Source of the DNA: an uncultured Nitrosomonadaceae bacterium
GTDB lineage: Bacteria; Chloroflexota; Anaerolineae; Anaerolineales; UBA11858
Direction of reading: 5' to 3'
Assembly: GCA_964195965.1 (NCBI GenBank)
Contig: CAXMRF010000004.1
Coordinates: 1-58,825 of the forward strand
Length of the DNA: 58,825 nt
Of the stretch, positions 1 to 58,825 are shown one piece after another. Each line of letters opens with the position of its first letter. Position 1 is the first letter of the stretch. A program made the position numbers and the translations under genes. The notes below the pieces were generated by a model. It was not told the DNA's origin. It saw only the letters and a program-made list of their open reading frames with translations, and did not search any database.

Positions 1-504
1 GGTGGGCAACCAGGAAATCCCCGCTACCTGGGGGAAAAATGGGGTATTTGATTTAAACGTTCCATCGCAATTTTTGGTCCAATTATCTGCGTACAGCGAC
101 CAGACCCCATCTCCGTCGTTAGGTTTTCGATCCACAACTACATTATTATCAATTGTAAAAATTGAGATCGTAATATCATCTGTCGCAGGATCCAGGGTAA
201 TATCCTGGTTAAAATTTGTGCCGATAATCACGCAAGCTGAATCCAGATAATAATGCAAAGCATCATCCTCGCAGGCGCTGATGGGATAGTTGCTCATGTC
301 CCCGGTCAGAACTTCTGGGTCCCGGTCAGCCGCAAATCTGGCAGCCTCCCTGACCACATCCAACAAGGACAGGTAGTTATACATAATCGCCCCAACTTCC
401 ACAAAAGCAATCAACAAAAACAATAATAAGGGCAGCACTATCGCCAATTCGACGAAGCTCTGCCCTGTATTTTTGCCCGAAGAGCCCTTAAGTTTGCTTT
501 TCAT
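1..504 (-). CDS. TadE/TadG-like Flp-pilus assembly protein (C-terminus lies beyond the window start)
   Basis: Not in the ORF track because it stays open to position 1. My reverse translation from ATG 504..502 reads MKSKLKGSSGKNTGQSFVELAIVLPLLLFLLIAFVEVGAIMYNYLSLLDVVREAARF..., the TadE-type N-terminal hydrophobic segment. The listed + ORF 2..250 is its antisense shadow. Confidence 0.6.
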   Translation of the reverse strand, partial: MKSKLKGSSGKNTGQSFVELAIVLPLLLFLLIAFVEVGAIMYNYLSLLDVVREAARFAADRDPEVLTGDMSNYPISACEDDALHYYLDSACVIIGTNFNQDITLDPATDDITISIFTIDNNVVVDRKPNDGDGVWSLYADNWTKNCDGTFKSNTPFFPQVAGISWLPT

Positions 505-569
505 TTTTCTTTCCCAGTTTAATATCTTTATTATATCGATAGAAAGTTCCAGCGTCAAACTTAAATCTC

Positions 570-687
570 TATCTAACAAAATTGCAAAGAATGTTGTTAT
601 TTTTAGATAACAACAGAGAACGCCATTCTTTACTCCCTCAATTATATAGTGATTTGCAACTTCTGGTGTTGATAATTTTGTTAGATA
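570..687. repeat. Nested inverted repeats in the divergent intergenic region: a 14-bp IR flanking a 9-bp hairpin
   Basis: tatctaacaaaatt (570..583) is the exact reverse complement of aattttgttagata (674..687). Between them tgttgttat (592..600) and ataacaaca (607..615) form a perfect 9-bp palindrome. All four arms share the half-site TTGTTA/TAACAA. Confidence 0.5.
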
Positions 688-834
688 AAATAGGCTGAAA
701 TTATCCTTTCCTGGTGAAATTTTAACTACCTCTTCTGTAAATTCTTCATAAGACCTATACAATTAATGGTCAAAACATCCCTGAATCAGGTAAAATATCC
801 TTATGCAATATCGGTTAAAAGGGTGGTGTTTTTT

Positions 835-1050
835 ATGAAATCAATCACACTGAACGTTCAACCCACTGTTGAGGCTCTCAGGGATCAATCCATCCTGGAG
901 GAAAATGGAATCCGGGCTGTGGTTGTTCCTTATCACAAAGCACCTTCATTTTATGTTGGAGATAACCTGATTTCAGAGCTGCGGGTCATGGACGATCAGG
1001 AAAAACAAGCCCGGGAAATTTTGAATCTGCCGGATGATCCTGCAGATTAG
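835..1050 (+). CDS. Small hypothetical protein (possibly DUF2007-like)
   Basis: ORF 766..1050. I prefer the internal ATG at 835 (MKSITLNVQ...), which has a purine-rich GGGTGG stretch upstream. The resemblance to small signal-transducing-like proteins is weak. Confidence 0.4.
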   Translation: MKSITLNVQPTVEALRDQSILEENGIRAVVVPYHKAPSFYVGDNLISELRVMDDQEKQAREILNLPDDPAD

Positions 1051-1084
1051 CTCCCACCCCTGTTCTTAATCACAAAGCTCTACT

Positions 1085-1113
1085 AAAAAACCTCAAATTT
1101 ATTGAGGTTTTTT
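1085..1113. terminator. Bidirectional rho-independent terminator between convergent genes
   Basis: aaaaaa-CCTCAA-attta-TTGAGG-tttttt. A 6-bp stem flanked by an A-run and a T-run. Confidence 0.5.
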
Positions 1114-1339
1114 AGCGCATGATTCGGATCGCCTCATTAGGGCATTCACTGATACATTCTGTACATCCCAGGCACATAGCGGGATATAAATCAGGCATCT
1201 CACCTGGTTTTTCCTGTTTAAGGACATTTTTCTTGCAAACCAGGGCTGCTGCACAAACACCCTCTTCGCAGCAGGAAGGATCGCAGCGCTGATAATCCAG
1301 GGCGACCTTAGTCTGAGGCACGAGATTCGTTCTCCTCAT
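1112..1339 (-). CDS. Small 4Fe-4S ferredoxin-domain protein
   Basis: 75 aa with 9 Cys. It has a canonical CLGCTECISECP motif plus an atypical CDPSCCEEGVCAAALVC motif. It lies immediately downstream of nuoI on the same strand. Confidence 0.65.
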   Translation of the reverse strand: MRRTNLVPQTKVALDYQRCDPSCCEEGVCAAALVCKKNVLKQEKPGEMPDLYPAMCLGCTECISECPNEAIRIMR

Positions 1340-1484
1340 CCAGCTGGAGTTGTTCCAGTTTCTCTTCCAACTCTTCCAGTTCTAATAACATGGCGGCTGG
1401 AATTGAGTGTGCGGGCAAGGATTTTTTAATTTCCTCAATCTCCTGCTCAATTTCTTCCAACCGCCAATTTTCATTCGTTTTCAA
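1308..1484 (-). CDS. Possible 58-aa acidic coiled-coil ORF (below the track cutoff)
   Basis: My translation from TTG 1484 reads KTNENWRLEEIEQEIEEIKKSLPAHSIPAAMLLELEELEEKLEQLQLDEENESRASD, with stop 1308..1310. It fills the nuoI-ferredoxin gap and overlaps the ferredoxin start by 32 nt. No SD was verified. Confidence 0.3.
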   Translation of the reverse strand: MKTNENWRLEEIEQEIEEIKKSLPAHSIPAAMLLELEELEEKLEQLQLDEENESRASD

Positions 1485-1519
1485 ATTAAATGATCCCTAC
1501 TAATAAATTAAAACCTGGA

Positions 1520-2125
1520 TTACTTCGGACGCCTTCGTGCGGCCTTCTTCGCTTCTGCTTCCGCTTTGATCTGTAGTTCCAAAGCATAATTGACTGGCCG
1601 AATCTCAGCATAATAGGAAGCTGGTTTTAATAACCTCTCCAGTTTGTGGATATTGCTTTCCATACGCTCATAACCAGCAAGTTCATAATCATGATCCATT
1701 TTTATCGCGTCAAACGGACAATATTCCGCGCAATAGCCACAGTTCATGCATAAATCAATATCTATGGCAAATTCAGCAGGCGTCTTGATGGGTTTCCCGG
1801 TTTCCGGATCTTCCGCCCGGGTAATCCAAATACACTGGGAGGGGCACACTTTGCTGCAGATGCCGCAAGCAGTACAGCGGGGCACTTTTTCGCCATCCAC
1901 CTCGTCATAAACTAGGAAAGGCACATATCGGAAAGCCTCAGCTGTTGGCAATTTTTCTTCAGGATAGTTCACCGTGAAAATGCCTTTTGTATCCGGGGTC
2001 ATTCGCTGACGAACACCCTCTTCTGTGTAATAGCGCTTCCGACCTGCCCTGATGTCTTCTGCGTAGGTATCATAAATATGTTTAAGGGTGACACCCAATC
2101 CCTTGATAATCCCAAATCCTTTCAT
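1520..2125 (-). CDS. nuoI: NADH-quinone oxidoreductase subunit I
   Basis: Two CxxCxxCxxxCP motifs (CTACGICSKVCP, CMNCGYCAEYCP). GGAG SD upstream. Follows nuoCD. Confidence 0.9.
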   Translation of the reverse strand: MKGFGIIKGLGVTLKHIYDTYAEDIRAGRKRYYTEEGVRQRMTPDTKGIFTVNYPEEKLPTAEAFRYVPFLVYDEVDGEKVPRCTACGICSKVCPSQCIWITRAEDPETGKPIKTPAEFAIDIDLCMNCGYCAEYCPFDAIKMDHDYELAGYERMESNIHKLERLLKPASYYAEIRPVNYALELQIKAEAEAKKAARRRPK

Positions 2126-2152
2126 AAATCTCTCCAGAGGTGATGCACTGAG

Positions 2153-3904
2153 TTAACGGTCTACTTCTCCGAGCACGATATCAATGGAACCAAGGATGGC
2201 AACCAGGTCGGCCACTTTTTCTCCCAGGCTCATTTCACGCAATCCTGTCAGGTTGATAAATGATGGCGCCCGGACGTGATAACGCCAGGGGTTATCTGTT
2301 CCATCAGAAACAACATAAAATCCTAATTCACCTTTGGGCCCTTCTACACGCCCATACGCCTCGCCTTTAGGCATTCGGAACTTATAGGCTGCTTTGTTAG
2401 CCAGGAAATCTCCATCTGGTAACCCGTCAATCGCCTGCTGCAAAATGCGGATGCTCTGCCGTATTTCATCAAAACGGATCAAGAAACGATCATATACATC
2501 ACCATGGTATCGAACTGCAACATCAAAATCAAAGCGGTCATAAATACTATAAGGCTCGGCCCTGCGGATGTCATAAGGCACCCCTGAGGCCCGGAGCACA
2601 GGCCCCACGGCGGATAAACCAATGGCCTGTTCAGGAGTTAGAACACCAACACCTGCACTCCTGGAAACAACAATTTCATTTTCCACCAGGTAGCGATCCA
2701 ATTCATCGATCTGCCTGGGGAGACGATCGTAGACCAATTTACGAATATGGTCTTCCATCCCTTCCGGCAAATCACGGACCACGCCGCCAAATCGGAAGTA
2801 ATTACACATCATTCTGGATCCTGCTACAGCTTCAAAAATATCCAGGATCAGTTCCCGTTCCTTAATGGTATAAAGCGCCGGGGTGAAGTAAGCGCCCAGG
2901 TCATTTAAGAAAAAGCCGATGGCCATAAAATGGTTCAAAACTCTGGTCAGTTCTGCCATAATAACCCGGATATATTCAGCCCTTTCCGGAGGCCGGTATT
3001 TTTCACCCAAGAGTTTTTCAACAGTCAGCGCATAGCCGAAGTTGTTGCTCATGGAACAGAAATAGTCCAGTCGATCCGTATAGGGCATATTCATCGCATA
3101 GGTGTTGCGTTCGCCTATCTTCTCATGATTGCGGTGCAAATAACCCATCACCGGCTCCAGATCGACAACCGTCTCCCCTTCCAGGGTGGCTACCATCCGA
3201 AAAACACCATGCGTGGAAGGGTGCTGGGGACCCAGGTTTACCACCAATTGTTCTGTTTCAATGCCAGGGTCATCCTGCACAAGGGGCAGGGAACCTTGAA
3301 ATAGCAGCTCTTCTCCATCAGGAATCCAGGTTTCCGGATTAAATCCCTTGGGATAAGCAATGTTTTCTTGATAGGGATTCTGGTCCTCAATTTTGGAAAC
3401 CTTGCCTTCCGGCCAACGATCTTCGTAAGGTTTAAATTCACCCTCATAAAATACTTCCTGCCAGTCTTTCCTCAAAGGATGTCCTGCAAATCCTTCCCAC
3501 ATCAAAATACGTTTTAGATTGGGATGTCCTTCAAATCGAATACCCAGCAAATCCCAGGCTTCCCGTTCTTGAAAATCCGCTCCAGGAAATAAGCCTACCA
3601 GGGATGGGACTACAGGATTGGACCGAGGAAGCTGAACCTTAATTTCTAAAATTGGGCCTCCGGTGGATTTAAACAGATGGTAAACCACTTCCATTTGTTC
3701 TTCCTGCAGGTAATCCACACCGGTAACCGAGGTCAGGTGATCATAACCAAATTCATCACGTAGGGATTCCATCATGGCAAGTAAATTTTTCTGATCGACC
3801 AACAAGCCCTGGAATCCTTCCCTTTGATCCACTTCTGCCCAATCAGGAAACCGCGTTAACACTTCCTGTTCATACGATTTAATTTCTTTAATTTGTTCGT
3901 TCAT
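2153..3904 (-). CDS. nuoCD: Fused NADH-quinone oxidoreductase subunits C and D
   Basis: 583 aa. The N-terminal half has NuoC-like motifs ([26 protein letters not shown]). The C-terminal half has NuoD-like motifs ([14 protein letters not shown] ... GEVDR at the C-terminus). 4-nt overlap with the nuoB stop. Confidence 0.9.
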
Positions 3905-4527
3905 ACCTGGTTTTCCTTGTCCTGGATTTTCTTCATCAGTTCTGGATAATCTCTTACATCAATCAGGTCTGGACCAAGGATGGGAACAGGAATACCTTCG
4001 TCATCCCCCTTCTGATACCAACTGACCTCTTTGATTGATTGGTTGTCTATCTTTTCCTGAATTTTGATCAAACCGTACAGCAAGGCTTGGGGAGTGGGAG
4101 GGCATCCGGGAACATAAACATCAACTGGTATATATTTATCAACCCCCGCAATCACGTTATACCCGCGCTTAAATGGTCCGCCGCCTGATGCACAGGCACC
4201 CATGGATAAAACGTATTTAGGTTCTGGCATCTGGTTATACAATCTGACAACCTGCGGAATCATCTTTTTGGTCACTGTCCCTGAAACAATCATCAAATCA
4301 CACTGGCGGGGACTCGGACGCATAATTTCCATTCCGAACCGGGCCATATCAAATCGGGCACCAGCAGTGGCTATCATTTCAATTGCGCAGCACGCCAACC
4401 CAAAAAACATGGGCCAAACAGAATACCGCCGGCCCCAGTTATAAATTCGATCCAGGGTGGTGATGGCAACAGTCCCCTCTAATTCAGGGGGAATGCTGTA
4501 TTCAGGTTTATTCAATTCACTCGACAT
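3901..4527 (-). CDS. nuoB: NADH-quinone oxidoreductase subunit B
   Basis: [16 protein letters not shown] and GCPP motifs (cluster N2 ligands). Start placed at ATG 4527 (MSSELNK), which is preceded by a GAGGAG SD. The track ORF extends to 4608. Confidence 0.9.
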
Positions 4528-4578
4528 GAATAACGCTCCTCGTAACGAACAAGGTGGGTGTTGATTAAGTTCTTTCCT

Positions 4579-4608
4579 ATTATATTGCCCCTCACCATTC
4601 CTTGTCAA
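4579..4608 (-). promoter_or_regulatory. Sigma70-type promoter for nuoB-nuoCD-nuoI
   Basis: The minus strand reads TTGACA-18 nt-TATAAT, about 50 nt upstream of the nuoB start. Confidence 0.45.
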
Positions 4609-4616
4609 TAATTTTT

Positions 4617-4638
4617 AAAACAAAATTATTTTTGTTTT
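4617..4638. promoter_or_regulatory. Candidate operator: perfect 9-bp inverted repeat with a 4-nt spacer
   Basis: aaaacaaaa-ttat-ttttgtttt. It lies just upstream of the nuoB -35 and over the -35 region of the divergent regulator gene. Confidence 0.3.
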
Positions 4639-4665
4639 ATTACCCGGCCATGATATACTGTTTTT

Positions 4666-5271
4666 ATGCAAGTTACCCGACAAAAAATATTAGCCTACCT
4701 GAAAACCCATCCCAGCTCATCTGCAGTAGAAATCAGCCGGTTTCTGGAGATGACCCCGGCCAATATCCGGTATCACTTGGAAATTCTAGGTAATAAAGGG
4801 ACAATTCAGATAACTGGAAATCGACCAGTTATTGGCTCAGGACGGCCAATTTTGCTTTATAATCTCAGCTCTCAGGCTTTGGGTGAAAATACAATCCCCC
4901 TGCTTCGGGGGATTTTAGATGTGCTAGCAGATCACGAAGATCGCGATCTGCTTATCCAAGATATTGCAGATCAATTAGTAAACCATAAACAGGAAATTTC
5001 AAAAAACCGGATTACACGATTTAATGAAGCTGTGGTGCATCTAAATAAGAACAACTACCACGCCAGCTGGAGGGCAACCCCTGATGGGCCCCAGGTTGAA
5101 TTGAGGCACTGCCCCTATCAAAATTTAGCTCAAACCCATCCTCATCTTTGCCAGCTGGATGAGCAAATTCTATCGGCGTTATTTCAAACACCTCTGGGAT
5201 TGATTCACAAGCGTACCTTTGCAAACAATCCCTTCTCCCCCTGCATTTTTAAACCAACTGATCATCATTAA
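4666..5271 (+). CDS. HTH transcriptional regulator, SufR-like layout (N-terminal winged helix, C-terminal Cys motif)
   Basis: N-terminus QKILAYLKTHPSSSAVEISRFLEMTPANIRYHLEIL. C-terminus HCPYQNLAQTHPHLCQLDE...SPC (C-x12-C-x30-C). Divergent from nuoB. Confidence 0.7.
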   Translation: MQVTRQKILAYLKTHPSSSAVEISRFLEMTPANIRYHLEILGNKGTIQITGNRPVIGSGRPILLYNLSSQALGENTIPLLRGILDVLADHEDRDLLIQDIADQLVNHKQEISKNRITRFNEAVVHLNKNNYHASWRATPDGPQVELRHCPYQNLAQTHPHLCQLDEQILSALFQTPLGLIHKRTFANNPFSPCIFKPTDHH

Positions 5272-5298
5272 GAAACGGATTAATCCGCTGTTCTTCTC

Positions 5299-5700
5299 TT
5301 AGTGATTATGTCCCTGACCGTGCTGGTGATCTCCATGGCCATGAGCTTCACTCTCTGCACAAGATGATGCTCCCCGCAGTTCTCCATCTAAAAAGCAGGT
5401 TACTGCTTCCTGGACAGTACCACTGGCACCTGTTGCTGTATCAATTCCAAATTGGTTAAAGAATTGAATTGCCCTGCCTCCCATCCCGCCACTGAGCATT
5501 ACATCCGCGTTTTGTTCCTTGATAAATCCAGGGACCTGACCGGGTTCGTGGCCAGCAAAAAATGGATTTTCAATCACTTTAACAGATTGAATTTCTTTTC
5601 CCTCCACTTCAACAAGCCCAAAAAATGGACAGCGGCCAAAATGGTGGGCCACCAGGCTGTCTAGTCCCTGATTTGTTTCAATCGAAACTGCTATACGCAT
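5299..5700 (-). CDS. NifX/NifB-C-terminal-like (dinitrogenase FeMo-cofactor-binding fold) protein with a His-rich tail
   Basis: MRIAVS...HFGRCPFF...MLSGGMGGRAI pattern typical of the family. The C-terminus is HGHGDHQHGQGHNH. Confidence 0.75.
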   Translation of the reverse strand: MRIAVSIETNQGLDSLVAHHFGRCPFFGLVEVEGKEIQSVKVIENPFFAGHEPGQVPGFIKEQNADVMLSGGMGGRAIQFFNQFGIDTATGASGTVQEAVTCFLDGELRGASSCAESEAHGHGDHQHGQGHNH

Positions 5701-5798
5701 AATTTTTTCTCCTCATTAATATAAACTATTCCAGTTCTCAGGGTCAAAATAATCCTTTTTCCCATGATAACTGCTTTGCCTTTCCAACTCTGAGAACC

Positions 5799-6098
5799 TC
5801 AGCGGTTGATCAGGAATGTTAATTGTTCTGCGCCGACATAATTTGATATTTTTATCTCTTGGGCTGTTACGCCCGGCACTTGTGAAACAGCAACCTTAAT
5901 TTGTTGCGCTAATGATACCGCAATTGGACAAACAGGTGAAGAAGGACGAAAAGTATATTTTACCTGACCTTCTTCATTAACTTGCAAATCTTCAATTAAT
6001 CGCATCCGAATCACATCTGCCCGGGTCTCCGGGTCTATTACCAAACTCAAACGGGCCAGGATTAATGCTTCCAATTTGTCAGATTTATTTTGAGTCAT
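5799..6098 (-). CDS. DUF59/SufT-like metal-sulfur cluster assembly protein
   Basis: LSLVIDPETRADVIRMRLIEDL...PSSPVCPIA motif. Start placed at ATG 6098, which forms an ATGA overlap with the upstream gene's stop. Confidence 0.7.
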   Translation of the reverse strand: MTQNKSDKLEALILARLSLVIDPETRADVIRMRLIEDLQVNEEGQVKYTFRPSSPVCPIAVSLAQQIKVAVSQVPGVTAQEIKISNYVGAEQLTFLINR

Positions 6099-6997
6099 TT
6101 TTCCATTTCCTGCAATACTTTCATCACCTCTTCCCAGACCCAACGAATAGAAACGCTGGCAGCTGATTCTTTTTGATACTCTGTTACCGGTTTCCCCAGA
6201 ACGATTGATTCAGGGACTGCTGTATCATAAGGAATTTTCCCCACAACCCTGATTCCTTCCTGCTGGCAGAATTCTTCAATTTCATTTGTACCCTGAGGAT
6301 AGATATCCGCTTTATTAATACAAACCAGCGCCTGTACACCAAAATGTGCAGTCGTTTTAAGGACCCTATGCATATCATGCACCCCAGAGGCAGTTGGTTC
6401 CGCCACAATTAGGGCCAAATCAGCTCCTGAAACCGCAGATATCACCGGGCATCCAATGCCAGGTGGACCATCTACAAGAACAAGATCATAGGCTTCATCA
6501 AGGGCTAAAAGCCGCGCTTGCTGTTTGACAATAGTAACAAGCTTGCCTGAATTTTCCTGGGCCGGGAACAACATCGCATGGAATAAAGGACCATATTTGC
6601 TATCGGATTGATACCATTCCCCTGCCATTTCTTCTTTCATCTGAATAGCTTTTTCAGGACATTGATAAACACAGGCAGCACAACCTTCACAAGCAATCGG
6701 ATCTATGGAATAAATACCCTCTTTGATATTGACTGCGTCAAACCGGCAAACCTCCGCGCAAATGCCGCACGCAGTACAATCCTCGGGGGCTATTTCTGCT
6801 ATTGAGCCCCCCCAAAATTCCTCTCTGCTTACGGAAGAAGGGGAAAGAACCAGCTCCAAATTTGCCGCATCAACATCAGCATCTGAGATAACAGTTTTAA
6901 ATGGGGTATTTTGTTGAGAAAGTAGGTGTGCGAACGATGCAGCCACACTGGTTTTTCCAGTGCCACCTTTCCCACTGAGAATCACTAATTGTTTCAT
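6095..6997 (-). CDS. MinD/CooC-superfamily P-loop ATPase with an inserted 2x[4Fe-4S] ferredoxin domain (COG1149-type), copy 2
   Basis: Deviant Walker A SGKGGTGKTS. CTACGICAEVC and CEGCAACVYQCP motifs. DGPPGIGCPV motif. Confidence 0.8.
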   Translation of the reverse strand: MKQLVILSGKGGTGKTSVAASFAHLLSQQNTPFKTVISDADVDAANLELVLSPSSVSREEFWGGSIAEIAPEDCTACGICAEVCRFDAVNIKEGIYSIDPIACEGCAACVYQCPEKAIQMKEEMAGEWYQSDSKYGPLFHAMLFPAQENSGKLVTIVKQQARLLALDEAYDLVLVDGPPGIGCPVISAVSGADLALIVAEPTASGVHDMHRVLKTTAHFGVQALVCINKADIYPQGTNEIEEFCQQEGIRVVGKIPYDTAVPESIVLGKPVTEYQKESAASVSIRWVWEEVMKVLQEMEK

Positions 6998-7863
6998 ATT
7001 TGGTCTACACCTGGTAGAGCATCTTTAATCTTGAGATAGAGCTGCTGGAATGGAATTTCATATTCAGGGTTAATTTCTAGAAGTGTTTTTCCCCGTGCGA
7101 TTCCCTGGCCGATCTTGCGCTCAATCGGGATTCGCATCAATATATCTAATCCTTCCTCTTTGCAATACTGTTCCACACCTGAATCGCCAATGCCATCCCG
7201 GTTGATGATAACCCCCGCAGGGATTCCCAGCTCCCGGGTAACGCCATAAGCCTGCCTTAAATCATGCAATCCAAACGGGGTAGGCTCTGTGACCAGGATT
7301 GTATAATCTGTTCCCCGGAGGGACTCCACAACAGGACAGGATGTTCCTGGAGGAGAATCAATAATAACAATTTCCTCCTCATTCAAACCCTGCCACTTCT
7401 TCAGGGTCCTGATTACCGGAACGGCCATCGGTTCACCAATATCAAGTATTCCATGTCCAAATTTAATCCCCTCTGAAGATAGCCCTCCTTCTAATTGACC
7501 AATCTTGTTTGGGATTTCAGTAATGGCTTTTTCAGGACATTCCAGCGTGCAGCTGCCACAACCATGGCACATTTCTGGGAATACCAGAGTTTGTCCGCCC
7601 ACCACAACAATAGCGTGATATTGGCATACTTCCGCACAACGACCGCAGCCATTACAAAGCTCGGCGTTGACACTGGGAATCCAGATATTTACATCCTCGA
7701 ACTGATTTAATTCAGGCTTGATGAAGATATGTGAATTAGGCGCTTCTACATCACAATCTAATAACGATACTGAATACTTGGCCCTCGAGAGAACTTGAGC
7801 AAAAGCAGTTGCGATTGTTGTTTTACCTGTTCCACCTTTTCCGCTGGCGATTGAAATTTTCAT
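6994..7863 (-). CDS. MinD/CooC-superfamily P-loop ATPase with an inserted 2x[4Fe-4S] ferredoxin domain (COG1149-type), copy 1
   Basis: SGKGGTGKTT. CNGCGRCAEVC and CHGCGSCTLECP motifs. DSPPGTSCPV motif. ATG 7863 is preferred over the TTG at 7869. 4-nt overlap with copy 2. Confidence 0.8.
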   Translation of the reverse strand: MKISIASGKGGTGKTTIATAFAQVLSRAKYSVSLLDCDVEAPNSHIFIKPELNQFEDVNIWIPSVNAELCNGCGRCAEVCQYHAIVVVGGQTLVFPEMCHGCGSCTLECPEKAITEIPNKIGQLEGGLSSEGIKFGHGILDIGEPMAVPVIRTLKKWQGLNEEEIVIIDSPPGTSCPVVESLRGTDYTILVTEPTPFGLHDLRQAYGVTRELGIPAGVIINRDGIGDSGVEQYCKEEGLDILMRIPIERKIGQGIARGKTLLEINPEYEIPFQQLYLKIKDALPGVDQI

Positions 7864-7875
7864 AAGCAATCGCTC

Positions 7876-8235
7876 TTAATGATGCATTTCCGGGCCGGTT
7901 GCGGATTTAACTTCTTCCAGGGTTCCCGAATTGAACCGGTTCAACAGATCCTCAGGGGAGCCTGCGTCGGCAATGAAGGCCCGGATACCTGCGGCTTCCA
8001 GTGTCTTATACGCGTTAGGGCCATAACGCCCTGTAATCGTTGCCTCGATCTCGGATTTTGCGAGAAACTCGACTGCCTGTGGTCCTGCACCTCCACGAGC
8101 GCTCAAAGCAGGGTTAGGTTTAGATTCCCATGCTCCTGTATCCGTATCAATAAATATAAAATACTGGCAGCGGCCAAATCGGGGGCTGAATTCTGTATTG
8201 AATTTGCCATCGGGTGAAGATACTGCAATTTTCAT
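7876..8235 (-). CDS. NifX/NifB-C-terminal-like protein
   Basis: MKIAVSS...RFGRCQYFIFID...ITGRYGPNAY pattern of the family. Confidence 0.75.
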   Translation of the reverse strand: MKIAVSSPDGKFNTEFSPRFGRCQYFIFIDTDTGAWESKPNPALSARGGAGPQAVEFLAKSEIEATITGRYGPNAYKTLEAAGIRAFIADAGSPEDLLNRFNSGTLEEVKSATGPEMHH

Positions 8236-8298
8236 GTTGATTCCTTATCTTTAAATATTCCAGAAACGACTGGAAAGTTATTTAATATATTAACTAAA

Positions 8299-8520
8299 CT
8301 ATTCTCTGTTTAAAGCGGTCCCGCAGGTGGGGCACTTTATTTCATAACAAGGTTTTCCTGCCTTGTGGATTTCCTTATGATCACATGTAGGACAGACGCA
8401 ATTACCACCTGATCTACCTCCACCTAAATTTCGTCCCCGGCCTCCCCTCCTCCCACGGCCAGCCCCGCGCCCAAAACCAGGTTCCTGTTCAGAAACACTT
8501 TTTTGATTATCCTCAGTCAT
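8299..8520 (-). CDS. Small RGG-rich protein with a C-terminal 4-Cys zinc-ribbon-like motif
   Basis: GFGRGAGRGRRGGRGRNLGGGRSGG followed by CVCPTCDHKEIHKAGKPCYEIKCPTCG. 8-nt overlap with the PadR gene stop. Confidence 0.55.
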   Translation of the reverse strand: MTEDNQKSVSEQEPGFGRGAGRGRRGGRGRNLGGGRSGGNCVCPTCDHKEIHKAGKPCYEIKCPTCGTALNRE

Positions 8521-8917
8521 GGTTAATCTCCTTCTTTTCTTTCTTATTTGATTTGAATTTTTGGATCAGTTGATTGATCTGTTCTGCCACAGTACCCAGG
8601 GATGCCATCCACTCTTCCAGGCAAATTAATCCTACATCTGTGATCCTATAAACCCGACGTTTGGGTCCTTTACTATCATCATCCCAATACGATTCAATCA
8701 AACCTGTTGCTTCCATATCTCTTAAGTCACGGTAGACAATACTGGAATCCAGGCGTCCAGAATCAAACCCAAATGAACCCAGCCGATCTAATAAATCATA
8801 ACCATGAGATTCATTTTCAGCTAGCATTAAAAGCAAACTAGGACGAAGGATTAAACGCATTCCCCGTCTCTGCCTTTGGCGGCAAGAACCGGGTTTTCCC
8901 TGTCTACGTCCTGGCAT
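8513..8917 (-). CDS. PadR-family transcriptional regulator with an Arg-rich N-terminal extension
   Basis: LLLMLAENESHGYDLLDRL...RRVYRITDVG winged-helix pattern. Start placed at ATG 8917, preceded by an AGGAGG SD. The track ORF starts at 8938 with no SD. Confidence 0.75.
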   Translation of the reverse strand: MPGRRQGKPGSCRQRQRRGMRLILRPSLLLMLAENESHGYDLLDRLGSFGFDSGRLDSSIVYRDLRDMEATGLIESYWDDDSKGPKRRVYRITDVGLICLEEWMASLGTVAEQINQLIQKFKSNKKEKKEINHD

Positions 8918-8957
8918 ATCTACCTCCTGGACTTCCATTTAATTAGAAGTTTGAGGT

Positions 8958-8986
8958 AGTATAACCAACTAACTGCATTTTGTCAA
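8958..8986 (-). promoter_or_regulatory. Sigma70-type promoter heading the PadR/NifX-like/MinD-ferredoxin module
   Basis: The minus strand reads TTGACA-17 nt-TATACT. Confidence 0.5.
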
Positions 8987-9024
8987 TAGATGTTTGTTCT
9001 ATAGATATTTTTCACCAGATCCTG

Positions 9025-10638
9025 CTAATTATCCCCCGTTGGCAGGCTAGGCATGGATGGACCTTCTTTTCCCATCAGATCAGCCAGGACTGATAGTGCA
9101 GCAGTTCTGTCATCCCAAGGATATTCTGTTTTACCAAAACACATAGATTGTTCGTGGCCTTTCCCAAAAATCATCACCACATCCCCCGGGTCTGCCTGTC
9201 CTAAAGCAAACCGGATTGCACTTCCCCTGTCTGGCATGCGCCAGAATGTTTTATCCTCAATACCGCCTTTGGATAACACACCCTGGGCCATCTCTTCCAG
9301 AATGCCATCCAGGGATTCTGTTCTCGGATCTTCAGCGGTTAAGACCGTCAGGTCTGCCATTTCCGCAGATATACCTGCCATCAGGCGTCTTTTTTCTCGA
9401 TCCCTTAACCCCGCAGAACCAAAAACGGTAATCACTCGCTTTGCGGTTAACGACCTGGCTGCGGAGATTGCCACCTGCAAGGCGTTGGGAGTATGTGCAA
9501 AATCCACAATGACCAGAAATTTCTGACCCAGATCAAGACGCTGCATTCTACCCGGGATACCCTCCAGATTAAGAATCCCTTGTTGGACAACTTCCCAACT
9601 TAATCCCAATCCTTCAATACAAGCACTAGCGGCGGCCAGGCAATTGGAGACGTTGTACTCTCCAAGCAAGGAAGACTTAATTGGAATCCGTTCTCCAGCC
9701 CGATGGATAACAAATCTAATTCCATCCGGTTCCTGCTGAAAGTCACCCGCCTTAAATAACGGCTGATCATTTAGGCCTTTAACTTCATTTGCAGGAGAAT
9801 TTTCTTCCTTACCATAATCGACCCAGGCTACACCAATCTCAGATATTATATTTAATAAAGGGAGGAATGACTGATCATCCCGATTCAATATTGCCAGTTT
9901 CTGCTTCAGGCCAGTTTTCTCTTTTGAGTTGGCAACTATTCTGAGCAATTCGGCCTTGGCATCCAGGTAACCCTGAAAATCACCATGGTAATCCAGGTGT
10001 TCGTGGGAAATATTAGTAATCACACCAATATCAAATTCAACAGCAGCGACACGTTTTTGCGTCAAACCGTGGGAAGTTGTTTCCAGAACTACATGGGTGA
10101 TACCAGCCTTAACCATCTCCGCCAGATAACTCTGAACATCCATGGCCTCCGGTGTGGTAACGTGAAAACCTGTATCAAGGATTCGATCTCCAATCACTGC
10201 ATTAACAGTGGAAATCAAACCCGCTTTTAATCCAGCAGTCAATAATATTTGATGGAGTAGATTTACCGTTGTGGTCTTCCCGTCCGTGCCTGTAACCCCG
10301 ATCACAATTAATTGCCTGGCTGGATATTCATGCCAGGCGGCTGCCAGGTGAGAGAGGGCTTCCCGGGTGTCCTCTACCTGGAAATAAGGTATGGGGAGGT
10401 CCTGATACCCCTGCCAGGGGTTTGATCCCACCACCGCAGCTGCGCCTTGCGAAACCGCAGCATCGATAAATTCATGGCCATCTACCTGGGTACCTGGAAT
10501 TGCGAGGTATAAATAATCCGCCTGGATTTTCCGCGAATCAATGGCAATACCTCTAATAGGAAAGGTATTTTCAGGTAATGGATTTTTGGTAGTTACTTCC
10601 TGAAACAATTCTCCAAGATCCTTATTTCCTGCTGCCAC
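9025..10638 (-). CDS. murE: UDP-N-acetylmuramoyl-L-alanyl-D-glutamate-diamino acid ligase
   Basis: GVTGTDGKTTT P-loop, DYHG, and GSAGLRDREKRRLM. The motif EDPR (9322..9333) sits where DAP-type MurE has DNPR. Confidence 0.85.
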   Translation of the reverse strand: MAAGNKDLGELFQEVTTKNPLPENTFPIRGIAIDSRKIQADYLYLAIPGTQVDGHEFIDAAVSQGAAAVVGSNPWQGYQDLPIPYFQVEDTREALSHLAAAWHEYPARQLIVIGVTGTDGKTTTVNLLHQILLTAGLKAGLISTVNAVIGDRILDTGFHVTTPEAMDVQSYLAEMVKAGITHVVLETTSHGLTQKRVAAVEFDIGVITNISHEHLDYHGDFQGYLDAKAELLRIVANSKEKTGLKQKLAILNRDDQSFLPLLNIISEIGVAWVDYGKEENSPANEVKGLNDQPLFKAGDFQQEPDGIRFVIHRAGERIPIKSSLLGEYNVSNCLAAASACIEGLGLSWEVVQQGILNLEGIPGRMQRLDLGQKFLVIVDFAHTPNALQVAISAARSLTAKRVITVFGSAGLRDREKRRLMAGISAEMADLTVLTAEDPRTESLDGILEEMAQGVLSKGGIEDKTFWRMPDRGSAIRFALGQADPGDVVMIFGKGHEQSMCFGKTEYPWDDRTAALSVLADLMGKEGPSMPSLPTGDN

Positions 10639-10669
10639 TTTGTGTTTCCTCCATAATCGTATCCTGATG

Positions 10670-10705
10670 AAAAAAACGCCCTGATTTAGTAATCCGGGCG
10701 TTTTT
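10670..10705 (-). terminator. Rho-independent terminator after the Fo operon
   Basis: 12-bp stem with one mismatch (aacgccctgatt / aatccgggcgtt) and a 4-nt loop. On the minus strand it is followed by a run of 7 U. Confidence 0.55.
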
Positions 10706-10732
10706 ATTGTACACTAGAAAACCGCAGTGCAA

Positions 10733-11470
10733 TTAGTTGAACAAAGATCGCATACCTGATAACTGAGAAAAAACTGAATGATCATACATGGTGTCATCAA
10801 TTCGAACTGTCAATCCACCTAAAAGGTCTGTATCCACCTTAAAAGTAACTTCAGGCTTACCAGAAGTTCGTTCTTGGATATCTTTTTCAATCACCTTCAT
10901 TTCTTTGTTGCTCAGCGGCAACGCGCTGGTTACAACTGCTGTTTTTCCTTCAAATTTATCTCCCTCAAGGACCATAACCTTGCCATCCTTGACATTGGAG
11001 AAAAACTCATCCACCAAATCTTTTTGACGGGATTCATCCAGGGCAGTGCCCAGTAATTTTTGGGTTGCTGCGATAGCCAAAACTGCAACCTGGTCGCGCA
11101 CACCTTTCAGCAGATGTCCTTCTTCTTCCTTGGCATCTTCCTGCGCTTTTATAATTATCTTCTTGGCTTCTTCCGAGGCATCAGTTTTTATTGACTCTAC
11201 CCGGTCATGAGCTTGAGCCACAATCTTTTCCGCCTCTTTTTTAGCCTCTACCAATACAGCTTCCCGTTCCAGGCCAATCTTTTCCCGCTCTTCTGCAGCA
11301 GCTTCAGTATCTTCGACCTGTTTCTGCAGCATCGCCTGACGTTCGTCCAGGCGTTTCCTGGCAGGTTTCCAGAGTAATACGGTCAGCAGACCGAACATCA
11401 CCAGGAAATTTACAATTTGGGAAATTAAAAAAGGGCCATTGATTCCCATGGCTGATAATGCGTCACCCAC
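10733..11470 (-). CDS. atpF: ATP synthase Fo subunit b fused to a delta (OSCP)-like C-terminal domain
   Basis: GTG start with an AAGGAGGA SD. Residues 1-157 form a TM helix plus a charged coiled coil, as in subunit b. Residues about 175-245 (TAVVTSALPLSNKEMKVIEKDIQERTSGKPEVTFKVDTDLLGGLTVRIDDTMYDHSVFSQLSGM) align by eye with the E. coli delta C-terminus. Confidence 0.8.
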   Translation of the reverse strand: MGDALSAMGINGPFLISQIVNFLVMFGLLTVLLWKPARKRLDERQAMLQKQVEDTEAAAEEREKIGLEREAVLVEAKKEAEKIVAQAHDRVESIKTDASEEAKKIIIKAQEDAKEEEGHLLKGVRDQVAVLAIAATQKLLGTALDESRQKDLVDEFFSNVKDGKVMVLEGDKFEGKTAVVTSALPLSNKEMKVIEKDIQERTSGKPEVTFKVDTDLLGGLTVRIDDTMYDHSVFSQLSGMRSLFN

Positions 11471-11480
11471 AGTATCCTCC

Positions 11481-11753
<273 letters not shown>

Positions 11754-11766
11754 TCAACCTTATTGA

Positions 11767-12669
11767 TTAATGATGCTGAGTTGCCATCTGATAGAAAATC
11801 AGGGACAACATTGAAAAAATCAGTGCCTGGATGGCACCTACAAATAATTCTAAAGCGATAAACACATCCACAACCAGGAATGCTGTCAGGAAACTGATCA
11901 CCATCAAAAGCACTTCTCCGGCAAAAACGTTACCAAATAACCGGAAGCCAAACGAAAGCACTTTAATAAATTCGCTTATGAGTTCAAGGATTCCGGCAAA
12001 TCCGTTAGAAAATGAGAGAACAGGTTTTAGCGCCCCACTATCGGGGTCCGCGCTGAAGTTGAAAAATTTCTTTAGATATTTTCTACCTTGAAATTTAAAT
12101 CCGTAATATTGGGCCATTACCTGAGTAATTATTGCCAGCCCAAGGGTAGTGCTGAGATCAGCAGTTGGGGATCGGAAAATTGGAATCATGGCAGCCTGGC
12201 CGTGATGTACTCCCTCAATCAAAATTGATCCCATACCCGGCAGTAAACCTGACCAATTGGAAAACAGGATAAAAAAGAAAAACGATCCAATTATGGGGAA
12301 AAACAAGGTTGCCTTTTCTTTGCCAACCGTTGTCTCGACAAATGAAAACACACCTTCATAAATCGCATCCACAGTAATTAGGAATCTGCTTTCTTTTCCA
12401 ATCCGCTCTGCTTTTTTGACTGCCCGATGATATGAAAAAGCAATCAATATTAAAAACAACGCTGTTAACATTGCGGTTGGCAATGTATTAGGGATGCCTT
12501 TTTCAAATCCCGGGATAGGTAAATGCCAGGGAATGAGTTCAGCCGCAAGACTGATTGTCGGGAGTTCTTTTCCCGGCATAATCAGGCCATATCCTGTAAG
12601 TGCCAGCGCTGCCAAGCCAATTAGAAGTTTGACTAAACAACCACTATTTTTTTTCTTTTCCTGTTCCAT
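11767..12669 (-). CDS. atpB: ATP synthase Fo subunit a
   Basis: Polytopic membrane protein with the SFGFRLFGNVFAGEVLL motif (essential Arg). Confidence 0.85.
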   Translation of the reverse strand: MEQEKKKNSGCLVKLLIGLAALALTGYGLIMPGKELPTISLAAELIPWHLPIPGFEKGIPNTLPTAMLTALFLILIAFSYHRAVKKAERIGKESRFLITVDAIYEGVFSFVETTVGKEKATLFFPIIGSFFFFILFSNWSGLLPGMGSILIEGVHHGQAAMIPIFRSPTADLSTTLGLAIITQVMAQYYGFKFQGRKYLKKFFNFSADPDSGALKPVLSFSNGFAGILELISEFIKVLSFGFRLFGNVFAGEVLLMVISFLTAFLVVDVFIALELFVGAIQALIFSMLSLIFYQMATQHH

Positions 12670-12675
12670 ACGGAT

Positions 12676-12948
12676 TTAATCTTCCTTTTTCTTGTCTTCA
12701 AGACGTTTATGAACAGTAGTTTTTACCCAACGAAAAACAAGGAAAGCTCCACCAGCAAATCCAATCATGGAGAGAAAAACTGTAAATAATATGATGGTAT
12801 TAAACTGGCGATCCAGAAATAATCCTGCAGCCATTCCCAGTAATACCGGGAAGGCAATTAAAAAACCTGCCTGACCTGCAACAGACATTACCCAGATCCG
12901 ATCTTGCCAAACTGTTCCCTGTTTAGTCTCTTCAGTGCCAGAATTCAA
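12676..12948 (-). CDS. AtpZ/AtpI-like small membrane protein
   Basis: 90 aa with two TM helices and a GLFLDRQFNT motif. First gene of the Fo operon. Confidence 0.5.
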   Translation of the reverse strand: MNSGTEETKQGTVWQDRIWVMSVAGQAGFLIAFPVLLGMAAGLFLDRQFNTIILFTVFLSMIGFAGGAFLVFRWVKTTVHKRLEDKKKED

Positions 12949-12982
12949 TTAATACTCCTCAAGAAAAACATGTGCCTGCTGT

Positions 12983-13011
12983 ATTCTACTCACAAGCCAA
13001 AAAGCTGTCAA
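12983..13011 (-). promoter_or_regulatory. Sigma70-type promoter of the Fo operon in the nuoN-atpZ spacer
   Basis: The minus strand reads TTGACA-17 nt-TAGAAT. A 6-bp hairpin (ctgtca/tgacag) overlaps the -35. Confidence 0.45.
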
Positions 13012-13076
13012 CCTGACAGGTTTTCCAAATATTTTTTTATCCAGTTAAGCTATACAATCCAAACTGTTTTAATTGC

Positions 13077-14546
13077 TCAGGAAATGACAAAACCCAAAGA
13101 ATCCTGAACAAATTGAATAAAGGGTTGCGCTAAAATACCCATCAGTAAAGTAAAAACACAGGCCAGGATAATCACAGTTGTAAGCGATCCTGGCAGCTGG
13201 ATTTTTTCCCGGGGAGCTTCGTCTAAGGGTTGGAAGAACATATACCGGATGATATTCAAATAATAAAAACCGGCGATTACACTATTTATGATTGCAACCA
13301 GAGCCAGGAAATAATATTCGGCCCGCAGCGCTGAACCAAAGACCAGCAGCTTGCCTACAAATCCACCAGTGCCCGGAATTCCAATCAAGGAAAGCATAAA
13401 CACCACCATGGTGCCAGCCATAAGCGGAGAACGCTGAATCAAACCTGCATAGTCTTCAATCTGGTTAGATCCAACTTTATGCTCAAAAGCAATCACCACT
13501 GCAAAAGCACCGAGATTAGCCGCCAGGTAAACCAGCAAATAAACCAACACTCCGCTGATTCCGTCGAACACAGTATTCAATACCCCGCTTTCCCAGGAAA
13601 CCAGGCCGATCATAATATACCCGGCATGAGCAATACCCGAATAAGCCAACATGCGTTTAATATTCTTCTGGCTCAGGGCAACCATATTGCCAAGAGTCAT
13701 ACTAATAATAGCTAAGCCTGTTAACAAGGCCGTAAAATTCATTTGAAAGTCCGGCAATGCAGTTAGCATGACCCGTGCAAAAATTGCAAAGCCTGCACCG
13801 ATTGATCCCACTGCCAAAAAAGCAGTCACAGGTGTCGGCGCACCTTCGTAAGCATCTGGCGACCATTGATGGAAAGGGGCTGTAGCTGTTTTAAAGCCAA
13901 ATCCAACCACCAGCAACACAATGGCTGGATACACGACCCATCGCAGTCCTGGCTCGATAACTGCAAGACTCTGAGCGATGTGAACAAGATTGGTGGAGGC
14001 AGTAGCGCCATAAAGCAAGGACATGCCGTATAACATCATGGCTGAAGCCAAAGATCCATAAAGAAAATACTTAATGGACGCCTCGCTGCTTTTAGGATCC
14101 TTGCGTAAAAATCCCGTCAGGATATAGGAAGAAATACTCAACAATTCAAAAGCGATGAAGATCATCACCAGATCAGCCGAGAGTGCCAGGAGTGAGATTG
14201 AAAAACTCGCCAGTAGAATAAAGCTGTAATATTCTCCCTGGTACGGAGATTTCAATTCCATGTACGCCATGGATAGCAGGATGATGAATACTGCTACCAG
14301 GGACGCAAAGATCTGGAAGAAGAGGGAAAACGAATCCATTGCGATCATGCCGCCCAGGACTGATTCCTCCCCAATATCTGCCCAACCATAAAGGTAAAGG
14401 GATGTACCCAGAGAGATGACTGCACCTGTAAGTGCGAGGTAAGGCAGCCATTTTTTTTCTTTGGATCCCACCAGATCAATGCCAAAAACCAGCACCACGG
14501 TCAAGAAAAGGACCAGCTGGGGGAGTAAAAATAGGAAAATTTGCAC
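13077..14546 (-). CDS. nuoN: NADH-quinone oxidoreductase subunit N
   Basis: 489-aa antiporter-like polytopic protein. GTG start with an AGAGAGG SD. Last gene of the membrane-arm series. Confidence 0.9.
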   Translation of the reverse strand: MQIFLFLLPQLVLFLTVVLVFGIDLVGSKEKKWLPYLALTGAVISLGTSLYLYGWADIGEESVLGGMIAMDSFSLFFQIFASLVAVFIILLSMAYMELKSPYQGEYYSFILLASFSISLLALSADLVMIFIAFELLSISSYILTGFLRKDPKSSEASIKYFLYGSLASAMMLYGMSLLYGATASTNLVHIAQSLAVIEPGLRWVVYPAIVLLVVGFGFKTATAPFHQWSPDAYEGAPTPVTAFLAVGSIGAGFAIFARVMLTALPDFQMNFTALLTGLAIISMTLGNMVALSQKNIKRMLAYSGIAHAGYIMIGLVSWESGVLNTVFDGISGVLVYLLVYLAANLGAFAVVIAFEHKVGSNQIEDYAGLIQRSPLMAGTMVVFMLSLIGIPGTGGFVGKLLVFGSALRAEYYFLALVAIINSVIAGFYYLNIIRYMFFQPLDEAPREKIQLPGSLTTVIILACVFTLLMGILAQPFIQFVQDSLGFVIS

Positions 14547-14572
14547 GGTTATTGCCTCTCTTTATATCGCGT

Positions 14573-16117
14573 TTAGAAGTTGCTGAACATTGTTGTTGAT
14601 ACAGCGTTCAATAAACGAACTATCAGGGAGGGATATAAACCAATCAGCACCATAAGAATGACCAGCGGCCACATGGTAACCTTTTCAAAAGTAGCCAGAT
14701 CAGTCAATTTTGCATTGTGTGTGGCAGCGTCCCATTTCGCCTGGTCAAAATCTCCCAGGAAGACATGCTGTACAACCTTCCAAAGGATATATGCAGCAGT
14801 GAAAATAATCCCCAGCACACCGATGATGGCAAAGGTGGGAATGATCGCGAAGGCTCCCCGGAAGACAAAGAATTCACTCCAGAAACCTGCCAGCCCCGGT
14901 AAACCCAGGGAAGCAAATCCTGTGAGAAGCATAATCCCGTAATAATAAGGCACTTTTGCTCCCAGACCGCCAAAATCTTTTAAATCGCGGGTGTGGGCTC
15001 GATCATAAATCATGCCAACCAGGAAAAACAACCCACCGGTTATGATACCGTGAGTAAATAGCTGCAGTGCAGCACCATTTAAGCCGATTATGGCGCTGGT
15101 TGTCGCCTGCTCCCCGCCGTTAATTGCCAGGCTGGCCGCGGCAGCGCTTATGCCAAGGGTGACATAACCCATGTGGCTGACAGAGGAATAAGCAATCAGT
15201 CGCTTTAGATCCCATTGGGCCATACATACCAGGGCGCCATACACGATACTGATTACCGCCAGGATTGGTATGATGGGCACATTGTAGGAGAAGTAAGCAA
15301 ATTGAGCAGGGAATAAAGGCAGAACTATCCGGATCAAACCATAGGCACCTAATTTAAGCAATACACCGGCAAGGATGACACTGCCCGTTGTGGGCGCTTC
15401 TGTGTGGGCATCCGGGAGCCAGGTATGGAATGGGAATATGGGCACTTTGATTGCAAAACCGATAAAGAAAGCCCAAAAAGCCACCGCCGCAACTGTAAAG
15501 TTCCCGGCAAATGGCTGCGCAGCTGCCGCTTCAAGAATATTAAATGTTCCGGTATTCAGATAAACAGCGATAATCGCCAGCAACATGGCCATGCTTCCTG
15601 CCAGGGTGTAGAGGAAGAATTTGATGGAAGCATAAATTCGTCGTTTGCCGCCCCAAACACCAATCAACAGGTACATGGGCACAAGTCCAATTTCCCAGAA
15701 AACATAAAAGAAAATAAAGTCCAGGGAAACAAATACACCTGACATACCGAGTTGAAGCAAGAGGAACAGGAAATAATATTCCTTCACCCGATCCTTGACT
15801 GTGTAGATAGAGTAGTAATAACACAGTGTAGATAACAGGGTGGTTAATATCAACATCACGGCACTGAGCCCATCAACACCCATACGGTAATAAACGTCAA
15901 TGGAAGGGATCCAGGAGTACTCTTCCATTAACTGCATGGTACCCGGGTCAGCCTGGACCACAATATAAATATATATAGATAAAGCCAGGGGGATCAGGCT
16001 GAGAATAGTAGCAACCCAGCGGATCAAGTTTTCTTTTGATTTCGGAATGACCAAAATGATCAGGGCAATCAACAGGGGGGTAAAGGTGATCAAGCTCAAA
16101 ACTGGAAAATTCATCAT
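14573..16117 (-). CDS. nuoM: NADH-quinone oxidoreductase subunit M
   Basis: FYVFWEIGLVPMYLLIGVWGG motif. The start may be the second ATG at 16114, which is better spaced from the GAGGAG SD. Confidence 0.9.
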   Translation of the reverse strand: MMNFPVLSLITFTPLLIALIILVIPKSKENLIRWVATILSLIPLALSIYIYIVVQADPGTMQLMEEYSWIPSIDVYYRMGVDGLSAVMLILTTLLSTLCYYYSIYTVKDRVKEYYFLFLLLQLGMSGVFVSLDFIFFYVFWEIGLVPMYLLIGVWGGKRRIYASIKFFLYTLAGSMAMLLAIIAVYLNTGTFNILEAAAAQPFAGNFTVAAVAFWAFFIGFAIKVPIFPFHTWLPDAHTEAPTTGSVILAGVLLKLGAYGLIRIVLPLFPAQFAYFSYNVPIIPILAVISIVYGALVCMAQWDLKRLIAYSSVSHMGYVTLGISAAAASLAINGGEQATTSAIIGLNGAALQLFTHGIITGGLFFLVGMIYDRAHTRDLKDFGGLGAKVPYYYGIMLLTGFASLGLPGLAGFWSEFFVFRGAFAIIPTFAIIGVLGIIFTAAYILWKVVQHVFLGDFDQAKWDAATHNAKLTDLATFEKVTMWPLVILMVLIGLYPSLIVRLLNAVSTTMFSNF

Positions 16118-16141
16118 GTTCTCCTCGTAAATCGTTTTGGT

Positions 16142-18331
16142 CTAGTAGACCAGGTAAATGCCAATAATTGCCAGCATGGATATTAATAAAATCAACAGGT
16201 AGTTCTGGGCTTTGCCAGTCTGAATTGGACGAAGAACTTTTTCACCAATCCATCCAGTAACATCCGCAACGCCATTGACAAATCCGTCTACTACCTTGAG
16301 GTCGGTAATACCTCCCAGTTCTGCCAATTTTACTCCCGATAGTCCTGTGATATTCACCAGGGCATCCACAACTTTTTCATCAAATTTGTTAGAGAATTCT
16401 GAAATACCCCTCACGATGCGGGCAACCAGATTAACAATTGGATCAATAACCCAATGGTAGTCAAAGTCATATAAGATATCAGCTAATTTTACGGATCCAT
16501 CAATAAAGGTCGCCCGATAAATTTCATCAAAATAGAACCGGTTTTGCATGGCTTTGTATAACCAGCCCAGCCGTATTTTGTTCATCCCTTTTTCCACGGG
16601 ATCCATCTGTCCCTGAACCAGGGGTTTGCGGCCGTACACCCACCAGCCCAATCCCAATCCGCCCAGCGCCAACCCGGAAGATAACAACATCACAGTTACA
16701 GAGAGCGGTGTGGCTGCGTATTCATGTCCAATAAAATTATGGAACCAGTTATTGCCAAGTCCAACAATTTCCTCAGGAATACCCACAAAACCAAGGGTCA
16801 GGGCAAAAAATGCCAGTATTATTAGCGGGGTTGTCATTGTAGCGGGGGTTTCATGTGCATGTTCAGCATGATGGCTCCGCGGTTTTCCCAGGAAAGTCAG
16901 GGAAATTTGTCTCGCAGTATAAAAAGCTGTCAGAAATGCCGCGATGGTTAACAACAGCCAAACAAAAAATGGCCAGGAAGCTGTCCCTTCGAGCATGAAC
17001 TCGTGCCAGGCATGGGCCAGGATTTCATCTTTGCTCCAGAAACCAGCCGTAATAATCGGGAATCCAGACAGGGCAAAACCACCAGCCACAAAGGTCCAGA
17101 ATGTTTTAGGCATTTTCTTTCTCAGGCCGCCCAATTCCATCATATCCTGTTCGTGATGGCAGCCAATTATCACCGAACCGGATCCCATAAATAAGAGAGC
17201 TTTGAAAAAAGCATGGGTGATCAGGTGGAAAGTGGCTGCTACATAGGCCCCGATGCCTAAGGCGGCAATCATATATCCTAGCTGACTTATGGTAGAAAAA
17301 GCCAATACACCTTTAATATCGTTCTGTCCAATGGCTATAATAGCCGCAAATATTGCTGTGAAAGCCCCAATAAAAGCGATGATTCCCATCGTGGGATTAT
17401 GGAGTTCCAATTCAACTACGATATTTAAGAGAGGGAAAATTCTGGCAACCAGGAAAACACCCGCCGAAACCATAGTTGCAGCATGAATCAATGCGCTTAC
17501 CGGCGTAGGACCTTCCATCGCATCCGGCAGCCAGATATGGAGCGGGAACTGAGCAGACTTACCAACAGCACCGCCAAAAATCAGGAGTGCAATTGCTGAG
17601 GCAGCTGACCAACCGCCAAAGATTGGCAGGGCTGGTGTTTCAGCCAGGTGAACCAAAAACTCATGATTAAAAAGAGTATCTGCGTAACTAAGGGTACCGG
17701 CCTGTGAATATAGGTAGATAATACCCAGCATCAAAAACAAATCACCCACTTTAGTGACCAGGAAGGCCTTTAAACCTGCCTGCCGTGGGGTAATTTTATC
17801 GGGATCATCATAGTTCTTCTGGAACCAGAAACCAATCAACAGATAAGAACACAGTCCCATAATCTCCCAGGACATAAACAGGGTCAGTAAATTTTCAGAA
17901 ATTACCAGTCCCAGCATGCCGGTTGCAAAAAGGGCAATATAACCAAAAAAGCGGGCATAATTTGGATCAACTTCATCGGTACCGTATCCCATATAACCGA
18001 CTGAGTAGATAAAAATCATCAAGCAGACAAAGGGAACCATAAAGAGAGCCGCCGCCATCAAAGGGTCAACCCAGAAACCAATACCAAAGGTTGATGTTCC
18101 GGTTTCAAACCAGGGTATGACTTTCTGAATTGGATGTTCTCCCAAATGTGGAGTGCCGATGGCACTGAAAACCACGCCCCACCCTACCAGCCAGGACAAA
18201 ACCATTGAGCCAATGCTCAAGCTATGGCTGAGTTTATTATTATTCTGAGTAAACAGGATAATAATCAGAAAAGCCAGGAAGGGGAAAACCGGGATCAACC
18301 AGGTTATGTTGATGAAAAAATCTTGTATCAT
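16142..18331 (-). CDS. nuoL: NADH-quinone oxidoreductase subunit L
   Basis: 729 aa. WEIMGLCSYLLIGFW motif and a long C-terminal lateral-helix region. Confidence 0.9.
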   Translation of the reverse strand: MIQDFFINITWLIPVFPFLAFLIIILFTQNNNKLSHSLSIGSMVLSWLVGWGVVFSAIGTPHLGEHPIQKVIPWFETGTSTFGIGFWVDPLMAAALFMVPFVCLMIFIYSVGYMGYGTDEVDPNYARFFGYIALFATGMLGLVISENLLTLFMSWEIMGLCSYLLIGFWFQKNYDDPDKITPRQAGLKAFLVTKVGDLFLMLGIIYLYSQAGTLSYADTLFNHEFLVHLAETPALPIFGGWSAASAIALLIFGGAVGKSAQFPLHIWLPDAMEGPTPVSALIHAATMVSAGVFLVARIFPLLNIVVELELHNPTMGIIAFIGAFTAIFAAIIAIGQNDIKGVLAFSTISQLGYMIAALGIGAYVAATFHLITHAFFKALLFMGSGSVIIGCHHEQDMMELGGLRKKMPKTFWTFVAGGFALSGFPIITAGFWSKDEILAHAWHEFMLEGTASWPFFVWLLLTIAAFLTAFYTARQISLTFLGKPRSHHAEHAHETPATMTTPLIILAFFALTLGFVGIPEEIVGLGNNWFHNFIGHEYAATPLSVTVMLLSSGLALGGLGLGWWVYGRKPLVQGQMDPVEKGMNKIRLGWLYKAMQNRFYFDEIYRATFIDGSVKLADILYDFDYHWVIDPIVNLVARIVRGISEFSNKFDEKVVDALVNITGLSGVKLAELGGITDLKVVDGFVNGVADVTGWIGEKVLRPIQTGKAQNYLLILLISMLAIIGIYLVY

Positions 18332-18342
18332 TTTCCTCTCAC

Positions 18343-18654
18343 TTATTCTTTCAATAAATCGATCTCTTCCACAACAACAGTATCGCGATTGCGGTAGATC
18401 GCTATCACCAAGGCTAACCCTACTGCAACCTCAGCGGCTGCAACAGTGAAGACAAAAAGTGCAAAAACTTGTCCGGTCAAACGACCCGGATCCATGAATC
18501 GCCAAAAAGCTACCAGATTAATATTTACCGCGTTGAGCATCAATTCAATGCCCATCAAGATCCCGATCGCATTCCTGCGGGATAAAACACCGTAAATTCC
18601 GATGCTGAATAAAGCAGCAGCAAGGACTAAATACCAATTAAGAGGAATACTCAT
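18343..18654 (-). CDS. nuoK: NADH-quinone oxidoreductase subunit K
   Basis: 103-aa three-TM protein. 4-nt overlap with nuoJ. Confidence 0.9.
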
Positions 18655-19163
18655 TCTGCACTCCTTGAATCTTGTTCTCTTTCCCTTCCAATCACAATTG
18701 ATCCTACCAGGGCTGCTAAAAGCAGCACTGAGGCGATTTCAAAGGGAACCACATAGGTAGTTAATAATTCCTGGCCCAACAAGGCAATAGGATCATCAGG
18801 CACTGCCCCCTGCACCACCGGCCAATTAGCGCTGTACACTATCCAGCCCAGAACCCCAAACAAAATAAGGGCGCCCAGCGCGGACCAGATCCATTGTGCG
18901 TTTCGCTGCTCAATATCTTTGCTCATTATCCTGCGGGTGAGCATGATAGCAAATACGATCAAAATCGCAATGGCACCGATATAAACCAGGACCTGGACAA
19001 CCGCGATAAAGGGCGCTTCCAACAGCACATAAATACTGGCAATACCCACAAATGCCAGCACAAGGTAAAAAGCGCTGTGGAGAATATTTTTATTGGTCAC
19101 TACTGCGACTGCTGCACCAAGGGTGACAATACTGACCGCTGCAAAAACAATTACGGGTACCAT
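18651..19163 (-). CDS. nuoJ: NADH-quinone oxidoreductase subunit J
   Basis: 170-aa membrane protein positioned between nuoH and nuoK. Confidence 0.85.
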
Positions 19164-19184
19164 AAATCTATCCTTTTACACCAA

Positions 19185-20387
19185 TTACTTACTTTCCGTA
19201 CCCGGAGGTACTGCCACGGGTCGGGGAGGGAATGTTTCCCTTTCCACTGTCGGTTTACTCTTCCCGGAGAGGTATAGAGAAACCAACAGAATGAAGATAT
19301 TCAAACTAAACATAACCAAAACATACATCCACTGCTTCAGGTCTAAATCCATCATAATCCGGTCAGCAATGGCCACAGCCACAAGGTTAATAAAAGAAAC
19401 TGGAATTAGGAATTTCCAGTTCAGATTTAACATTTCATCAATACGAATGCGGGGCAGGGAAAGGCGTATCCAGGAAATCACCAGGTAAACCAGGAATGAC
19501 TTTCCATAGAAATAAACCACACCCAGAATTGGCCACTGAACAGCCAGTGGGCCGGCCCATCCTCCCAGGAAGAAAATTGTAATTAAAGCGCCAACCGTAT
19601 ATTGATGAAGGAACTCTGCCACGTAAAACATGCCGAATTTCATACCGGAATACTCTGTATGGTATCCAGCCACTAATTCAGATTCAGCCTCGAGCAAATC
19701 AAAAGGAGCTTTTCCAATTTCAGCCATCGAGGAAATCAGGAAAATCAGGGCAGAGAGGGGTGCAACGACAAGATACCACCAGGGCTGCTGCGCTTCAATA
19801 ATGGTGGATAATTTCATCGAATGGGCCAATAAAACCGGGACTAAAAGAGAAACCACCATGGGAATTTCATAGGAAATCAACATAGCCACAGATCGAGATG
19901 CGCCTAACAAAGCGTAGCGGTTATTGGATGACCAGCCGGCCATCAAAATGGCCAGAATGCCAAATGCACCCACAGCTACGATATATAAAACACCTACATT
20001 AACATCCGCGCCAATCACGTTGACCGCAATAGGAAATACTGCCCAGATTGCCAGAACAGACGCCATGGCAAGCACTGGTGCGATGTTAAATAGACCTTTA
20101 TCCGCACCTTTCGGTGTGATGTACTCTTTAGTGAATATTTTAATGATGTCTGCAAAAGACTGGAATATCCCGTAAGGACCAGCCCGGTTGGGGCCAAAAC
20201 GATCCTGGATGCGTCCTGCCAGTTTTCGTTCAACCCAGATTAGCGCGATCACAATCAAAAAACAAATTATGATCACCAGCACACTGCCGAGGGCCTGGAG
20301 AATAAAGAGAGCCAATGGTTCTCCTGCCCCCCAACCCAACAGCAAGTTTTTCAGCCAGTTTTCAATCACATTAATTAAATCAGCCAT
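19185..20387 (-). CDS. nuoH: NADH-quinone oxidoreductase subunit H
   Basis: EYSGMKFGMFYVAEF motif. Start placed at ATG 20387 (MADLINV), 9 nt after an AGGAG SD. The track ORF starts at 20405. Confidence 0.9.
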   Translation of the reverse strand: MADLINVIENWLKNLLLGWGAGEPLALFILQALGSVLVIIICFLIVIALIWVERKLAGRIQDRFGPNRAGPYGIFQSFADIIKIFTKEYITPKGADKGLFNIAPVLAMASVLAIWAVFPIAVNVIGADVNVGVLYIVAVGAFGILAILMAGWSSNNRYALLGASRSVAMLISYEIPMVVSLLVPVLLAHSMKLSTIIEAQQPWWYLVVAPLSALIFLISSMAEIGKAPFDLLEAESELVAGYHTEYSGMKFGMFYVAEFLHQYTVGALITIFFLGGWAGPLAVQWPILGVVYFYGKSFLVYLVISWIRLSLPRIRIDEMLNLNWKFLIPVSFINLVAVAIADRIMMDLDLKQWMYVLVMFSLNIFILLVSLYLSGKSKPTVERETFPPRPVAVPPGTESK

Positions 20388-20420
20388 GAATAAATTCTCC
20401 TGCATCCCATAGGCATGGAT

Positions 20421-20777
20421 CTATGACCAGACCAGGGCACCTTTTCGCGACGCATAAATCAGGCCCGCAAATAGAATAGCGATAAATACTACACCTTCAA
20501 ATACTGCAAATAGGGGAAGTTTTCCCAGGGAGACTGCCCAAGGAAAGAGAAAAATAATTTCAATATCAAAGACCAGGAATATCAGCGCATAAATATAGTA
20601 TTGGGATTTCAACTGAACCCGGATATTTCCTTTGGTTTCGATCCCGCATTCATATACTTCTTCTTTGCGCTTACTGGGTTTTTTGGGAGAAATCAGCATC
20701 GGCAGAGTAACTGCAACAATGGGTACAACAACGGCTACAACCAGGAAAATACCTATATAAACCCAATAGGAAAGCAT
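20421..20777 (-). CDS. nuoA: NADH-quinone oxidoreductase subunit A
   Basis: YECGIE...FLVFDIEIIFLFPWA motif. AAGGAG SD. Confidence 0.85.
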   Translation of the reverse strand: MLSYWVYIGIFLVVAVVVPIVAVTLPMLISPKKPSKRKEEVYECGIETKGNIRVQLKSQYYIYALIFLVFDIEIIFLFPWAVSLGKLPLFAVFEGVVFIAILFAGLIYASRKGALVWS

Positions 20778-21037
20778 CTGTTCTCCTTGCTAAAAAACAG
20801 GTTATCAAATCAGTTTTTGAAACTTCTTATCAACAGCAAATTTTACCATACTACTCTTAGTATTTCCTTGTCCAAAAACAAGCTCATAATTGGATTTCTT
20901 TATCGATCCTTTTGATAATCTTGATCTGAAAAAATATTTTATCCAATCCCTAGTTGACCAGGTCTCTTCGGATGCCACAAATTTATTTAAGAGATTTCCA
21001 GGGATAAATTAATCCAGCAGATTGGACTGATAATAAA

Positions 21038-21997
21038 TTAAATATTTGGCAAATATTGATCTGCAAACAAGGCTGGAGTGCCTCCGGTGTGCCAGTACAA
21101 AACCCGTTCGCCTCGTTTAAAAAACCCGGATCCTATAAGATCAATTAATCCCGCAGCTGCCCTTCCCGTATAGACAGGATCCAATAATATCCCTTCTGTC
21201 TCTGCAAAAAGATGAATTGCCTCCAGGTCCCGGTCATTCATAATCCCATATCCCGCACCGGTATAATCAGCGTTTACCAGAATATTTCCCTCTTCCACTA
21301 TTGAATTTCTCCCCATTTTTTGCTGCAGTTCCCGGGCTATATTCAATACAATCCCCTTCAGGGCATCAGCAGAATTGTCAACGCTGATACCGAGAATCTT
21401 GGTTTCACCAGACTCTCCCCCCCCGATGGAAAGTCCCGCCTGGGTGCCGCCGGATGAGGAAGCAAAAACGATCCAATCCGGCATAGCATTTTTCAACTGC
21501 TCTTCAATCTCAGCATACGCTTGATAATATGCATAAGCGCCAACAGCATTGGACCCGCCATATGGGATTAGATAAGGGTTTTTTCCATTTTTCCTCGCTT
21601 CCTGAAAAGCGCTCTCCAGGGTTTGGTCCCGCCCATTTTTATCTGCCCAAACAATTTTAGCCCCTAAAAGTTGATCCAAAAATAAATTTGCGGAAGGTTT
21701 TTCAGGTGCTGATCCCGCCAATACTAACGTGCAATCCAAGCCGCAGCGCGCTGCCGCAGCAGCAGTCTGGCGGCAGTGATTGGACTGGGCTGCACCTGCG
21801 GTCAGCACCATGCCAGCATTTTCACCCAAAGCCGCGGCCATTAAATATTCCAATTTCCGGGTTTTGTTTCCCCCAAAAGCAAGGCCGGTTTGATCATCCC
21901 GCTTGATCAGCAATTCCGGTCCGTTTAATAATTTAGATAATCTGGGCAGGGATTCAATTCGAGTTGGCAGATGGGCAAAATTTTCTTTTGGAAGCAT
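21038..21997 (-). CDS. PLP-dependent enzyme of the ACC deaminase / D-cysteine desulfhydrase family
   Basis: GGNKTRKLEY motif. Start placed at ATG 21997, preceded by an AAAGGAGG SD 17 nt after the FemAB stop. Confidence 0.75.
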   Translation of the reverse strand: MLPKENFAHLPTRIESLPRLSKLLNGPELLIKRDDQTGLAFGGNKTRKLEYLMAAALGENAGMVLTAGAAQSNHCRQTAAAAARCGLDCTLVLAGSAPEKPSANLFLDQLLGAKIVWADKNGRDQTLESAFQEARKNGKNPYLIPYGGSNAVGAYAYYQAYAEIEEQLKNAMPDWIVFASSSGGTQAGLSIGGGESGETKILGISVDNSADALKGIVLNIARELQQKMGRNSIVEEGNILVNADYTGAGYGIMNDRDLEAIHLFAETEGILLDPVYTGRAAAGLIDLIGSGFFKRGERVLYWHTGGTPALFADQYLPNI

Positions 21998-22014
21998 TCC
22001 GCCTCCTTTATTTA

Positions 22015-23181
22015 TCAAACTTTATTAGGGTCTTCTGTTGTGATTTGACGGGTCTGACGATTTCCAAACCAACGCATAATATTCAGCAAGCGGGGCACCC
22101 AACGAGTATAAATAGTATAGTAAAACGGCCGAACCGGGAAATCCCAGGCGCCAACCGTGTGAACAACTTCTCCATTATAGCCGCGCTTAAAACGGTAGAC
22201 TCCCCACATCGGGTCAGTTTCATCAAAACGATCCGGAGCGCCCCACATATCATAGGTGCTGCATCCTTGATTTTTTGCCCAACGGATGGCTTCCCATTGA
22301 ATTAAATGCGGGGCCATCTTATCACTGTGTGCAGGCAAAGACATACCATGTAAATACCAGGAGTGTTCACCAAATTTAAATATCACAGCACCAGCAACCG
22401 GATCACCATCCAATTCAGCAATTAGTGGCTGAGCAACAGGGTCCTGGTCTGTATCCAAATCCTCCCCCATAAATGATTTCCAGAGAGATAAGTAATATTC
22501 CTCTCCCCTGATAGTAAAACTGCCTCTTACAGATGTATTTGCATACATCCGATACAGTGAAGCCAAATCGGATTGATCTCCCTGACGAACGGTAATGCCT
22601 TTTCTACTGGAAAGCCTGATATTGTAGCGGGTTTTTGATTTCATTCTGGCCAGAAGCTGGTCTTCCTCTTCCTTTAAATCAATCAAAATGGTATTCCGAA
22701 ATTGAATTTGTTCCGGAGAAAAGTGCCACCCGTGTTTGCTAAATTGATCCTGGATCGCCAAACCTTCGGACATTTCAGCGAATCCTTCTTCGCCAGGCAC
22801 TCCCCGCCCGACAATCACATCTGGATCAATCTTAAGTTGAAGAGCCCCATTTTTTTTGGCAAAATTTTCTAAATCATAAAGCACCTGGTCTCGTAAATTG
22901 TGATCACTCCAATCTCCCAACAAGGGTCCTTTTGGAACATACAAAACCGAAAATCCGGGGAGTATTTTCCGTTCCAGGACCAACGCAGCGGCAGCAGGTT
23001 TATTATTTTGAAATTCTCCATTGAGAGAGACAATCAGTTCAAATTGTCCGGCTTCAAAAAACCAGGCCAGGTAATGGGGTATCCATCCATACCGACTTTT
23101 ACCAGCTGCCCATTGAGTTGTCTGCAGAAGATGGGGGTTTTCAATCGTATTTATAATTTGATTCCAGGAAAACAAAGCCAT
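22015..23181 (-). CDS. FemAB-family peptidoglycan interpeptide-bridge aminoacyltransferase, paralogue 2
   Basis: 388 aa. MKSKTRYNIRLSSRKGITVRQ and WGVYRFKRGYNGE motifs are shared with the adjacent paralogue. Confidence 0.8.
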   Translation of the reverse strand: MALFSWNQIINTIENPHLLQTTQWAAGKSRYGWIPHYLAWFFEAGQFELIVSLNGEFQNNKPAAAALVLERKILPGFSVLYVPKGPLLGDWSDHNLRDQVLYDLENFAKKNGALQLKIDPDVIVGRGVPGEEGFAEMSEGLAIQDQFSKHGWHFSPEQIQFRNTILIDLKEEEDQLLARMKSKTRYNIRLSSRKGITVRQGDQSDLASLYRMYANTSVRGSFTIRGEEYYLSLWKSFMGEDLDTDQDPVAQPLIAELDGDPVAGAVIFKFGEHSWYLHGMSLPAHSDKMAPHLIQWEAIRWAKNQGCSTYDMWGAPDRFDETDPMWGVYRFKRGYNGEVVHTVGAWDFPVRPFYYTIYTRWVPRLLNIMRWFGNRQTRQITTEDPNKV

Positions 23182-23195
23182 TCAATCAACCTTTT

Positions 23196-24203
23196 TCATG
23201 ATTTTAATCTTGCCCGGACAGTATACAGGAAATACAAACCAGGCAAATATACCCTGTCCTGGGAATTAAGGGTTCTCTTAAGGTCGCCACCAAATCCCCG
23301 TTTAAATCTATACACACCCCAAAGTCCATCATGTCGTTGTGTAAAGTTCTCTTCCAAAATCTCCTGATCCTGATCCGGCACTCCCCAAAGGTCATAACTC
23401 AGACTGCCCTGGCTCTTAGCCCACGACATAGCTTCCCATTGGATCAAATAAGTAGGCATCCGATCCCGGTGCAAATTCGAAGAAGCGCCATAAAAATACC
23501 AGCTGCGCCTTCCGCGTATAAATACCATAATGCTGGCCAGCGGCGTACCTTCGTATTCAGCCAGGAATATTTTACACGCACCGGATTCCTCAAAAAGTTC
23601 AAAGGCTTTCCGATAATAGTCCAAAGTGTGGATGCCAAAATCTGCCCGATCTGAGGTACCTTCCAACAAGCTGTAAAACGGCTCCACATCATCCAGTTGA
23701 CGAACAGTGACTCCTTTTTTACCAGCCAGGCGAATGTTATAGCGCGTTTTAGATTTCATGCGGGCTAAAATCTCTTCTTCCGATTCTTTTAGGCTGACCA
23801 GGATGGTTCGAGGTGGCTGAATATTGTGCGGGCTGGGCTTGTAAATATCCTGAGGAAGACTCCCTTCTCCGTTTTCACCTTCCCAGCTATCCAGTTCAAT
23901 TTTTAGAAAGACTGTCTTTCTCTGCCGACAAAGTTTATCCAGCTCTTCCTGAAATCCGTCCCAATCGGGATGTTCTATCACCGAACCAGATCTCGAAACT
24001 GGACCACGCGGGATATAAGCGATCTGGTATCCAAAAGGTATTTGTTGGAACAAAATCTGAGCTCCAAGACCACCATGGATTAACCAGCAGGTCTCCCAAC
24101 CAAATTGGGATTTCAGCTCACCCCAGTCTGAGGTTTGCAACACATGGGCATCAGGGCAGGTCGAAATAAATTCTTTCCATTCCTGGAGGGATACAATAGA
24201 CAT
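23196..24203 (-). CDS. FemAB-family peptidoglycan interpeptide-bridge aminoacyltransferase, paralogue 1
   Basis: 335 aa. MKSKTRYNIRLAGKKGVTVRQ and WGVYRFKRGFGGD motifs. Confidence 0.8.
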   Translation of the reverse strand: MSIVSLQEWKEFISTCPDAHVLQTSDWGELKSQFGWETCWLIHGGLGAQILFQQIPFGYQIAYIPRGPVSRSGSVIEHPDWDGFQEELDKLCRQRKTVFLKIELDSWEGENGEGSLPQDIYKPSPHNIQPPRTILVSLKESEEEILARMKSKTRYNIRLAGKKGVTVRQLDDVEPFYSLLEGTSDRADFGIHTLDYYRKAFELFEESGACKIFLAEYEGTPLASIMVFIRGRRSWYFYGASSNLHRDRMPTYLIQWEAMSWAKSQGSLSYDLWGVPDQDQEILEENFTQRHDGLWGVYRFKRGFGGDLKRTLNSQDRVYLPGLYFLYTVRARLKS

Positions 24204-24236
24204 AAATAAATCCTAAAAAAGAGGGACTGGACAAGG

Positions 24237-25178
24237 TTAGTTGGATGAAGATCCTTTCATCCAGGCTGCTGTTTGTTTTAGACCTTCCTTAAAACTTGTA
24301 CTGGGTGTAAATTCGAGCAGTTCTTTCGCCCGGCCAGGATCACCTAAAGAGCGGTATATATCACCTGCCCTGGCTTCTTCAAAACTGGGTTGAATTTCTC
24401 TTCCATAAATATTACCAAGCAACTTGATCAAATCCAACAAATTGATCTCTTCGCCTGAACAAATATTGATCACCTGACCCGGGGCTTGGCTGGATTCAGC
24501 AGCCAATAAATTCGCCCTGACAAGATCCGAAACAAAAATAAAATCACGGCTTTGCAACCCATCACCAAAGATCATAGGATCTTCTTCATTTTCAAGTGTT
24601 TCGATAAAGATTGGAATTACAGCAGCATAATCTGAACCCGGGTTTTGGCGGGGTCCAAACACATTAAAATAACGCAATGCCACCACATCCAATCCAAATT
24701 GCCGGGTATATAGACTGGTATATATCTCTCCAATATATTTGGAAGCAGCATAAGGAGATAATGGATCTGCTGTTTCATCTTCCTTAAGTGGAACTGAGGA
24801 ATTATTCCCATAAACCGCAGCACTCGAAGCTAAAACCACCCGCTTGACCCCTGCACTCCGGGCAGCGGATAACAACCGGGTTGTACCAGCCACGTTGATA
24901 TCAAAACAAGTATCTGGCTCTTCCATGGACAAGGGAACTGAAACAAAGGCAGCTTGATGAAAAATTGTATCCACTCCCCTGACCGCATTTTCCAGATCAA
25001 CCGGATCGCGCAAATCCCCCTTAATCAAATCAATTTGATCCTTAACATGGGCTAAATTTTCCAATTTTCCGGTTGAAAAATTGTCCAACACCCGGACAGC
25101 ATCCCCCCGCTTAATTAAGGCATCCACCAGGTGCGAGCCTATAAAACCGGCGCCTCCGGTAACTAGTGAGACTGGCAT
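24237..25178 (-). CDS. NAD-dependent sugar-nucleotide epimerase/dehydratase
   Basis: VTGGAGFIGSHL Rossmann motif and the YAASKY catalytic motif. Confidence 0.85.
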   Translation of the reverse strand: MPVSLVTGGAGFIGSHLVDALIKRGDAVRVLDNFSTGKLENLAHVKDQIDLIKGDLRDPVDLENAVRGVDTIFHQAAFVSVPLSMEEPDTCFDINVAGTTRLLSAARSAGVKRVVLASSAAVYGNNSSVPLKEDETADPLSPYAASKYIGEIYTSLYTRQFGLDVVALRYFNVFGPRQNPGSDYAAVIPIFIETLENEEDPMIFGDGLQSRDFIFVSDLVRANLLAAESSQAPGQVINICSGEEINLLDLIKLLGNIYGREIQPSFEEARAGDIYRSLGDPGRAKELLEFTPSTSFKEGLKQTAAWMKGSSSN

Positions 25179-25182
25179 AGGG

Positions 25183-26610
25183 CTATTTTCCTTTTAATCC
25201 AAAGATTGTTGCGGGTGTACCCAGGATAATGCGGAGATCTAATAAAACAGTTCGGTTCTTAATGTAATAAAGATCGTATTCCAATTTATCGATAGTTTCT
25301 TCCACTGTTTCCGGGTAGCCATAATTGATTTGAGCCCAACCGGTCACGCCGGGTTTAACCAGAAGCCTGGCCCGGTAAAATGGCACATCTTTCTGGAGCT
25401 TGTTAATCAAGCTGGGTCTCTCAGACCGAGGACCAACCAGACTCATTTCACCCTTAAGGACATTAATAAATTGGGGAAATTCATCCAGGTGAGTTTTACG
25501 CAGGAACCTGCCAATTCTAGTGATTCTCTGATCCCCATCACTGGCCCATTGGGCTTGACCATCTTTTTCAGCGTCTTTTATCATGGTTCGGAATTTTATG
25601 ATCTTGTAAGGCTTGGCACCCTGCCCCGAACGTTCCTGGCGATAAAAGATAGGTAAGCCATTGTCCACGAAAATCAAAAACCCAACTGGCAGCAGCAGAA
25701 TTAAAAATATAATTACCCCAATTAATCCACCGATTAAATCCATTATCCTTTTGGCTATATGATACATTCCGCTCACTCCGGTATCATCCACAAAGGAACG
25801 CAAAAGCCAATCAGTTTCAAGAATTCGGATAGGTACTTGATGATTCAATTCTTCGTAAGCTACGGGCATGCGAGTGATATCCACCCCGACTTCCTGGGCA
25901 TCCAGTAAAGCCTGGAAGGTGCCACCCTTGATTACCCCTGTGATGGCCACAATCATATCGGATATTCTTTCTTTCTCAATGACATCCAACAAATCCTGAC
26001 CGGAGCCGAGTACTTTATAACCTTCAATTTCCTGCCCAAGTTTTTCAGGATCGTCATCAATGATCCCAATCAAATAATAGGGTTTGGGCTCTATCTCATT
26101 GAATGATTTTAATAATATCTTTCCCGATACACCCCCGCCAACAAGAAGAACGCGAGGTAAAAATAATTCCGAAGTCAGAACCCGAATATAAAAAAGTCGC
26201 CACAACAATGTAAAAACAAATGATCCCAATATGAATATTCCTACAGCTGTCCGCGGTAAGGATTCCGGGGGTGAGGTAAAGTAAACACCCAGATAGAGAA
26301 AAGAACCGATTAATGCCGCGGTTGCCACACCTTGCAAAGTCTTGCTCCAACTGGATGCTTTCCTGATTTCATACAGTTCAATGATAAGGAAAAACCAGAA
26401 AAAAGGCAGTAAATAAAACCAGGTGGGTACTTGTTCCAGGATAAAGGTAAAGGAGAACCCTTCAGGTTGGGCCTGGTTTCCCCAGATCAGTAACGATAAA
26501 ACAAGCACCAGTACTTCAGCTAAAATATCACCAACAAACAGCATTATCCTCCGCTCAACAAAACGGAAGCGGAAGCGGCGTTCTTTTTGAGGATCAAATG
26601 ATTTGTTCAT
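25183..26610 (-). CDS. Polyprenyl-phosphate glycosylphosphotransferase (bacterial sugar transferase)
   Basis: N-terminal TM helices, then DEFPQFINVLKGEMSLVGPRSERP. Confidence 0.85.
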   Translation of the reverse strand: MNKSFDPQKERRFRFRFVERRIMLFVGDILAEVLVLVLSLLIWGNQAQPEGFSFTFILEQVPTWFYLLPFFWFFLIIELYEIRKASSWSKTLQGVATAALIGSFLYLGVYFTSPPESLPRTAVGIFILGSFVFTLLWRLFYIRVLTSELFLPRVLLVGGGVSGKILLKSFNEIEPKPYYLIGIIDDDPEKLGQEIEGYKVLGSGQDLLDVIEKERISDMIVAITGVIKGGTFQALLDAQEVGVDITRMPVAYEELNHQVPIRILETDWLLRSFVDDTGVSGMYHIAKRIMDLIGGLIGVIIFLILLLPVGFLIFVDNGLPIFYRQERSGQGAKPYKIIKFRTMIKDAEKDGQAQWASDGDQRITRIGRFLRKTHLDEFPQFINVLKGEMSLVGPRSERPSLINKLQKDVPFYRARLLVKPGVTGWAQINYGYPETVEETIDKLEYDLYYIKNRTVLLDLRIILGTPATIFGLKGK

Positions 26611-26627
26611 AATTTATTTCTCAATAC

Positions 26628-27629
26628 TCAATTCTTATCTATTTTATCAAAAGAAGTGGAAATCAGGCTCCACAAAAACCCACTTCCCCAGGAAAAATGC
26701 ATTGTGCTGATTGCCAGAGGCAATCCAATTACCAAATAGGGTTTCTTATGACCTACTGCTGCCTGAATACCAGAGAATAATAATGCCGATCCATAAATAA
26801 TTGCCTCTAGCAGAAGCAACCAGCGGGCTATGGCAAACCAGATACTCAGGAATCCCAGACCCAACCAGCTGAGCACAAACAAACCGGACAGCTGCCGGAA
26901 CCGGATTGTTTCAGGGTAACGGAGCAGCATCCGCAACTTCCAAAAACCGTACCGCCAATATTGAACTGCCAAAGTTCTTATTGAAGGTCTGGCGATATAA
27001 GCTGCGGAAATCTCCGGGTTCAACCAGATCACGCCGCCAGCTTTTCTGACCCGGACATTAAATTCATAATCTTCATTGGCTAGCAGGCTTTCGTCATAAC
27101 CACCAATCCGATCAATTAGTTCAGCTTTATAGGCTCCAAAAGCAACCGTATCCACTTCTCTTGCCTCTGAACCCGTCCGGTATTTCGCATCACCTACACC
27201 CAGAGGGTGTCCGGCTGCCAGCGCAATTGAGATCGCTATCCAGCTTTCATTTGCCGGTTGAATATTAATCACCCCGCCCACATTATCCCCTTTCCCGGCT
27301 TCCAAATCCTGAACGCTGTATTTTATATAATTTGGATGGGGATGGGAATGGGCATCCATACGCAGGATAATCTCTCCCCGTGCGGCTTCCAGCGCTTGAT
27401 TTAATCCGGAGGGAATTGTACGTTTAGGATTATCAATTACCCGCACATTTAATTCTGGTACTCCATCAGTAAACTCTCGAATTTTATTTCGAGTGTTATC
27501 CGTGGACATCCCATCTGAGATAATCACTTCCAGATCACTTAACGGGTAATTTTGCTCACAAAAAGCTGCCAGCAAATCCTGTATGGAGCCTTCCTCATTA
27601 TAACAAGGGATGATCACAGAAACTTTCAT
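26628..27629 (-). CDS. Family 2 glycosyltransferase with C-terminal TM helices
   Basis: VIIPCYNEEGSI and DGMSTD motifs. ATGA overlap with the kinase stop. Confidence 0.8.
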   Translation of the reverse strand: MKVSVIIPCYNEEGSIQDLLAAFCEQNYPLSDLEVIISDGMSTDNTRNKIREFTDGVPELNVRVIDNPKRTIPSGLNQALEAARGEIILRMDAHSHPHPNYIKYSVQDLEAGKGDNVGGVINIQPANESWIAISIALAAGHPLGVGDAKYRTGSEAREVDTVAFGAYKAELIDRIGGYDESLLANEDYEFNVRVRKAGGVIWLNPEISAAYIARPSIRTLAVQYWRYGFWKLRMLLRYPETIRFRQLSGLFVLSWLGLGFLSIWFAIARWLLLLEAIIYGSALLFSGIQAAVGHKKPYLVIGLPLAISTMHFSWGSGFLWSLISTSFDKIDKN

Positions 27630-29071
27630 GACGGTTTTTGATCCCCCTTATTCGCTATCACAGTGAGGTCATCTGCTTTTACAACGGGAATTCTAACATC
27701 AAAAGCAGAACCTTCCCCCATAACACTGCGAACAGTTATGCTGCCATCATGGGCCTGCACTATCTGTTGGGCGATAGCCAAACCCAATCCTGTTCCCGGT
27801 TTTGTTTCTTTTTTTCGAGATCCATCAATTTTATAGAACCGTTCAAAAATCCGGACTAGCTGTTCTTCTGGTATACCGGTCCCACTGTCAATAACTTCAA
27901 TATGGGCTACGCCTTTTTCACTTCTGGCATTAAGATGTACAAATCCATTTTCGGGTGTATGCTTTATGGCATTTTCCACCAGATTGGTGAAAACCTGGGC
28001 AAGGCGATCCTGATCACCTACACAAGTTGGCAAGGGATCTACAGCGAGGGTTAATTTAACCCTGGCATGCAAAGCCTGGGGGATTAACTGATTGATTACC
28101 CGGGTAAGCAACTTGCTTAAATCTACTTCTTTCCTGTCTAAAATTACAGTACCAGCATCAAAACGTGCCAGATCCAGCAGATCCACAACCAAACGGTACA
28201 TGCGATCTGCTTCAGTTTTAATAATTCCGGCTGCTTTCTGCAAACCGGCACCCGAGTCGACAGTACCATCAAGGATTGCCTGGGAAAAACCTTGAATGGA
28301 AGTTAAAGGTGTTTTCAATTCATGGGAAACGTTGGCAACAAAATCCCTTTGAGATTGCTGGGAAAATTGGACCTGATTGACCATTTCGTTATAGGCGCCT
28401 GCCAGAGCTTTAACTTCGTCCGGTCCTTTTCTGGGGATCTCTTGATAGTCCCCCTGAGAAACAGATCGAGAAGCTTGCTCAATTTTCTGCAGAGGACCGG
28501 CTATCCAGCTTCCCATCCAGATAGCAAAAATCACCGCCAGGATAAAAGCCACCAAACCCGCTCTTAAGAAAGATGGTAGAAAATCCTGCCGCAAAGTTTC
28601 TCTAAGCTGGGGATTACTCAGGAGCTGCAGTCCACCCTGTCGCGGCAGGGTCAGGACCAATGTATCACCTTCAGGCATGACCCATGAGGTATACAACCAT
28701 TTTTTCCCATCCAGATCATCGATGGTTCCCCGGGGAGTGGGATTGTTATCTGCTGAGGACCAGTCAATAGCGGTACTTTCAGGATCTGAATCCAGGAGAA
28801 TTTTTCTCTCCGGTGTGAAGATAATCAAACGCATAGCTAAAGATTCACTGATCCGTTCAAAAAAAATCTGGTTATCCCTATTCGTATTGGTACGATCATT
28901 AAATTGGCGTCGAATCATGATCAATGTTGCTTCAAGCCTGGCAATAGCCTGGCGGTCAATGATTGGATTGCGGATTATATATATAAAAGTACTGATCCCA
29001 AGGATACTTAAGATCAGGATAATAATAATCGCATAGGTTAACCAGAGACGAGCACGCAAAGAAGTAAACAT
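27626..29071 (-). CDS. Sensor histidine kinase (TM-HAMP-HisKA-HATPase)
   Basis: H-box SHELKTPLTSIQG. N and G boxes (NLVENAIKHT, DSGTGI, GTGLGLAI). Confidence 0.85.
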   Translation of the reverse strand: MFTSLRARLWLTYAIIIILILSILGISTFIYIIRNPIIDRQAIARLEATLIMIRRQFNDRTNTNRDNQIFFERISESLAMRLIIFTPERKILLDSDPESTAIDWSSADNNPTPRGTIDDLDGKKWLYTSWVMPEGDTLVLTLPRQGGLQLLSNPQLRETLRQDFLPSFLRAGLVAFILAVIFAIWMGSWIAGPLQKIEQASRSVSQGDYQEIPRKGPDEVKALAGAYNEMVNQVQFSQQSQRDFVANVSHELKTPLTSIQGFSQAILDGTVDSGAGLQKAAGIIKTEADRMYRLVVDLLDLARFDAGTVILDRKEVDLSKLLTRVINQLIPQALHARVKLTLAVDPLPTCVGDQDRLAQVFTNLVENAIKHTPENGFVHLNARSEKGVAHIEVIDSGTGIPEEQLVRIFERFYKIDGSRKKETKPGTGLGLAIAQQIVQAHDGSITVRSVMGEGSAFDVRIPVVKADDLTVIANKGDQKPS

Positions 29072-29089
29072 TATTTTTTAACAATCAAC

Positions 29090-29779
29090 TCAGCTTGTTT
29101 GAATCAGCTTATAACCAATACCAGTGACCGTATCTATTTTAACTTGAGATTCAGCTAGTTTTTTTCGTAAATGTCCAATATGGACATCTACTGTTCTAGT
29201 ATTACCGTAATAATCATATCCCCAGGCCAGGTCCAGTAATTTATCCCTGCTAAGAACAATTCCAGGATGCTGCACCAGGGTGTATAACAAATCAAATTCC
29301 TGGGTACGTAATTCTACTAATTGATCGTTCACACGCACTTCACGGCGCAGGGCATCAATTTGGACATCACCGATTTGCAGAGGTTCATCCTGATTTAAAT
29401 CCTCGCTAGATTTACTCCGGCGTAAAACAGCTTTTACCCGGGCTACAAGCTCTCTGGGATTAAAGGGCTTGGTAAGATAATCATCTGCACCTAATTCAAG
29501 ACCCAGGATTTTATCAATATCCTCGTCCCTGGCAGTTAACATCAAAATGGAAACTGCATCTTTTTTCCCTCTTAACGTGCGGCAAACCTCCAAACCATCC
29601 ATTTCAGGAAGCATTAAATCCAAAACTACTAAATCTGGCTTGTGCTGTTCCACAGCCGCCAATGCAGCTATGCCGTCAGAAGCGGAAATAATACGATAAC
29701 CCTCTCGCTCCAGATAAAGCTGGGCAAGTTCAACAATGTTGGGTTCGTCATCCACCAGGAGTATCAGGTCGCTGGTCAT
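29090..29779 (-). CDS. OmpR-family response regulator
   Basis: A receiver domain (DDEPNIVEL, VLDLMLPEMDG, TARD) followed by a winged-helix output domain (RTVDVHIGHLRKKL). Confidence 0.9.
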   Translation of the reverse strand: MTSDLILLVDDEPNIVELAQLYLEREGYRIISASDGIAALAAVEQHKPDLVVLDLMLPEMDGLEVCRTLRGKKDAVSILMLTARDEDIDKILGLELGADDYLTKPFNPRELVARVKAVLRRSKSSEDLNQDEPLQIGDVQIDALRREVRVNDQLVELRTQEFDLLYTLVQHPGIVLSRDKLLDLAWGYDYYGNTRTVDVHIGHLRKKLAESQVKIDTVTGIGYKLIQTS

Positions 29780-29810
29780 TTTTTAGAATAATGGTTTTTC
29801 AATAGATTGA

Positions 29811-30194
29811 TTAATCGATAAACGCAACCGCTTCAATTTCCACAGCTCCATCTATAGGCAATCTTGCAACCTGTACTGCTGAACGGGCTGGAAATTTTTC
29901 AGTAAAAAACTGTCCATAGACACCATTCATGGCAGTAAATTCATCCATATCCCGCAGGAATACTGTTGTTTTGATAACGTTTTCCAGGGAACTGCCTGCT
30001 GCTTCCAAAACATTTTTCAGGTTCTCTAACGCTTGACGGGTTTCCCCTTCAATTCCTCCAGGTGCAAATTCACCAGTTCCGGGATCCAGTCCCAGCTGTC
30101 CGGCAGTGTAAACCAGGTTGCCTGCCTTAACCGCAACAGAATATGGACCTAATGCCTTGGGAGCTTTTTCAGAAACAATGATTTCTTTTTTCAT
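29811..30194 (-). CDS. ridA: RidA/YjgF-family reactive enamine/imine deaminase
   Basis: GPYSVAVKAGNLVYTAGQLGLDP...ARSAVQVARLP pattern. Confidence 0.85.
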   Translation of the reverse strand: MKKEIIVSEKAPKALGPYSVAVKAGNLVYTAGQLGLDPGTGEFAPGGIEGETRQALENLKNVLEAAGSSLENVIKTTVFLRDMDEFTAMNGVYGQFFTEKFPARSAVQVARLPIDGAVEIEAVAFID

Positions 30195-30330
30195 ACCTTT
30201 TTGAGATCTCCTTTGCGGATTAATGGATAAATTTAAATTTTAAGCAATCCGCCCCTAGTATACCGCATTCTAGTGACCGAACATTCCTGCTTGACCCTTC
30301 CTATTACTACAACCCATGTGGCTATACGCA

Positions 30331-30370
30331 AAGAAAGGCTGTGTTTCTTTCATTTCACAGCCTTTCTTTT
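30331..30370 (-). terminator. Hairpin terminator downstream of leuS
   Basis: Perfect 13-bp stem aagaaaggctgtg / cacagcctttctt with a 12-nt loop. The 3' arm is U-rich on both strands. Confidence 0.5.
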
Positions 30371-30442
30371 TATGATCGGGTTATACCTGGAAAACTATTA
30401 ACCAGAAATACAACTTGTTTTATCTAGATCCCTGTTCATCCA

Positions 30443-32908
30443 TCAAATAACAATATTTACCAGCCTTCCTGGCACGATGATCACTTTACGGACCTCCTGG
30501 CCTTCCAGGAAAGGAGCAGCTCCCGGACTGGCGAGTGCTGTCTTTTCAGCGTCTTCTTTGCTAATATCCACTGGCACAACGATCCTGTCCCGCAGCTTTC
30601 CGTTCACCTGGACAATCAGGGTTATTTCATCGGTTTTCATCATTTCCTGATCTGCTTCCGGCCATTTCTGGTTGTGAATGGAATAGGGTTTCCCCAGTAC
30701 TTCGCTCCACAATTCTTCTGCAATATGCGGTACGGACGGCGCTATCATTAGCAGGTAAATTTCCAATATCTCTGCCCAATCTTTCGTATTGGCAGCGCCT
30801 TTCTTCTTGGCTTCCACCAGCACATTCATCAGCTCCATCGACGTGGATATGATGGTATTAAATTCAACCTTTTCATAATCCTGGGTAACTCGATCCAGCG
30901 CTGTGTGCAGCGCCCGTTTAACATCCTTAATCAAGCCCTCGGGCGGTTTTCCTCCCATAGGAGGTTCTGTGAACAGGGACCAGGTCCGTGACAACCAACG
31001 TTCGGTGCCGGTAATGCCCTGGCTATTCCAGGGACCACCCAGATCCCAGCGGGCAAAAAACATCAGGTAGCCCCGCACGGTATCAGCCCCATATTTTGCC
31101 ACCAGATCATCTGGAGAAACCACGTTGCCGCGGCTTTTTGACATTTTTTCGCCGTCCTCCCCCAGAACCATACCCTGGTTGCGCAGCTGCATCATCGGTT
31201 CATGGCCTTCAACTATGCCCATATCCCGTAAAGCTTTATGGAAAAAGCGGGTATAGATCAAATGCATATTGGCGTGTTCTATACCGCCGGTATAAATATC
31301 AATCGGCATCCAGTAATCATATTCGTTCTGATCAAACGGACCCTGTTCAAAATCCGGGCTCAGGTAGCGCAAGTGATACCAGGATGAACACATGAAAGTA
31401 TCCATGGTATCTGTTTCCCGGGTGGCGGCCTTGCCGCAGCTGGGACAGCTTGTATCTTTCCAGGTGGGATGCAATTTTAATGGGCTTTCGCCAGTCGGAA
31501 GCCATTCGACATCATCCGGCAGCAGTACAGGCAGCTCCTCTTCCGGGACAGGATTCCAGCCACAATCATCACAATAAACCATGGGAATGGGCGCGCCCCA
31601 ATAGCGCTGGCGAGAAATCAGCCAATCGCGCAGTTTATAGCTGACCGCTTCCTTTCCCAAACCTTCTCCATCAAGCCAGTCAATCACTTTGGCAATGCCT
31701 GGGTTTTTCCGGCCTTTGTCATCCGTGACTGCAACGCCATCAAACTGGGCGCTGTTAATCATCAGTCCGGGTCCGATATAAGATTCAGACATTGTTTTCC
31801 CGTCAAAATTCTCTCCCTCAGGTTGAATAACAGGGATAATTTCAAGATCAAATTGGCGAGCAAAATCAAAATCGCGTTCATCATGGGCTGGAACAGCCAT
31901 AATGGCCCCAAAACCGTAACCCATCATCACGTAGTCCGCAATCCAGATGGGAATCCGGGCACCGTTTACAGGATTGATTGCAAAACCTCCTGTGAACACA
32001 CCGGATTTTTCCTTATCAACCGATGCGCGCTGGATCTCGGTTTTTTGTTCCGCTTCATGTTTGTAAATCTTAACGGCTTCTGTCTGCTCAGGCGAAGTGA
32101 GTTTTTCTACCAGCGGATGCTCCGGAGCCAAAACCATAAAGGTGGCGCCCCAGAGTGTATCTGGACGAGTGGTGAAAACAGTTAAATCATCACCAGCTTC
32201 TGTTTTAAAAATAACATCTGCGCCTTCCGAACGCCCCACCCAATTGGTCTGCAGGGTTTTAACCCTGTCCGGCCAATCAATCAGTGAAAAATCGATCAAT
32301 TCATCCGCATAGTTGGTGGTTTTAAAGAACCACTGCTCCAGATCTTTTTTGGTTACTTGTGTACCGCAGCGTTCACAATGGCGATCCTCTCCATGGACCT
32401 GCTCCCGGGCCAGGGTGGTGTTGCATTGAGGGCACCAATCCACAGGAGAATATTTCCGGTAAGCCAGATCATTTTTATAGAGTTGAATAAAAAACCATTG
32501 GGTCCAGTGATAATATTTTGGATCCGCGGAGATCATTTCCCGGCGCCAGTCAACCATTGGGCCCATACTTTTTATTTGAGAGCGCATATGCTCAATATTC
32601 TTATAAGTCCATTCTTTAGGGTGCATGCCCCTGGAAATGGCAGCATTTTCCGCCGGCAGGCCAAAAGCGTCAAAACCTATCGGGAACATCACGTTATACC
32701 CTTGCATGCGTTTAAAACGAGCCCGGGCATCAGAAGGCGCTATGGCATACCAATGACCGATATGCAGGTCTCCAGATGGATAGGGAAGCATGGTCATGGC
32801 ATAAAACTTTTCTTTACTCTCATCAACATTTGCTTCGTAAAGTCCGTCCGCATCCCATTTTTTCTGCCATTTGGATTCAATTTTCCGCGGTTGATAAGCT
32901 CGGCTCAT
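30443..32908 (-). CDS. leuS: Leucine-tRNA ligase
   Basis: 821 aa. HIGH-type motif (SGDLHIGHWY) and KMSKS (GEKMSKSRGN). Confidence 0.95.
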   Translation of the reverse strand: MSRAYQPRKIESKWQKKWDADGLYEANVDESKEKFYAMTMLPYPSGDLHIGHWYAIAPSDARARFKRMQGYNVMFPIGFDAFGLPAENAAISRGMHPKEWTYKNIEHMRSQIKSMGPMVDWRREMISADPKYYHWTQWFFIQLYKNDLAYRKYSPVDWCPQCNTTLAREQVHGEDRHCERCGTQVTKKDLEQWFFKTTNYADELIDFSLIDWPDRVKTLQTNWVGRSEGADVIFKTEAGDDLTVFTTRPDTLWGATFMVLAPEHPLVEKLTSPEQTEAVKIYKHEAEQKTEIQRASVDKEKSGVFTGGFAINPVNGARIPIWIADYVMMGYGFGAIMAVPAHDERDFDFARQFDLEIIPVIQPEGENFDGKTMSESYIGPGLMINSAQFDGVAVTDDKGRKNPGIAKVIDWLDGEGLGKEAVSYKLRDWLISRQRYWGAPIPMVYCDDCGWNPVPEEELPVLLPDDVEWLPTGESPLKLHPTWKDTSCPSCGKAATRETDTMDTFMCSSWYHLRYLSPDFEQGPFDQNEYDYWMPIDIYTGGIEHANMHLIYTRFFHKALRDMGIVEGHEPMMQLRNQGMVLGEDGEKMSKSRGNVVSPDDLVAKYGADTVRGYLMFFARWDLGGPWNSQGITGTERWLSRTWSLFTEPPMGGKPPEGLIKDVKRALHTALDRVTQDYEKVEFNTIISTSMELMNVLVEAKKKGAANTKDWAEILEIYLLMIAPSVPHIAEELWSEVLGKPYSIHNQKWPEADQEMMKTDEITLIVQVNGKLRDRIVVPVDISKEDAEKTALASPGAAPFLEGQEVRKVIIVPGRLVNIVI

Positions 32909-32946
32909 TGTCTTTTCTCCTGGCCTTTATTCGATATAAAGGCATT

Positions 32947-33190
32947 AAATAAAAAACCCTCCAGCGCCAGGGACGAAGGAAGGGATCTCCGTGGTACCAC
33001 CCTGCTTGTGATGCCGGGGCACCACCACTTGGGGCTGCTCTATCGGGCAGAACCGTTGTTCCTTACTGGTTTTCAGGAAACAAAATCACGCGGGTTTGCG
33101 TGCCGGGCGAGTTCGATTTTATTCGTGTTCTGCAGACACAATTGGTGAAATTTTCAGCAACTTATTTCACCTCTCTGGCAGATAATCTAC
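32947..33190 (-). promoter_or_regulatory. T-box riboswitch leader of leuS
   Basis: The minus strand reads AAGCAGGGUGGUACCACGG (T-box core, 32989..33006). This is followed by a terminator stem and UUUUUU (32951..32956). An AGAGAG element lies near 33180. The candidate specifier GAA-CUC-G has CUC at 33109..33111. Confidence 0.75.
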
Positions 33191-33244
33191 TACTCCCGAA
33201 GGATAAATATGCAGACACTTCCTTTCTGGAAATGTCGTTTTTTG

Positions 33245-33317
33245 TGGACCCAGTGGGATTCGAACCCACGACCTCCTCAATGCCATTGAGGCGCGCTCCC
33301 AACTGCGCCATGGGCCC
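33245..33317 (-). tRNA. tRNA-Ala (anticodon GGC)
   Basis: Folded by hand into a cloverleaf. Acceptor GGGCCCA/TGGGTCC with G3:U70. Anticodon loop AUGGCAU. T-loop GGGTTCGAATCCC. No encoded CCA. Confidence 0.9.
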
Positions 33318-33368
33318 TAGTGTACAGGGAAATATTTTACTCGCTTTAGGGTAGTACGTCAACCTGAA

Positions 33369-33441
33369 TGGACCTGGCGGGATTCGAACCCGCGACCTCA
33401 TCAGTGCGATTGATGCGCGCTCCCAACTGCGCTACAGGCCC
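33369..33441 (-). tRNA. tRNA-Ala (anticodon CGC)
   Basis: Folded by hand into a cloverleaf. Acceptor GGGCCTG/CAGGTCC with G3:U70. Anticodon loop AUCGCAC. T-loop GGGTTCGAATCCC. Confidence 0.9.
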
Positions 33442-33459
33442 TCATTTTTTTGCCTCAAC

Positions 33460-33488
33460 ATTGTAGTTGAGCGTGAAAAGGATGTCAA
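33460..33488 (-). promoter_or_regulatory. Sigma70-type promoter of the tRNA-Ala pair
   Basis: The minus strand reads TTGACA-17 nt-TACAAT, ending about 18 nt before the first tRNA. Confidence 0.5.
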
Positions 33489-33494
33489 GGAAAC

Positions 33495-33526
33495 AAAAGG
33501 GCAGCTCCCTAACGAGAGCTGCCCTT
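33495..33526 (-). terminator. Rho-independent terminator after the DUF2202 gene
   Basis: Perfect 11-bp stem aagggcagctc / gagctgccctt with an 8-nt loop, followed on the minus strand by UUUUGUUU. Confidence 0.6.
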
Positions 33527-33554
33527 GAATGGTCGTTAATTGAAATTTACTTTA

Positions 33555-34313
33555 CTAATTTTTTCCCATTCCCTGGGAGTTTGCATTCATCCCGCGGCTT
33601 CCCCCTCCACCCATTGCGGCACTGTCTGCCATCATCTCATCAAAAGCCTCTTGACTGAGATACTGGGGTTGATAAGTCTCACCGGTCTGACGTTCATAAG
33701 TTTGCACAAAGGCCTGCAAATGATTGATCGATCCGAAGAGTAAATTCTGGTAGACCGCAATTACTGCAGAATTGGTTGTCTCAGACAGGTAGGTTTGTAA
33801 GTCCAGAATATCTATCTCTTCAATTGCACCACCGACGAGCAGGGCCTGGTTCTGGCTTTGGCTGCCCTGATCAATCAACTGATCATATAAATCTTGTAAA
33901 TCCTGATTTTCAAATACTCCTTGTTCAGCGTCTCCTACAGGATCCTCTGCTCCGACATCATTAATTAATACCAGGACCGCATCCATATGAGATTGTTCAC
34001 TCCTTGCGATATTGGTGAAAATATTGAAATTCCAGACATCATACATTTGCAGATAGACATCCCGGGCCAGCTTTTCTTCTTCCCTCATAAATAACAATCC
34101 GGCAATTTCAGAATCTGACAAATCAGTATCTGATAAAGCGGTGATTGTTTCCTGTTGGTTATCAACAATCGGAGCTGCAGCGGGTTCCTCTGATACTATT
34201 AATTCATCAGTTTCACCTTGAACTTGATCTTCTGTGACAATGTCAGGTGTCGAAACTGCACATGCCGAAAGGGCTAAAACAAATATGGTTATTAAAATCA
34301 ATCGGTTTTTCAT
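33555..34313 (-). CDS. DUF2202 (ferritin-like) lipoprotein
   Basis: Lipobox LALSAC. LFMREEEKLARDVY...NIARSEQSHMDAV motif. Confidence 0.7.
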   Translation of the reverse strand: MKNRLILITIFVLALSACAVSTPDIVTEDQVQGETDELIVSEEPAAAPIVDNQQETITALSDTDLSDSEIAGLLFMREEEKLARDVYLQMYDVWNFNIFTNIARSEQSHMDAVLVLINDVGAEDPVGDAEQGVFENQDLQDLYDQLIDQGSQSQNQALLVGGAIEEIDILDLQTYLSETTNSAVIAVYQNLLFGSINHLQAFVQTYERQTGETYQPQYLSQEAFDEMMADSAAMGGGGSRGMNANSQGMGKN

Positions 34314-34442
34314 AGTTACTCCTTATTAAACGGATAATGATCTCAGGATAACTTACCCGGATTAGGAAGTTATTTAGAGATTGTCAAGAAAACATTAAGA
34401 AGAAATCTATCAGCGGTTGTTATTAAGCTCTGGAAAAAGGAA

Positions 34443-35405
34443 TCAATCCTGTACAGCATATTTGGATAAGAAATCCAGCAAAACAGGTTGGATAACCTCA
34501 GGCTTTTCATAATGGGGAAGATGACCTGCCTGATCCACATATAAAGTTTCCAGATCGGGAAGGATTTCCTGGAGAATGGTTATTTGATCTAAACCTATGG
34601 TTTGATCCTCCAATCCCCAGATTAATAACACAGGCAAATTCGTCTCCTTCAATAATTTATATCCAGCTTCAGGATCAAGGGTCACTAGTTCTCGAATAGT
34701 GGACAATAAAGCCCGGCCCGTTCCTCTAAACTGCATCTGAACTTTGTATAACTCCTCCCACGCCGGATAATTATCTGGATTATAAAAATCAGCAGGTTGG
34801 AGTTTTGGCAGGACAATCGGCCCCATCACGGCTGCCATCAAGTATTCCCCCACGCCAGGAAGATTTAAAGGAAAGATATCCCTATTTGTGGTCTGTAAAA
34901 CTTCAGGAGCGATTAAGATAACTCCTGAAACCTGCTCAGGATGAAGGACTGCAAAACGAGAAACTATCGGACCGCCCATGGAAAGACCGACCAAGGTTAT
35001 TGGATCACTCTGCTCCAGCGCAGAGAGCAGCTCAGTCAATTGAGAGGTGAACAAATCCAGATCATAAACCACATCAGGCCGATCTGAATATCCCCTTCCA
35101 TAAAGGTCATAACTGAGAACTTGGTATCCAGCTTCTTTGAGGGTCTCTAGCGTGGGTTCCCAAACGTAAGCAGGGACAGAAAAACCCGGTACAAAAACAA
35201 CTAGCGGAGCATCTTCAATACCTCCGAGGTGGAAATTTACCAAACCATGGGATAGCTGGATAAATTCTCCGCTGACCTCAAACCTCGCTTTCTGATCCAG
35301 ATTACGATTCTCACCCCGCATCAATAAATAGAAACTAACCAGGAGTAGGGTCAAAACCAGTAAAACCCACCCTAACCATTTCCCACAGCCTTTTTTCCAA
35401 TTCAT
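34443..35405 (-). CDS. Alpha/beta-fold hydrolase with an N-terminal membrane anchor
   Basis: Nucleophile elbow GLSMGG. C-terminal HLPHYEKPE. Confidence 0.75.
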   Translation of the reverse strand: MNWKKGCGKWLGWVLLVLTLLLVSFYLLMRGENRNLDQKARFEVSGEFIQLSHGLVNFHLGGIEDAPLVVFVPGFSVPAYVWEPTLETLKEAGYQVLSYDLYGRGYSDRPDVVYDLDLFTSQLTELLSALEQSDPITLVGLSMGGPIVSRFAVLHPEQVSGVILIAPEVLQTTNRDIFPLNLPGVGEYLMAAVMGPIVLPKLQPADFYNPDNYPAWEELYKVQMQFRGTGRALLSTIRELVTLDPEAGYKLLKETNLPVLLIWGLEDQTIGLDQITILQEILPDLETLYVDQAGHLPHYEKPEVIQPVLLDFLSKYAVQD

Positions 35406-35588
35406 ATTTTATCTCCGTGACCTGAGTACCTTGTAAACTAATTATAATAGTCTCTGCAGAAATTTTGATACCATTGATATTAACTGAATAATAAATTCTA
35501 TATTCCTCAAAATCAGTCCAGAGAAATTACAGGAACCTTTATTCTTGTTTTTCCGTCTATACTACATACACTAACAAGGAGAATTCCT

Positions 35589-36014
35589 GTGCAAAAACAT
35601 TTCCTGCTTCCATTATTTGTAGTCCTGATTTTTCTCTCTGGGTGCACTGTACTGCCCGGTAACTCCCAATCTGATTTATCCGGCACTGGCTGGACATTGA
35701 TCAATTTTGAAGGTGGATCGCTGCTAGAAAATACTGCAATGACCGCATTTTTTGAGGATGGAAATCTGAGCGGCTCCGCCAGCTGCAATCATTATTTTGG
35801 TTCCTATACAATTCAAGGGAAACAGATCCAGATTGAAGGTTTGGGTTGGACAGAAATGGCGTGTATGAACCCGGAAGGCATAATGGATCAGGAGTTTCAG
35901 ATCATGAACCTGCTCTCACAGGCCGACAGTTATTCCGTTCAGGGAGACATGCTGCAGGTTAATACTGAGAATAGAGAATTACTGATTTTTCAAGTTTTTG
36001 AAGACCTGGATTAA
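35589..36014 (+). CDS. META/HslJ-domain lipoprotein
   Basis: GTG start with an AAGGAG SD. Lipobox FLSGC. GSASCNHYFGSY motif. Confidence 0.7.
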   Translation: MQKHFLLPLFVVLIFLSGCTVLPGNSQSDLSGTGWTLINFEGGSLLENTAMTAFFEDGNLSGSASCNHYFGSYTIQGKQIQIEGLGWTEMACMNPEGIMDQEFQIMNLLSQADSYSVQGDMLQVNTENRELLIFQVFEDLD

Positions 36015-36257
36015 GTAAACCTAACAGTAGCATTATTTTCTCAATCAATATCTATCCAAATAATCCACGACGGCATTCAATTTTCATTCGTTTCAAAAGT
36101 TAATAGTTTATTTAAGACATAGTTAACGAAGTTCTCCAATAAATACTACTATCATTAAATTATTCCAACGCACCGGACAAATAAAATAAGTTATCATAAA
36201 TATAAATATTTAAATTTGAAAGATTATAATTTTTTCTACAAAAACCCTGGAGTCTCT

Positions 36258-37382
36258 ATGACTGGAAATGTATACCAAAAACGCCAGATAAAATTACAAT
36301 CTCTCCTCAAAGAACAAAATCTTCAAGCCGTTGGCTTGAATCCAGGTCCAAATCTGTCTTATTTAACGGGACTTGATTTTCATCTCATGGAACGACCTGT
36401 TATGGTGATCTTTCCTGAAAAGGGTTCGCCAGTAATGATTCTTCCAGAATTGGAAAGCGCAAAAATTTCTGGACTTCCCTACCAAGTTAAATCTTTTTTA
36501 TTTAATGAAGACCCATCCACATGGTCCGGGGTATTCCAGACTGCACTCCTGGAAGCCGGTGTTTCTTCGGGCAAATTGGGAGTGATCCCCCGCAGATTGA
36601 GGATGTTGGAAATTGATTTCTTACAAGAAGGCTCCCCAGAGCTGCAGCTTGTATCCGCTCAACCCATTTTGACACAAATGAGAACGATTAAAGGAGAAGC
36701 TGAAATTTCCCACATGCAGGAAGCTGCCCGTATTGCAGAGTGCGCGCTGGAAGCTACTCTTAGAGCCATCAAACCCGGCGTGACTGAAAAAGAAATTGCT
36801 TCCCAATTAGTTAGCTGGCTGCTGCAGCAGGGATCTGATCCTGAACTGCCTTTTTTTCCCATTGTGTCCTTTGGTGAAAACGCTGCCAACCCGCACGCAA
36901 CGCCAACGGATCGCTTTCTCAAAAATGGTGATTTGATACTGATCGATTGGGGGGCCAGTTTTAAAGGATATTTTTCCGATATCACACGTGTATTCTCAAT
37001 GGGAGATCTGCAACCCGAACTGGAGGAAGTTGGAAAATTTGTTAAGCAAGCCAATCAAGCTGGCCATGCTGCAGTAAAACCGGGAGTTCTGGCCAGTGAG
37101 GTTGATCAAGCTGTTCGCCAGGTAATCGTAGATGCTGGCTATGGTGAGTATTTTATCCATCGAACCGGACATGGTTTGGGCCTGGAAGCCCACGAGGAAC
37201 CCTATATCAGCTCGTTTGACCAGACAATCCTCAAACCCGGTATGACCTTCACCATCGAACCAGGTGTTTACCTGCCAAACCGGGGCGGCGTCCGAATCGA
37301 AGATGATCTGCTTGTTACCGAAAACGGAGGCCTCTCATTAACCCAGCTTCCCAGGAATTTAATCCAGTTAATGGAAGAATAA
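36258..37382 (+). CDS. M24-family Xaa-Pro peptidase
   Basis: Metal-ligand context DWGASFKGYFSDITR, HRTGHGLGLEAHE, TIEPG and RIED. ATG 36258 with a GGAG SD is preferred over TTG 36216. Confidence 0.85.
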   Translation: MTGNVYQKRQIKLQSLLKEQNLQAVGLNPGPNLSYLTGLDFHLMERPVMVIFPEKGSPVMILPELESAKISGLPYQVKSFLFNEDPSTWSGVFQTALLEAGVSSGKLGVIPRRLRMLEIDFLQEGSPELQLVSAQPILTQMRTIKGEAEISHMQEAARIAECALEATLRAIKPGVTEKEIASQLVSWLLQQGSDPELPFFPIVSFGENAANPHATPTDRFLKNGDLILIDWGASFKGYFSDITRVFSMGDLQPELEEVGKFVKQANQAGHAAVKPGVLASEVDQAVRQVIVDAGYGEYFIHRTGHGLGLEAHEEPYISSFDQTILKPGMTFTIEPGVYLPNRGGVRIEDDLLVTENGGLSLTQLPRNLIQLMEE

Positions 37383-37432
37383 TGACATGGTCTATCCATT
37401 AAAGAACATCTGCGAGAAATGAAGGGAAACAA

Positions 37433-38188
37433 ATGATCGTAAAAAATGCAGAACCATTTTATTTCCCCGGAAATGATACGGGGTGTTTGTTAATCCATGG
37501 TTTTACAGGAGCACCCACAGAAATGCGGCCGCTCGGTGAATTTCTAGCCGGGTTCGGCTACAGCGTGTTGGGAATCCGATTGTCTGGCCACGGTACCGAC
37601 CTCACTGATTTGAACCGTATGTTATGGAAAGATTGGTCTGCATCCGTCCTGGATGGTTGGCATTTACTACAATCCACCACAAAAAATATATTTTTGATAG
37701 GTTTGTCCATGGGCGGGGCATTGGCGCTTTATCATGCCTCATTTTTACCCATAACAGGAGTGGTGGGACTATCGTCTCCTTACCAGATCGAACCTAAACC
37801 CCAACTCGCGATGCTGCGGTTGTTTTCCTGGTTGAAACCTTATGTTGCCAAGGGAAAATCAGACTGGCAGGATCCTGATGCGGTGGAAGATCACTTCTCT
37901 TATGCCCAGTATCCAAGTAAGGCGATTCTGCAGCTCGATCAATTACTTGGAGAGTTGAGGTCTGCCCTTCCCAAAGTAACTGCCCCGGCATTATTAATCC
38001 ACGCCAAAAAAGACACCGGCGTATTACCAAAAAACATGGATCTTATTTATAATGCTCTTGGCACACCAGATAGCATGAAGTCCAAAATTTGGCTTGAAAA
38101 CAGCGGCCACGTTGTTACCAGGGATCTGGACAAGGAAATCGTATTTAAGAACACCCAATCATTTATTCAGCAAACGCTGTCATCATAA
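37433..38188 (+). CDS. Carboxylesterase / alpha/beta hydrolase
   Basis: HGFTG oxyanion motif, GLSMGG nucleophile elbow, and C-terminal SGHV. Confidence 0.8.
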   Translation: MIVKNAEPFYFPGNDTGCLLIHGFTGAPTEMRPLGEFLAGFGYSVLGIRLSGHGTDLTDLNRMLWKDWSASVLDGWHLLQSTTKNIFLIGLSMGGALALYHASFLPITGVVGLSSPYQIEPKPQLAMLRLFSWLKPYVAKGKSDWQDPDAVEDHFSYAQYPSKAILQLDQLLGELRSALPKVTAPALLIHAKKDTGVLPKNMDLIYNALGTPDSMKSKIWLENSGHVVTRDLDKEIVFKNTQSFIQQTLSS

Positions 38189-38189
38189 T

Positions 38190-39308
38190 ATGAAAAAAGA
38201 TTATATTTTAGTTACTATCAGCCTGGCCATCTGGGGCGTTGGAGAAGGCGCTTTTATGTATTTCCAACCACTTTACCTGCAGGAGTTAGGGGCCTCTCCA
38301 CTGGTAATTGGCGGCATATTGGGCGCTGTTGGATTAGCGATGACTCTATTCCATATACCCGCAGGCTTCCTGGCAGATCGAATCGGACGCAGGCAATTTA
38401 TGTGGGCAGCCTGGGGGATGGGCATCATCACCACCGGTATTATGGCAGCCGCAAAGAATCTGGCTGTATTTTCAATTGGAATCATTCTCTACTCTGTAAC
38501 AGTTTTTGTAATGGCCCCCCTCAATAGCTACGTCACTGCCGCCAGGCATAAACTAACAGTCGAGCAAGCTTTGACCACAACTTCAGCAGCCTTTTTTCTG
38601 GGTGGGATTGCCGGACCATTAATTGGAGGTTACCTGGCAGATCACCTGGGTATCCGGTCAATTTATTTTTTTTCATTTGTTACATTTATAATCTCCACTC
38701 TGATCATCCTGTTTATCAAACCACAACCCACCGAAACTCGGCTCAAATCTACAGCTGGAGATTTATTTAAGAACAGGAAATTCGTATTTTTCTTGCCAGT
38801 TATGTTCCTGGTGTATTTTGCCCTTTTTTTTCCGCAGCCCCTCGCTCCAAATTTTCTAAAAAACGAGCGGTTAATTTCTTTGCAAACCATTGGTATCCTG
38901 GGCTCAGTTACTAATTTGGGCAATGTGCTTCTGAACTTGAGTTTTGGACTGCTTCCTGCCAAAATAGGATTGATTGTGGGCCAGGTCTTTGTAGGCATAT
39001 TTGCTGTTTTGGTGTGGCAATTCACACAAATGCCTATTCTTGTTGCAGCATATTTTCTATTGGGCGGTTACAGGGCAACTCGTTCCTTGTTAGTTGCCCA
39101 GGTGGAAAAACTTGTTCAACCCGCCAATCTAGGTTTAGCTTACGGAATAGCTGAAACCGTAGCCGGGCTCTCCTTAGTCGCTGCCCCTCCTATCGCGGGC
39201 TTACTATACGCAAAACAGCCTACAGCTATCTTCAGCATTACCCTATTATTAATTATTCCAGCCCTATTCTTTACTATTCTTTGGAGGAAAATTCCATGGA
39301 AATCCTGA
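38190..39308 (+). CDS. MFS transporter
   Basis: 12-TM-like hydrophobic profile with LADRIGRR loop motifs. ATG 38190 sits 1 nt after the upstream stop and is preferred over 38094, which overlaps the esterase. Confidence 0.8.
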   Translation: MKKDYILVTISLAIWGVGEGAFMYFQPLYLQELGASPLVIGGILGAVGLAMTLFHIPAGFLADRIGRRQFMWAAWGMGIITTGIMAAAKNLAVFSIGIILYSVTVFVMAPLNSYVTAARHKLTVEQALTTTSAAFFLGGIAGPLIGGYLADHLGIRSIYFFSFVTFIISTLIILFIKPQPTETRLKSTAGDLFKNRKFVFFLPVMFLVYFALFFPQPLAPNFLKNERLISLQTIGILGSVTNLGNVLLNLSFGLLPAKIGLIVGQVFVGIFAVLVWQFTQMPILVAAYFLLGGYRATRSLLVAQVEKLVQPANLGLAYGIAETVAGLSLVAAPPIAGLLYAKQPTAIFSITLLLIIPALFFTILWRKIPWKS

Positions 39309-39409
39309 CTCAATTATTTCTACCCCTATGAATTTGGTTTCAAAGTTTCCCAAACTGGTTCACAACAATTTTTCAAGGCATTACTTTCCTGGGAGAAACA
39401 GAATTCTAT

Positions 39410-40270
39410 TTGATAATCATGCCAGCGCTCTTCTGGTGCATTGATACTACCCTGGGCATGCGAATTGGAATTATGCTGTTAGTCAGCGGAGGATTTAACA
39501 GCCTCCTGAAATTCAGTTTCCAATGGCCGCGTCCTTTCTGGGTAACTTCAAAAGTAAATAACCTTGTTGAAGCGACAGGTTTTGGCTTCCCCTCTGGACA
39601 TGCCCAAAACGCGGCTGGAATTTGGGGACTTCTGGCTGTTTCCACATCAAGGAATTGGATTAAATGGACAGCAATAAGTGCCATACCTTTAATCGGGATC
39701 TCGAGAATAATACTGGGTGTTCATTTCACCCATGATGTTCTGGCAGGTTGGATTGTCGGCGCCTTACTGCTACTGGCTTTCCTCAAATTGGAAAAACCAA
39801 TTACAAACTGGTTCAAGAACAATAACCTGGTATGGCAGATTGTAGCGCTTGTTCTTATTACAAGCTTATTTATCCTGCCAGCTCTTCTACTCGTCCCCCC
39901 ATTTAATCCACCCGTTATCCCACAAAGCTGGATCGAGGGAGCCGGAGAAATGATCAACCCTTATCATTATGACAGCCTGCTCACCACAGCTGGATCCTTC
40001 CTGGGTTTAGGATTGGGTATCCTTTTACTTTATCAGACCGGAATGTACTCCGCGAAAGGAAAACTCTGGCAGCGGATTATTCGCTACCCTGTAGGTATCA
40101 TCGGTGTACTTGTTTTATATCTGGGATTGGGATCCATTTTTCCTGATGACATTTCCTTGGCCTCATACTCGTTGCGGTTCTTACGCTATTTCCTGATCGG
40201 TTTGTGGATCTCATTTGGCGCTCCCAGAGTTTTTGCCTGGTTTAAATTGACAGATAATAACCCATCCTAA
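39410..40270 (+). CDS. PAP2-family phosphatase (N-terminal boundary unresolved, see findings)
   Basis: KFSFQWPRP, PSGH and SRIILGVHFTHD motifs. The frame stays conserved-looking upstream to 39332. It is interrupted by TGA 39329..39331 after an ATG at 39296. Confidence 0.75.
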   Translation: MIIMPALFWCIDTTLGMRIGIMLLVSGGFNSLLKFSFQWPRPFWVTSKVNNLVEATGFGFPSGHAQNAAGIWGLLAVSTSRNWIKWTAISAIPLIGISRIILGVHFTHDVLAGWIVGALLLLAFLKLEKPITNWFKNNNLVWQIVALVLITSLFILPALLLVPPFNPPVIPQSWIEGAGEMINPYHYDSLLTTAGSFLGLGLGILLLYQTGMYSAKGKLWQRIIRYPVGIIGVLVLYLGLGSIFPDDISLASYSLRFLRYFLIGLWISFGAPRVFAWFKLTDNNPS

Positions 40271-40294
40271 CGAATTAAGTAATTTATTAAACAT

Positions 40295-40329
40295 AAAACC
40301 TCTGCGTTTTCAAACCGCAGAGGTTTTTG
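40295..40329. terminator. Bidirectional terminator between convergent genes
   Basis: Perfect 12-bp stem aaaacctctgcg / cgcagaggtttt with a 9-nt loop. Confidence 0.65.
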
Positions 40330-40350
40330 TTACTGGTTTTATCAAAAATT

Positions 40351-42408
40351 CTATTCTTCTTCTTTGACGTTTTTAGCAATAATTTCTTCAGCAATATGAG
40401 CAGGAAGCTGCTGATAATGGGAAAACTCCATTTCAAATACTCCCCGTCCACCGGTCATCGATCGCAGATCTGTGGTATAGCGCTGCATCTCGGCTAAAGG
40501 TACCTGAGCAGAAACCACTGAACGACCACCATTGGTATCCATGCCCTGCACCCGGGCCCGCCTGGTATTGAAATCACCCAGGATATCACCCATATTTTCT
40601 TCCGGTACAGTTACCTTGGCCTCCACAATCGGCTCTAATAAAACACCGCCTGCTTCCCTAAAGGCCATTTTGAAGACCTGTCGGGCGCAAATTTCAAAAG
40701 CCACCGGTTTGGAATCTACGGCATGTTCTTTACCATCATAAACAGCGACTTTCACATTCACCACTGGATAACCAGCCAGAACGCCTTCTTCCATAACGGT
40801 TTTGACACCTTTCTCAATAGCCGGCATGTAATTTTTGGAAATTGACCCGCCGAAGACCTCATTTTTAAATTCAAATCTCTCATCGGGTAGAGGATCCAAG
40901 CGCATATGCACTTCGGCAAACTGTCCCGATCCACCAGATTGTTTCTTATGGCGATATTGGGCAGAACCTGTTTTTCTGATCGTTTCCTGAAACGGCACCT
41001 TGGGAATCTGGATATTAATTTCAGTTTGGAAAATATCCTTGGCCTTGCGGATGGCTACATCAATGTGCTGTCCGCCCATGCCTTCCAAAATTGTTTCTTT
41101 GGTAGTTGTATCCTGCTTCCAGGACAGGGTCATATCTTCTTCACACAACCGACTTAATGTCGGGGTGAGTTTAGCAGAGTCAGCCTGGGTAACCGGAATT
41201 ACTGCCACCGGGTAAAGAGCTTTAGGATACATTGGAACAGGCAGCTTAAGGGGGTGGCCTTCATCGCCAAGGGTGTGTCCTGTGGATGTCACATTCAATT
41301 TCGGCACCGCTACAATATCACCGGCGTGCACATTTTTAATGTCTTCCTGATGTTTACCTCTCATCACAGAGATATTTCCGAAACGTTCTTCTTCACCTTC
41401 TTGATTATTCCAAACTTTGCTATCAGAACTTACCGTGCCGGAATAGACCCGGAAATAAGTGATCTTGCCAACATATGGATCAGCAGTGGTTTTCCAAACA
41501 TAACCTGCAAATGGTCCTGCGTCAGTTGCAGCAAGATCTTCATCACCTTTTGCGCCTTCCGCAGTTACCGGAGGAACTTCATCTGGTGCAGGCATTAATT
41601 TAATAATTGAATTTAACAACGGAGCCATACCTATCCCTGCGGTTCCTGAACTCACCATCACTGGAGCAAAGGAACGGGCCATCACGGCATTCTTCAATCC
41701 GCTGAAAATTTCATCCTCGGACAAAGTTTCACCTTCGAGGTATTTCATCAACAAATCATCATTACCTTCTGCAGCTGCTTCAATGATTTCCATGCGAAGT
41801 TCGTCTACCTGGTCCTGGTACTCTGCTGGGATGTCTGCTGTTTCTTTGCCATCTCCCAGATAGACTTTGTTATCCAAAATATCAATAACACCACTAAATT
41901 CGGCTTTTTCTCCCAATGGAAGCTGGAGAGGAAGCAAGCGCATAGATGTCATTGAACGAACTGATTCCAACGCTCTCTGGAAATTGGCATTGTCGCGATC
42001 CATCATGTTGATGATCACAAATCGAGGCAAATTATAATCATCTGCAATATCCCAGGCCAATTCAGTTCCAACTTCAGCACCGGCCACAGAGTCAACAGGA
42101 ATTATTACACCATCCACAACGCGCAAGGAGGAAATAACCTCCCCTACAAAATCGGTGTATCCCGGAGTGTCCAATAAATTAATTTTATAATTTTGGTACT
42201 CAACCGGCAAGACTGAAGTGGAAATGGAAATACCGCGCCTTTGTTCCTCATCCTGGAAATCGGAAGCTGTTGTTCCAGCATTGATTTCACCAAGCCGGGT
42301 AATTGATCCAGAAAAATATAATAACGACTCAGCCAGCATTGTTTTTCCGGATCCACTATGGGATGCCAAAGCGATATTGCGAATGTTTTGGGTTGAATAT
42401 TCTTTCAT
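40351..42408 (-). CDS. Elongation factor G paralogue (stand-alone, non-canonical G1 motif)
   Basis: 685 aa. SHSGSGKT in place of AHIDAGKT, DTPGYTDF, and EF-G domain order through the C-terminus. ATG 42408 with an AGGAAGG SD is preferred. Confidence 0.85.
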   Translation of the reverse strand: MKEYSTQNIRNIALASHSGSGKTMLAESLLYFSGSITRLGEINAGTTASDFQDEEQRRGISISTSVLPVEYQNYKINLLDTPGYTDFVGEVISSLRVVDGVIIPVDSVAGAEVGTELAWDIADDYNLPRFVIINMMDRDNANFQRALESVRSMTSMRLLPLQLPLGEKAEFSGVIDILDNKVYLGDGKETADIPAEYQDQVDELRMEIIEAAAEGNDDLLMKYLEGETLSEDEIFSGLKNAVMARSFAPVMVSSGTAGIGMAPLLNSIIKLMPAPDEVPPVTAEGAKGDEDLAATDAGPFAGYVWKTTADPYVGKITYFRVYSGTVSSDSKVWNNQEGEEERFGNISVMRGKHQEDIKNVHAGDIVAVPKLNVTSTGHTLGDEGHPLKLPVPMYPKALYPVAVIPVTQADSAKLTPTLSRLCEEDMTLSWKQDTTTKETILEGMGGQHIDVAIRKAKDIFQTEINIQIPKVPFQETIRKTGSAQYRHKKQSGGSGQFAEVHMRLDPLPDERFEFKNEVFGGSISKNYMPAIEKGVKTVMEEGVLAGYPVVNVKVAVYDGKEHAVDSKPVAFEICARQVFKMAFREAGGVLLEPIVEAKVTVPEENMGDILGDFNTRRARVQGMDTNGGRSVVSAQVPLAEMQRYTTDLRSMTGGRGVFEMEFSHYQQLPAHIAEEIIAKNVKEEE

Positions 42409-42646
42409 TGAGTAAACCTTCCTAAGAAAATAAGAATGCTTGTCGAATCCTGCTCTTTGCAACGGGTGATTCTGTTTTATACTTGTAGTTCATTACAGTC
42501 CAGTCTTTTATCGACTACACGATTTTATGACATGATAGCGTCCTTGTCAAAGCAAAACAGGGTGATTTTTGTTCTGAATTCCAATCCATGATATTAAACG
42601 TTTTCCACTTCTTCCATTTAATATTAATATTCTCTCATTTTCGACT

Positions 42647-43594
42647 ATGACAACACTGACAATTAAGAATCTAATCAAACGAACCACTATTATTCAGGAG
42701 ATGATGACATTATCTCTGATCCAGGCAGCCAGTCGTTCCCAGGAAACCTTCCAGGTTTATCTTAATGACCTCAAAACGAACCTGTTTGAATCTGCAAATT
42801 CAATAGATAGAATTCTTCAGGATCGGGAAAAATCACCTGCCGATTTGTCTATCCGTTCCCGCCGAGCTTATCAATGGATTAAACATTTATCAAATGATGT
42901 TAACCTTAGAGAACACCTGGATGCGCTCCAACGAATAAACCTTTTTCTTCCCCAGATAAAAAAACCCGGCCTCTTTAAAAAACACAGAGTAGATTTTGTT
43001 TTTTTTCACCTGGGTTCCCTTTACAAAATACAAAGGAAGAATTCATCGCTGGAAATCACTGCCCAGGAGTGTTTTATCACAGCGCCTGACAATGTATTGA
43101 TAGCTTTATTAAAAGTCGCTCTGGAAAAAAAAGATTCAAACTCACTTCAGGACATCAGAAATTACACTTTTTCTCCAACGTATCAAGCTGCCAGGGAATC
43201 TCTGGAATATCTGGATATTCCCCCTGATAGTTATGCAGTGGGCAGCGAGTTTAACCTGTTGGACAGTTATTCCCGGGTCAATGAAATCTACTTTCAGGGA
43301 GATCTGGACAAACCTCACCTGGTCTGGAGTAATCGTTTGACCTTTAGGAAATTTGGGCATTATCAATGGGATACAAACACGGTGATGATCAGCCGTACAC
43401 TAGATCAACCCCGGATGCCAGCATATGTATTGGACTATGTGATGTTTCATGAACTGCTTCATAAAAAAATGGGTTTGAAGTTAGTTAATCAACACCGCTT
43501 CGCCCACACCCATGCATTTCGAGTTGAAGAGAGAAAATTCAAGCAGTTTAAAGAAGCCCAGCAAAAATTAAATAAGATAACAAAAAAAGCCTGA
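42647..43594 (+). CDS. Hypothetical protein with a C-terminal SprT-like HExxH metalloprotease motif
   Basis: The C-terminal 100 aa, YFQGDLDKPHLVWSNRLTFRKFGHYQWDTNTVMISRTL...YVMFHELLHKK, resembles SprT-like domains. I did not recognise the N-terminal 200 aa. Confidence 0.5.
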   Translation: MTTLTIKNLIKRTTIIQEMMTLSLIQAASRSQETFQVYLNDLKTNLFESANSIDRILQDREKSPADLSIRSRRAYQWIKHLSNDVNLREHLDALQRINLFLPQIKKPGLFKKHRVDFVFFHLGSLYKIQRKNSSLEITAQECFITAPDNVLIALLKVALEKKDSNSLQDIRNYTFSPTYQAARESLEYLDIPPDSYAVGSEFNLLDSYSRVNEIYFQGDLDKPHLVWSNRLTFRKFGHYQWDTNTVMISRTLDQPRMPAYVLDYVMFHELLHKKMGLKLVNQHRFAHTHAFRVEERKFKQFKEAQQKLNKITKKA

Positions 43595-43623
43595 CCCATA
43601 AAGTCTGCAGGGTCAGGCTTTTA
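43584..43623. terminator. Bidirectional terminator between convergent genes
   Basis: 12-bp stem aaagcctgaccc / gggtcaggcttt with a 12-nt loop. The stem contains the stop codon of the + gene. Confidence 0.6.
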
Positions 43624-43646
43624 ACTTCCTTCCTGGAGCAGCTTCC

Positions 43647-45332
43647 CTAACCCCCGGCTTCTTCCTTGTGTACCCTGACCAATTCCCTTCTCAACAATTT
43701 TCCAACATGAGTTTTTGGTAATTCATCTCTAAATTCAATTTCCGTTGGAATTTTATATCTTGCCAGATGATCAGCGCACCAGGTTTTCAGTTCAGCATGG
43801 TCCAGGCTGAAACCTTCGTTTAATACAATCCAGGCTTTTACCGTTTCTCCGCGTTTGGGATCCATAACACCGGCTACTCCTACATCCTGGATGGCAGGAT
43901 GATCCTGAAGAACCTCTTCTACTTCTCGCGGCCAAACCTGGAATCCACCCGGTTTAATGAGTTCCTTTTTCCGGTCGACAATATAGAAATATCCCTCATC
44001 ATCCATCCGGGCAATATCCCCGGTGTAGAGCCAACCGTCCCGGAGCGAATTGCGTGTTTCAGTTGGCATATTATGATATCCCTTAAAAACCTGGGGGGCT
44101 TTGATAATTAATTCGCCAATTTCACCAGCTGGCAGCACAGTAACCTCATCATCCAGATCTATAATCTTGGCGTCAACATCCGGGAAGGGCAGCCCAATCG
44201 ATCCTGTTTTGTTTTTACCTAAGTTAGGATTACAATGAGTCGCGGTGGGCGTTTCAGACAAGCCATATCCCTCAAAAAGAGCACCACCGGTTAACTTTTC
44301 AAAAGTCTCTTTTGTTTCCCGTAATAATGCCGCGGATCCTGAAATACAAGCTTTTATAGCGCTGAGGTCATACTTCCCCGCTTTCACATCAGCATTATTA
44401 TTGATGGCATTATATAGTGCTGGAACAGCCGGGAAGATAGTGGTCTTGTATTTTTGCATATTTCCGAGCAGATCCTTCAGATCCCGCGGATCCGGGACCA
44501 TTACCAGGCTTGCGCCGGCAGCCAGTCCATAATTCATTCCAGCCACCATGCCATACACATGATAGAGGGGAATAGCCATCATTACCACCTCTTCTCCCAT
44601 CACACTGGTTCTAATCCAGCTCAACATTTGAATCGTATTAGCAACCAGGTTGCGATGCAGTCCGATGGCAGCTTTGGGTATACCTGTTGTACCGCCGCTG
44701 TATTGGAAAATAGCCGTGTCATCAGGTCCAATATCGACCTGGGGGGATTGATGACCTGCAAACTTTTGAATTAGATCCTGCATCCAGATATCATTATCTC
44801 TCAAACTCACCCGGAAGCCGCCTTTCTTTTCCTTGGCAAGAGTAAATAAGATCCCCAATAAGGGAGGCAGAGTTTCTTTAATATTTGTACAGATTATTTG
44901 TTTTATTTTTGTTTCCCCTTGAATACTTTTTACCAGCTCATAATAATTGCTCATCAATATCATCAGTTCCATTCCAGAATCATTGGCCTGATGTTTGATC
45001 TCTCTGCCTGTATATTGAGGATTGGTTGCTACCACCACCCCACCGGCCTTGAGTACAGCAAAATATGCCATAACAAATTGAGGTGTATTGGGAATCAAAA
45101 TCCCAACTCGATCTCCTTTCTTTACTCCCAAATCCACCAATGCGGCAGCCAATTCATTTGTGATCTGGCTCATCTCCCGGTAAGAAATCTCAGCCCCTTT
45201 AAAGATCGTACAGGGCTTCTCGGGATATTTTTTTGCTGAATCTTCTAGAAATTGGAAAATGGGGACTGCAGGGTACGAGAGACTGGTAGGAATACCTTCA
45301 TCGTAATAATCATGCCAGGGTCGGTGCTCCAT
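43647..45332 (-). CDS. fadD: Long-chain fatty acid-CoA ligase (AMP-binding enzyme)
   Basis: YSGGTTGIPKAA AMP motif, GYGLSET, and YTGDIARMDDEGYFYIVDRKK. Confidence 0.85.
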   Translation of the reverse strand: MEHRPWHDYYDEGIPTSLSYPAVPIFQFLEDSAKKYPEKPCTIFKGAEISYREMSQITNELAAALVDLGVKKGDRVGILIPNTPQFVMAYFAVLKAGGVVVATNPQYTGREIKHQANDSGMELMILMSNYYELVKSIQGETKIKQIICTNIKETLPPLLGILFTLAKEKKGGFRVSLRDNDIWMQDLIQKFAGHQSPQVDIGPDDTAIFQYSGGTTGIPKAAIGLHRNLVANTIQMLSWIRTSVMGEEVVMMAIPLYHVYGMVAGMNYGLAAGASLVMVPDPRDLKDLLGNMQKYKTTIFPAVPALYNAINNNADVKAGKYDLSAIKACISGSAALLRETKETFEKLTGGALFEGYGLSETPTATHCNPNLGKNKTGSIGLPFPDVDAKIIDLDDEVTVLPAGEIGELIIKAPQVFKGYHNMPTETRNSLRDGWLYTGDIARMDDEGYFYIVDRKKELIKPGGFQVWPREVEEVLQDHPAIQDVGVAGVMDPKRGETVKAWIVLNEGFSLDHAELKTWCADHLARYKIPTEIEFRDELPKTHVGKLLRRELVRVHKEEAGG

Positions 45333-45388
45333 CGGATAACTCCTCCTTAGACAAGGTTATTGATTGGCTATCTATCAGTATAACAAAT

Positions 45389-46315
45389 TTAGGACAAAAA
45401 TTGTTGAATCTCTAGTGTAATTTGGTCAAGAGGATTTTCTGAAGCAGAAAACCATTTTATTTCCGGATCGTCTTGCCGGAACCAATTTGCCTGTTGTCGA
45501 ATATATTTCCTGGTTTTACTCTTAATCTGGCGGACAGCTTCTTCTAATGTGTTTTGTCCAGCTATATATTCGGCAATTTGTTTGTATCCTATAGCGGACA
45601 TTGAAGATGATTCGGGTTTATAACCAGACTTTAATAAAGACTGAACCTCTGCTACCAACCCTGCCTCAAGCATTTGGTCAACCCGACAGTCAACTCGTTT
45701 ATAAAGTTCATCTCGGGGTCGGATTAATCCAATTTGCAGAACCTTGAATAGTGCTCCCGATTTGTTTTTTTGCTCGGAGAATTTATGACCAGAGGATAAT
45801 ATAACTTCCAGGGCCCGGACAATTCTGCGCAAATTGGGACCATCAATCCCGGAGGCTGCTTCTGGGTCAAGTACCGCCAATCTAGCGCGCATTCCCTCTG
45901 CTCCGATCTCTTCGGCCCAGAGGTTTAATGCACCTCGAAGATTAGCATCCGGTCTGGTTTTTGGCAAATCCCATCCCTGAATTACCGCCTGAATATATTG
46001 ACCGGTTCCTCCCACAAGGAATGGAAGGCGTCCTCTTTCTTGAATATCTTGAATTAACGCATACGCGCTGGGTAAATACAGGGCCAAACTCCACTCTTGA
46101 TCCGGCAATGCCACATCAATTAGATGATGAGGCACCTGGTTAAGCTCGTCTTTTGAAGGTTTCGCAGTCCCGATATCCATGCCGCGATAAAACAAGCGGG
46201 AATCTGCTGAAACAATTTCTCCCTGGAATTGTTTAGCAAGTTGGATGGATATATCTGTTTTCCCGACAGCTGTCGGCCCAAGGATTACAATGAGGGGATT
46301 TTTATTCTGAATCAT
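45389..46315 (-). CDS. miaA: tRNA dimethylallyltransferase
   Basis: GPTAVGKT P-loop, SADSRLFYRGMDIGTAKP, and VGGTGQY. Confidence 0.9.
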   Translation of the reverse strand: MIQNKNPLIVILGPTAVGKTDISIQLAKQFQGEIVSADSRLFYRGMDIGTAKPSKDELNQVPHHLIDVALPDQEWSLALYLPSAYALIQDIQERGRLPFLVGGTGQYIQAVIQGWDLPKTRPDANLRGALNLWAEEIGAEGMRARLAVLDPEAASGIDGPNLRRIVRALEVILSSGHKFSEQKNKSGALFKVLQIGLIRPRDELYKRVDCRVDQMLEAGLVAEVQSLLKSGYKPESSSMSAIGYKQIAEYIAGQNTLEEAVRQIKSKTRKYIRQQANWFRQDDPEIKWFSASENPLDQITLEIQQFLS

Positions 46316-46694
46316 CAGTCATCACAATATTTTCAAAATGTTGAATATCCGGTGGTTCTGATTTAGCATATCGCAAGATCGCAATTACATCCACCTGCCA
46401 GTTATCCCCATAGGTTGGCTGCTGTTGAAGAAAATTATCAATAGCACCGCGCATATGTTTCCATTTCTTCTTCGTAAAAGACTCTTCTGGATAACCAAAA
46501 CGATCACTGGTGCGGGTTTTTACCTCTACAAAGACCAGAATTTCCTCACCATCTTCTTCCCATAAGGCAATCAAATCAATTTCACCGACGGGAGTAAAAA
46601 AATTCCTATCTACAATCAAATAGCCTTTTCCTTCTAGAAATTCAGCTGCAATTTCCTCACCCCAACGGCCAATTTTTTGATTATAGTTCTTCAT
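46302..46694 (-). CDS. yraN: YraN-family (UPF0102) endonuclease-like protein
   Basis: GRWGEEIAAEFLEGKGY...GEIDLIA...VFVEVKTR motif. 14-nt overlap with miaA. Confidence 0.8.
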   Translation of the reverse strand: MKNYNQKIGRWGEEIAAEFLEGKGYLIVDRNFFTPVGEIDLIALWEEDGEEILVFVEVKTRTSDRFGYPEESFTKKKWKHMRGAIDNFLQQQPTYGDNWQVDVIAILRYAKSEPPDIQHFENIVMTDDSE

Positions 46695-46796
46695 TTTGAA
46701 CTGGATGAAATGGACCCAGCTCCCTTATTTAGTTTAACACAAAGCAACCTGATAAAAAGCAACCCTCAAAAGAAAACTTCAAGGTAGAATGAGACT

Positions 46797-47618
46797 ATGA
46801 ATGATATCAAGAACCAGTTGCCAGATCTTAATCGACTCAGCATTCTGGTTTCAACCATTCTTCTGGCATATACACTGACCCATTTTGTTTCCATTCCTAC
46901 ACAGGAGATTAATTTTTCATTATTGGGAATTTTTTTCACTATCCAAATTAATTTTTCTACTCTTGTTTCTTTATTAGTCACAGGTTTAACCGCATCGGGT
47001 TCTGCCTGGCTGCTGCAAGACCATCCAGCTCGTATGGAATCAGAGGAAACCGTAATCCACTGGATACTGCCTTCCCTAACTTCTCTAGTGCTCATGTTAG
47101 CAATCAATCAGCTGCCTTTTGGCAGTATTTGGTGGCTGGCAGCAGCTGCCAGTGGCATCAGCCTTATGTTAGTATTGGTTGCTGAATATATAGTTCTGGA
47201 CCCAAACAACAGATTTTTTTCTCCAGCAGAAATGGGAATCACAGCCCTTTCAATAGTTTTATTCCTAATTCTGGCTATCTCCCTGCATGCGGCAGAGATC
47301 CGATTGTTTTATCGGGTACCATTCCTCTCTGTTGCTGCCCTCCTGGTCTATCTGCGAGTCATCCATCTTCGGGAAAAAGGAGTTTGGGCATTTACCAAGG
47401 GTTCGGTATCTTTCCTGTTAATCGGTGAATTCGCTGCTGGATTACATTACCTGCCCATAGGATCGATTGGATTTGGGATAGCTTTGGCTGGACCTCTTTA
47501 TGCATTGATCGAGATTAGTGACCTTAAAACTGAAGAAAATTTGACATTTCAGCTTGGTGATATTTTCTGGCCTTTAATAATATTAATCCTTTCATGGGGA
47601 ATCGCATTTTTTATCTAA
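46797..47618 (+). CDS. Polytopic membrane protein, unknown function
   Basis: 273-aa ORF with about 8 hydrophobic segments. No motif recognised. Confidence 0.5.
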   Translation: MNDIKNQLPDLNRLSILVSTILLAYTLTHFVSIPTQEINFSLLGIFFTIQINFSTLVSLLVTGLTASGSAWLLQDHPARMESEETVIHWILPSLTSLVLMLAINQLPFGSIWWLAAAASGISLMLVLVAEYIVLDPNNRFFSPAEMGITALSIVLFLILAISLHAAEIRLFYRVPFLSVAALLVYLRVIHLREKGVWAFTKGSVSFLLIGEFAAGLHYLPIGSIGFGIALAGPLYALIEISDLKTEENLTFQLGDIFWPLIILILSWGIAFFI

Positions 47619-47691
47619 ACGTTTCTTCCTGGATTAAACCGTGTTAATGATTATGTCCTTCTCTACCTAAATATTTCAGGGAGTTTTAGCT

Positions 47692-48354
47692 ATGATTGTG
47701 TTTTTACAAATCGGCGTTCTTGTATTAGCTTACGTGCTAGGTTCAATCCCCTTTGGATTTATCCTGGTTAAGGTATTTACAGGTAAAGATGTCCGAAAAA
47801 TTGAAAGCGGTCGTACGGGCGGCACCAATTCTATGCGTGCAGCAGGATTCCCGATTGGTTTAGCGACTTCCATTCTTGATATCCTAAAAAGCGCTCTTGC
47901 CGTCTCCATTGCCAGATATTTCTTTCTTGATGGATTCTGGCTCCATGTAATTGCAGGTTTTTTTGCGGTGATTGGTCATAATTTTTCCATTTTCATGATC
48001 TCAAAAGATGCCAATGGGAAGATCAAAGTGGGCGGAGGTGCTGGTGGAACCCCTGCTGCAGGTGCGATAGTTGGATTGTGGTGGCCCAGCTTCTTTATCC
48101 TTGTCCCCGTAGGATATTTGATGGTGATGGTCGTTGGTTATGCTTCCCTGGCAACATTGAGCTTACCGTTAATTGGAAGCCTGATTTTCTTAATCAGATT
48201 TATAAGAATAGACGAACCCTGGGAATATATTTTCTCAGGTTTGTTATCAGAAATATTAATCGTTTGGGCATTAAGGCCAAATATAAAACGGCTGCTTAAT
48301 GGCACAGAACGTATCGTTGGATTTCGCGCTAAAAGAAAATCCAAACAAACCTAA
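47692..48354 (+). CDS. plsY: Glycerol-3-phosphate acyltransferase PlsY
   Basis: YVLGSIPFGFIL, SGRTGGTNSMR, and GHNFSIF motifs. Confidence 0.85.
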   Translation: MIVFLQIGVLVLAYVLGSIPFGFILVKVFTGKDVRKIESGRTGGTNSMRAAGFPIGLATSILDILKSALAVSIARYFFLDGFWLHVIAGFFAVIGHNFSIFMISKDANGKIKVGGGAGGTPAAGAIVGLWWPSFFILVPVGYLMVMVVGYASLATLSLPLIGSLIFLIRFIRIDEPWEYIFSGLLSEILIVWALRPNIKRLLNGTERIVGFRAKRKSKQT

Positions 48355-48366
48355 ACAAGGCAAACT

Positions 48367-48404
48367 TAAAGGTCCTGGCGATATCCCACCAGGACCTTTA
48401 TTTT
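48367..48404. terminator. Bidirectional terminator between convergent genes
   Basis: Perfect 12-bp stem taaaggtcctgg / ccaggaccttta with a 10-nt loop, followed by tttt. Confidence 0.65.
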
Positions 48405-48424
48405 ATAATCTTCTCTAATAATTT

Positions 48425-49279
48425 TCAGGAATCAAAATCTTCAGGCTCATTCTCATGGATTTTACGGTAAAGGTGCCGCAAATTCTGCTGGTGGATTTCT
48501 TCCGCCGCTCCCCCGAGCAAGATCCGGCTTTTACCACAAACTTCAATTGTTTTCTCTTTAAGATATTCCGCGGGAAATTCAACCTGGGAAGCATCTTGAA
48601 CTATCTTCTCAATTTTATCCAGGTACTCAATCCTATCTTGTATACATGAATGTACCTCTCCGCGGAGAATGACCTCACCATGTCCCTGGACCACATTTTC
48701 AAGGGTCAAAGAGTCAATTTTATTCAGGGAATTCCTCATAATATCCGCATCCCCATCAACAATATGTGGAATAGGCATCCAGACATCTCCAGCAAATAAT
48801 ACTTCATCTTCAACAACATAGACGCCAATACCATCAGGGCTATGTCCGGGAAGTTCAATGATTCTTAAAGTTTTCTCTCCAACAATTAATTCCAGCACAC
48901 CAGTATCCAGTGTCAAATGAGGTAGGACAAGCTGGGTTTTCTGAAACATTTTATCCATTTCTAGCGCAGCATTAAGGGATGCCTGCCCATAATTCTCCAT
49001 ATATTCCCTGCAAAGGCCATGACTGAGGACATAAGCACCTGGAAAGAAACAATTTCCCCAGCTGTGATCTGCATGATAATGGGTATTGATCACATAACGG
49101 ACCTTCCGCTTTAAATCCTCCTCAATGAACTCCCGAATGGCAAGGGATTCTTCCGGAAATGCCAGCGTATCAATCACAACCGCCCATTCCTGACCGATTA
49201 TAGCGCCTGCATTAACTTGCGCGTAAACATCACTCTGGAATGTATATACATCATCAGCCACTCGTTCACGATGAATCAT
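48425..49279 (-). CDS. MBL-fold metallo-hydrolase
   Basis: THYHADH (HxHxDH) motif. Confidence 0.8.
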   Translation of the reverse strand: MIHRERVADDVYTFQSDVYAQVNAGAIIGQEWAVVIDTLAFPEESLAIREFIEEDLKRKVRYVINTHYHADHSWGNCFFPGAYVLSHGLCREYMENYGQASLNAALEMDKMFQKTQLVLPHLTLDTGVLELIVGEKTLRIIELPGHSPDGIGVYVVEDEVLFAGDVWMPIPHIVDGDADIMRNSLNKIDSLTLENVVQGHGEVILRGEVHSCIQDRIEYLDKIEKIVQDASQVEFPAEYLKEKTIEVCGKSRILLGGAAEEIHQQNLRHLYRKIHENEPEDFDS

Positions 49280-49469
49280 ATAATCTGATGCCCTCCCTAT
49301 CGTTTTTCAATGAAAAATGCAGTTTTTCTCGCCTGTCAATAACCCAAAGAATAGCATATTTCAAGGGTGAAAGTCAAGAAATTTTAAGGTTTCATCGATG
49401 GTCACTCTCTAAACAAGCCCCAGGTTATCGATTAACAAAGATTTTTCACCCAGATATACACCTGCCCGG

Positions 49470-49498
49470 TTGACTTGGGCAGTTTCTACAGGTATAAT
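49470..49498 (+). promoter_or_regulatory. Sigma70-type promoter of the valS leader
   Basis: TTGACT-17 nt-TATAAT. Confidence 0.55.
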
Positions 49499-49504
49499 GC
49501 TGAA

Positions 49505-49792
49505 AATTGAAAATTGACCCATAACCGGGTAGAGTACAAGGAAAAGCACTGGTAGAGATGGGAGGTCACAGGCTGAAAACCCCCTCAGTGAATCCCCTGG
49601 AATGTCCCCCGGCTGGTTTGTCGAAGAAATTTGTAATTTGCAAAGAGTAGAACGACACGGGTGAGCCCGTTACAGCGAAATCCTGTGGATTTTCCCAGGA
49701 ACCGAGTGTGTGTCTTGAAAAACACAAACTGAGGTGGTACCGCGGAAGGAAGTTAAAACCCTTTTCGTCCTCATTGGATGAAAGGGTTTTTT
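49505..49792 (+). promoter_or_regulatory. T-box riboswitch leader of valS
   Basis: AGAGA and AGUGAA stem I elements, F-box CCGUUA, and T-box core CUGAGGUGGUACCGCGG (49727..49745). The terminator is cccttttcgtcc/ggatgaaaggg followed by UUUUUUU. The specifier codon was not resolved. Confidence 0.8.
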
Positions 49793-49863
49793 TATTTAAC
49801 TTAAGCTAACAACCGGATTCACCAAGATTCATTGTTCTTATAGCTTATCGGATGGAGAATATT

Positions 49864-52563
49864 ATGTTGCCAAAAACCTACGATTTTAAAGCCGCAGAAG
49901 CACGTTTATATCAATTCTGGGAGGAAAATGGATATTTTAAACCCAGCAATGATCCTAACCTGCCAGAACATGATCCGACTAAAAAACCTTATGTGATCAG
50001 CATTCCCCCACCCAATGTGACTGGCATCCTGCATTTAGGCCATGTCCTGTTTGTAACTCTGGAAGACCTGATGATCCGGCACCAACGCATGAAGGGAGTA
50101 CCCACTCTCTGGGTTCCTGGAACAGATCACGCTGGGATAGCTACCCAGCTTCAGGTAGAGATGAAGCTTAAGGACCAAGGCACAAGCCGGGAAGAAGTTG
50201 GCCGAGAAAAATTTCTGGAAGAAACCTGGCAATGGAAAAAAGAACATGGCGGCGTAATTGTCGAACAAATCCGCCGATTGGGCGCATCCTGCGATTGGAG
50301 CCGGGAGCGGTTCACCCTGGATGAAGGACTCTCCAGAGCAGTCCGGGAAGCTTTTGTACATTTATACGAAAAGGGATTGATTTACCGCGGTCCCCGCTTG
50401 ATAAACTGGTCACCCTCCCTGCAAACTGCTGTTTCTGATTTGGAAGTTGAGCATTCGGAAGAAAATGGGAAACTGTACTACTTTAAATATCAATTGGCTG
50501 AAAATCCTGAGGTTTTTATTCCAATTGCCACAACTAGACCAGAAACTATTTTGGCAGATACTGCTGTTGCTGTCCATCCAGATGATGATCGTTACAAACA
50601 TTTCATCGGTAAGAAGGTGTTGGTACCAATCCTTGGACGTGAAATTCCCGTAATTGGAGACGAATATGTCAGTGTGGAATTTGGAACCGGCGCATTAAAA
50701 ATCACGCCAGGCCACGATCCAAATGACTACGAAATTGGATTAAGACATAACCTTGATCTGCTCTCGATGCTGGACAAAAAAGCCCGGGTGACTGAAGTTG
50801 GAGGACCGTACCAGGGACAGGATCGTTTTGAGGCCAGAAAAAATCTTTGGCAGGATATGAAAACTGCTGGACTGGTGATAAAAGAGGAAGATTATCTCCA
50901 CCAGGTGCCCAGGGCGCAACGCGGGGGAGAAATTATTGAACCGATGATTTCCACCCAATGGTTTGTGGAGATCGCCCCACTGGCTGAAAAAGCCCTTAAA
51001 GCGGTCAAAGAAGAAGATATCGAGATTATCCCTGAACGGTTTAAGAAAGTCTATTACAACTGGATGGAAAACATTCATGATTGGTGCATCAGCCGCCAAT
51101 TGTGGTGGGGCCACCGTATCCCTGTCTGGTATTGTGATGACTGCAGCGAATTAACTGTTGCCCGGGAAGATCCTTCATCTTGCCAGGCTTGCGGCAGTAA
51201 TAATATCCACCAGGATCCTGATGTACTTGATACCTGGTTCTCTTCTGCATTGTGGCCTTTTTCAACTCTGGGTTGGCCGGACGAAACTCCAGACTTAAAA
51301 TACTTCTTCCCCACGACCATGATGGAAACGGGTTATGATATTTTGTTTTTCTGGGTCGCACGGATGATCATGTTCAGCCTGGAACTGACCGGGATAGCAC
51401 CATTTAATATCATCTATCTGCACGGTTTGGTATTGGATGAACACGGCCAGAAAATGAGCAAATCCAAAGGCAACGTAATTAATCCCATAGATGTAATGAA
51501 TGATATGGGTACCGATGCAGTCCGGTTTACTATGTTAGTTGGCTCAACTCCCGGCGTGAATACGAATCTTAGTTTGCAAAAAGTGGAAGCAAATCGCAAT
51601 TTTGCCAACAAAATCTGGAATGCCGGGAGGTTTGTTCTGGGCAACCTCGAGAAAGCTCCTGCTGCTCCTGAAAATGACCCGGATTGGACCCTGGCAGATT
51701 CCTGGATCTGGTCCAGAATGCAGGATCTTGTACGCAATGTGGATAGGCTTTTTAACAATCATCAATATGGCGAAGCAGGACGTTACATCTATGATTTCTT
51801 CTGGGGCGAATACGCGGATTGGTATCTGGAAGCCGCCAAACAGCAAATAATTGAGGGTGGTGATCGAGCATTTTATACGATCGAAACCTTGATTAAGATT
51901 TTTGATTTAAGTATGCGCCTCCTGCATCCTTTCACACCTTTCGTAACTGAGGAGCTCTGGCAGCACCTTAAAGAAGCAGTCCAAATTTCTCCCTTTAAAA
52001 CCCGCATCCCGGATTGGCCTGAGGCATTGATGATATCCTCCTGGCCCGAACCCAGGCCTATTGAAAACTGGGAAAAAGACAAGGTCAAGAGTTTTGAGCT
52101 TATTCAGGACATAGTCCGCTCCATTCGGAATTTGCGGGCAGAAAAAAATATCAAGCCCGGCAAGTTAATCCCGGCAAATCTGGTTGCAGGCGATTTCACG
52201 TCCATGCTGAAAGAAGAACTTGGCAGCCTGGCAACATTAGCCCAGTTAGATTCCGATCAAGTCACAATTGTTGCCAAATTAGACGAGATACCCCAGGGAC
52301 AGATTGGCCTTGTGGCAGGACCGATTGAGATTTATCTCCCCCTCAGTGGGCTGGTAGACCTCAAAGAAGAAAGAAAACGGCTGTCTACCGAACTAGAAGA
52401 ACTTAAAGGACAAATCAAAAGACTGGAGGATTTGCTGGCAAGTCCTTTTGCGCAAAAAGCGCCTGAGGCGGTCGTCAACAAAGAAAAAGAGAAGCTGGCC
52501 AACTATCAGGAAACAGCAGGCACACTCCAGGTACAGATAAATAACCTCGAAGAAATAACTTGA
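49864..52563 (+). CDS. valS: Valine-tRNA ligase
   Basis: PPPNVTGILHLGH and KMSKSKGN motifs, with a C-terminal coiled coil. ATG 49864 sits 6 nt after a GGAG and is preferred over 49852. Confidence 0.95.
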   Translation: MLPKTYDFKAAEARLYQFWEENGYFKPSNDPNLPEHDPTKKPYVISIPPPNVTGILHLGHVLFVTLEDLMIRHQRMKGVPTLWVPGTDHAGIATQLQVEMKLKDQGTSREEVGREKFLEETWQWKKEHGGVIVEQIRRLGASCDWSRERFTLDEGLSRAVREAFVHLYEKGLIYRGPRLINWSPSLQTAVSDLEVEHSEENGKLYYFKYQLAENPEVFIPIATTRPETILADTAVAVHPDDDRYKHFIGKKVLVPILGREIPVIGDEYVSVEFGTGALKITPGHDPNDYEIGLRHNLDLLSMLDKKARVTEVGGPYQGQDRFEARKNLWQDMKTAGLVIKEEDYLHQVPRAQRGGEIIEPMISTQWFVEIAPLAEKALKAVKEEDIEIIPERFKKVYYNWMENIHDWCISRQLWWGHRIPVWYCDDCSELTVAREDPSSCQACGSNNIHQDPDVLDTWFSSALWPFSTLGWPDETPDLKYFFPTTMMETGYDILFFWVARMIMFSLELTGIAPFNIIYLHGLVLDEHGQKMSKSKGNVINPIDVMNDMGTDAVRFTMLVGSTPGVNTNLSLQKVEANRNFANKIWNAGRFVLGNLEKAPAAPENDPDWTLADSWIWSRMQDLVRNVDRLFNNHQYGEAGRYIYDFFWGEYADWYLEAAKQQIIEGGDRAFYTIETLIKIFDLSMRLLHPFTPFVTEELWQHLKEAVQISPFKTRIPDWPEALMISSWPEPRPIENWEKDKVKSFELIQDIVRSIRNLRAEKNIKPGKLIPANLVAGDFTSMLKEELGSLATLAQLDSDQVTIVAKLDEIPQGQIGLVAGPIEIYLPLSGLVDLKEERKRLSTELEELKGQIKRLEDLLASPFAQKAPEAVVNKEKEKLANYQETAGTLQVQINNLEEIT

Positions 52564-52609
52564 TAAATAAGGAAACTTCCTGGAGCGTAACTCAACGGCA
52601 AAAGAAGAT

Positions 52610-53191
52610 ATGGGGCGATTAATGATATTCAAAAAGATATCTGAATGGATCCATCAAATAACAACCGCTTGGGTGATGTCAATCAGCCTGGTAATTATGG
52701 TTTTGTTTATGATTTTTGTACTGCCGAATCAGGCAAAATCTTCACTCATGGAGACAGGAAGCAGTCAATCACCAGACACTACTTTCTTTTACACGCCGGG
52801 TGAGTTATATCAAATAGCAATAGATTATGGAGAAGATGGCAGGCAGGCTTATGTTGTGACCCGATGGACTTTTGATCTGATCTATCCATTAGTATATACA
52901 GGATTCTTAGTATTTGGGATCAGCTGGTTTACCCAAAAACTAACCAATTGGCCTGCAATATGGAAATTAGGAAATCTTATTCCTCTTTTGGCTGGAATTT
53001 TCGATTTTCTGGAAAATTCGATGACCTCGCTTGTGATGATTTTATTCCCCACCCGGATAGAAGGGATTCTAATCCTGGCAACCACCTTCACACCGATCAA
53101 ATGGATTTTGGTCAGTGGAAGTTTTATCCTCTATTTCATCGTTGGCACCGCAGCTCTATTTGGCTGGATCAATTCCAGAAAGAACAGCTAA
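52610..53191 (+). CDS. Membrane protein, unknown function
   Basis: 193-aa ORF with about 5 hydrophobic segments. No motif recognised. Confidence 0.5.
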   Translation: MGRLMIFKKISEWIHQITTAWVMSISLVIMVLFMIFVLPNQAKSSLMETGSSQSPDTTFFYTPGELYQIAIDYGEDGRQAYVVTRWTFDLIYPLVYTGFLVFGISWFTQKLTNWPAIWKLGNLIPLLAGIFDFLENSMTSLVMILFPTRIEGILILATTFTPIKWILVSGSFILYFIVGTAALFGWINSRKNS

Positions 53192-53254
53192 CGGACTGGC
53201 TTATTTCCTCCTCTCGATCAAGAATAGATATCAACTCATCATCTTAATTAAAAA

Positions 53255-53290
53255 GGATGCCGCATCCCGTTAATCTAGGATGCGGCATCC
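53255..53290. terminator. Bidirectional terminator between convergent genes
   Basis: Perfect 13-bp stem ggatgccgcatcc / ggatgcggcatcc with a 10-nt loop. Confidence 0.6.
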
Positions 53291-53315
53291 AATACTTTTA
53301 CGATTTCACAGCCTT

Positions 53316-53750
53316 TTAATTATTCAATGCAATCAATTTGATCCCCGCCTGCGATAGAAAATCCAGTGAGCGATCATCCTGGTATTCTTTGGCATAGACA
53401 ATTTCTGATATCCCAGCATTTATAATTGTTTTAGCACAGTTAAAACAGGGCTGGTGGGTGACATAAATAGTTGCTGCCTCGGTGATCACACCATGAAGCG
53501 CAGCCTGGATAATCGCATTTTGTTCGGCGTGAAGGGTGCGCACACAATGCCCGTTATCCATTAAACATCCCACCTCTAAACAATGCGGCAACCCGCGAGG
53601 ACTGCCATTATATCCTGTAGTCAGGATGCGTTTTTCCCGAACTATCACTGCCCCCACCTGGGCTCTTTCACAAGTGCTGCGTTTGGCCACTTCAAGGGCA
53701 ATATTCATAAAATATTCATTCCACGAAGGACGGTTTCCATTATTACTCAT
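53316..53750 (-). CDS. comEB: dCMP deaminase (ComEB-type)
   Basis: HAEQNAI and PCFNCAK zinc-ligand motifs. Confidence 0.85.
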   Translation of the reverse strand: MSNNGNRPSWNEYFMNIALEVAKRSTCERAQVGAVIVREKRILTTGYNGSPRGLPHCLEVGCLMDNGHCVRTLHAEQNAIIQAALHGVITEAATIYVTHQPCFNCAKTIINAGISEIVYAKEYQDDRSLDFLSQAGIKLIALNN

Positions 53751-53799
53751 ACCGTATCTCCTTATCCATTGGGAGGATTATCTTTAATTTTATTCCGGC

Positions 53800-54558
53800 T
53801 TATTTAATTAAGAATCCAGACTGAATGATAGTATCCCGTAAATGCGGCCTGGAGGGTTTACTGGACCTTCTAGCAGTATGTTCCATCCAGCCATAGAGAG
53901 CTGGATCCTGATCCTGTTTATCCACCTGGCGTCCCCCGTAAATACCTGTCTCAATCATCGCCTGGTCATATTCCAACAAATATTGCAGATCGTCTTCCTG
54001 GTACGATTCCCGGTGCATTACAGCGCCCAGCGGAAGCCGGGGACGGAGCATTGGGGTTTCCTCAGGCCATCCAAGGGTCATGCCACAGACGGGGTAGACC
54101 AATTGAGGTAAATCAAAAAGCTCGATCACCTCATTGGGTTGATTGCGCAGCGCGCCGATAAAACAAAAACCCAAACCGAGTGATTCTGCTGCCAGGGCGG
54201 CATTTTGCATGGCAATGGCAGCATCCACAGCAGCCATCAAAAAGTTTTCCATGTATCCGGCATCCAATGTGTACCCCTGGTGTGAACAGACCCGCTGCAA
54301 GCGGCTAAAATCCGCACACCACAACAGAAAAACTGGCGCCTGTGATATATGAACTTGTCCTCCACTTATTTCCTGAAGTTTTTCTTTTTTTTCCGGGTCG
54401 GTTGTGATAACCACGCTGTAGGTTTGTAAATTTGAGGAACTGGATGCTCTCTGGGCAGAGGCAACTACCTGTTCGACCCATTCTTCAGGCACAGCTTCCG
54501 CTGTATAGTTCCTGACAGATCCATGCTGATTAATTAAATCAATCGTCGGGGTACTCAT
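53800..54558 (-). CDS. NfsA-like NAD(P)H nitroreductase
   Basis: HGSVRNYT, QRASSSSNLQ and FLLWCADF pattern. Confidence 0.8.
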   Translation of the reverse strand: MSTPTIDLINQHGSVRNYTAEAVPEEWVEQVVASAQRASSSSNLQTYSVVITTDPEKKEKLQEISGGQVHISQAPVFLLWCADFSRLQRVCSHQGYTLDAGYMENFLMAAVDAAIAMQNAALAAESLGLGFCFIGALRNQPNEVIELFDLPQLVYPVCGMTLGWPEETPMLRPRLPLGAVMHRESYQEDDLQYLLEYDQAMIETGIYGGRQVDKQDQDPALYGWMEHTARRSSKPSRPHLRDTIIQSGFLIK

Positions 54559-54626
54559 TCTAATCCTCCATGGATTAGCACCAGTTTGCTGTTTATGGAT
54601 ATATTGGAATTCCGAAAAGAATCAGT

Positions 54627-57173
54627 TCAGCATTCGCTGTAGCCGCAGGAATAACATTTCCGGCAGCCTTCTTCATTTACCAGGGCTGCTTGTCCGCATT
54701 CTGGACAAAGATCTCCAACTTCCAGCCAACTTTCAGGTTGCCTGATCTCGTCGGTAGCTTCAATTTCCTCTGGGGATAATTCCTGGAACTTCCAACCTGT
54801 ATTTTCCAAGTATTCCTGGAGCGCTTGGGCAATGCCGTCTGGCAGAGACCTGACCCTGTTTGGGCCAAAGCCAGTTGGGCGCCGGCCTCCTATCCCAGAA
54901 AATTGTTGGTAGAGATAATCCAATCTTTGCCTGGGAGGTATGGGGGAAGACATCCGCAGGATGTAAGATAGCGATCGTCCAATCGCTTCAGACACGGCAG
55001 CTGTATCTGATCCAGCTTTTGCAGTATTGATAAAGACTTCAAATGGTTGCTGATCGCCATTTTCATTAATGGTCACATAGGTTTTCCCTAAAGGCGTTTG
55101 GATACTGTATGTATATCCCGTGAGGTGACGGGGGCGGGGTTTTTTCGCAACTTGCCATTTCTGAAGTTGAGTCTGGACTTCTTGCTGGGCGAACTCCTCT
55201 ACTACAGTGCCAGTCTCCAGAACCACCTTGTCCCTTGATCCGGTCACATAAACTGTGATCCCTTTACATCCAGATTCCCAGGCCAGAATATAGGCTTGGG
55301 AGACATCCTCCGGTTGAGCGGAGGATGAAAAATTTATTGTTTTGGAAATACTATTATCCACAAATGCCTGTAATGCAGCTTGAACCAGGATATGCTCCTC
55401 CGCAGTAATATCTCCGGAAACAACGAAAGTATTGCTGATGCTTTCAGGAAGAGAATCAATATCCTGGCAAGTCCCTTTTTCGAGGATAATATTGATTACA
55501 CGTTCTTTGGCTTCAGGGGACATTTCTGATTTATTGAGAGCTTCCTCAAAAAGCGGACTTGTATAGATCAAATCAAGCTCTCCATCACTTTCAATCACAT
55601 GACGCGTATATGCTAAAGCGAATACGGGTTCACAGCCATATCCTTCACAACCCGATACGGTAGCGATTGTTCCCGTTGGTGCAACTGTGGTTTGGGCAGC
55701 GTTGCGGATTCCGTGTTTTTTAATTCCTTTGACCACTTTATCCCAATCCAAAGTTGGCCTTCCCCAATCATTTTGATATTCTATGATGGATTGGGGTATT
55801 TCCCAATTTAAATTATTAGGATCATATCGGCTGCCTTCAATACCCGGGAAAGGTCCACGCTTTTCCGCTAAATGAATACTTGTTAACATGGCGTGGTAGC
55901 GAATAAACTCCATAATCTGGGCAGCAAATTCCTGTCCGCCAGGGGAACCATAACGGACTCCTGCCCTGTACATTAAATCTGCCAAGCCCATGATCCCCAA
56001 TCCGATCCGTCTGGCCCGGAAAGCAGCTTCTTTAAGTCGGGGGACAGCAGGTACATAAGCATTCGCATCTACAACATCATCCAGGAATTGGGTCGCGATC
56101 TTGATACTCTTCTTAAGTGCTTCCCAGTCTGGTGTGCCATCTTCCATACAATGCTGGCTAAGATTAATGGAGCCTAAGCAGCAATTTTCATATGGGCCAA
56201 GGTACTGCTCACCGCAGGGATTGGTTGCTTCTAAATCGTATAAATGAGGAATTGGATTGTCCCGATTGGCATGATCGAGAAACAACAAACCTGGTTCGCC
56301 ATTGTGATGCGAATGGTAAACAATCTTGTTAAATAAATCCCGCGCCCGGATTGTGTCATGAACGAGGATGGGTATTCCAGCGGCTTCAGCTTGTTCCAGG
56401 GTGCCATTAAACGATCGGTAGGGAGGATACTTTACGTCAGGAAATTTGAGTTCCCAGGTATCGTCATTTACAACCGCTTCCATAAAAGCATCTGTAATTC
56501 CTACGGAGATATTAAAATTTGTGATTGTGTTTTCATCTGATTTACAAGTGATAAAACTTTCAATATCGGGGTGATCAACCCGCAGCACCGCCATATTTGC
56601 ACCTCTGCGTGTTCCCCCCTGGGCAATCTCACCAAAAGCTTTGTCATACACCTTTAAGAAACCAACCGGTCCAGTTGCATGTCCCGAGGAGGCTTTGATC
56701 AATGATTTAGTGGGTCGCAGCCGGGAGAATGAAAACCCATTCCCTCCTCCGGTTTGTTGAATTAATGCCGCATCACGCAGGGTTTGGAAAATTCCATCAC
56801 TCCACTTTCCCATATCGTCGCTGATAGGAAGAACAAAACAAGCGGCCAGTTGGCCGAGTGGAGTTCCTGCCCCTGTAAAAGTGGGAGAATTAGGAAGAAA
56901 CCGTTTTGTTGCCAGCAATGTGAAGAATTCCTTGGCGGTTTTTTCAACATCGCCGCCCCATTTTTCTTCTTCAGCAGCAATATTGTAGGCCACACGCCAA
57001 AACGTGCCTTCCTTGGTCTCGACTGGCTGGCCATCGGCACCTTTTCTAATATAGCGTCGTGTGAAAACTTCAAGCGAATTATCAGTCAGCTCAACTTCCG
57101 GCAAACCTGCAGGCAGCGGTGGGATAGAGTTAACTGCAAATTCCTTCGCTTGGAGATCGACGTTTTTTCCCAT
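54627..57173 (-). CDS. nrdJ: Class II (adenosylcobalamin-dependent) ribonucleotide reductase
   Basis: 848-aa monomeric RNR pattern: NPCGEQ, TVAPTGT, and a C-terminal Cys-rich tail CPECG...[12 protein letters not shown]. Confidence 0.9.
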
Positions 57174-57243
57174 ATCATAGACTCCTGCATTGATTGATTA
57201 AGATAAAATAACTCAAAAAGTGACCACAATTCCAGTTCTGAAA

Positions 57244-57293
57244 ACACCCCCAGATGTGTGGGTAGAGAGTACGTATTCCCTTGTATATCAGGT
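57244..57293 (-). promoter_or_regulatory. Candidate NrdR-box pair in the nrdJ leader
   Basis: Box ACACCCCCAGATGTGT (57244..57259) keeps the ACAC...GTGT ends of the NrdR consensus. A second, weaker box CCCTTGTATATCAGGT lies at 57278..57293, with centres 34 bp apart. Confidence 0.3.
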
Positions 57294-57304
57294 TGAGTGG
57301 TCGT

Positions 57305-57333
57305 ATTCTAGCATAAGGAAACTGATATCGCAA
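57305..57333 (-). promoter_or_regulatory. Sigma70-type promoter of nrdJ
   Basis: The minus strand reads TTGCGA-17 nt-TAGAAT, which leaves a 5' UTR of about 125 nt. Confidence 0.5.
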
Positions 57334-57543
57334 CCCACAGGAAGCCTTTAAACCTTAAACTTTTCTCACCTTATATTTTGTTAAGATTGCCAATCTCCTG
57401 ATCAGGATTTTCCATATACTTTAATTATTAACTTCTGGAATATTCAATCCAAAGATTCATGGAGTAAATTGGAGTGAGTTCAACACATCTCCGACAAGAA
57501 ATGTTAAAATAGATTACTAATAATTTATCGCAGGAAATTATTT

Positions 57544-58461
57544 ATGCCCAATTCATCTAAAGTATTCACTCTCGACTTGAATTTCCAGAACTGCCGGAAT
57601 GCGATTGCAAGCTACCTAATTCCCCACCAGGAAGGTCTTATCCTGATTGAGAGCGGGCCAGGGTCAACACAGGAAGAATTGAAAAAAAATATCCTCGGAC
57701 TTGATTTTGCCCTGGAAGATATCACCCATATTCTTTTAACTCACATCCACCTGGATCATGCTGGCGCTGCTGGATGGCTGGCTGCCCAGACCGGCGCACG
57801 AGTCTTTGTACATGAACGAGGTGCGCCCCATTTATTGGATCCATCCCGCTTGTTAGCCAGCGCCACCCGAATATACCAGGATAAGATGGATACTCTCTGG
57901 GGAGATTTTCTTCCCGTGCCAGCTGATCAGCTGGTTGTGGTAAAAGATCAGGAAGAAATCCAGGTAGGTTCCTTAACAATCAGGGCATTGGATACACCCG
58001 GACACGCGAATCATCACCTGGCTTATTTACTGGATGATCTCTGCTTTAGCGGTGATGTCGGCGGTGTCCGGATTAATTTCGGCGGCAGCAGAAATTTAAG
58101 AATCCCCATGCCCCCACCTGAATTTCATCCCCCAAGGTGGAGAGAGTCTATCGCTAAACTAAAAAAGGAAAATATATCAAAGATTGCCCCTACTCATTTT
58201 GGTTTTTTTGATGATGCAGAGTGGCATCTGGATGCAGTACTATCCGAATTGGACGAGGTTGAAAAATGGATGCAGCGCATCTTACCCAGGGATTTACCCA
58301 TTGAAGAATTACGAAGTGAATTTGTGAACTGGACTAAAGAATGTTCACTCCAGCATGATGTTAATGAAACCTCGCTGGATGCATTCGAAAAAGCCAATCC
58401 ATCCGCTATGTCAGCTGATGGCATCAAACGGTATTGGGAAAAATATATCCTTAAAATTTAG
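57544..58461 (+). CDS. MBL-fold metallo-hydrolase
   Basis: THIHLDHAG (HxHxDH) motif. Confidence 0.8.
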   Translation: MPNSSKVFTLDLNFQNCRNAIASYLIPHQEGLILIESGPGSTQEELKKNILGLDFALEDITHILLTHIHLDHAGAAGWLAAQTGARVFVHERGAPHLLDPSRLLASATRIYQDKMDTLWGDFLPVPADQLVVVKDQEEIQVGSLTIRALDTPGHANHHLAYLLDDLCFSGDVGGVRINFGGSRNLRIPMPPPEFHPPRWRESIAKLKKENISKIAPTHFGFFDDAEWHLDAVLSELDEVEKWMQRILPRDLPIEELRSEFVNWTKECSLQHDVNETSLDAFEKANPSAMSADGIKRYWEKYILKI

Positions 58462-58496
58462 CTGGAGTTTGGAAGTGATTTCTTGGGCATATTGAT

Positions 58497-58532
58497 TACC
58501 CGCCATTCTGGTGAATGGCGGGTAGGTTTTTT
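58497..58532 (+). terminator. Rho-independent terminator
   Basis: Perfect 12-bp stem tacccgccattc / gaatggcgggta with a 4-nt loop, then ggtttttt. Confidence 0.7.
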
Positions 58533-58634
58533 AATAGATGAAAAGAACCTATCCATGCAACTTTTGGACAAGACTCACGTATATTTTACTGAAGAATTTC
58601 TCTCCGGAGAAAATTAAATTATTTAGGAGTATAT

Positions 58635-58825
58635 ATGTCCACAAAAAGAAAAGTTTTATTAATATTTATCCCTCTCTTCCTGGTTTTCACGATAGGGTTT
58701 GGTTTTGCAACTACCGCAAAAGCTGTTGAGTTTGATGAGGATGGAATCATTGAGGCTGGCGAAATCATCGATGACGATTTATTCATCGGAAATGACACAG
58801 TCGAAATCAATGGCACAATTAATGG
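58635..58825 (+). CDS. N-terminal part of a signal-anchored repeat protein (bactofilin-like beta-helix motifs); runs off the window end
   Basis: ATG 58635 after an AGGAG SD. Reads MSTKRKVLLIFIPLFLVFTIGFGFATTAKA then VEFDEDGIIEAGEIIDDDLFIGNDTVEINGTING. Not in the track because it is open-ended. Confidence 0.45.
   Translation, partial: MSTKRKVLLIFIPLFLVFTIGFGFATTAKAVEFDEDGIIEAGEIIDDDLFIGNDTVEINGTIN

Follow-up and report, generated by a model that had tools for sequence, protein, structure and literature searches.

Gene content of the locus

Seven co-oriented, closely packed open reading frames (ORFs) lie on the minus strand at positions 5299..8986 of the window, by which is meant the whole 58,825-nucleotide stretch of DNA, from an anaerobic member of the Anaerolineales (Chloroflexota), that was analysed. 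A first-pass annotation had joined them in a single unit; checking of the ORF coordinates located all seven as described, and Pfam searches confirmed every one of its domain calls that could be tested. In order of transcription, the features are:

8958..8986, minus strand: sigma70-type promoter, TTGACA-17-TATACT, 11/12 matches to consensus, with a conserved upstream motif
8513..8938, minus strand: PadR-family transcriptional regulator, the operon's first gene (PF03551, E 2.9e-14)
8299..8520, minus strand: 73-aa RGG small protein ('CysM'), of a family without a Pfam or NCBIfam profile
7876..8235, minus strand: NifX-like-1, a tail-less PF02579 protein of the ORP (Orp8)/MTH1175/TM1290 type (PF02579, E 2.3e-19)
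6994..7863, minus strand: ATPase-1, a MinD/Mrp-class P-loop ATPase (PF10609, E 1.9e-19; PF01656, E 7.1e-17; two Fer4 stretches)
6095..6997, minus strand: ATPase-2, a paralogue built like ATPase-1 and 33% identical to it (PF01656, E 1e-14; PF10609, E 2.4e-14; two Fer4 stretches)
5799..6098, minus strand: DUF59/FeS_assembly_P protein of 99 aa, its ATG overlapping the ATPase-2 stop (PF01883, E 2.6e-13)
5299..5700, minus strand: NifX-like-2, a PF02579 protein of the TM1816/PH0822/MrpORP C-terminal-domain type (PF02579, E 7.3e-19)

The gene overlaps reported earlier are present: 8 nt between the PadR and RGG genes, and ATGA junctions between ATPase-1 and ATPase-2 and between ATPase-2 and DUF59. Two starts call for comment. 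That of PadR is most likely the second ATG, at 8917 (134 aa, MPGRRQG...), which is favoured by an AGGAGG ribosome-binding site in front of it and by orthologues beginning MPGYRRG; that of ATPase-1 is the ATG at 7863 (289 aa, as in its homologues) rather than the TTG at 7869. The flanks are also as first described, with nuoB, a fused nuoCD, nuoI and a SufR-like regulator on one side, and nuoA-H-J-K-L-M-N, Fo genes and murE on the other. The scan of 20 other window ORFs, the largest all included, agreed that nitrogenase, hydrogenase and CODH genes are absent from them.

The promoter was correctly called, at 8986..8958. Its -35 box and flanking bases are kept in three relatives (loci L001, L007 and L008), as part of a conserved motif in the promoter region, ATCTATAGA...CTATTGACAAAxTGCAG, a candidate operator for PadR. 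In front of NifX-like-2, at 5747..5718, there is another promoter-like site, which shows no conservation in relatives and is probably a chance match; promoter-like matches in the region are in no excess (8 observed, 9.3 expected in shuffled sequence).

The encoded proteins

The two PF02579 proteins belong to different branches of their family. NifX-like-1 matches the solved structures of MTH1175 (E 2.5e-17), TM1290 (E 2e-16) and Desulfovibrio gigas ORP (2WFB, E 3.5e-10); it is 33% identical to the ORP of Desulfonatronovibrio (E 1.5e-15), and does not match the second PF02579 protein there at E<=1e-3. NifX-like-2, which has a His-rich tail and the motif HHFGRC, matches TM1816 (E 3.2e-27, the His-rich tails aligning too), PH0822 (E 4.5e-26) and positions 265-365 of the MrpORP model (E 2.6e-19); it is 38.5% identical to the PF02579 gene product encoded after the Desulfonatronovibrio ATPase pair.

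The ATPases sort in the same manner. ATPase-1 is closer to the first Desulfonatronovibrio ATPase (39% identity, 213 bits) than to the second (117 bits); ATPase-2 is closer to the second (42% identity, 256 bits) than to the first (134 bits). ATPase-1 has a deviant Walker A motif (GKGGTGKT), an inserted ferredoxin domain with two CxxCxxCxxxC motifs, and a Cys seven residues after the Walker-B Asp; this last feature is matched by 121 of 177 surveyed ATPases. Cys132 of NifH, a switch II cluster ligand, has the same spacing. In structure comparison, the predicted P-loop core of ATPase-1 resembles MinD (best, E 3e-12), Cfd1, ATPase-type HypB, ApbC, NifH and BchL; the fold is one of the MinD/Cfd1/ApbC/HypB/NifH class. 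The DUF59 protein has one Cys only, within SSPVCP, and scores 44.7 bits on TIGR02945 (SUF_assoc), under the cut-off of 143.4 bits.

The 73-aa protein had been described as RGG-rich with two CxxC pairs; it has more than these. An Arg/Gly segment, disordered and cationic (residues 14-39, net charge +7), precedes a domain of the pattern C-x-C-P-x-C-x5-H-x5-C-x4-C-P-x-C, with six Cys and one His. All seven ligand-type residues (C41, C43, C46, H52, C58, C63 and C66) are invariant among 30 family sequences. Structure prediction gave pLDDT 80-85 for the Cys domain and a disordered N-terminal part; a structure search with the Cys domain gave no significant match (best Foldseek E 0.37), and profile searches gave no Pfam or NCBIfam match. 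The protein nevertheless belongs to a widespread family, which comprises about 650 representative clusters (E<=1e-3) and escapes the Pfam and NCBIfam models. Of 80 species, 35 have a member next to the ATPase pair; in 13 of 37 cases no more than 60 bp separate its gene from ATPase-1. Elsewhere, members occur as fusions with PF02579, Fer4 or PF04060 Fe-S domains. In the orp locus of Desulfonatronovibrio, the gene immediately upstream of ORP encodes a protein with a weak likeness to PF02579 and a similar Cys motif at its C-terminus.

Taken together, the sequence comparisons identify the seven-gene unit as a probable Chloroflexota variant of the 'orange protein' (ORP) cassette of anaerobes.

Distribution and neighbours

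Relatives of the cassette are encoded on at least 595 genome stretches, the best 80 of which come from Chloroflexota, Desulfobacterota, Omnitrophota, Planctomycetota, NC10, Bacillota and Archaea. The two ATPase genes neighbour each other in at least 65 of the 80 species loci, a PF02579 gene is near them in 70, and a DUF59 gene lies within 4 kb of the pair in 22. A PadR gene stands ahead of the cassette in 14 of the 40 Chloroflexota loci, versus none of 40 loci of other phyla. Unbiased clustering of the genes around the cassette in 83 loci returned, as recurrent neighbours, DUF5320 (24), radical SAM (20), DUF59 (19), IscU/NifU_N (16), Fur (10), DUF364 (10) and CGGC (9); no recurring respiratory complex or single client enzyme emerged from it.

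How the cassette might work

One way to understand this combination of genes is as a self-contained apparatus, powered by ATP, in which inorganic Fe-S clusters, or related metal-sulfide ones, are held and handed on to serve the cell in general rather than one neighbouring enzyme. We regard this account as moderately probable. The first-pass annotation had proposed a dedicated metallocluster assembly or delivery system, and that much gains support from the ORP orthology, from co-purification in D. vulgaris and from the Fe-S-type neighbours. Gene content, orthology, motifs and distribution come from the present analysis; complex formation, Fe-S binding and in vitro transfer come from the Desulfovibrio literature; the steps of the mechanism are what we infer from both.

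That is, ATPase-1 and ATPase-2 would form an ATP-dependent sandwich heterodimer; the case is made from the signature-lysine Walker A, the invariable pairing of the ATPases and the finding, already published, that Orp3 and Orp4 co-purify. The inserted ferredoxin domain of each would carry two [4Fe-4S] clusters. The Cys at Walker-B Asp+7, present in each, may by its spacing correspond to the switch II ligand of NifH, so that nucleotide state could couple to redox or cluster chemistry. Tail-less NifX-like-1 would hold an anionic inorganic cluster non-covalently, as ORP (Mo-Cu-S) and IssA (thioferrate) do; the small protein might provide, in trans, both a metal-binding knuckle domain and a disordered, positively charged Arg/Gly stretch resembling the tail of IssA. 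NifX-like-2, with its His-rich tail and its likeness to the Fe-S-binding C-terminal domain of MrpORP, and the DUF59 protein would act as carriers towards apo-proteins. PadR would autoregulate the operon from the conserved promoter region.

Alternative readings

A second perspective, suggested by the first-pass annotation, supposes that complex I is the client: NuoB and NuoI of a NuoEFG-less complex I would receive their N2, N6a and N6b [4Fe-4S] clusters from the cassette, which would act in the manner of mitochondrial Ind1/NUBPL. ATPase-1 does score above the threshold of the NUBPL-type Pfam model PF10609, and in the window, as in all relatives of at least 75% ATPase-1 identity with long enough contigs, the cassette has nuoA-N/Fo/murE on one side and nuoB-CD-I on the other. 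Within this clade nuoB/CD/I adjoin it in L001, L007, L087 and L089, in the last collinearly and with the intervening regulator absent; L008 keeps nuoLMN-Fo-murE upstream, its contig stopping before the downstream side. At 70% identity or less, however, the linkage is gone (L003, L088, L004), as it is in all other phyla; L021 retains only a loose nuoMN-murE proximity, with three unrelated genes intervening and nuoB/CD/I absent; and of the 46 species loci whose downstream sequence extends for 5 kb or more, just one has NuoB/CD. In the window itself, the cassette and the nuoB unit are separate transcription units with the opposite-strand SufR-like gene between them, and nuoB has its own promoter (12/12 consensus). 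Many other lineages, Archaea included, have the cassette in unrelated gene contexts, and the ATPases depart from the Mrp/Ind1 architecture: the ferredoxin insert is present, and the C-terminal half has no visible CxxC outside it. The earlier annotation had named, as telling against its suggestion, a nuo linkage peculiar to this genome together with a different metalloenzyme as constant companion; adjacency to nuoB/CD/I is indeed confined to a narrow clade, but the 83 loci revealed no alternative metalloenzyme that recurs as a client. Because the cassette adjoins complex I genes only within its own small clade, where synteny is expected from common descent alone, the proposal is unsupported, and it is very unlikely. 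The stable flanks in that clade, and the collinearity in L089, mean that a clade-specific client relationship may exist.

The other alternatives look beyond complex I. A cell-division or positioning system, in which the MinD-like pair serves septum placement or morphogenesis and the metal centres are redox sensors, has been hypothesised for D. vulgaris ORP: loss of OrpR there leads to morphological defects, and a division role was proposed for the Orp proteins (PMC8359166, PMC3897727), and MrpORP is found at one cell pole (PMC6345978). The phenotype is that of a regulator mutant, though, and may be indirect; the authors call the role unclear (PMC8359166). MinD is the best structural match of the ATPase core, but the archaeal MinD model gives ATPase-1 and ATPase-2 only 60 and 85 bits (cut-off 202 bits); murE, a cell-wall gene, lies directly upstream of the cassette, but in the window's clade alone. 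The recurrent neighbours include IscU, Fur, DUF59 and radical SAM genes but no minC/minE or other division gene, and the small protein is fused to metal-cluster domains; we consider a division role unlikely. It is quite unlikely, too, that the cassette buffers or detoxifies thiometallates (Mo/W/Cu sulfides), the ORP-type protein binding spontaneous [S2MoS2CuS2MoS2]3--type clusters of sulfidic cells and the ATPases loading or unloading these. A positively charged Arg/Gly segment would be suited to anionic metal sulfides of any kind, NifX-like-1 is related to ORP, and at one locus (L003) a molybdoenzyme of the xanthine dehydrogenase family lies 3 kb downstream; but MTH1175 and TM1290 are closer to NifX-like-1 than ORP is, Mo, W and Cu transport or cofactor genes do not recur near the cassette as iron-linked Fur and IscU do, and, to our knowledge, the physiological standing of the ORP Mo-Cu cluster was never established. 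An ATP-driven donor of low-potential electrons, finally, would make the heterodimer a counterpart of NifH, BchL or an activase, with a radical SAM enzyme, for example, as partner and the PF02579 proteins as substrate carriers: redox catalysis, not trafficking. The ferredoxin-type clusters, two per ATPase, the frequent Asp+7 Cys, the NifH and BchL matches and the radical SAM genes of 20 loci are consistent with it. Yet the window operon has no radical SAM gene or obvious acceptor, and the likeness to NifH is limited to the common P-loop fold, with MinD, Cfd1 and HypB ranking above it; this alternative seems rather improbable, and its mechanism is compatible with the cluster-handling account.

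Comparison with known systems

The first-pass annotation held that such clusters had no experimentally assigned function. That statement is outdated: the ORP complex has been under study since 2011 (PMC8359166), although in the literature on ORP-type cassettes no experiment defines a physiological substrate or client. D. gigas ORP was isolated holding a non-covalent Mo-Cu-S cluster, as cited in PMC6345978. In D. vulgaris, Orp3, Orp4 and Orp8 co-purify as an Fe-S-carrying complex, to which MrpORP passes clusters in vitro; the PF02579 domain of MrpORP binds a 3Fe-4S cluster (PMC6345978). Rising redox potential turns the orp operons off (PMC8359166).

Position by position, NifX-like-1 corresponds to ORP, ATPase-1 and ATPase-2 to the Orp3/Orp4-type pair, and NifX-like-2 to the trailing PF02579 gene of the Desulfovibrio-type cluster. 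MrpORP, the sole ORP component with demonstrated Fe-S transfer, is missing from the window operon. Desulfovibrionales clusters use the sigma54 activator OrpR, whereas the window cassette has PadR; this regulator, the DUF59 protein and the RGG zinc-ribbon protein are its lineage-specific parts. For the last, the likeness to IssA is one of composition and of domain fusions, without homology of the tail. In IssA itself, a PF02579 domain, for which MTH1175 served as the model, is combined with a cationic tail rich in Gly and Arg. This tail binds anionic thioferrate, and ferredoxin can be reconstituted in vitro by IssA (PMC5524996).

The seven-gene operon

The module set out in the first-pass annotation is real and was rightly dissected. 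Seven co-oriented minus-strand ORFs lie densely packed at 5299..8986, encoding in order a PadR regulator, a small RGG protein of 73 aa, a NifX-like protein (NifX1), two ATPases, a DUF59 protein and a second NifX-like protein (NifX2). The overlaps are as claimed (8 nt between PadR and the small protein; ATGA both between ATPase-1 and ATPase-2 and between ATPase-2 and DUF59), and the gaps measure 12 nt (NifX1/ATPase-1), 63 nt (small protein/NifX1) and 98 nt (DUF59/NifX2). Every domain call was confirmed by Pfam profiles, the small RGG protein being left without a match.

Pfam matches of the operon's proteins
PadR: PF03551, E 2.9e-14; 53.2 bits, cut-off 27 (winged-helix domain present)
NifX1: PF02579, E 2.3e-19
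ATPase-1: PF10609, E 1.9e-19, and PF01656, E 7.1e-17; two Fer4 stretches
ATPase-2: PF01656, E 1e-14, and PF10609, E 2.4e-14; two Fer4 stretches
DUF59: PF01883, E 2.6e-13
NifX2: PF02579, E 7.3e-19

The following signals and genes bear on expression of the operon or were met in the same searches.

8986..8958 (-), operon promoter, TTGACA-17-TATACT
5718..5747 (-), TTGACC-18-TATATT in the 98-bp gap before NifX2, rejected as an internal promoter
33245..33317 (-), tRNA gene (Rfam)
33369..33441 (-), tRNA gene (Rfam)

The operon promoter was found where the annotation had placed it. Promoter-like matches are no commoner in the cassette region than in shuffled sequence; conservation of the -35 box and its flanking bases in three related genomes argues that this one is real. 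A conserved region there, ATCTATAGA...CTATTGACA, is a candidate PadR operator. PadR itself most likely begins at ATG 8917, and the start of ATPase-1 is corrected to ATG 7863. The hexamers of the internal candidate are not conserved in three close relatives (loci L001, L007 and L008), and it is probably a chance match. Rfam found no structured RNA in or near the operon; its only matches in the window are the two tRNA genes, some 25 kb away. At a similar distance (~25 kb from the cassette) lies a DUF2202 gene, 33555..34313 (-); in the more distant locus L004 a DUF2202 gene (2032..3000) is found 7 kb upstream of the cassette.

The flanks, too, are as claimed: on one side nuoA-H-J-K-L-M-N, an atpI-like gene, atpB, a fused b/delta subunit and murE, and on the other a SufR-like regulator on the opposite strand, followed by nuoB, fused nuoCD and nuoI. 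No nitrogenase, hydrogenase or CODH gene was seen when 20 other ORFs of the window, including all the largest, were scanned; these have housekeeping functions. By the names of its homologues, the organism belongs to the Anaerolineales, phylum Chloroflexota. Upstream of nuo, at 22015..24203 (-), are two adjacent FemAB-family genes for peptidoglycan interpeptide-bridge transferases; taken with murE, they suggest that this Anaerolineales member has a branched peptidoglycan.

An ORP-type core

The identity of the cassette was first indicated by NCBIfam matches to a model named 'MrpORP', a name that led to the ORP (orange protein) complex known from Desulfovibrio. That complex comprises two paralogous ATPases, Orp3 and Orp4, which bear two [4Fe-4S] ferredoxin motifs apiece; the 'orange protein' itself, Orp8, of PF02579; Orp9 or MrpORP, in which a PF02579 domain is fused to an Mrp/NBP35 ATPase; and Orp5. 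The genes form two operons controlled by sigma54 and OrpR (PMC6345978, PMC8359166). Orp3, Orp4 and Orp8 have been co-purified, and in vitro their complex takes Fe-S clusters from MrpORP (PMC6345978). Knowledge of a physical Orp3-Orp4-Orp8 Fe-S complex and of a Mo-Cu-S cluster on ORP comes only from experiments with Desulfovibrio proteins (PMC6345978), and in D. vulgaris the C-terminal PF02579 domain of MrpORP binds a 3Fe-4S cluster (PMC6345978). The earlier statement that such clusters have no experimentally assigned function is out of date, the ORP complex having been described (PMC6345978), although the physiological role is still called unclear (PMC8359166). No paper from after 2021 on ORP ATPase function was found in the library searched.

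A reference orp locus (L006), that of Desulfonatronovibrio hydrogenovorans, was reached from the D. gigas ORP sequence (PDB 2WFB). The locus runs sigma54 activator, 212-aa protein, ORP, ATPase, ATPase, PF02579 protein, and BLASTP orthology between it and the window is position-specific and one-to-one.

BLASTP relationships between the window's cassette and the Desulfonatronovibrio orp locus
NifX1: ORP, 33% identity, E 1.5e-15 (the second PF02579 protein of the locus is not matched at E<=1e-3)
ATPase-1: 213 bits with the first ATPase, 117 bits with the second
ATPase-2: 256 bits with the second ATPase, 134 bits with the first
NifX2: trailing PF02579 gene, 38.5% identity, E 1.7e-16

This orthology, together with the structure matches, argues that the core, as judged by sequence, is an ORP-type cassette. 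It has an ORP/Orp8-type PF02579 protein (NifX1 against D. gigas ORP 2WFB, E 3.5e-10) and adjacent paralogous MinD-like ATPases with two [4Fe-4S] ferredoxin motifs each. No Mrp-type gene lies within the operon; a stand-alone Mrp-like gene precedes the cassette in L004. In place of a sigma54 promoter and OrpR the operon has a sigma70-type promoter and PadR; among surveyed loci, OrpR-like genes occur near the cassette in 6/40 from outside the Chloroflexota and in 0/40 from within it. Upstream of the Desulfonatronovibrio locus by ~4 kb are Fo genes (2367..4087: atpI-like, atpI, atpB, atpE); this proximity recalls that of Fo and cassette in the window but is probably coincidence, as in the survey Fo genes otherwise lie near the cassette only in the window's clade and in L064.

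Both ATPases carry the signature-lysine Walker A (GKGGTGKT), a motif of ATPases that dimerise around ATP, and they are 33% identical to one another. A Walker A of this type is present in 177/177 survey ATPases and both CxxCxxCxxxC motifs in 149/177; a motif with Cys at Walker-B Asp+7 is present in 121/177, and in NifH the switch II cluster ligand, Cys132, has this spacing. By structure, the predicted ATPase core matches MinD (E 3e-12), FlhG/FleN, Cfd1, ATPase-type HypB, ApbC and NifH. The ferredoxin insert is absent from the top structural matches listed (213-346 residues, of the MinD, FlhG, Cfd1, HypB, ApbC and NifH families), and matches of the ATPase-1 sequence to solved structures span only the insert or parts of the P-loop domain. 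Likeness to ATPase-type HypB is that of the shared P-loop core only; no CODH, hydrogenase or urease gene, of the kind that would link the pair to CooC, HypB or UreG, occurs in the scanned ORFs of the window or among recurrent neighbours. Scores fall below the MinD thresholds (TIGR01969, 60.1 and 84.6 bits against 201.75; TIGR01968, 34.6 and 71.8 against 212.9), and neither minC nor minE is found among the scanned ORFs or recurrent neighbour families. Against the NCBIfam MrpORP model the ATPases score 53-66 bits, with a cut-off of 450.

Among solved structures, NifX1 matches MTH1175 (1EO1, E 2.5e-17) and TM1290 (1RDU, E 2e-16) besides ORP, and NifX2 matches TM1816 (1T3V/1O13, E 3.2e-27), with its His-rich tail aligned too, and PH0822 (2YX6, E 4.5e-26). 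Depositors named TM1816, PH0822, TM1290 and MTH1175 'hypothetical protein', 'conserved hypothetical protein' or 'probable NifB protein', so these matches establish fold, not function. Within the MrpORP model of NCBIfam, NifX2 aligns with the C-terminal part (E 2.6e-19; 69.7 bits, cut-off 450). The best structural-database relatives of both proteins come from outside nif clusters, and no nif gene was seen among the scanned ORFs of the window or the recurrent neighbours. The DUF59 protein scores 50.5 bits against the PF01883 cut-off of 23.5 and has Cys57 in SSPVCP; it is no SufT/SUF_assoc equivalog (44.7 bits against 143.4 and 24.4 against 202.6, NCBIfam), and no suf genes are adjacent to it.

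A small protein family of the cassette

The small RGG protein belongs to no Pfam or NCBIfam family; relaxing Pfam to E<=10 gave noise-level zinc-ribbon matches. Word-indexed search returned a single relative, 93% identical, and an exhaustive HMMER scan was needed: among 1.84 billion representative proteins it found 650 clusters at E<=1e-3. The family is defined by the motif C-x-C-P-x-C-x5-H-x5-C-x4-C-P-x-C after a disordered Arg/Gly-rich N-terminal segment, and is here called RG/Cys6His. Where two CxxC pairs had first been read, the protein has six invariant Cys and one invariant His: in 30 sequences the only invariant residues besides Met1 are C41, C43, C46, H52, C58, C63 and C66. Residues 14-39 comprise 7 Arg, 13 Gly and 0 acidic residues, with a net charge of +7. 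In the AlphaFold2 model the Cys domain reaches pLDDT 80-85, and the Arg/Gly segment comes out disordered. Foldseek of this model returned nothing significant (best E 0.37), with generic Cys4 knuckle domains as top matches, so a Cys4 knuckle-like fold class is weakly indicated.

Gene position, domain fusions and slot equivalence tie the family to the cassette. An RG/Cys6His gene is found no more than 4 kb from ATPase-1, and on its strand, in 35/80 surveyed species (20/40 Chloroflexota, 15/40 other phyla); 13/37 such genes lie within 60 bp of ATPase-1. The RG and Cys6His module is fused to PF02579 domains in four family members (P0282, P0301, P0351 and P0245), to a ferredoxin in P0253 and to a PF04060 Fe-S domain in P0257; in Desulfonatronovibrio it is the C-terminus of a weakly PF02579-like protein, encoded upstream of ORP. 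The extreme fusion, P0245 (985 aa), has two PDZ domains, two PF02579 domains and five tandem Cys6His motifs, and multi-repeat proteins of 770-1500 aa are also among the family matches. As to the slot, in two relatives with 70% ATPase identity (L003 and L088) the small-protein gene is replaced by a canonical DUF5320 (PF17253) gene, in the order PadR-DUF5320-NifX1-ATPases. The two families share an Arg/Gly-rich N-terminus, with a MPxGDGTGP-type start, like that of DUF5320, in 19/37 surveyed RG/Cys6His members, and differ in that a Cys6His domain takes the place of the C-terminal coiled coil of DUF5320. PF17253 does not match the window's small protein at E<=10; two family members (P0256 and P0257) have N-terminal PF17253 matches below threshold. 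The RG/Cys6His family is a newly recognised regular component of ORP cassettes, undetected by any Pfam or NCBIfam model.

Position beside complex I

The cassette lies within a split complex I locus.

1520..20777 (-), split complex I locus: nuoA-H-J-K-L-M-N, Fo, murE, cassette, nuoB, fused nuoCD, nuoI
4579..4608 (-), nuoB promoter, TTGACA-18-TATAAT, 12/12 sigma70 consensus
4666..5271 (+), SufR-like winged-helix gene, divergent from nuoB, with a C-terminal C-x12-C motif

The Fo genes comprise atpI-like, atpB, atpE and the fused b/delta subunit, with no F1 genes beside them, and nuoE, nuoF and nuoG are not found in the window. The true nuoB start is ATG 4527 (208 aa, as in L001), the apparent TTG start being the -35 hexamer. 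Cassette and nuoB-CD-I are separate transcription units with the opposite-strand SufR-like gene between them. That regulator scores 30.4 bits against the TIGR02702 cut-off of 178.8; L001, L007 and L087 have its gene at the corresponding place, L089 lacks it, and it was not found near the cassette elsewhere. It may couple nuoB-CD-I expression to Fe-S status.

The split nuo arrangement is kept in relatives with at least 75% ATPase identity: nuoLMN, Fo, murE, the cassette and nuoB-CD-I are all present in L001, L007, L087 and L089 (the last lacking the SufR-like gene, its cassette collinear with nuoB-CD-I), and L008 keeps the upstream half before its contig ends. At 68-70% identity (L003, L088 and L004) the PadR/NifX/ATPase/ATPase/DUF59/NifX unit persists among unrelated genes. 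NuoB/CD adjoins the cassette in 1/46 survey loci with at least 5 kb of downstream sequence, and NuoLMN with murE lies near it in 2/37 with at least 8 kb upstream. One of these two (L021), considered as a deeper linkage, was rejected because the proximity is loose: its murE is 4.3 kb off, with three unrelated genes between (two on the opposite strand), and no nuoB/CD/I follows. Since the linkage is lost outside the clade, it is clade-level synteny, explicable by common descent alone, and the position of the cassette beside complex I carries little functional weight.

Neighbours across genomes

The survey covered the 80 species loci most similar to ATPase-1 (48-79% identity), the best of at least 595 genome stretches encoding ATPase relatives, found by way of two peptide patterns; genes were called by tblastn, regular expressions and a crude ORF filter, and many contigs are short. 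Neighbours were taken without prior labels: 1393 ORFs from 83 loci were clustered and representatives identified by profile.

Gene families recurring near the cassette, by number of loci
Metallo-beta-lactamase-fold protein: 27/83
DUF5320: 24/83
Radical SAM: 20/83
DUF59: 19/83
IscU/NifU_N: 16/83
ARMT1/DUF89: 12/83
Zn_ribbon_8: 12/83
PadR: 11/83
DUF134: 11/83
DUF364: 10/83
Methyltransferase: 10/83
Fur: 10/83
CGGC: 9/83

Among the 83 loci there is no recurrent respiratory complex, hydrogenase or nitrogenase, nor any other single large metalloenzyme that recurs. It had been asked at the outset whether the module always travels with a different metalloenzyme and adjoins nuo only in this genome; the nuo linkage is indeed confined to the clade, and no other recurrent client enzyme appeared. 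The recurring iron regulator, Fe-S scaffold and DUF59 carrier point instead to general iron-sulfur handling.

The ARMT1/DUF89 'damage-control phosphatase' (for example L021, 12225..13070) and the metallo-beta-lactamase-fold gene are among the commonest neighbours. After the cassette of L003, a stretch at 12599..18670 encodes DUF364/DUF4213, two more DUF59 proteins (13359 and 18371), a KaiC-like protein, an ATPase; a YggS-like protein, of a family seen in 8/83 loci; and a xanthine dehydrogenase-family molybdoenzyme of 970 aa.

A possible role

Among gene clusters of anaerobes that await a role, ORP-type cassettes are some of the most widespread, and the Desulfovibrio work leaves both cell division and Fe-S biology as possible fields of ORP function. 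From Desulfobacterota to Chloroflexota the Orp3/Orp4/ORP core shows one-to-one conservation, and Archaea have related cassettes; the genes that recur as its partners relate to iron and Fe-S clusters (IscU, Fur, DUF59, radical SAM), and neither division genes nor any one enzyme do so. The likeness of the RG/Cys6His family to the IssA tail, and its fusions to PF02579 in some genomes, link the ORP system to IssA of Pyrococcus furiosus (PF2025), and so to a concrete, testable biochemical hypothesis. IssA binds anionic thioferrate through a cationic tail and can rebuild a ferredoxin cluster (PMC5524996).

From the co-purification of Orp3, Orp4 and Orp8, their cluster uptake and the IssA precedent we infer how the cassette probably works; what has been observed is its genes, their orthology and motifs, and where they occur. 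The two ATPases would pair as a redox-active heterodimer, driven by ATP, and act on an inorganic Fe-S or metal-sulfide species bound to NifX1, with a cationic segment provided in trans by the small protein; NifX2 and DUF59 would hand clusters to apo-proteins, and PadR would control the operon. A bolder reading goes beyond this scheme: the stored material could be thioferrate-like or a related anionic metal-sulfide species; the tail-less MTH1175/ORP-type PF02579 scaffold could hold it as a mineral-like cluster; the RG/Cys6His protein could serve as the cationic tail, with a metal site of its own; and the NifH-like Fe-S heterodimer could turn the store into [4Fe-4S] clusters, passed to DUF59 and NifX2. 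In the window's clade, a complex I without NuoEFG may, in addition, have come to draw its NuoB and NuoI clusters preferentially from the cassette.

That ORP-type cassettes are a general anaerobe pathway that stores and mobilises inorganic iron sulfide, in this split-IssA design and with the clade-specific nuo supply included, is a tentative reading and, taken whole, an unlikely one. A function in cell division or positioning, as proposed for D. vulgaris, draws on the phenotype of a regulator mutant, on MrpORP being located at a cell pole and on the adjacency of murE, which is clade-restricted; as the MinD score thresholds failed and division genes are absent among the neighbours, it appears quite unlikely. 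Thiometallate buffering has in its favour the Mo-Cu cluster found on ORP of D. gigas; genes for Mo, W or Cu, however, do not recur around the cassette, and we consider it very doubtful. An ATP-driven reductase of the NifH kind would be compatible with the scheme inferred above; put forward by itself it is equally doubtful. Most improbable is an assembly factor specific to complex I, the client proposed in the first-pass annotation: what favours it is synteny within one clade, which is gone at 68-70% identity. The label 'complex I assembly factor', tempting and unsupported, came from local synteny alone and is removed.

Relation to known systems

The cassette ATPases share the P-loop class and deviant Walker A of Mrp, Nbp35, ApbC, Cfd1 and Ind1 (NUBPL), with PF10609 above threshold; Cfd1 and ApbC are among the best structural matches, and a DUF59 gene adjoins the ATPase genes. 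DUF59-Mrp fusions are known. Unlike the Mrp family, the cassette ATPases are an obligate paralogous pair and carry a di-ferredoxin insert of ~55 residues after the first strand-helix unit; no bridging C-terminal CxxC of the Mrp type is visible outside the insert, and a single Cys in D-x-PPG-x-x-C-P stands instead.

In IssA an MTH1175-type PF02579/IPR003731 domain is joined to a Gly/Arg-rich segment, disordered and cationic, for which binding of an anionic inorganic Fe-S polymer has been proposed (PMC5524996). Compared by description, the cassette resembles a split version: NifX1 is the MTH1175-type domain, and the RG segment (+7) resides on a separate protein. Neither NifX protein has the IssA architecture, NifX1 (119 aa) being tail-less and the tail of NifX2 His-rich rather than cationic Gly/Arg. 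The small protein differs from IssA in that its RG segment is followed by a Cys6His domain, which IssA lacks, in having no aromatic/proline-rich region and in being encoded with two ATPases. The fused PF02579, RG and Cys6His proteins fit, by description only, the criteria of the 'IssX' clade (PMC5524996), which we offer as a lead.

The closest counterparts are the orp clusters of D. vulgaris Hildenborough, D. alaskensis and D. gigas. As in these, an extra PF02579 protein follows the ATPase pair, and the carriers are lineages typical of anoxic habitats, as judged by record titles. The window has one operon, with a sigma70-type promoter and PadR, whereas Desulfovibrio has two divergent operons under sigma54, OrpR and IHF; DUF59 is added and MrpORP missing; and the RG/Cys6His module is a separate 73-aa protein, not a C-terminal domain as in Desulfonatronovibrio. 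With PadR, DUF59 and a stand-alone RG/Cys6His protein, and with neither MrpORP nor sigma54 control, the cassette is a variant of the ORP system rather than a new kind of system.
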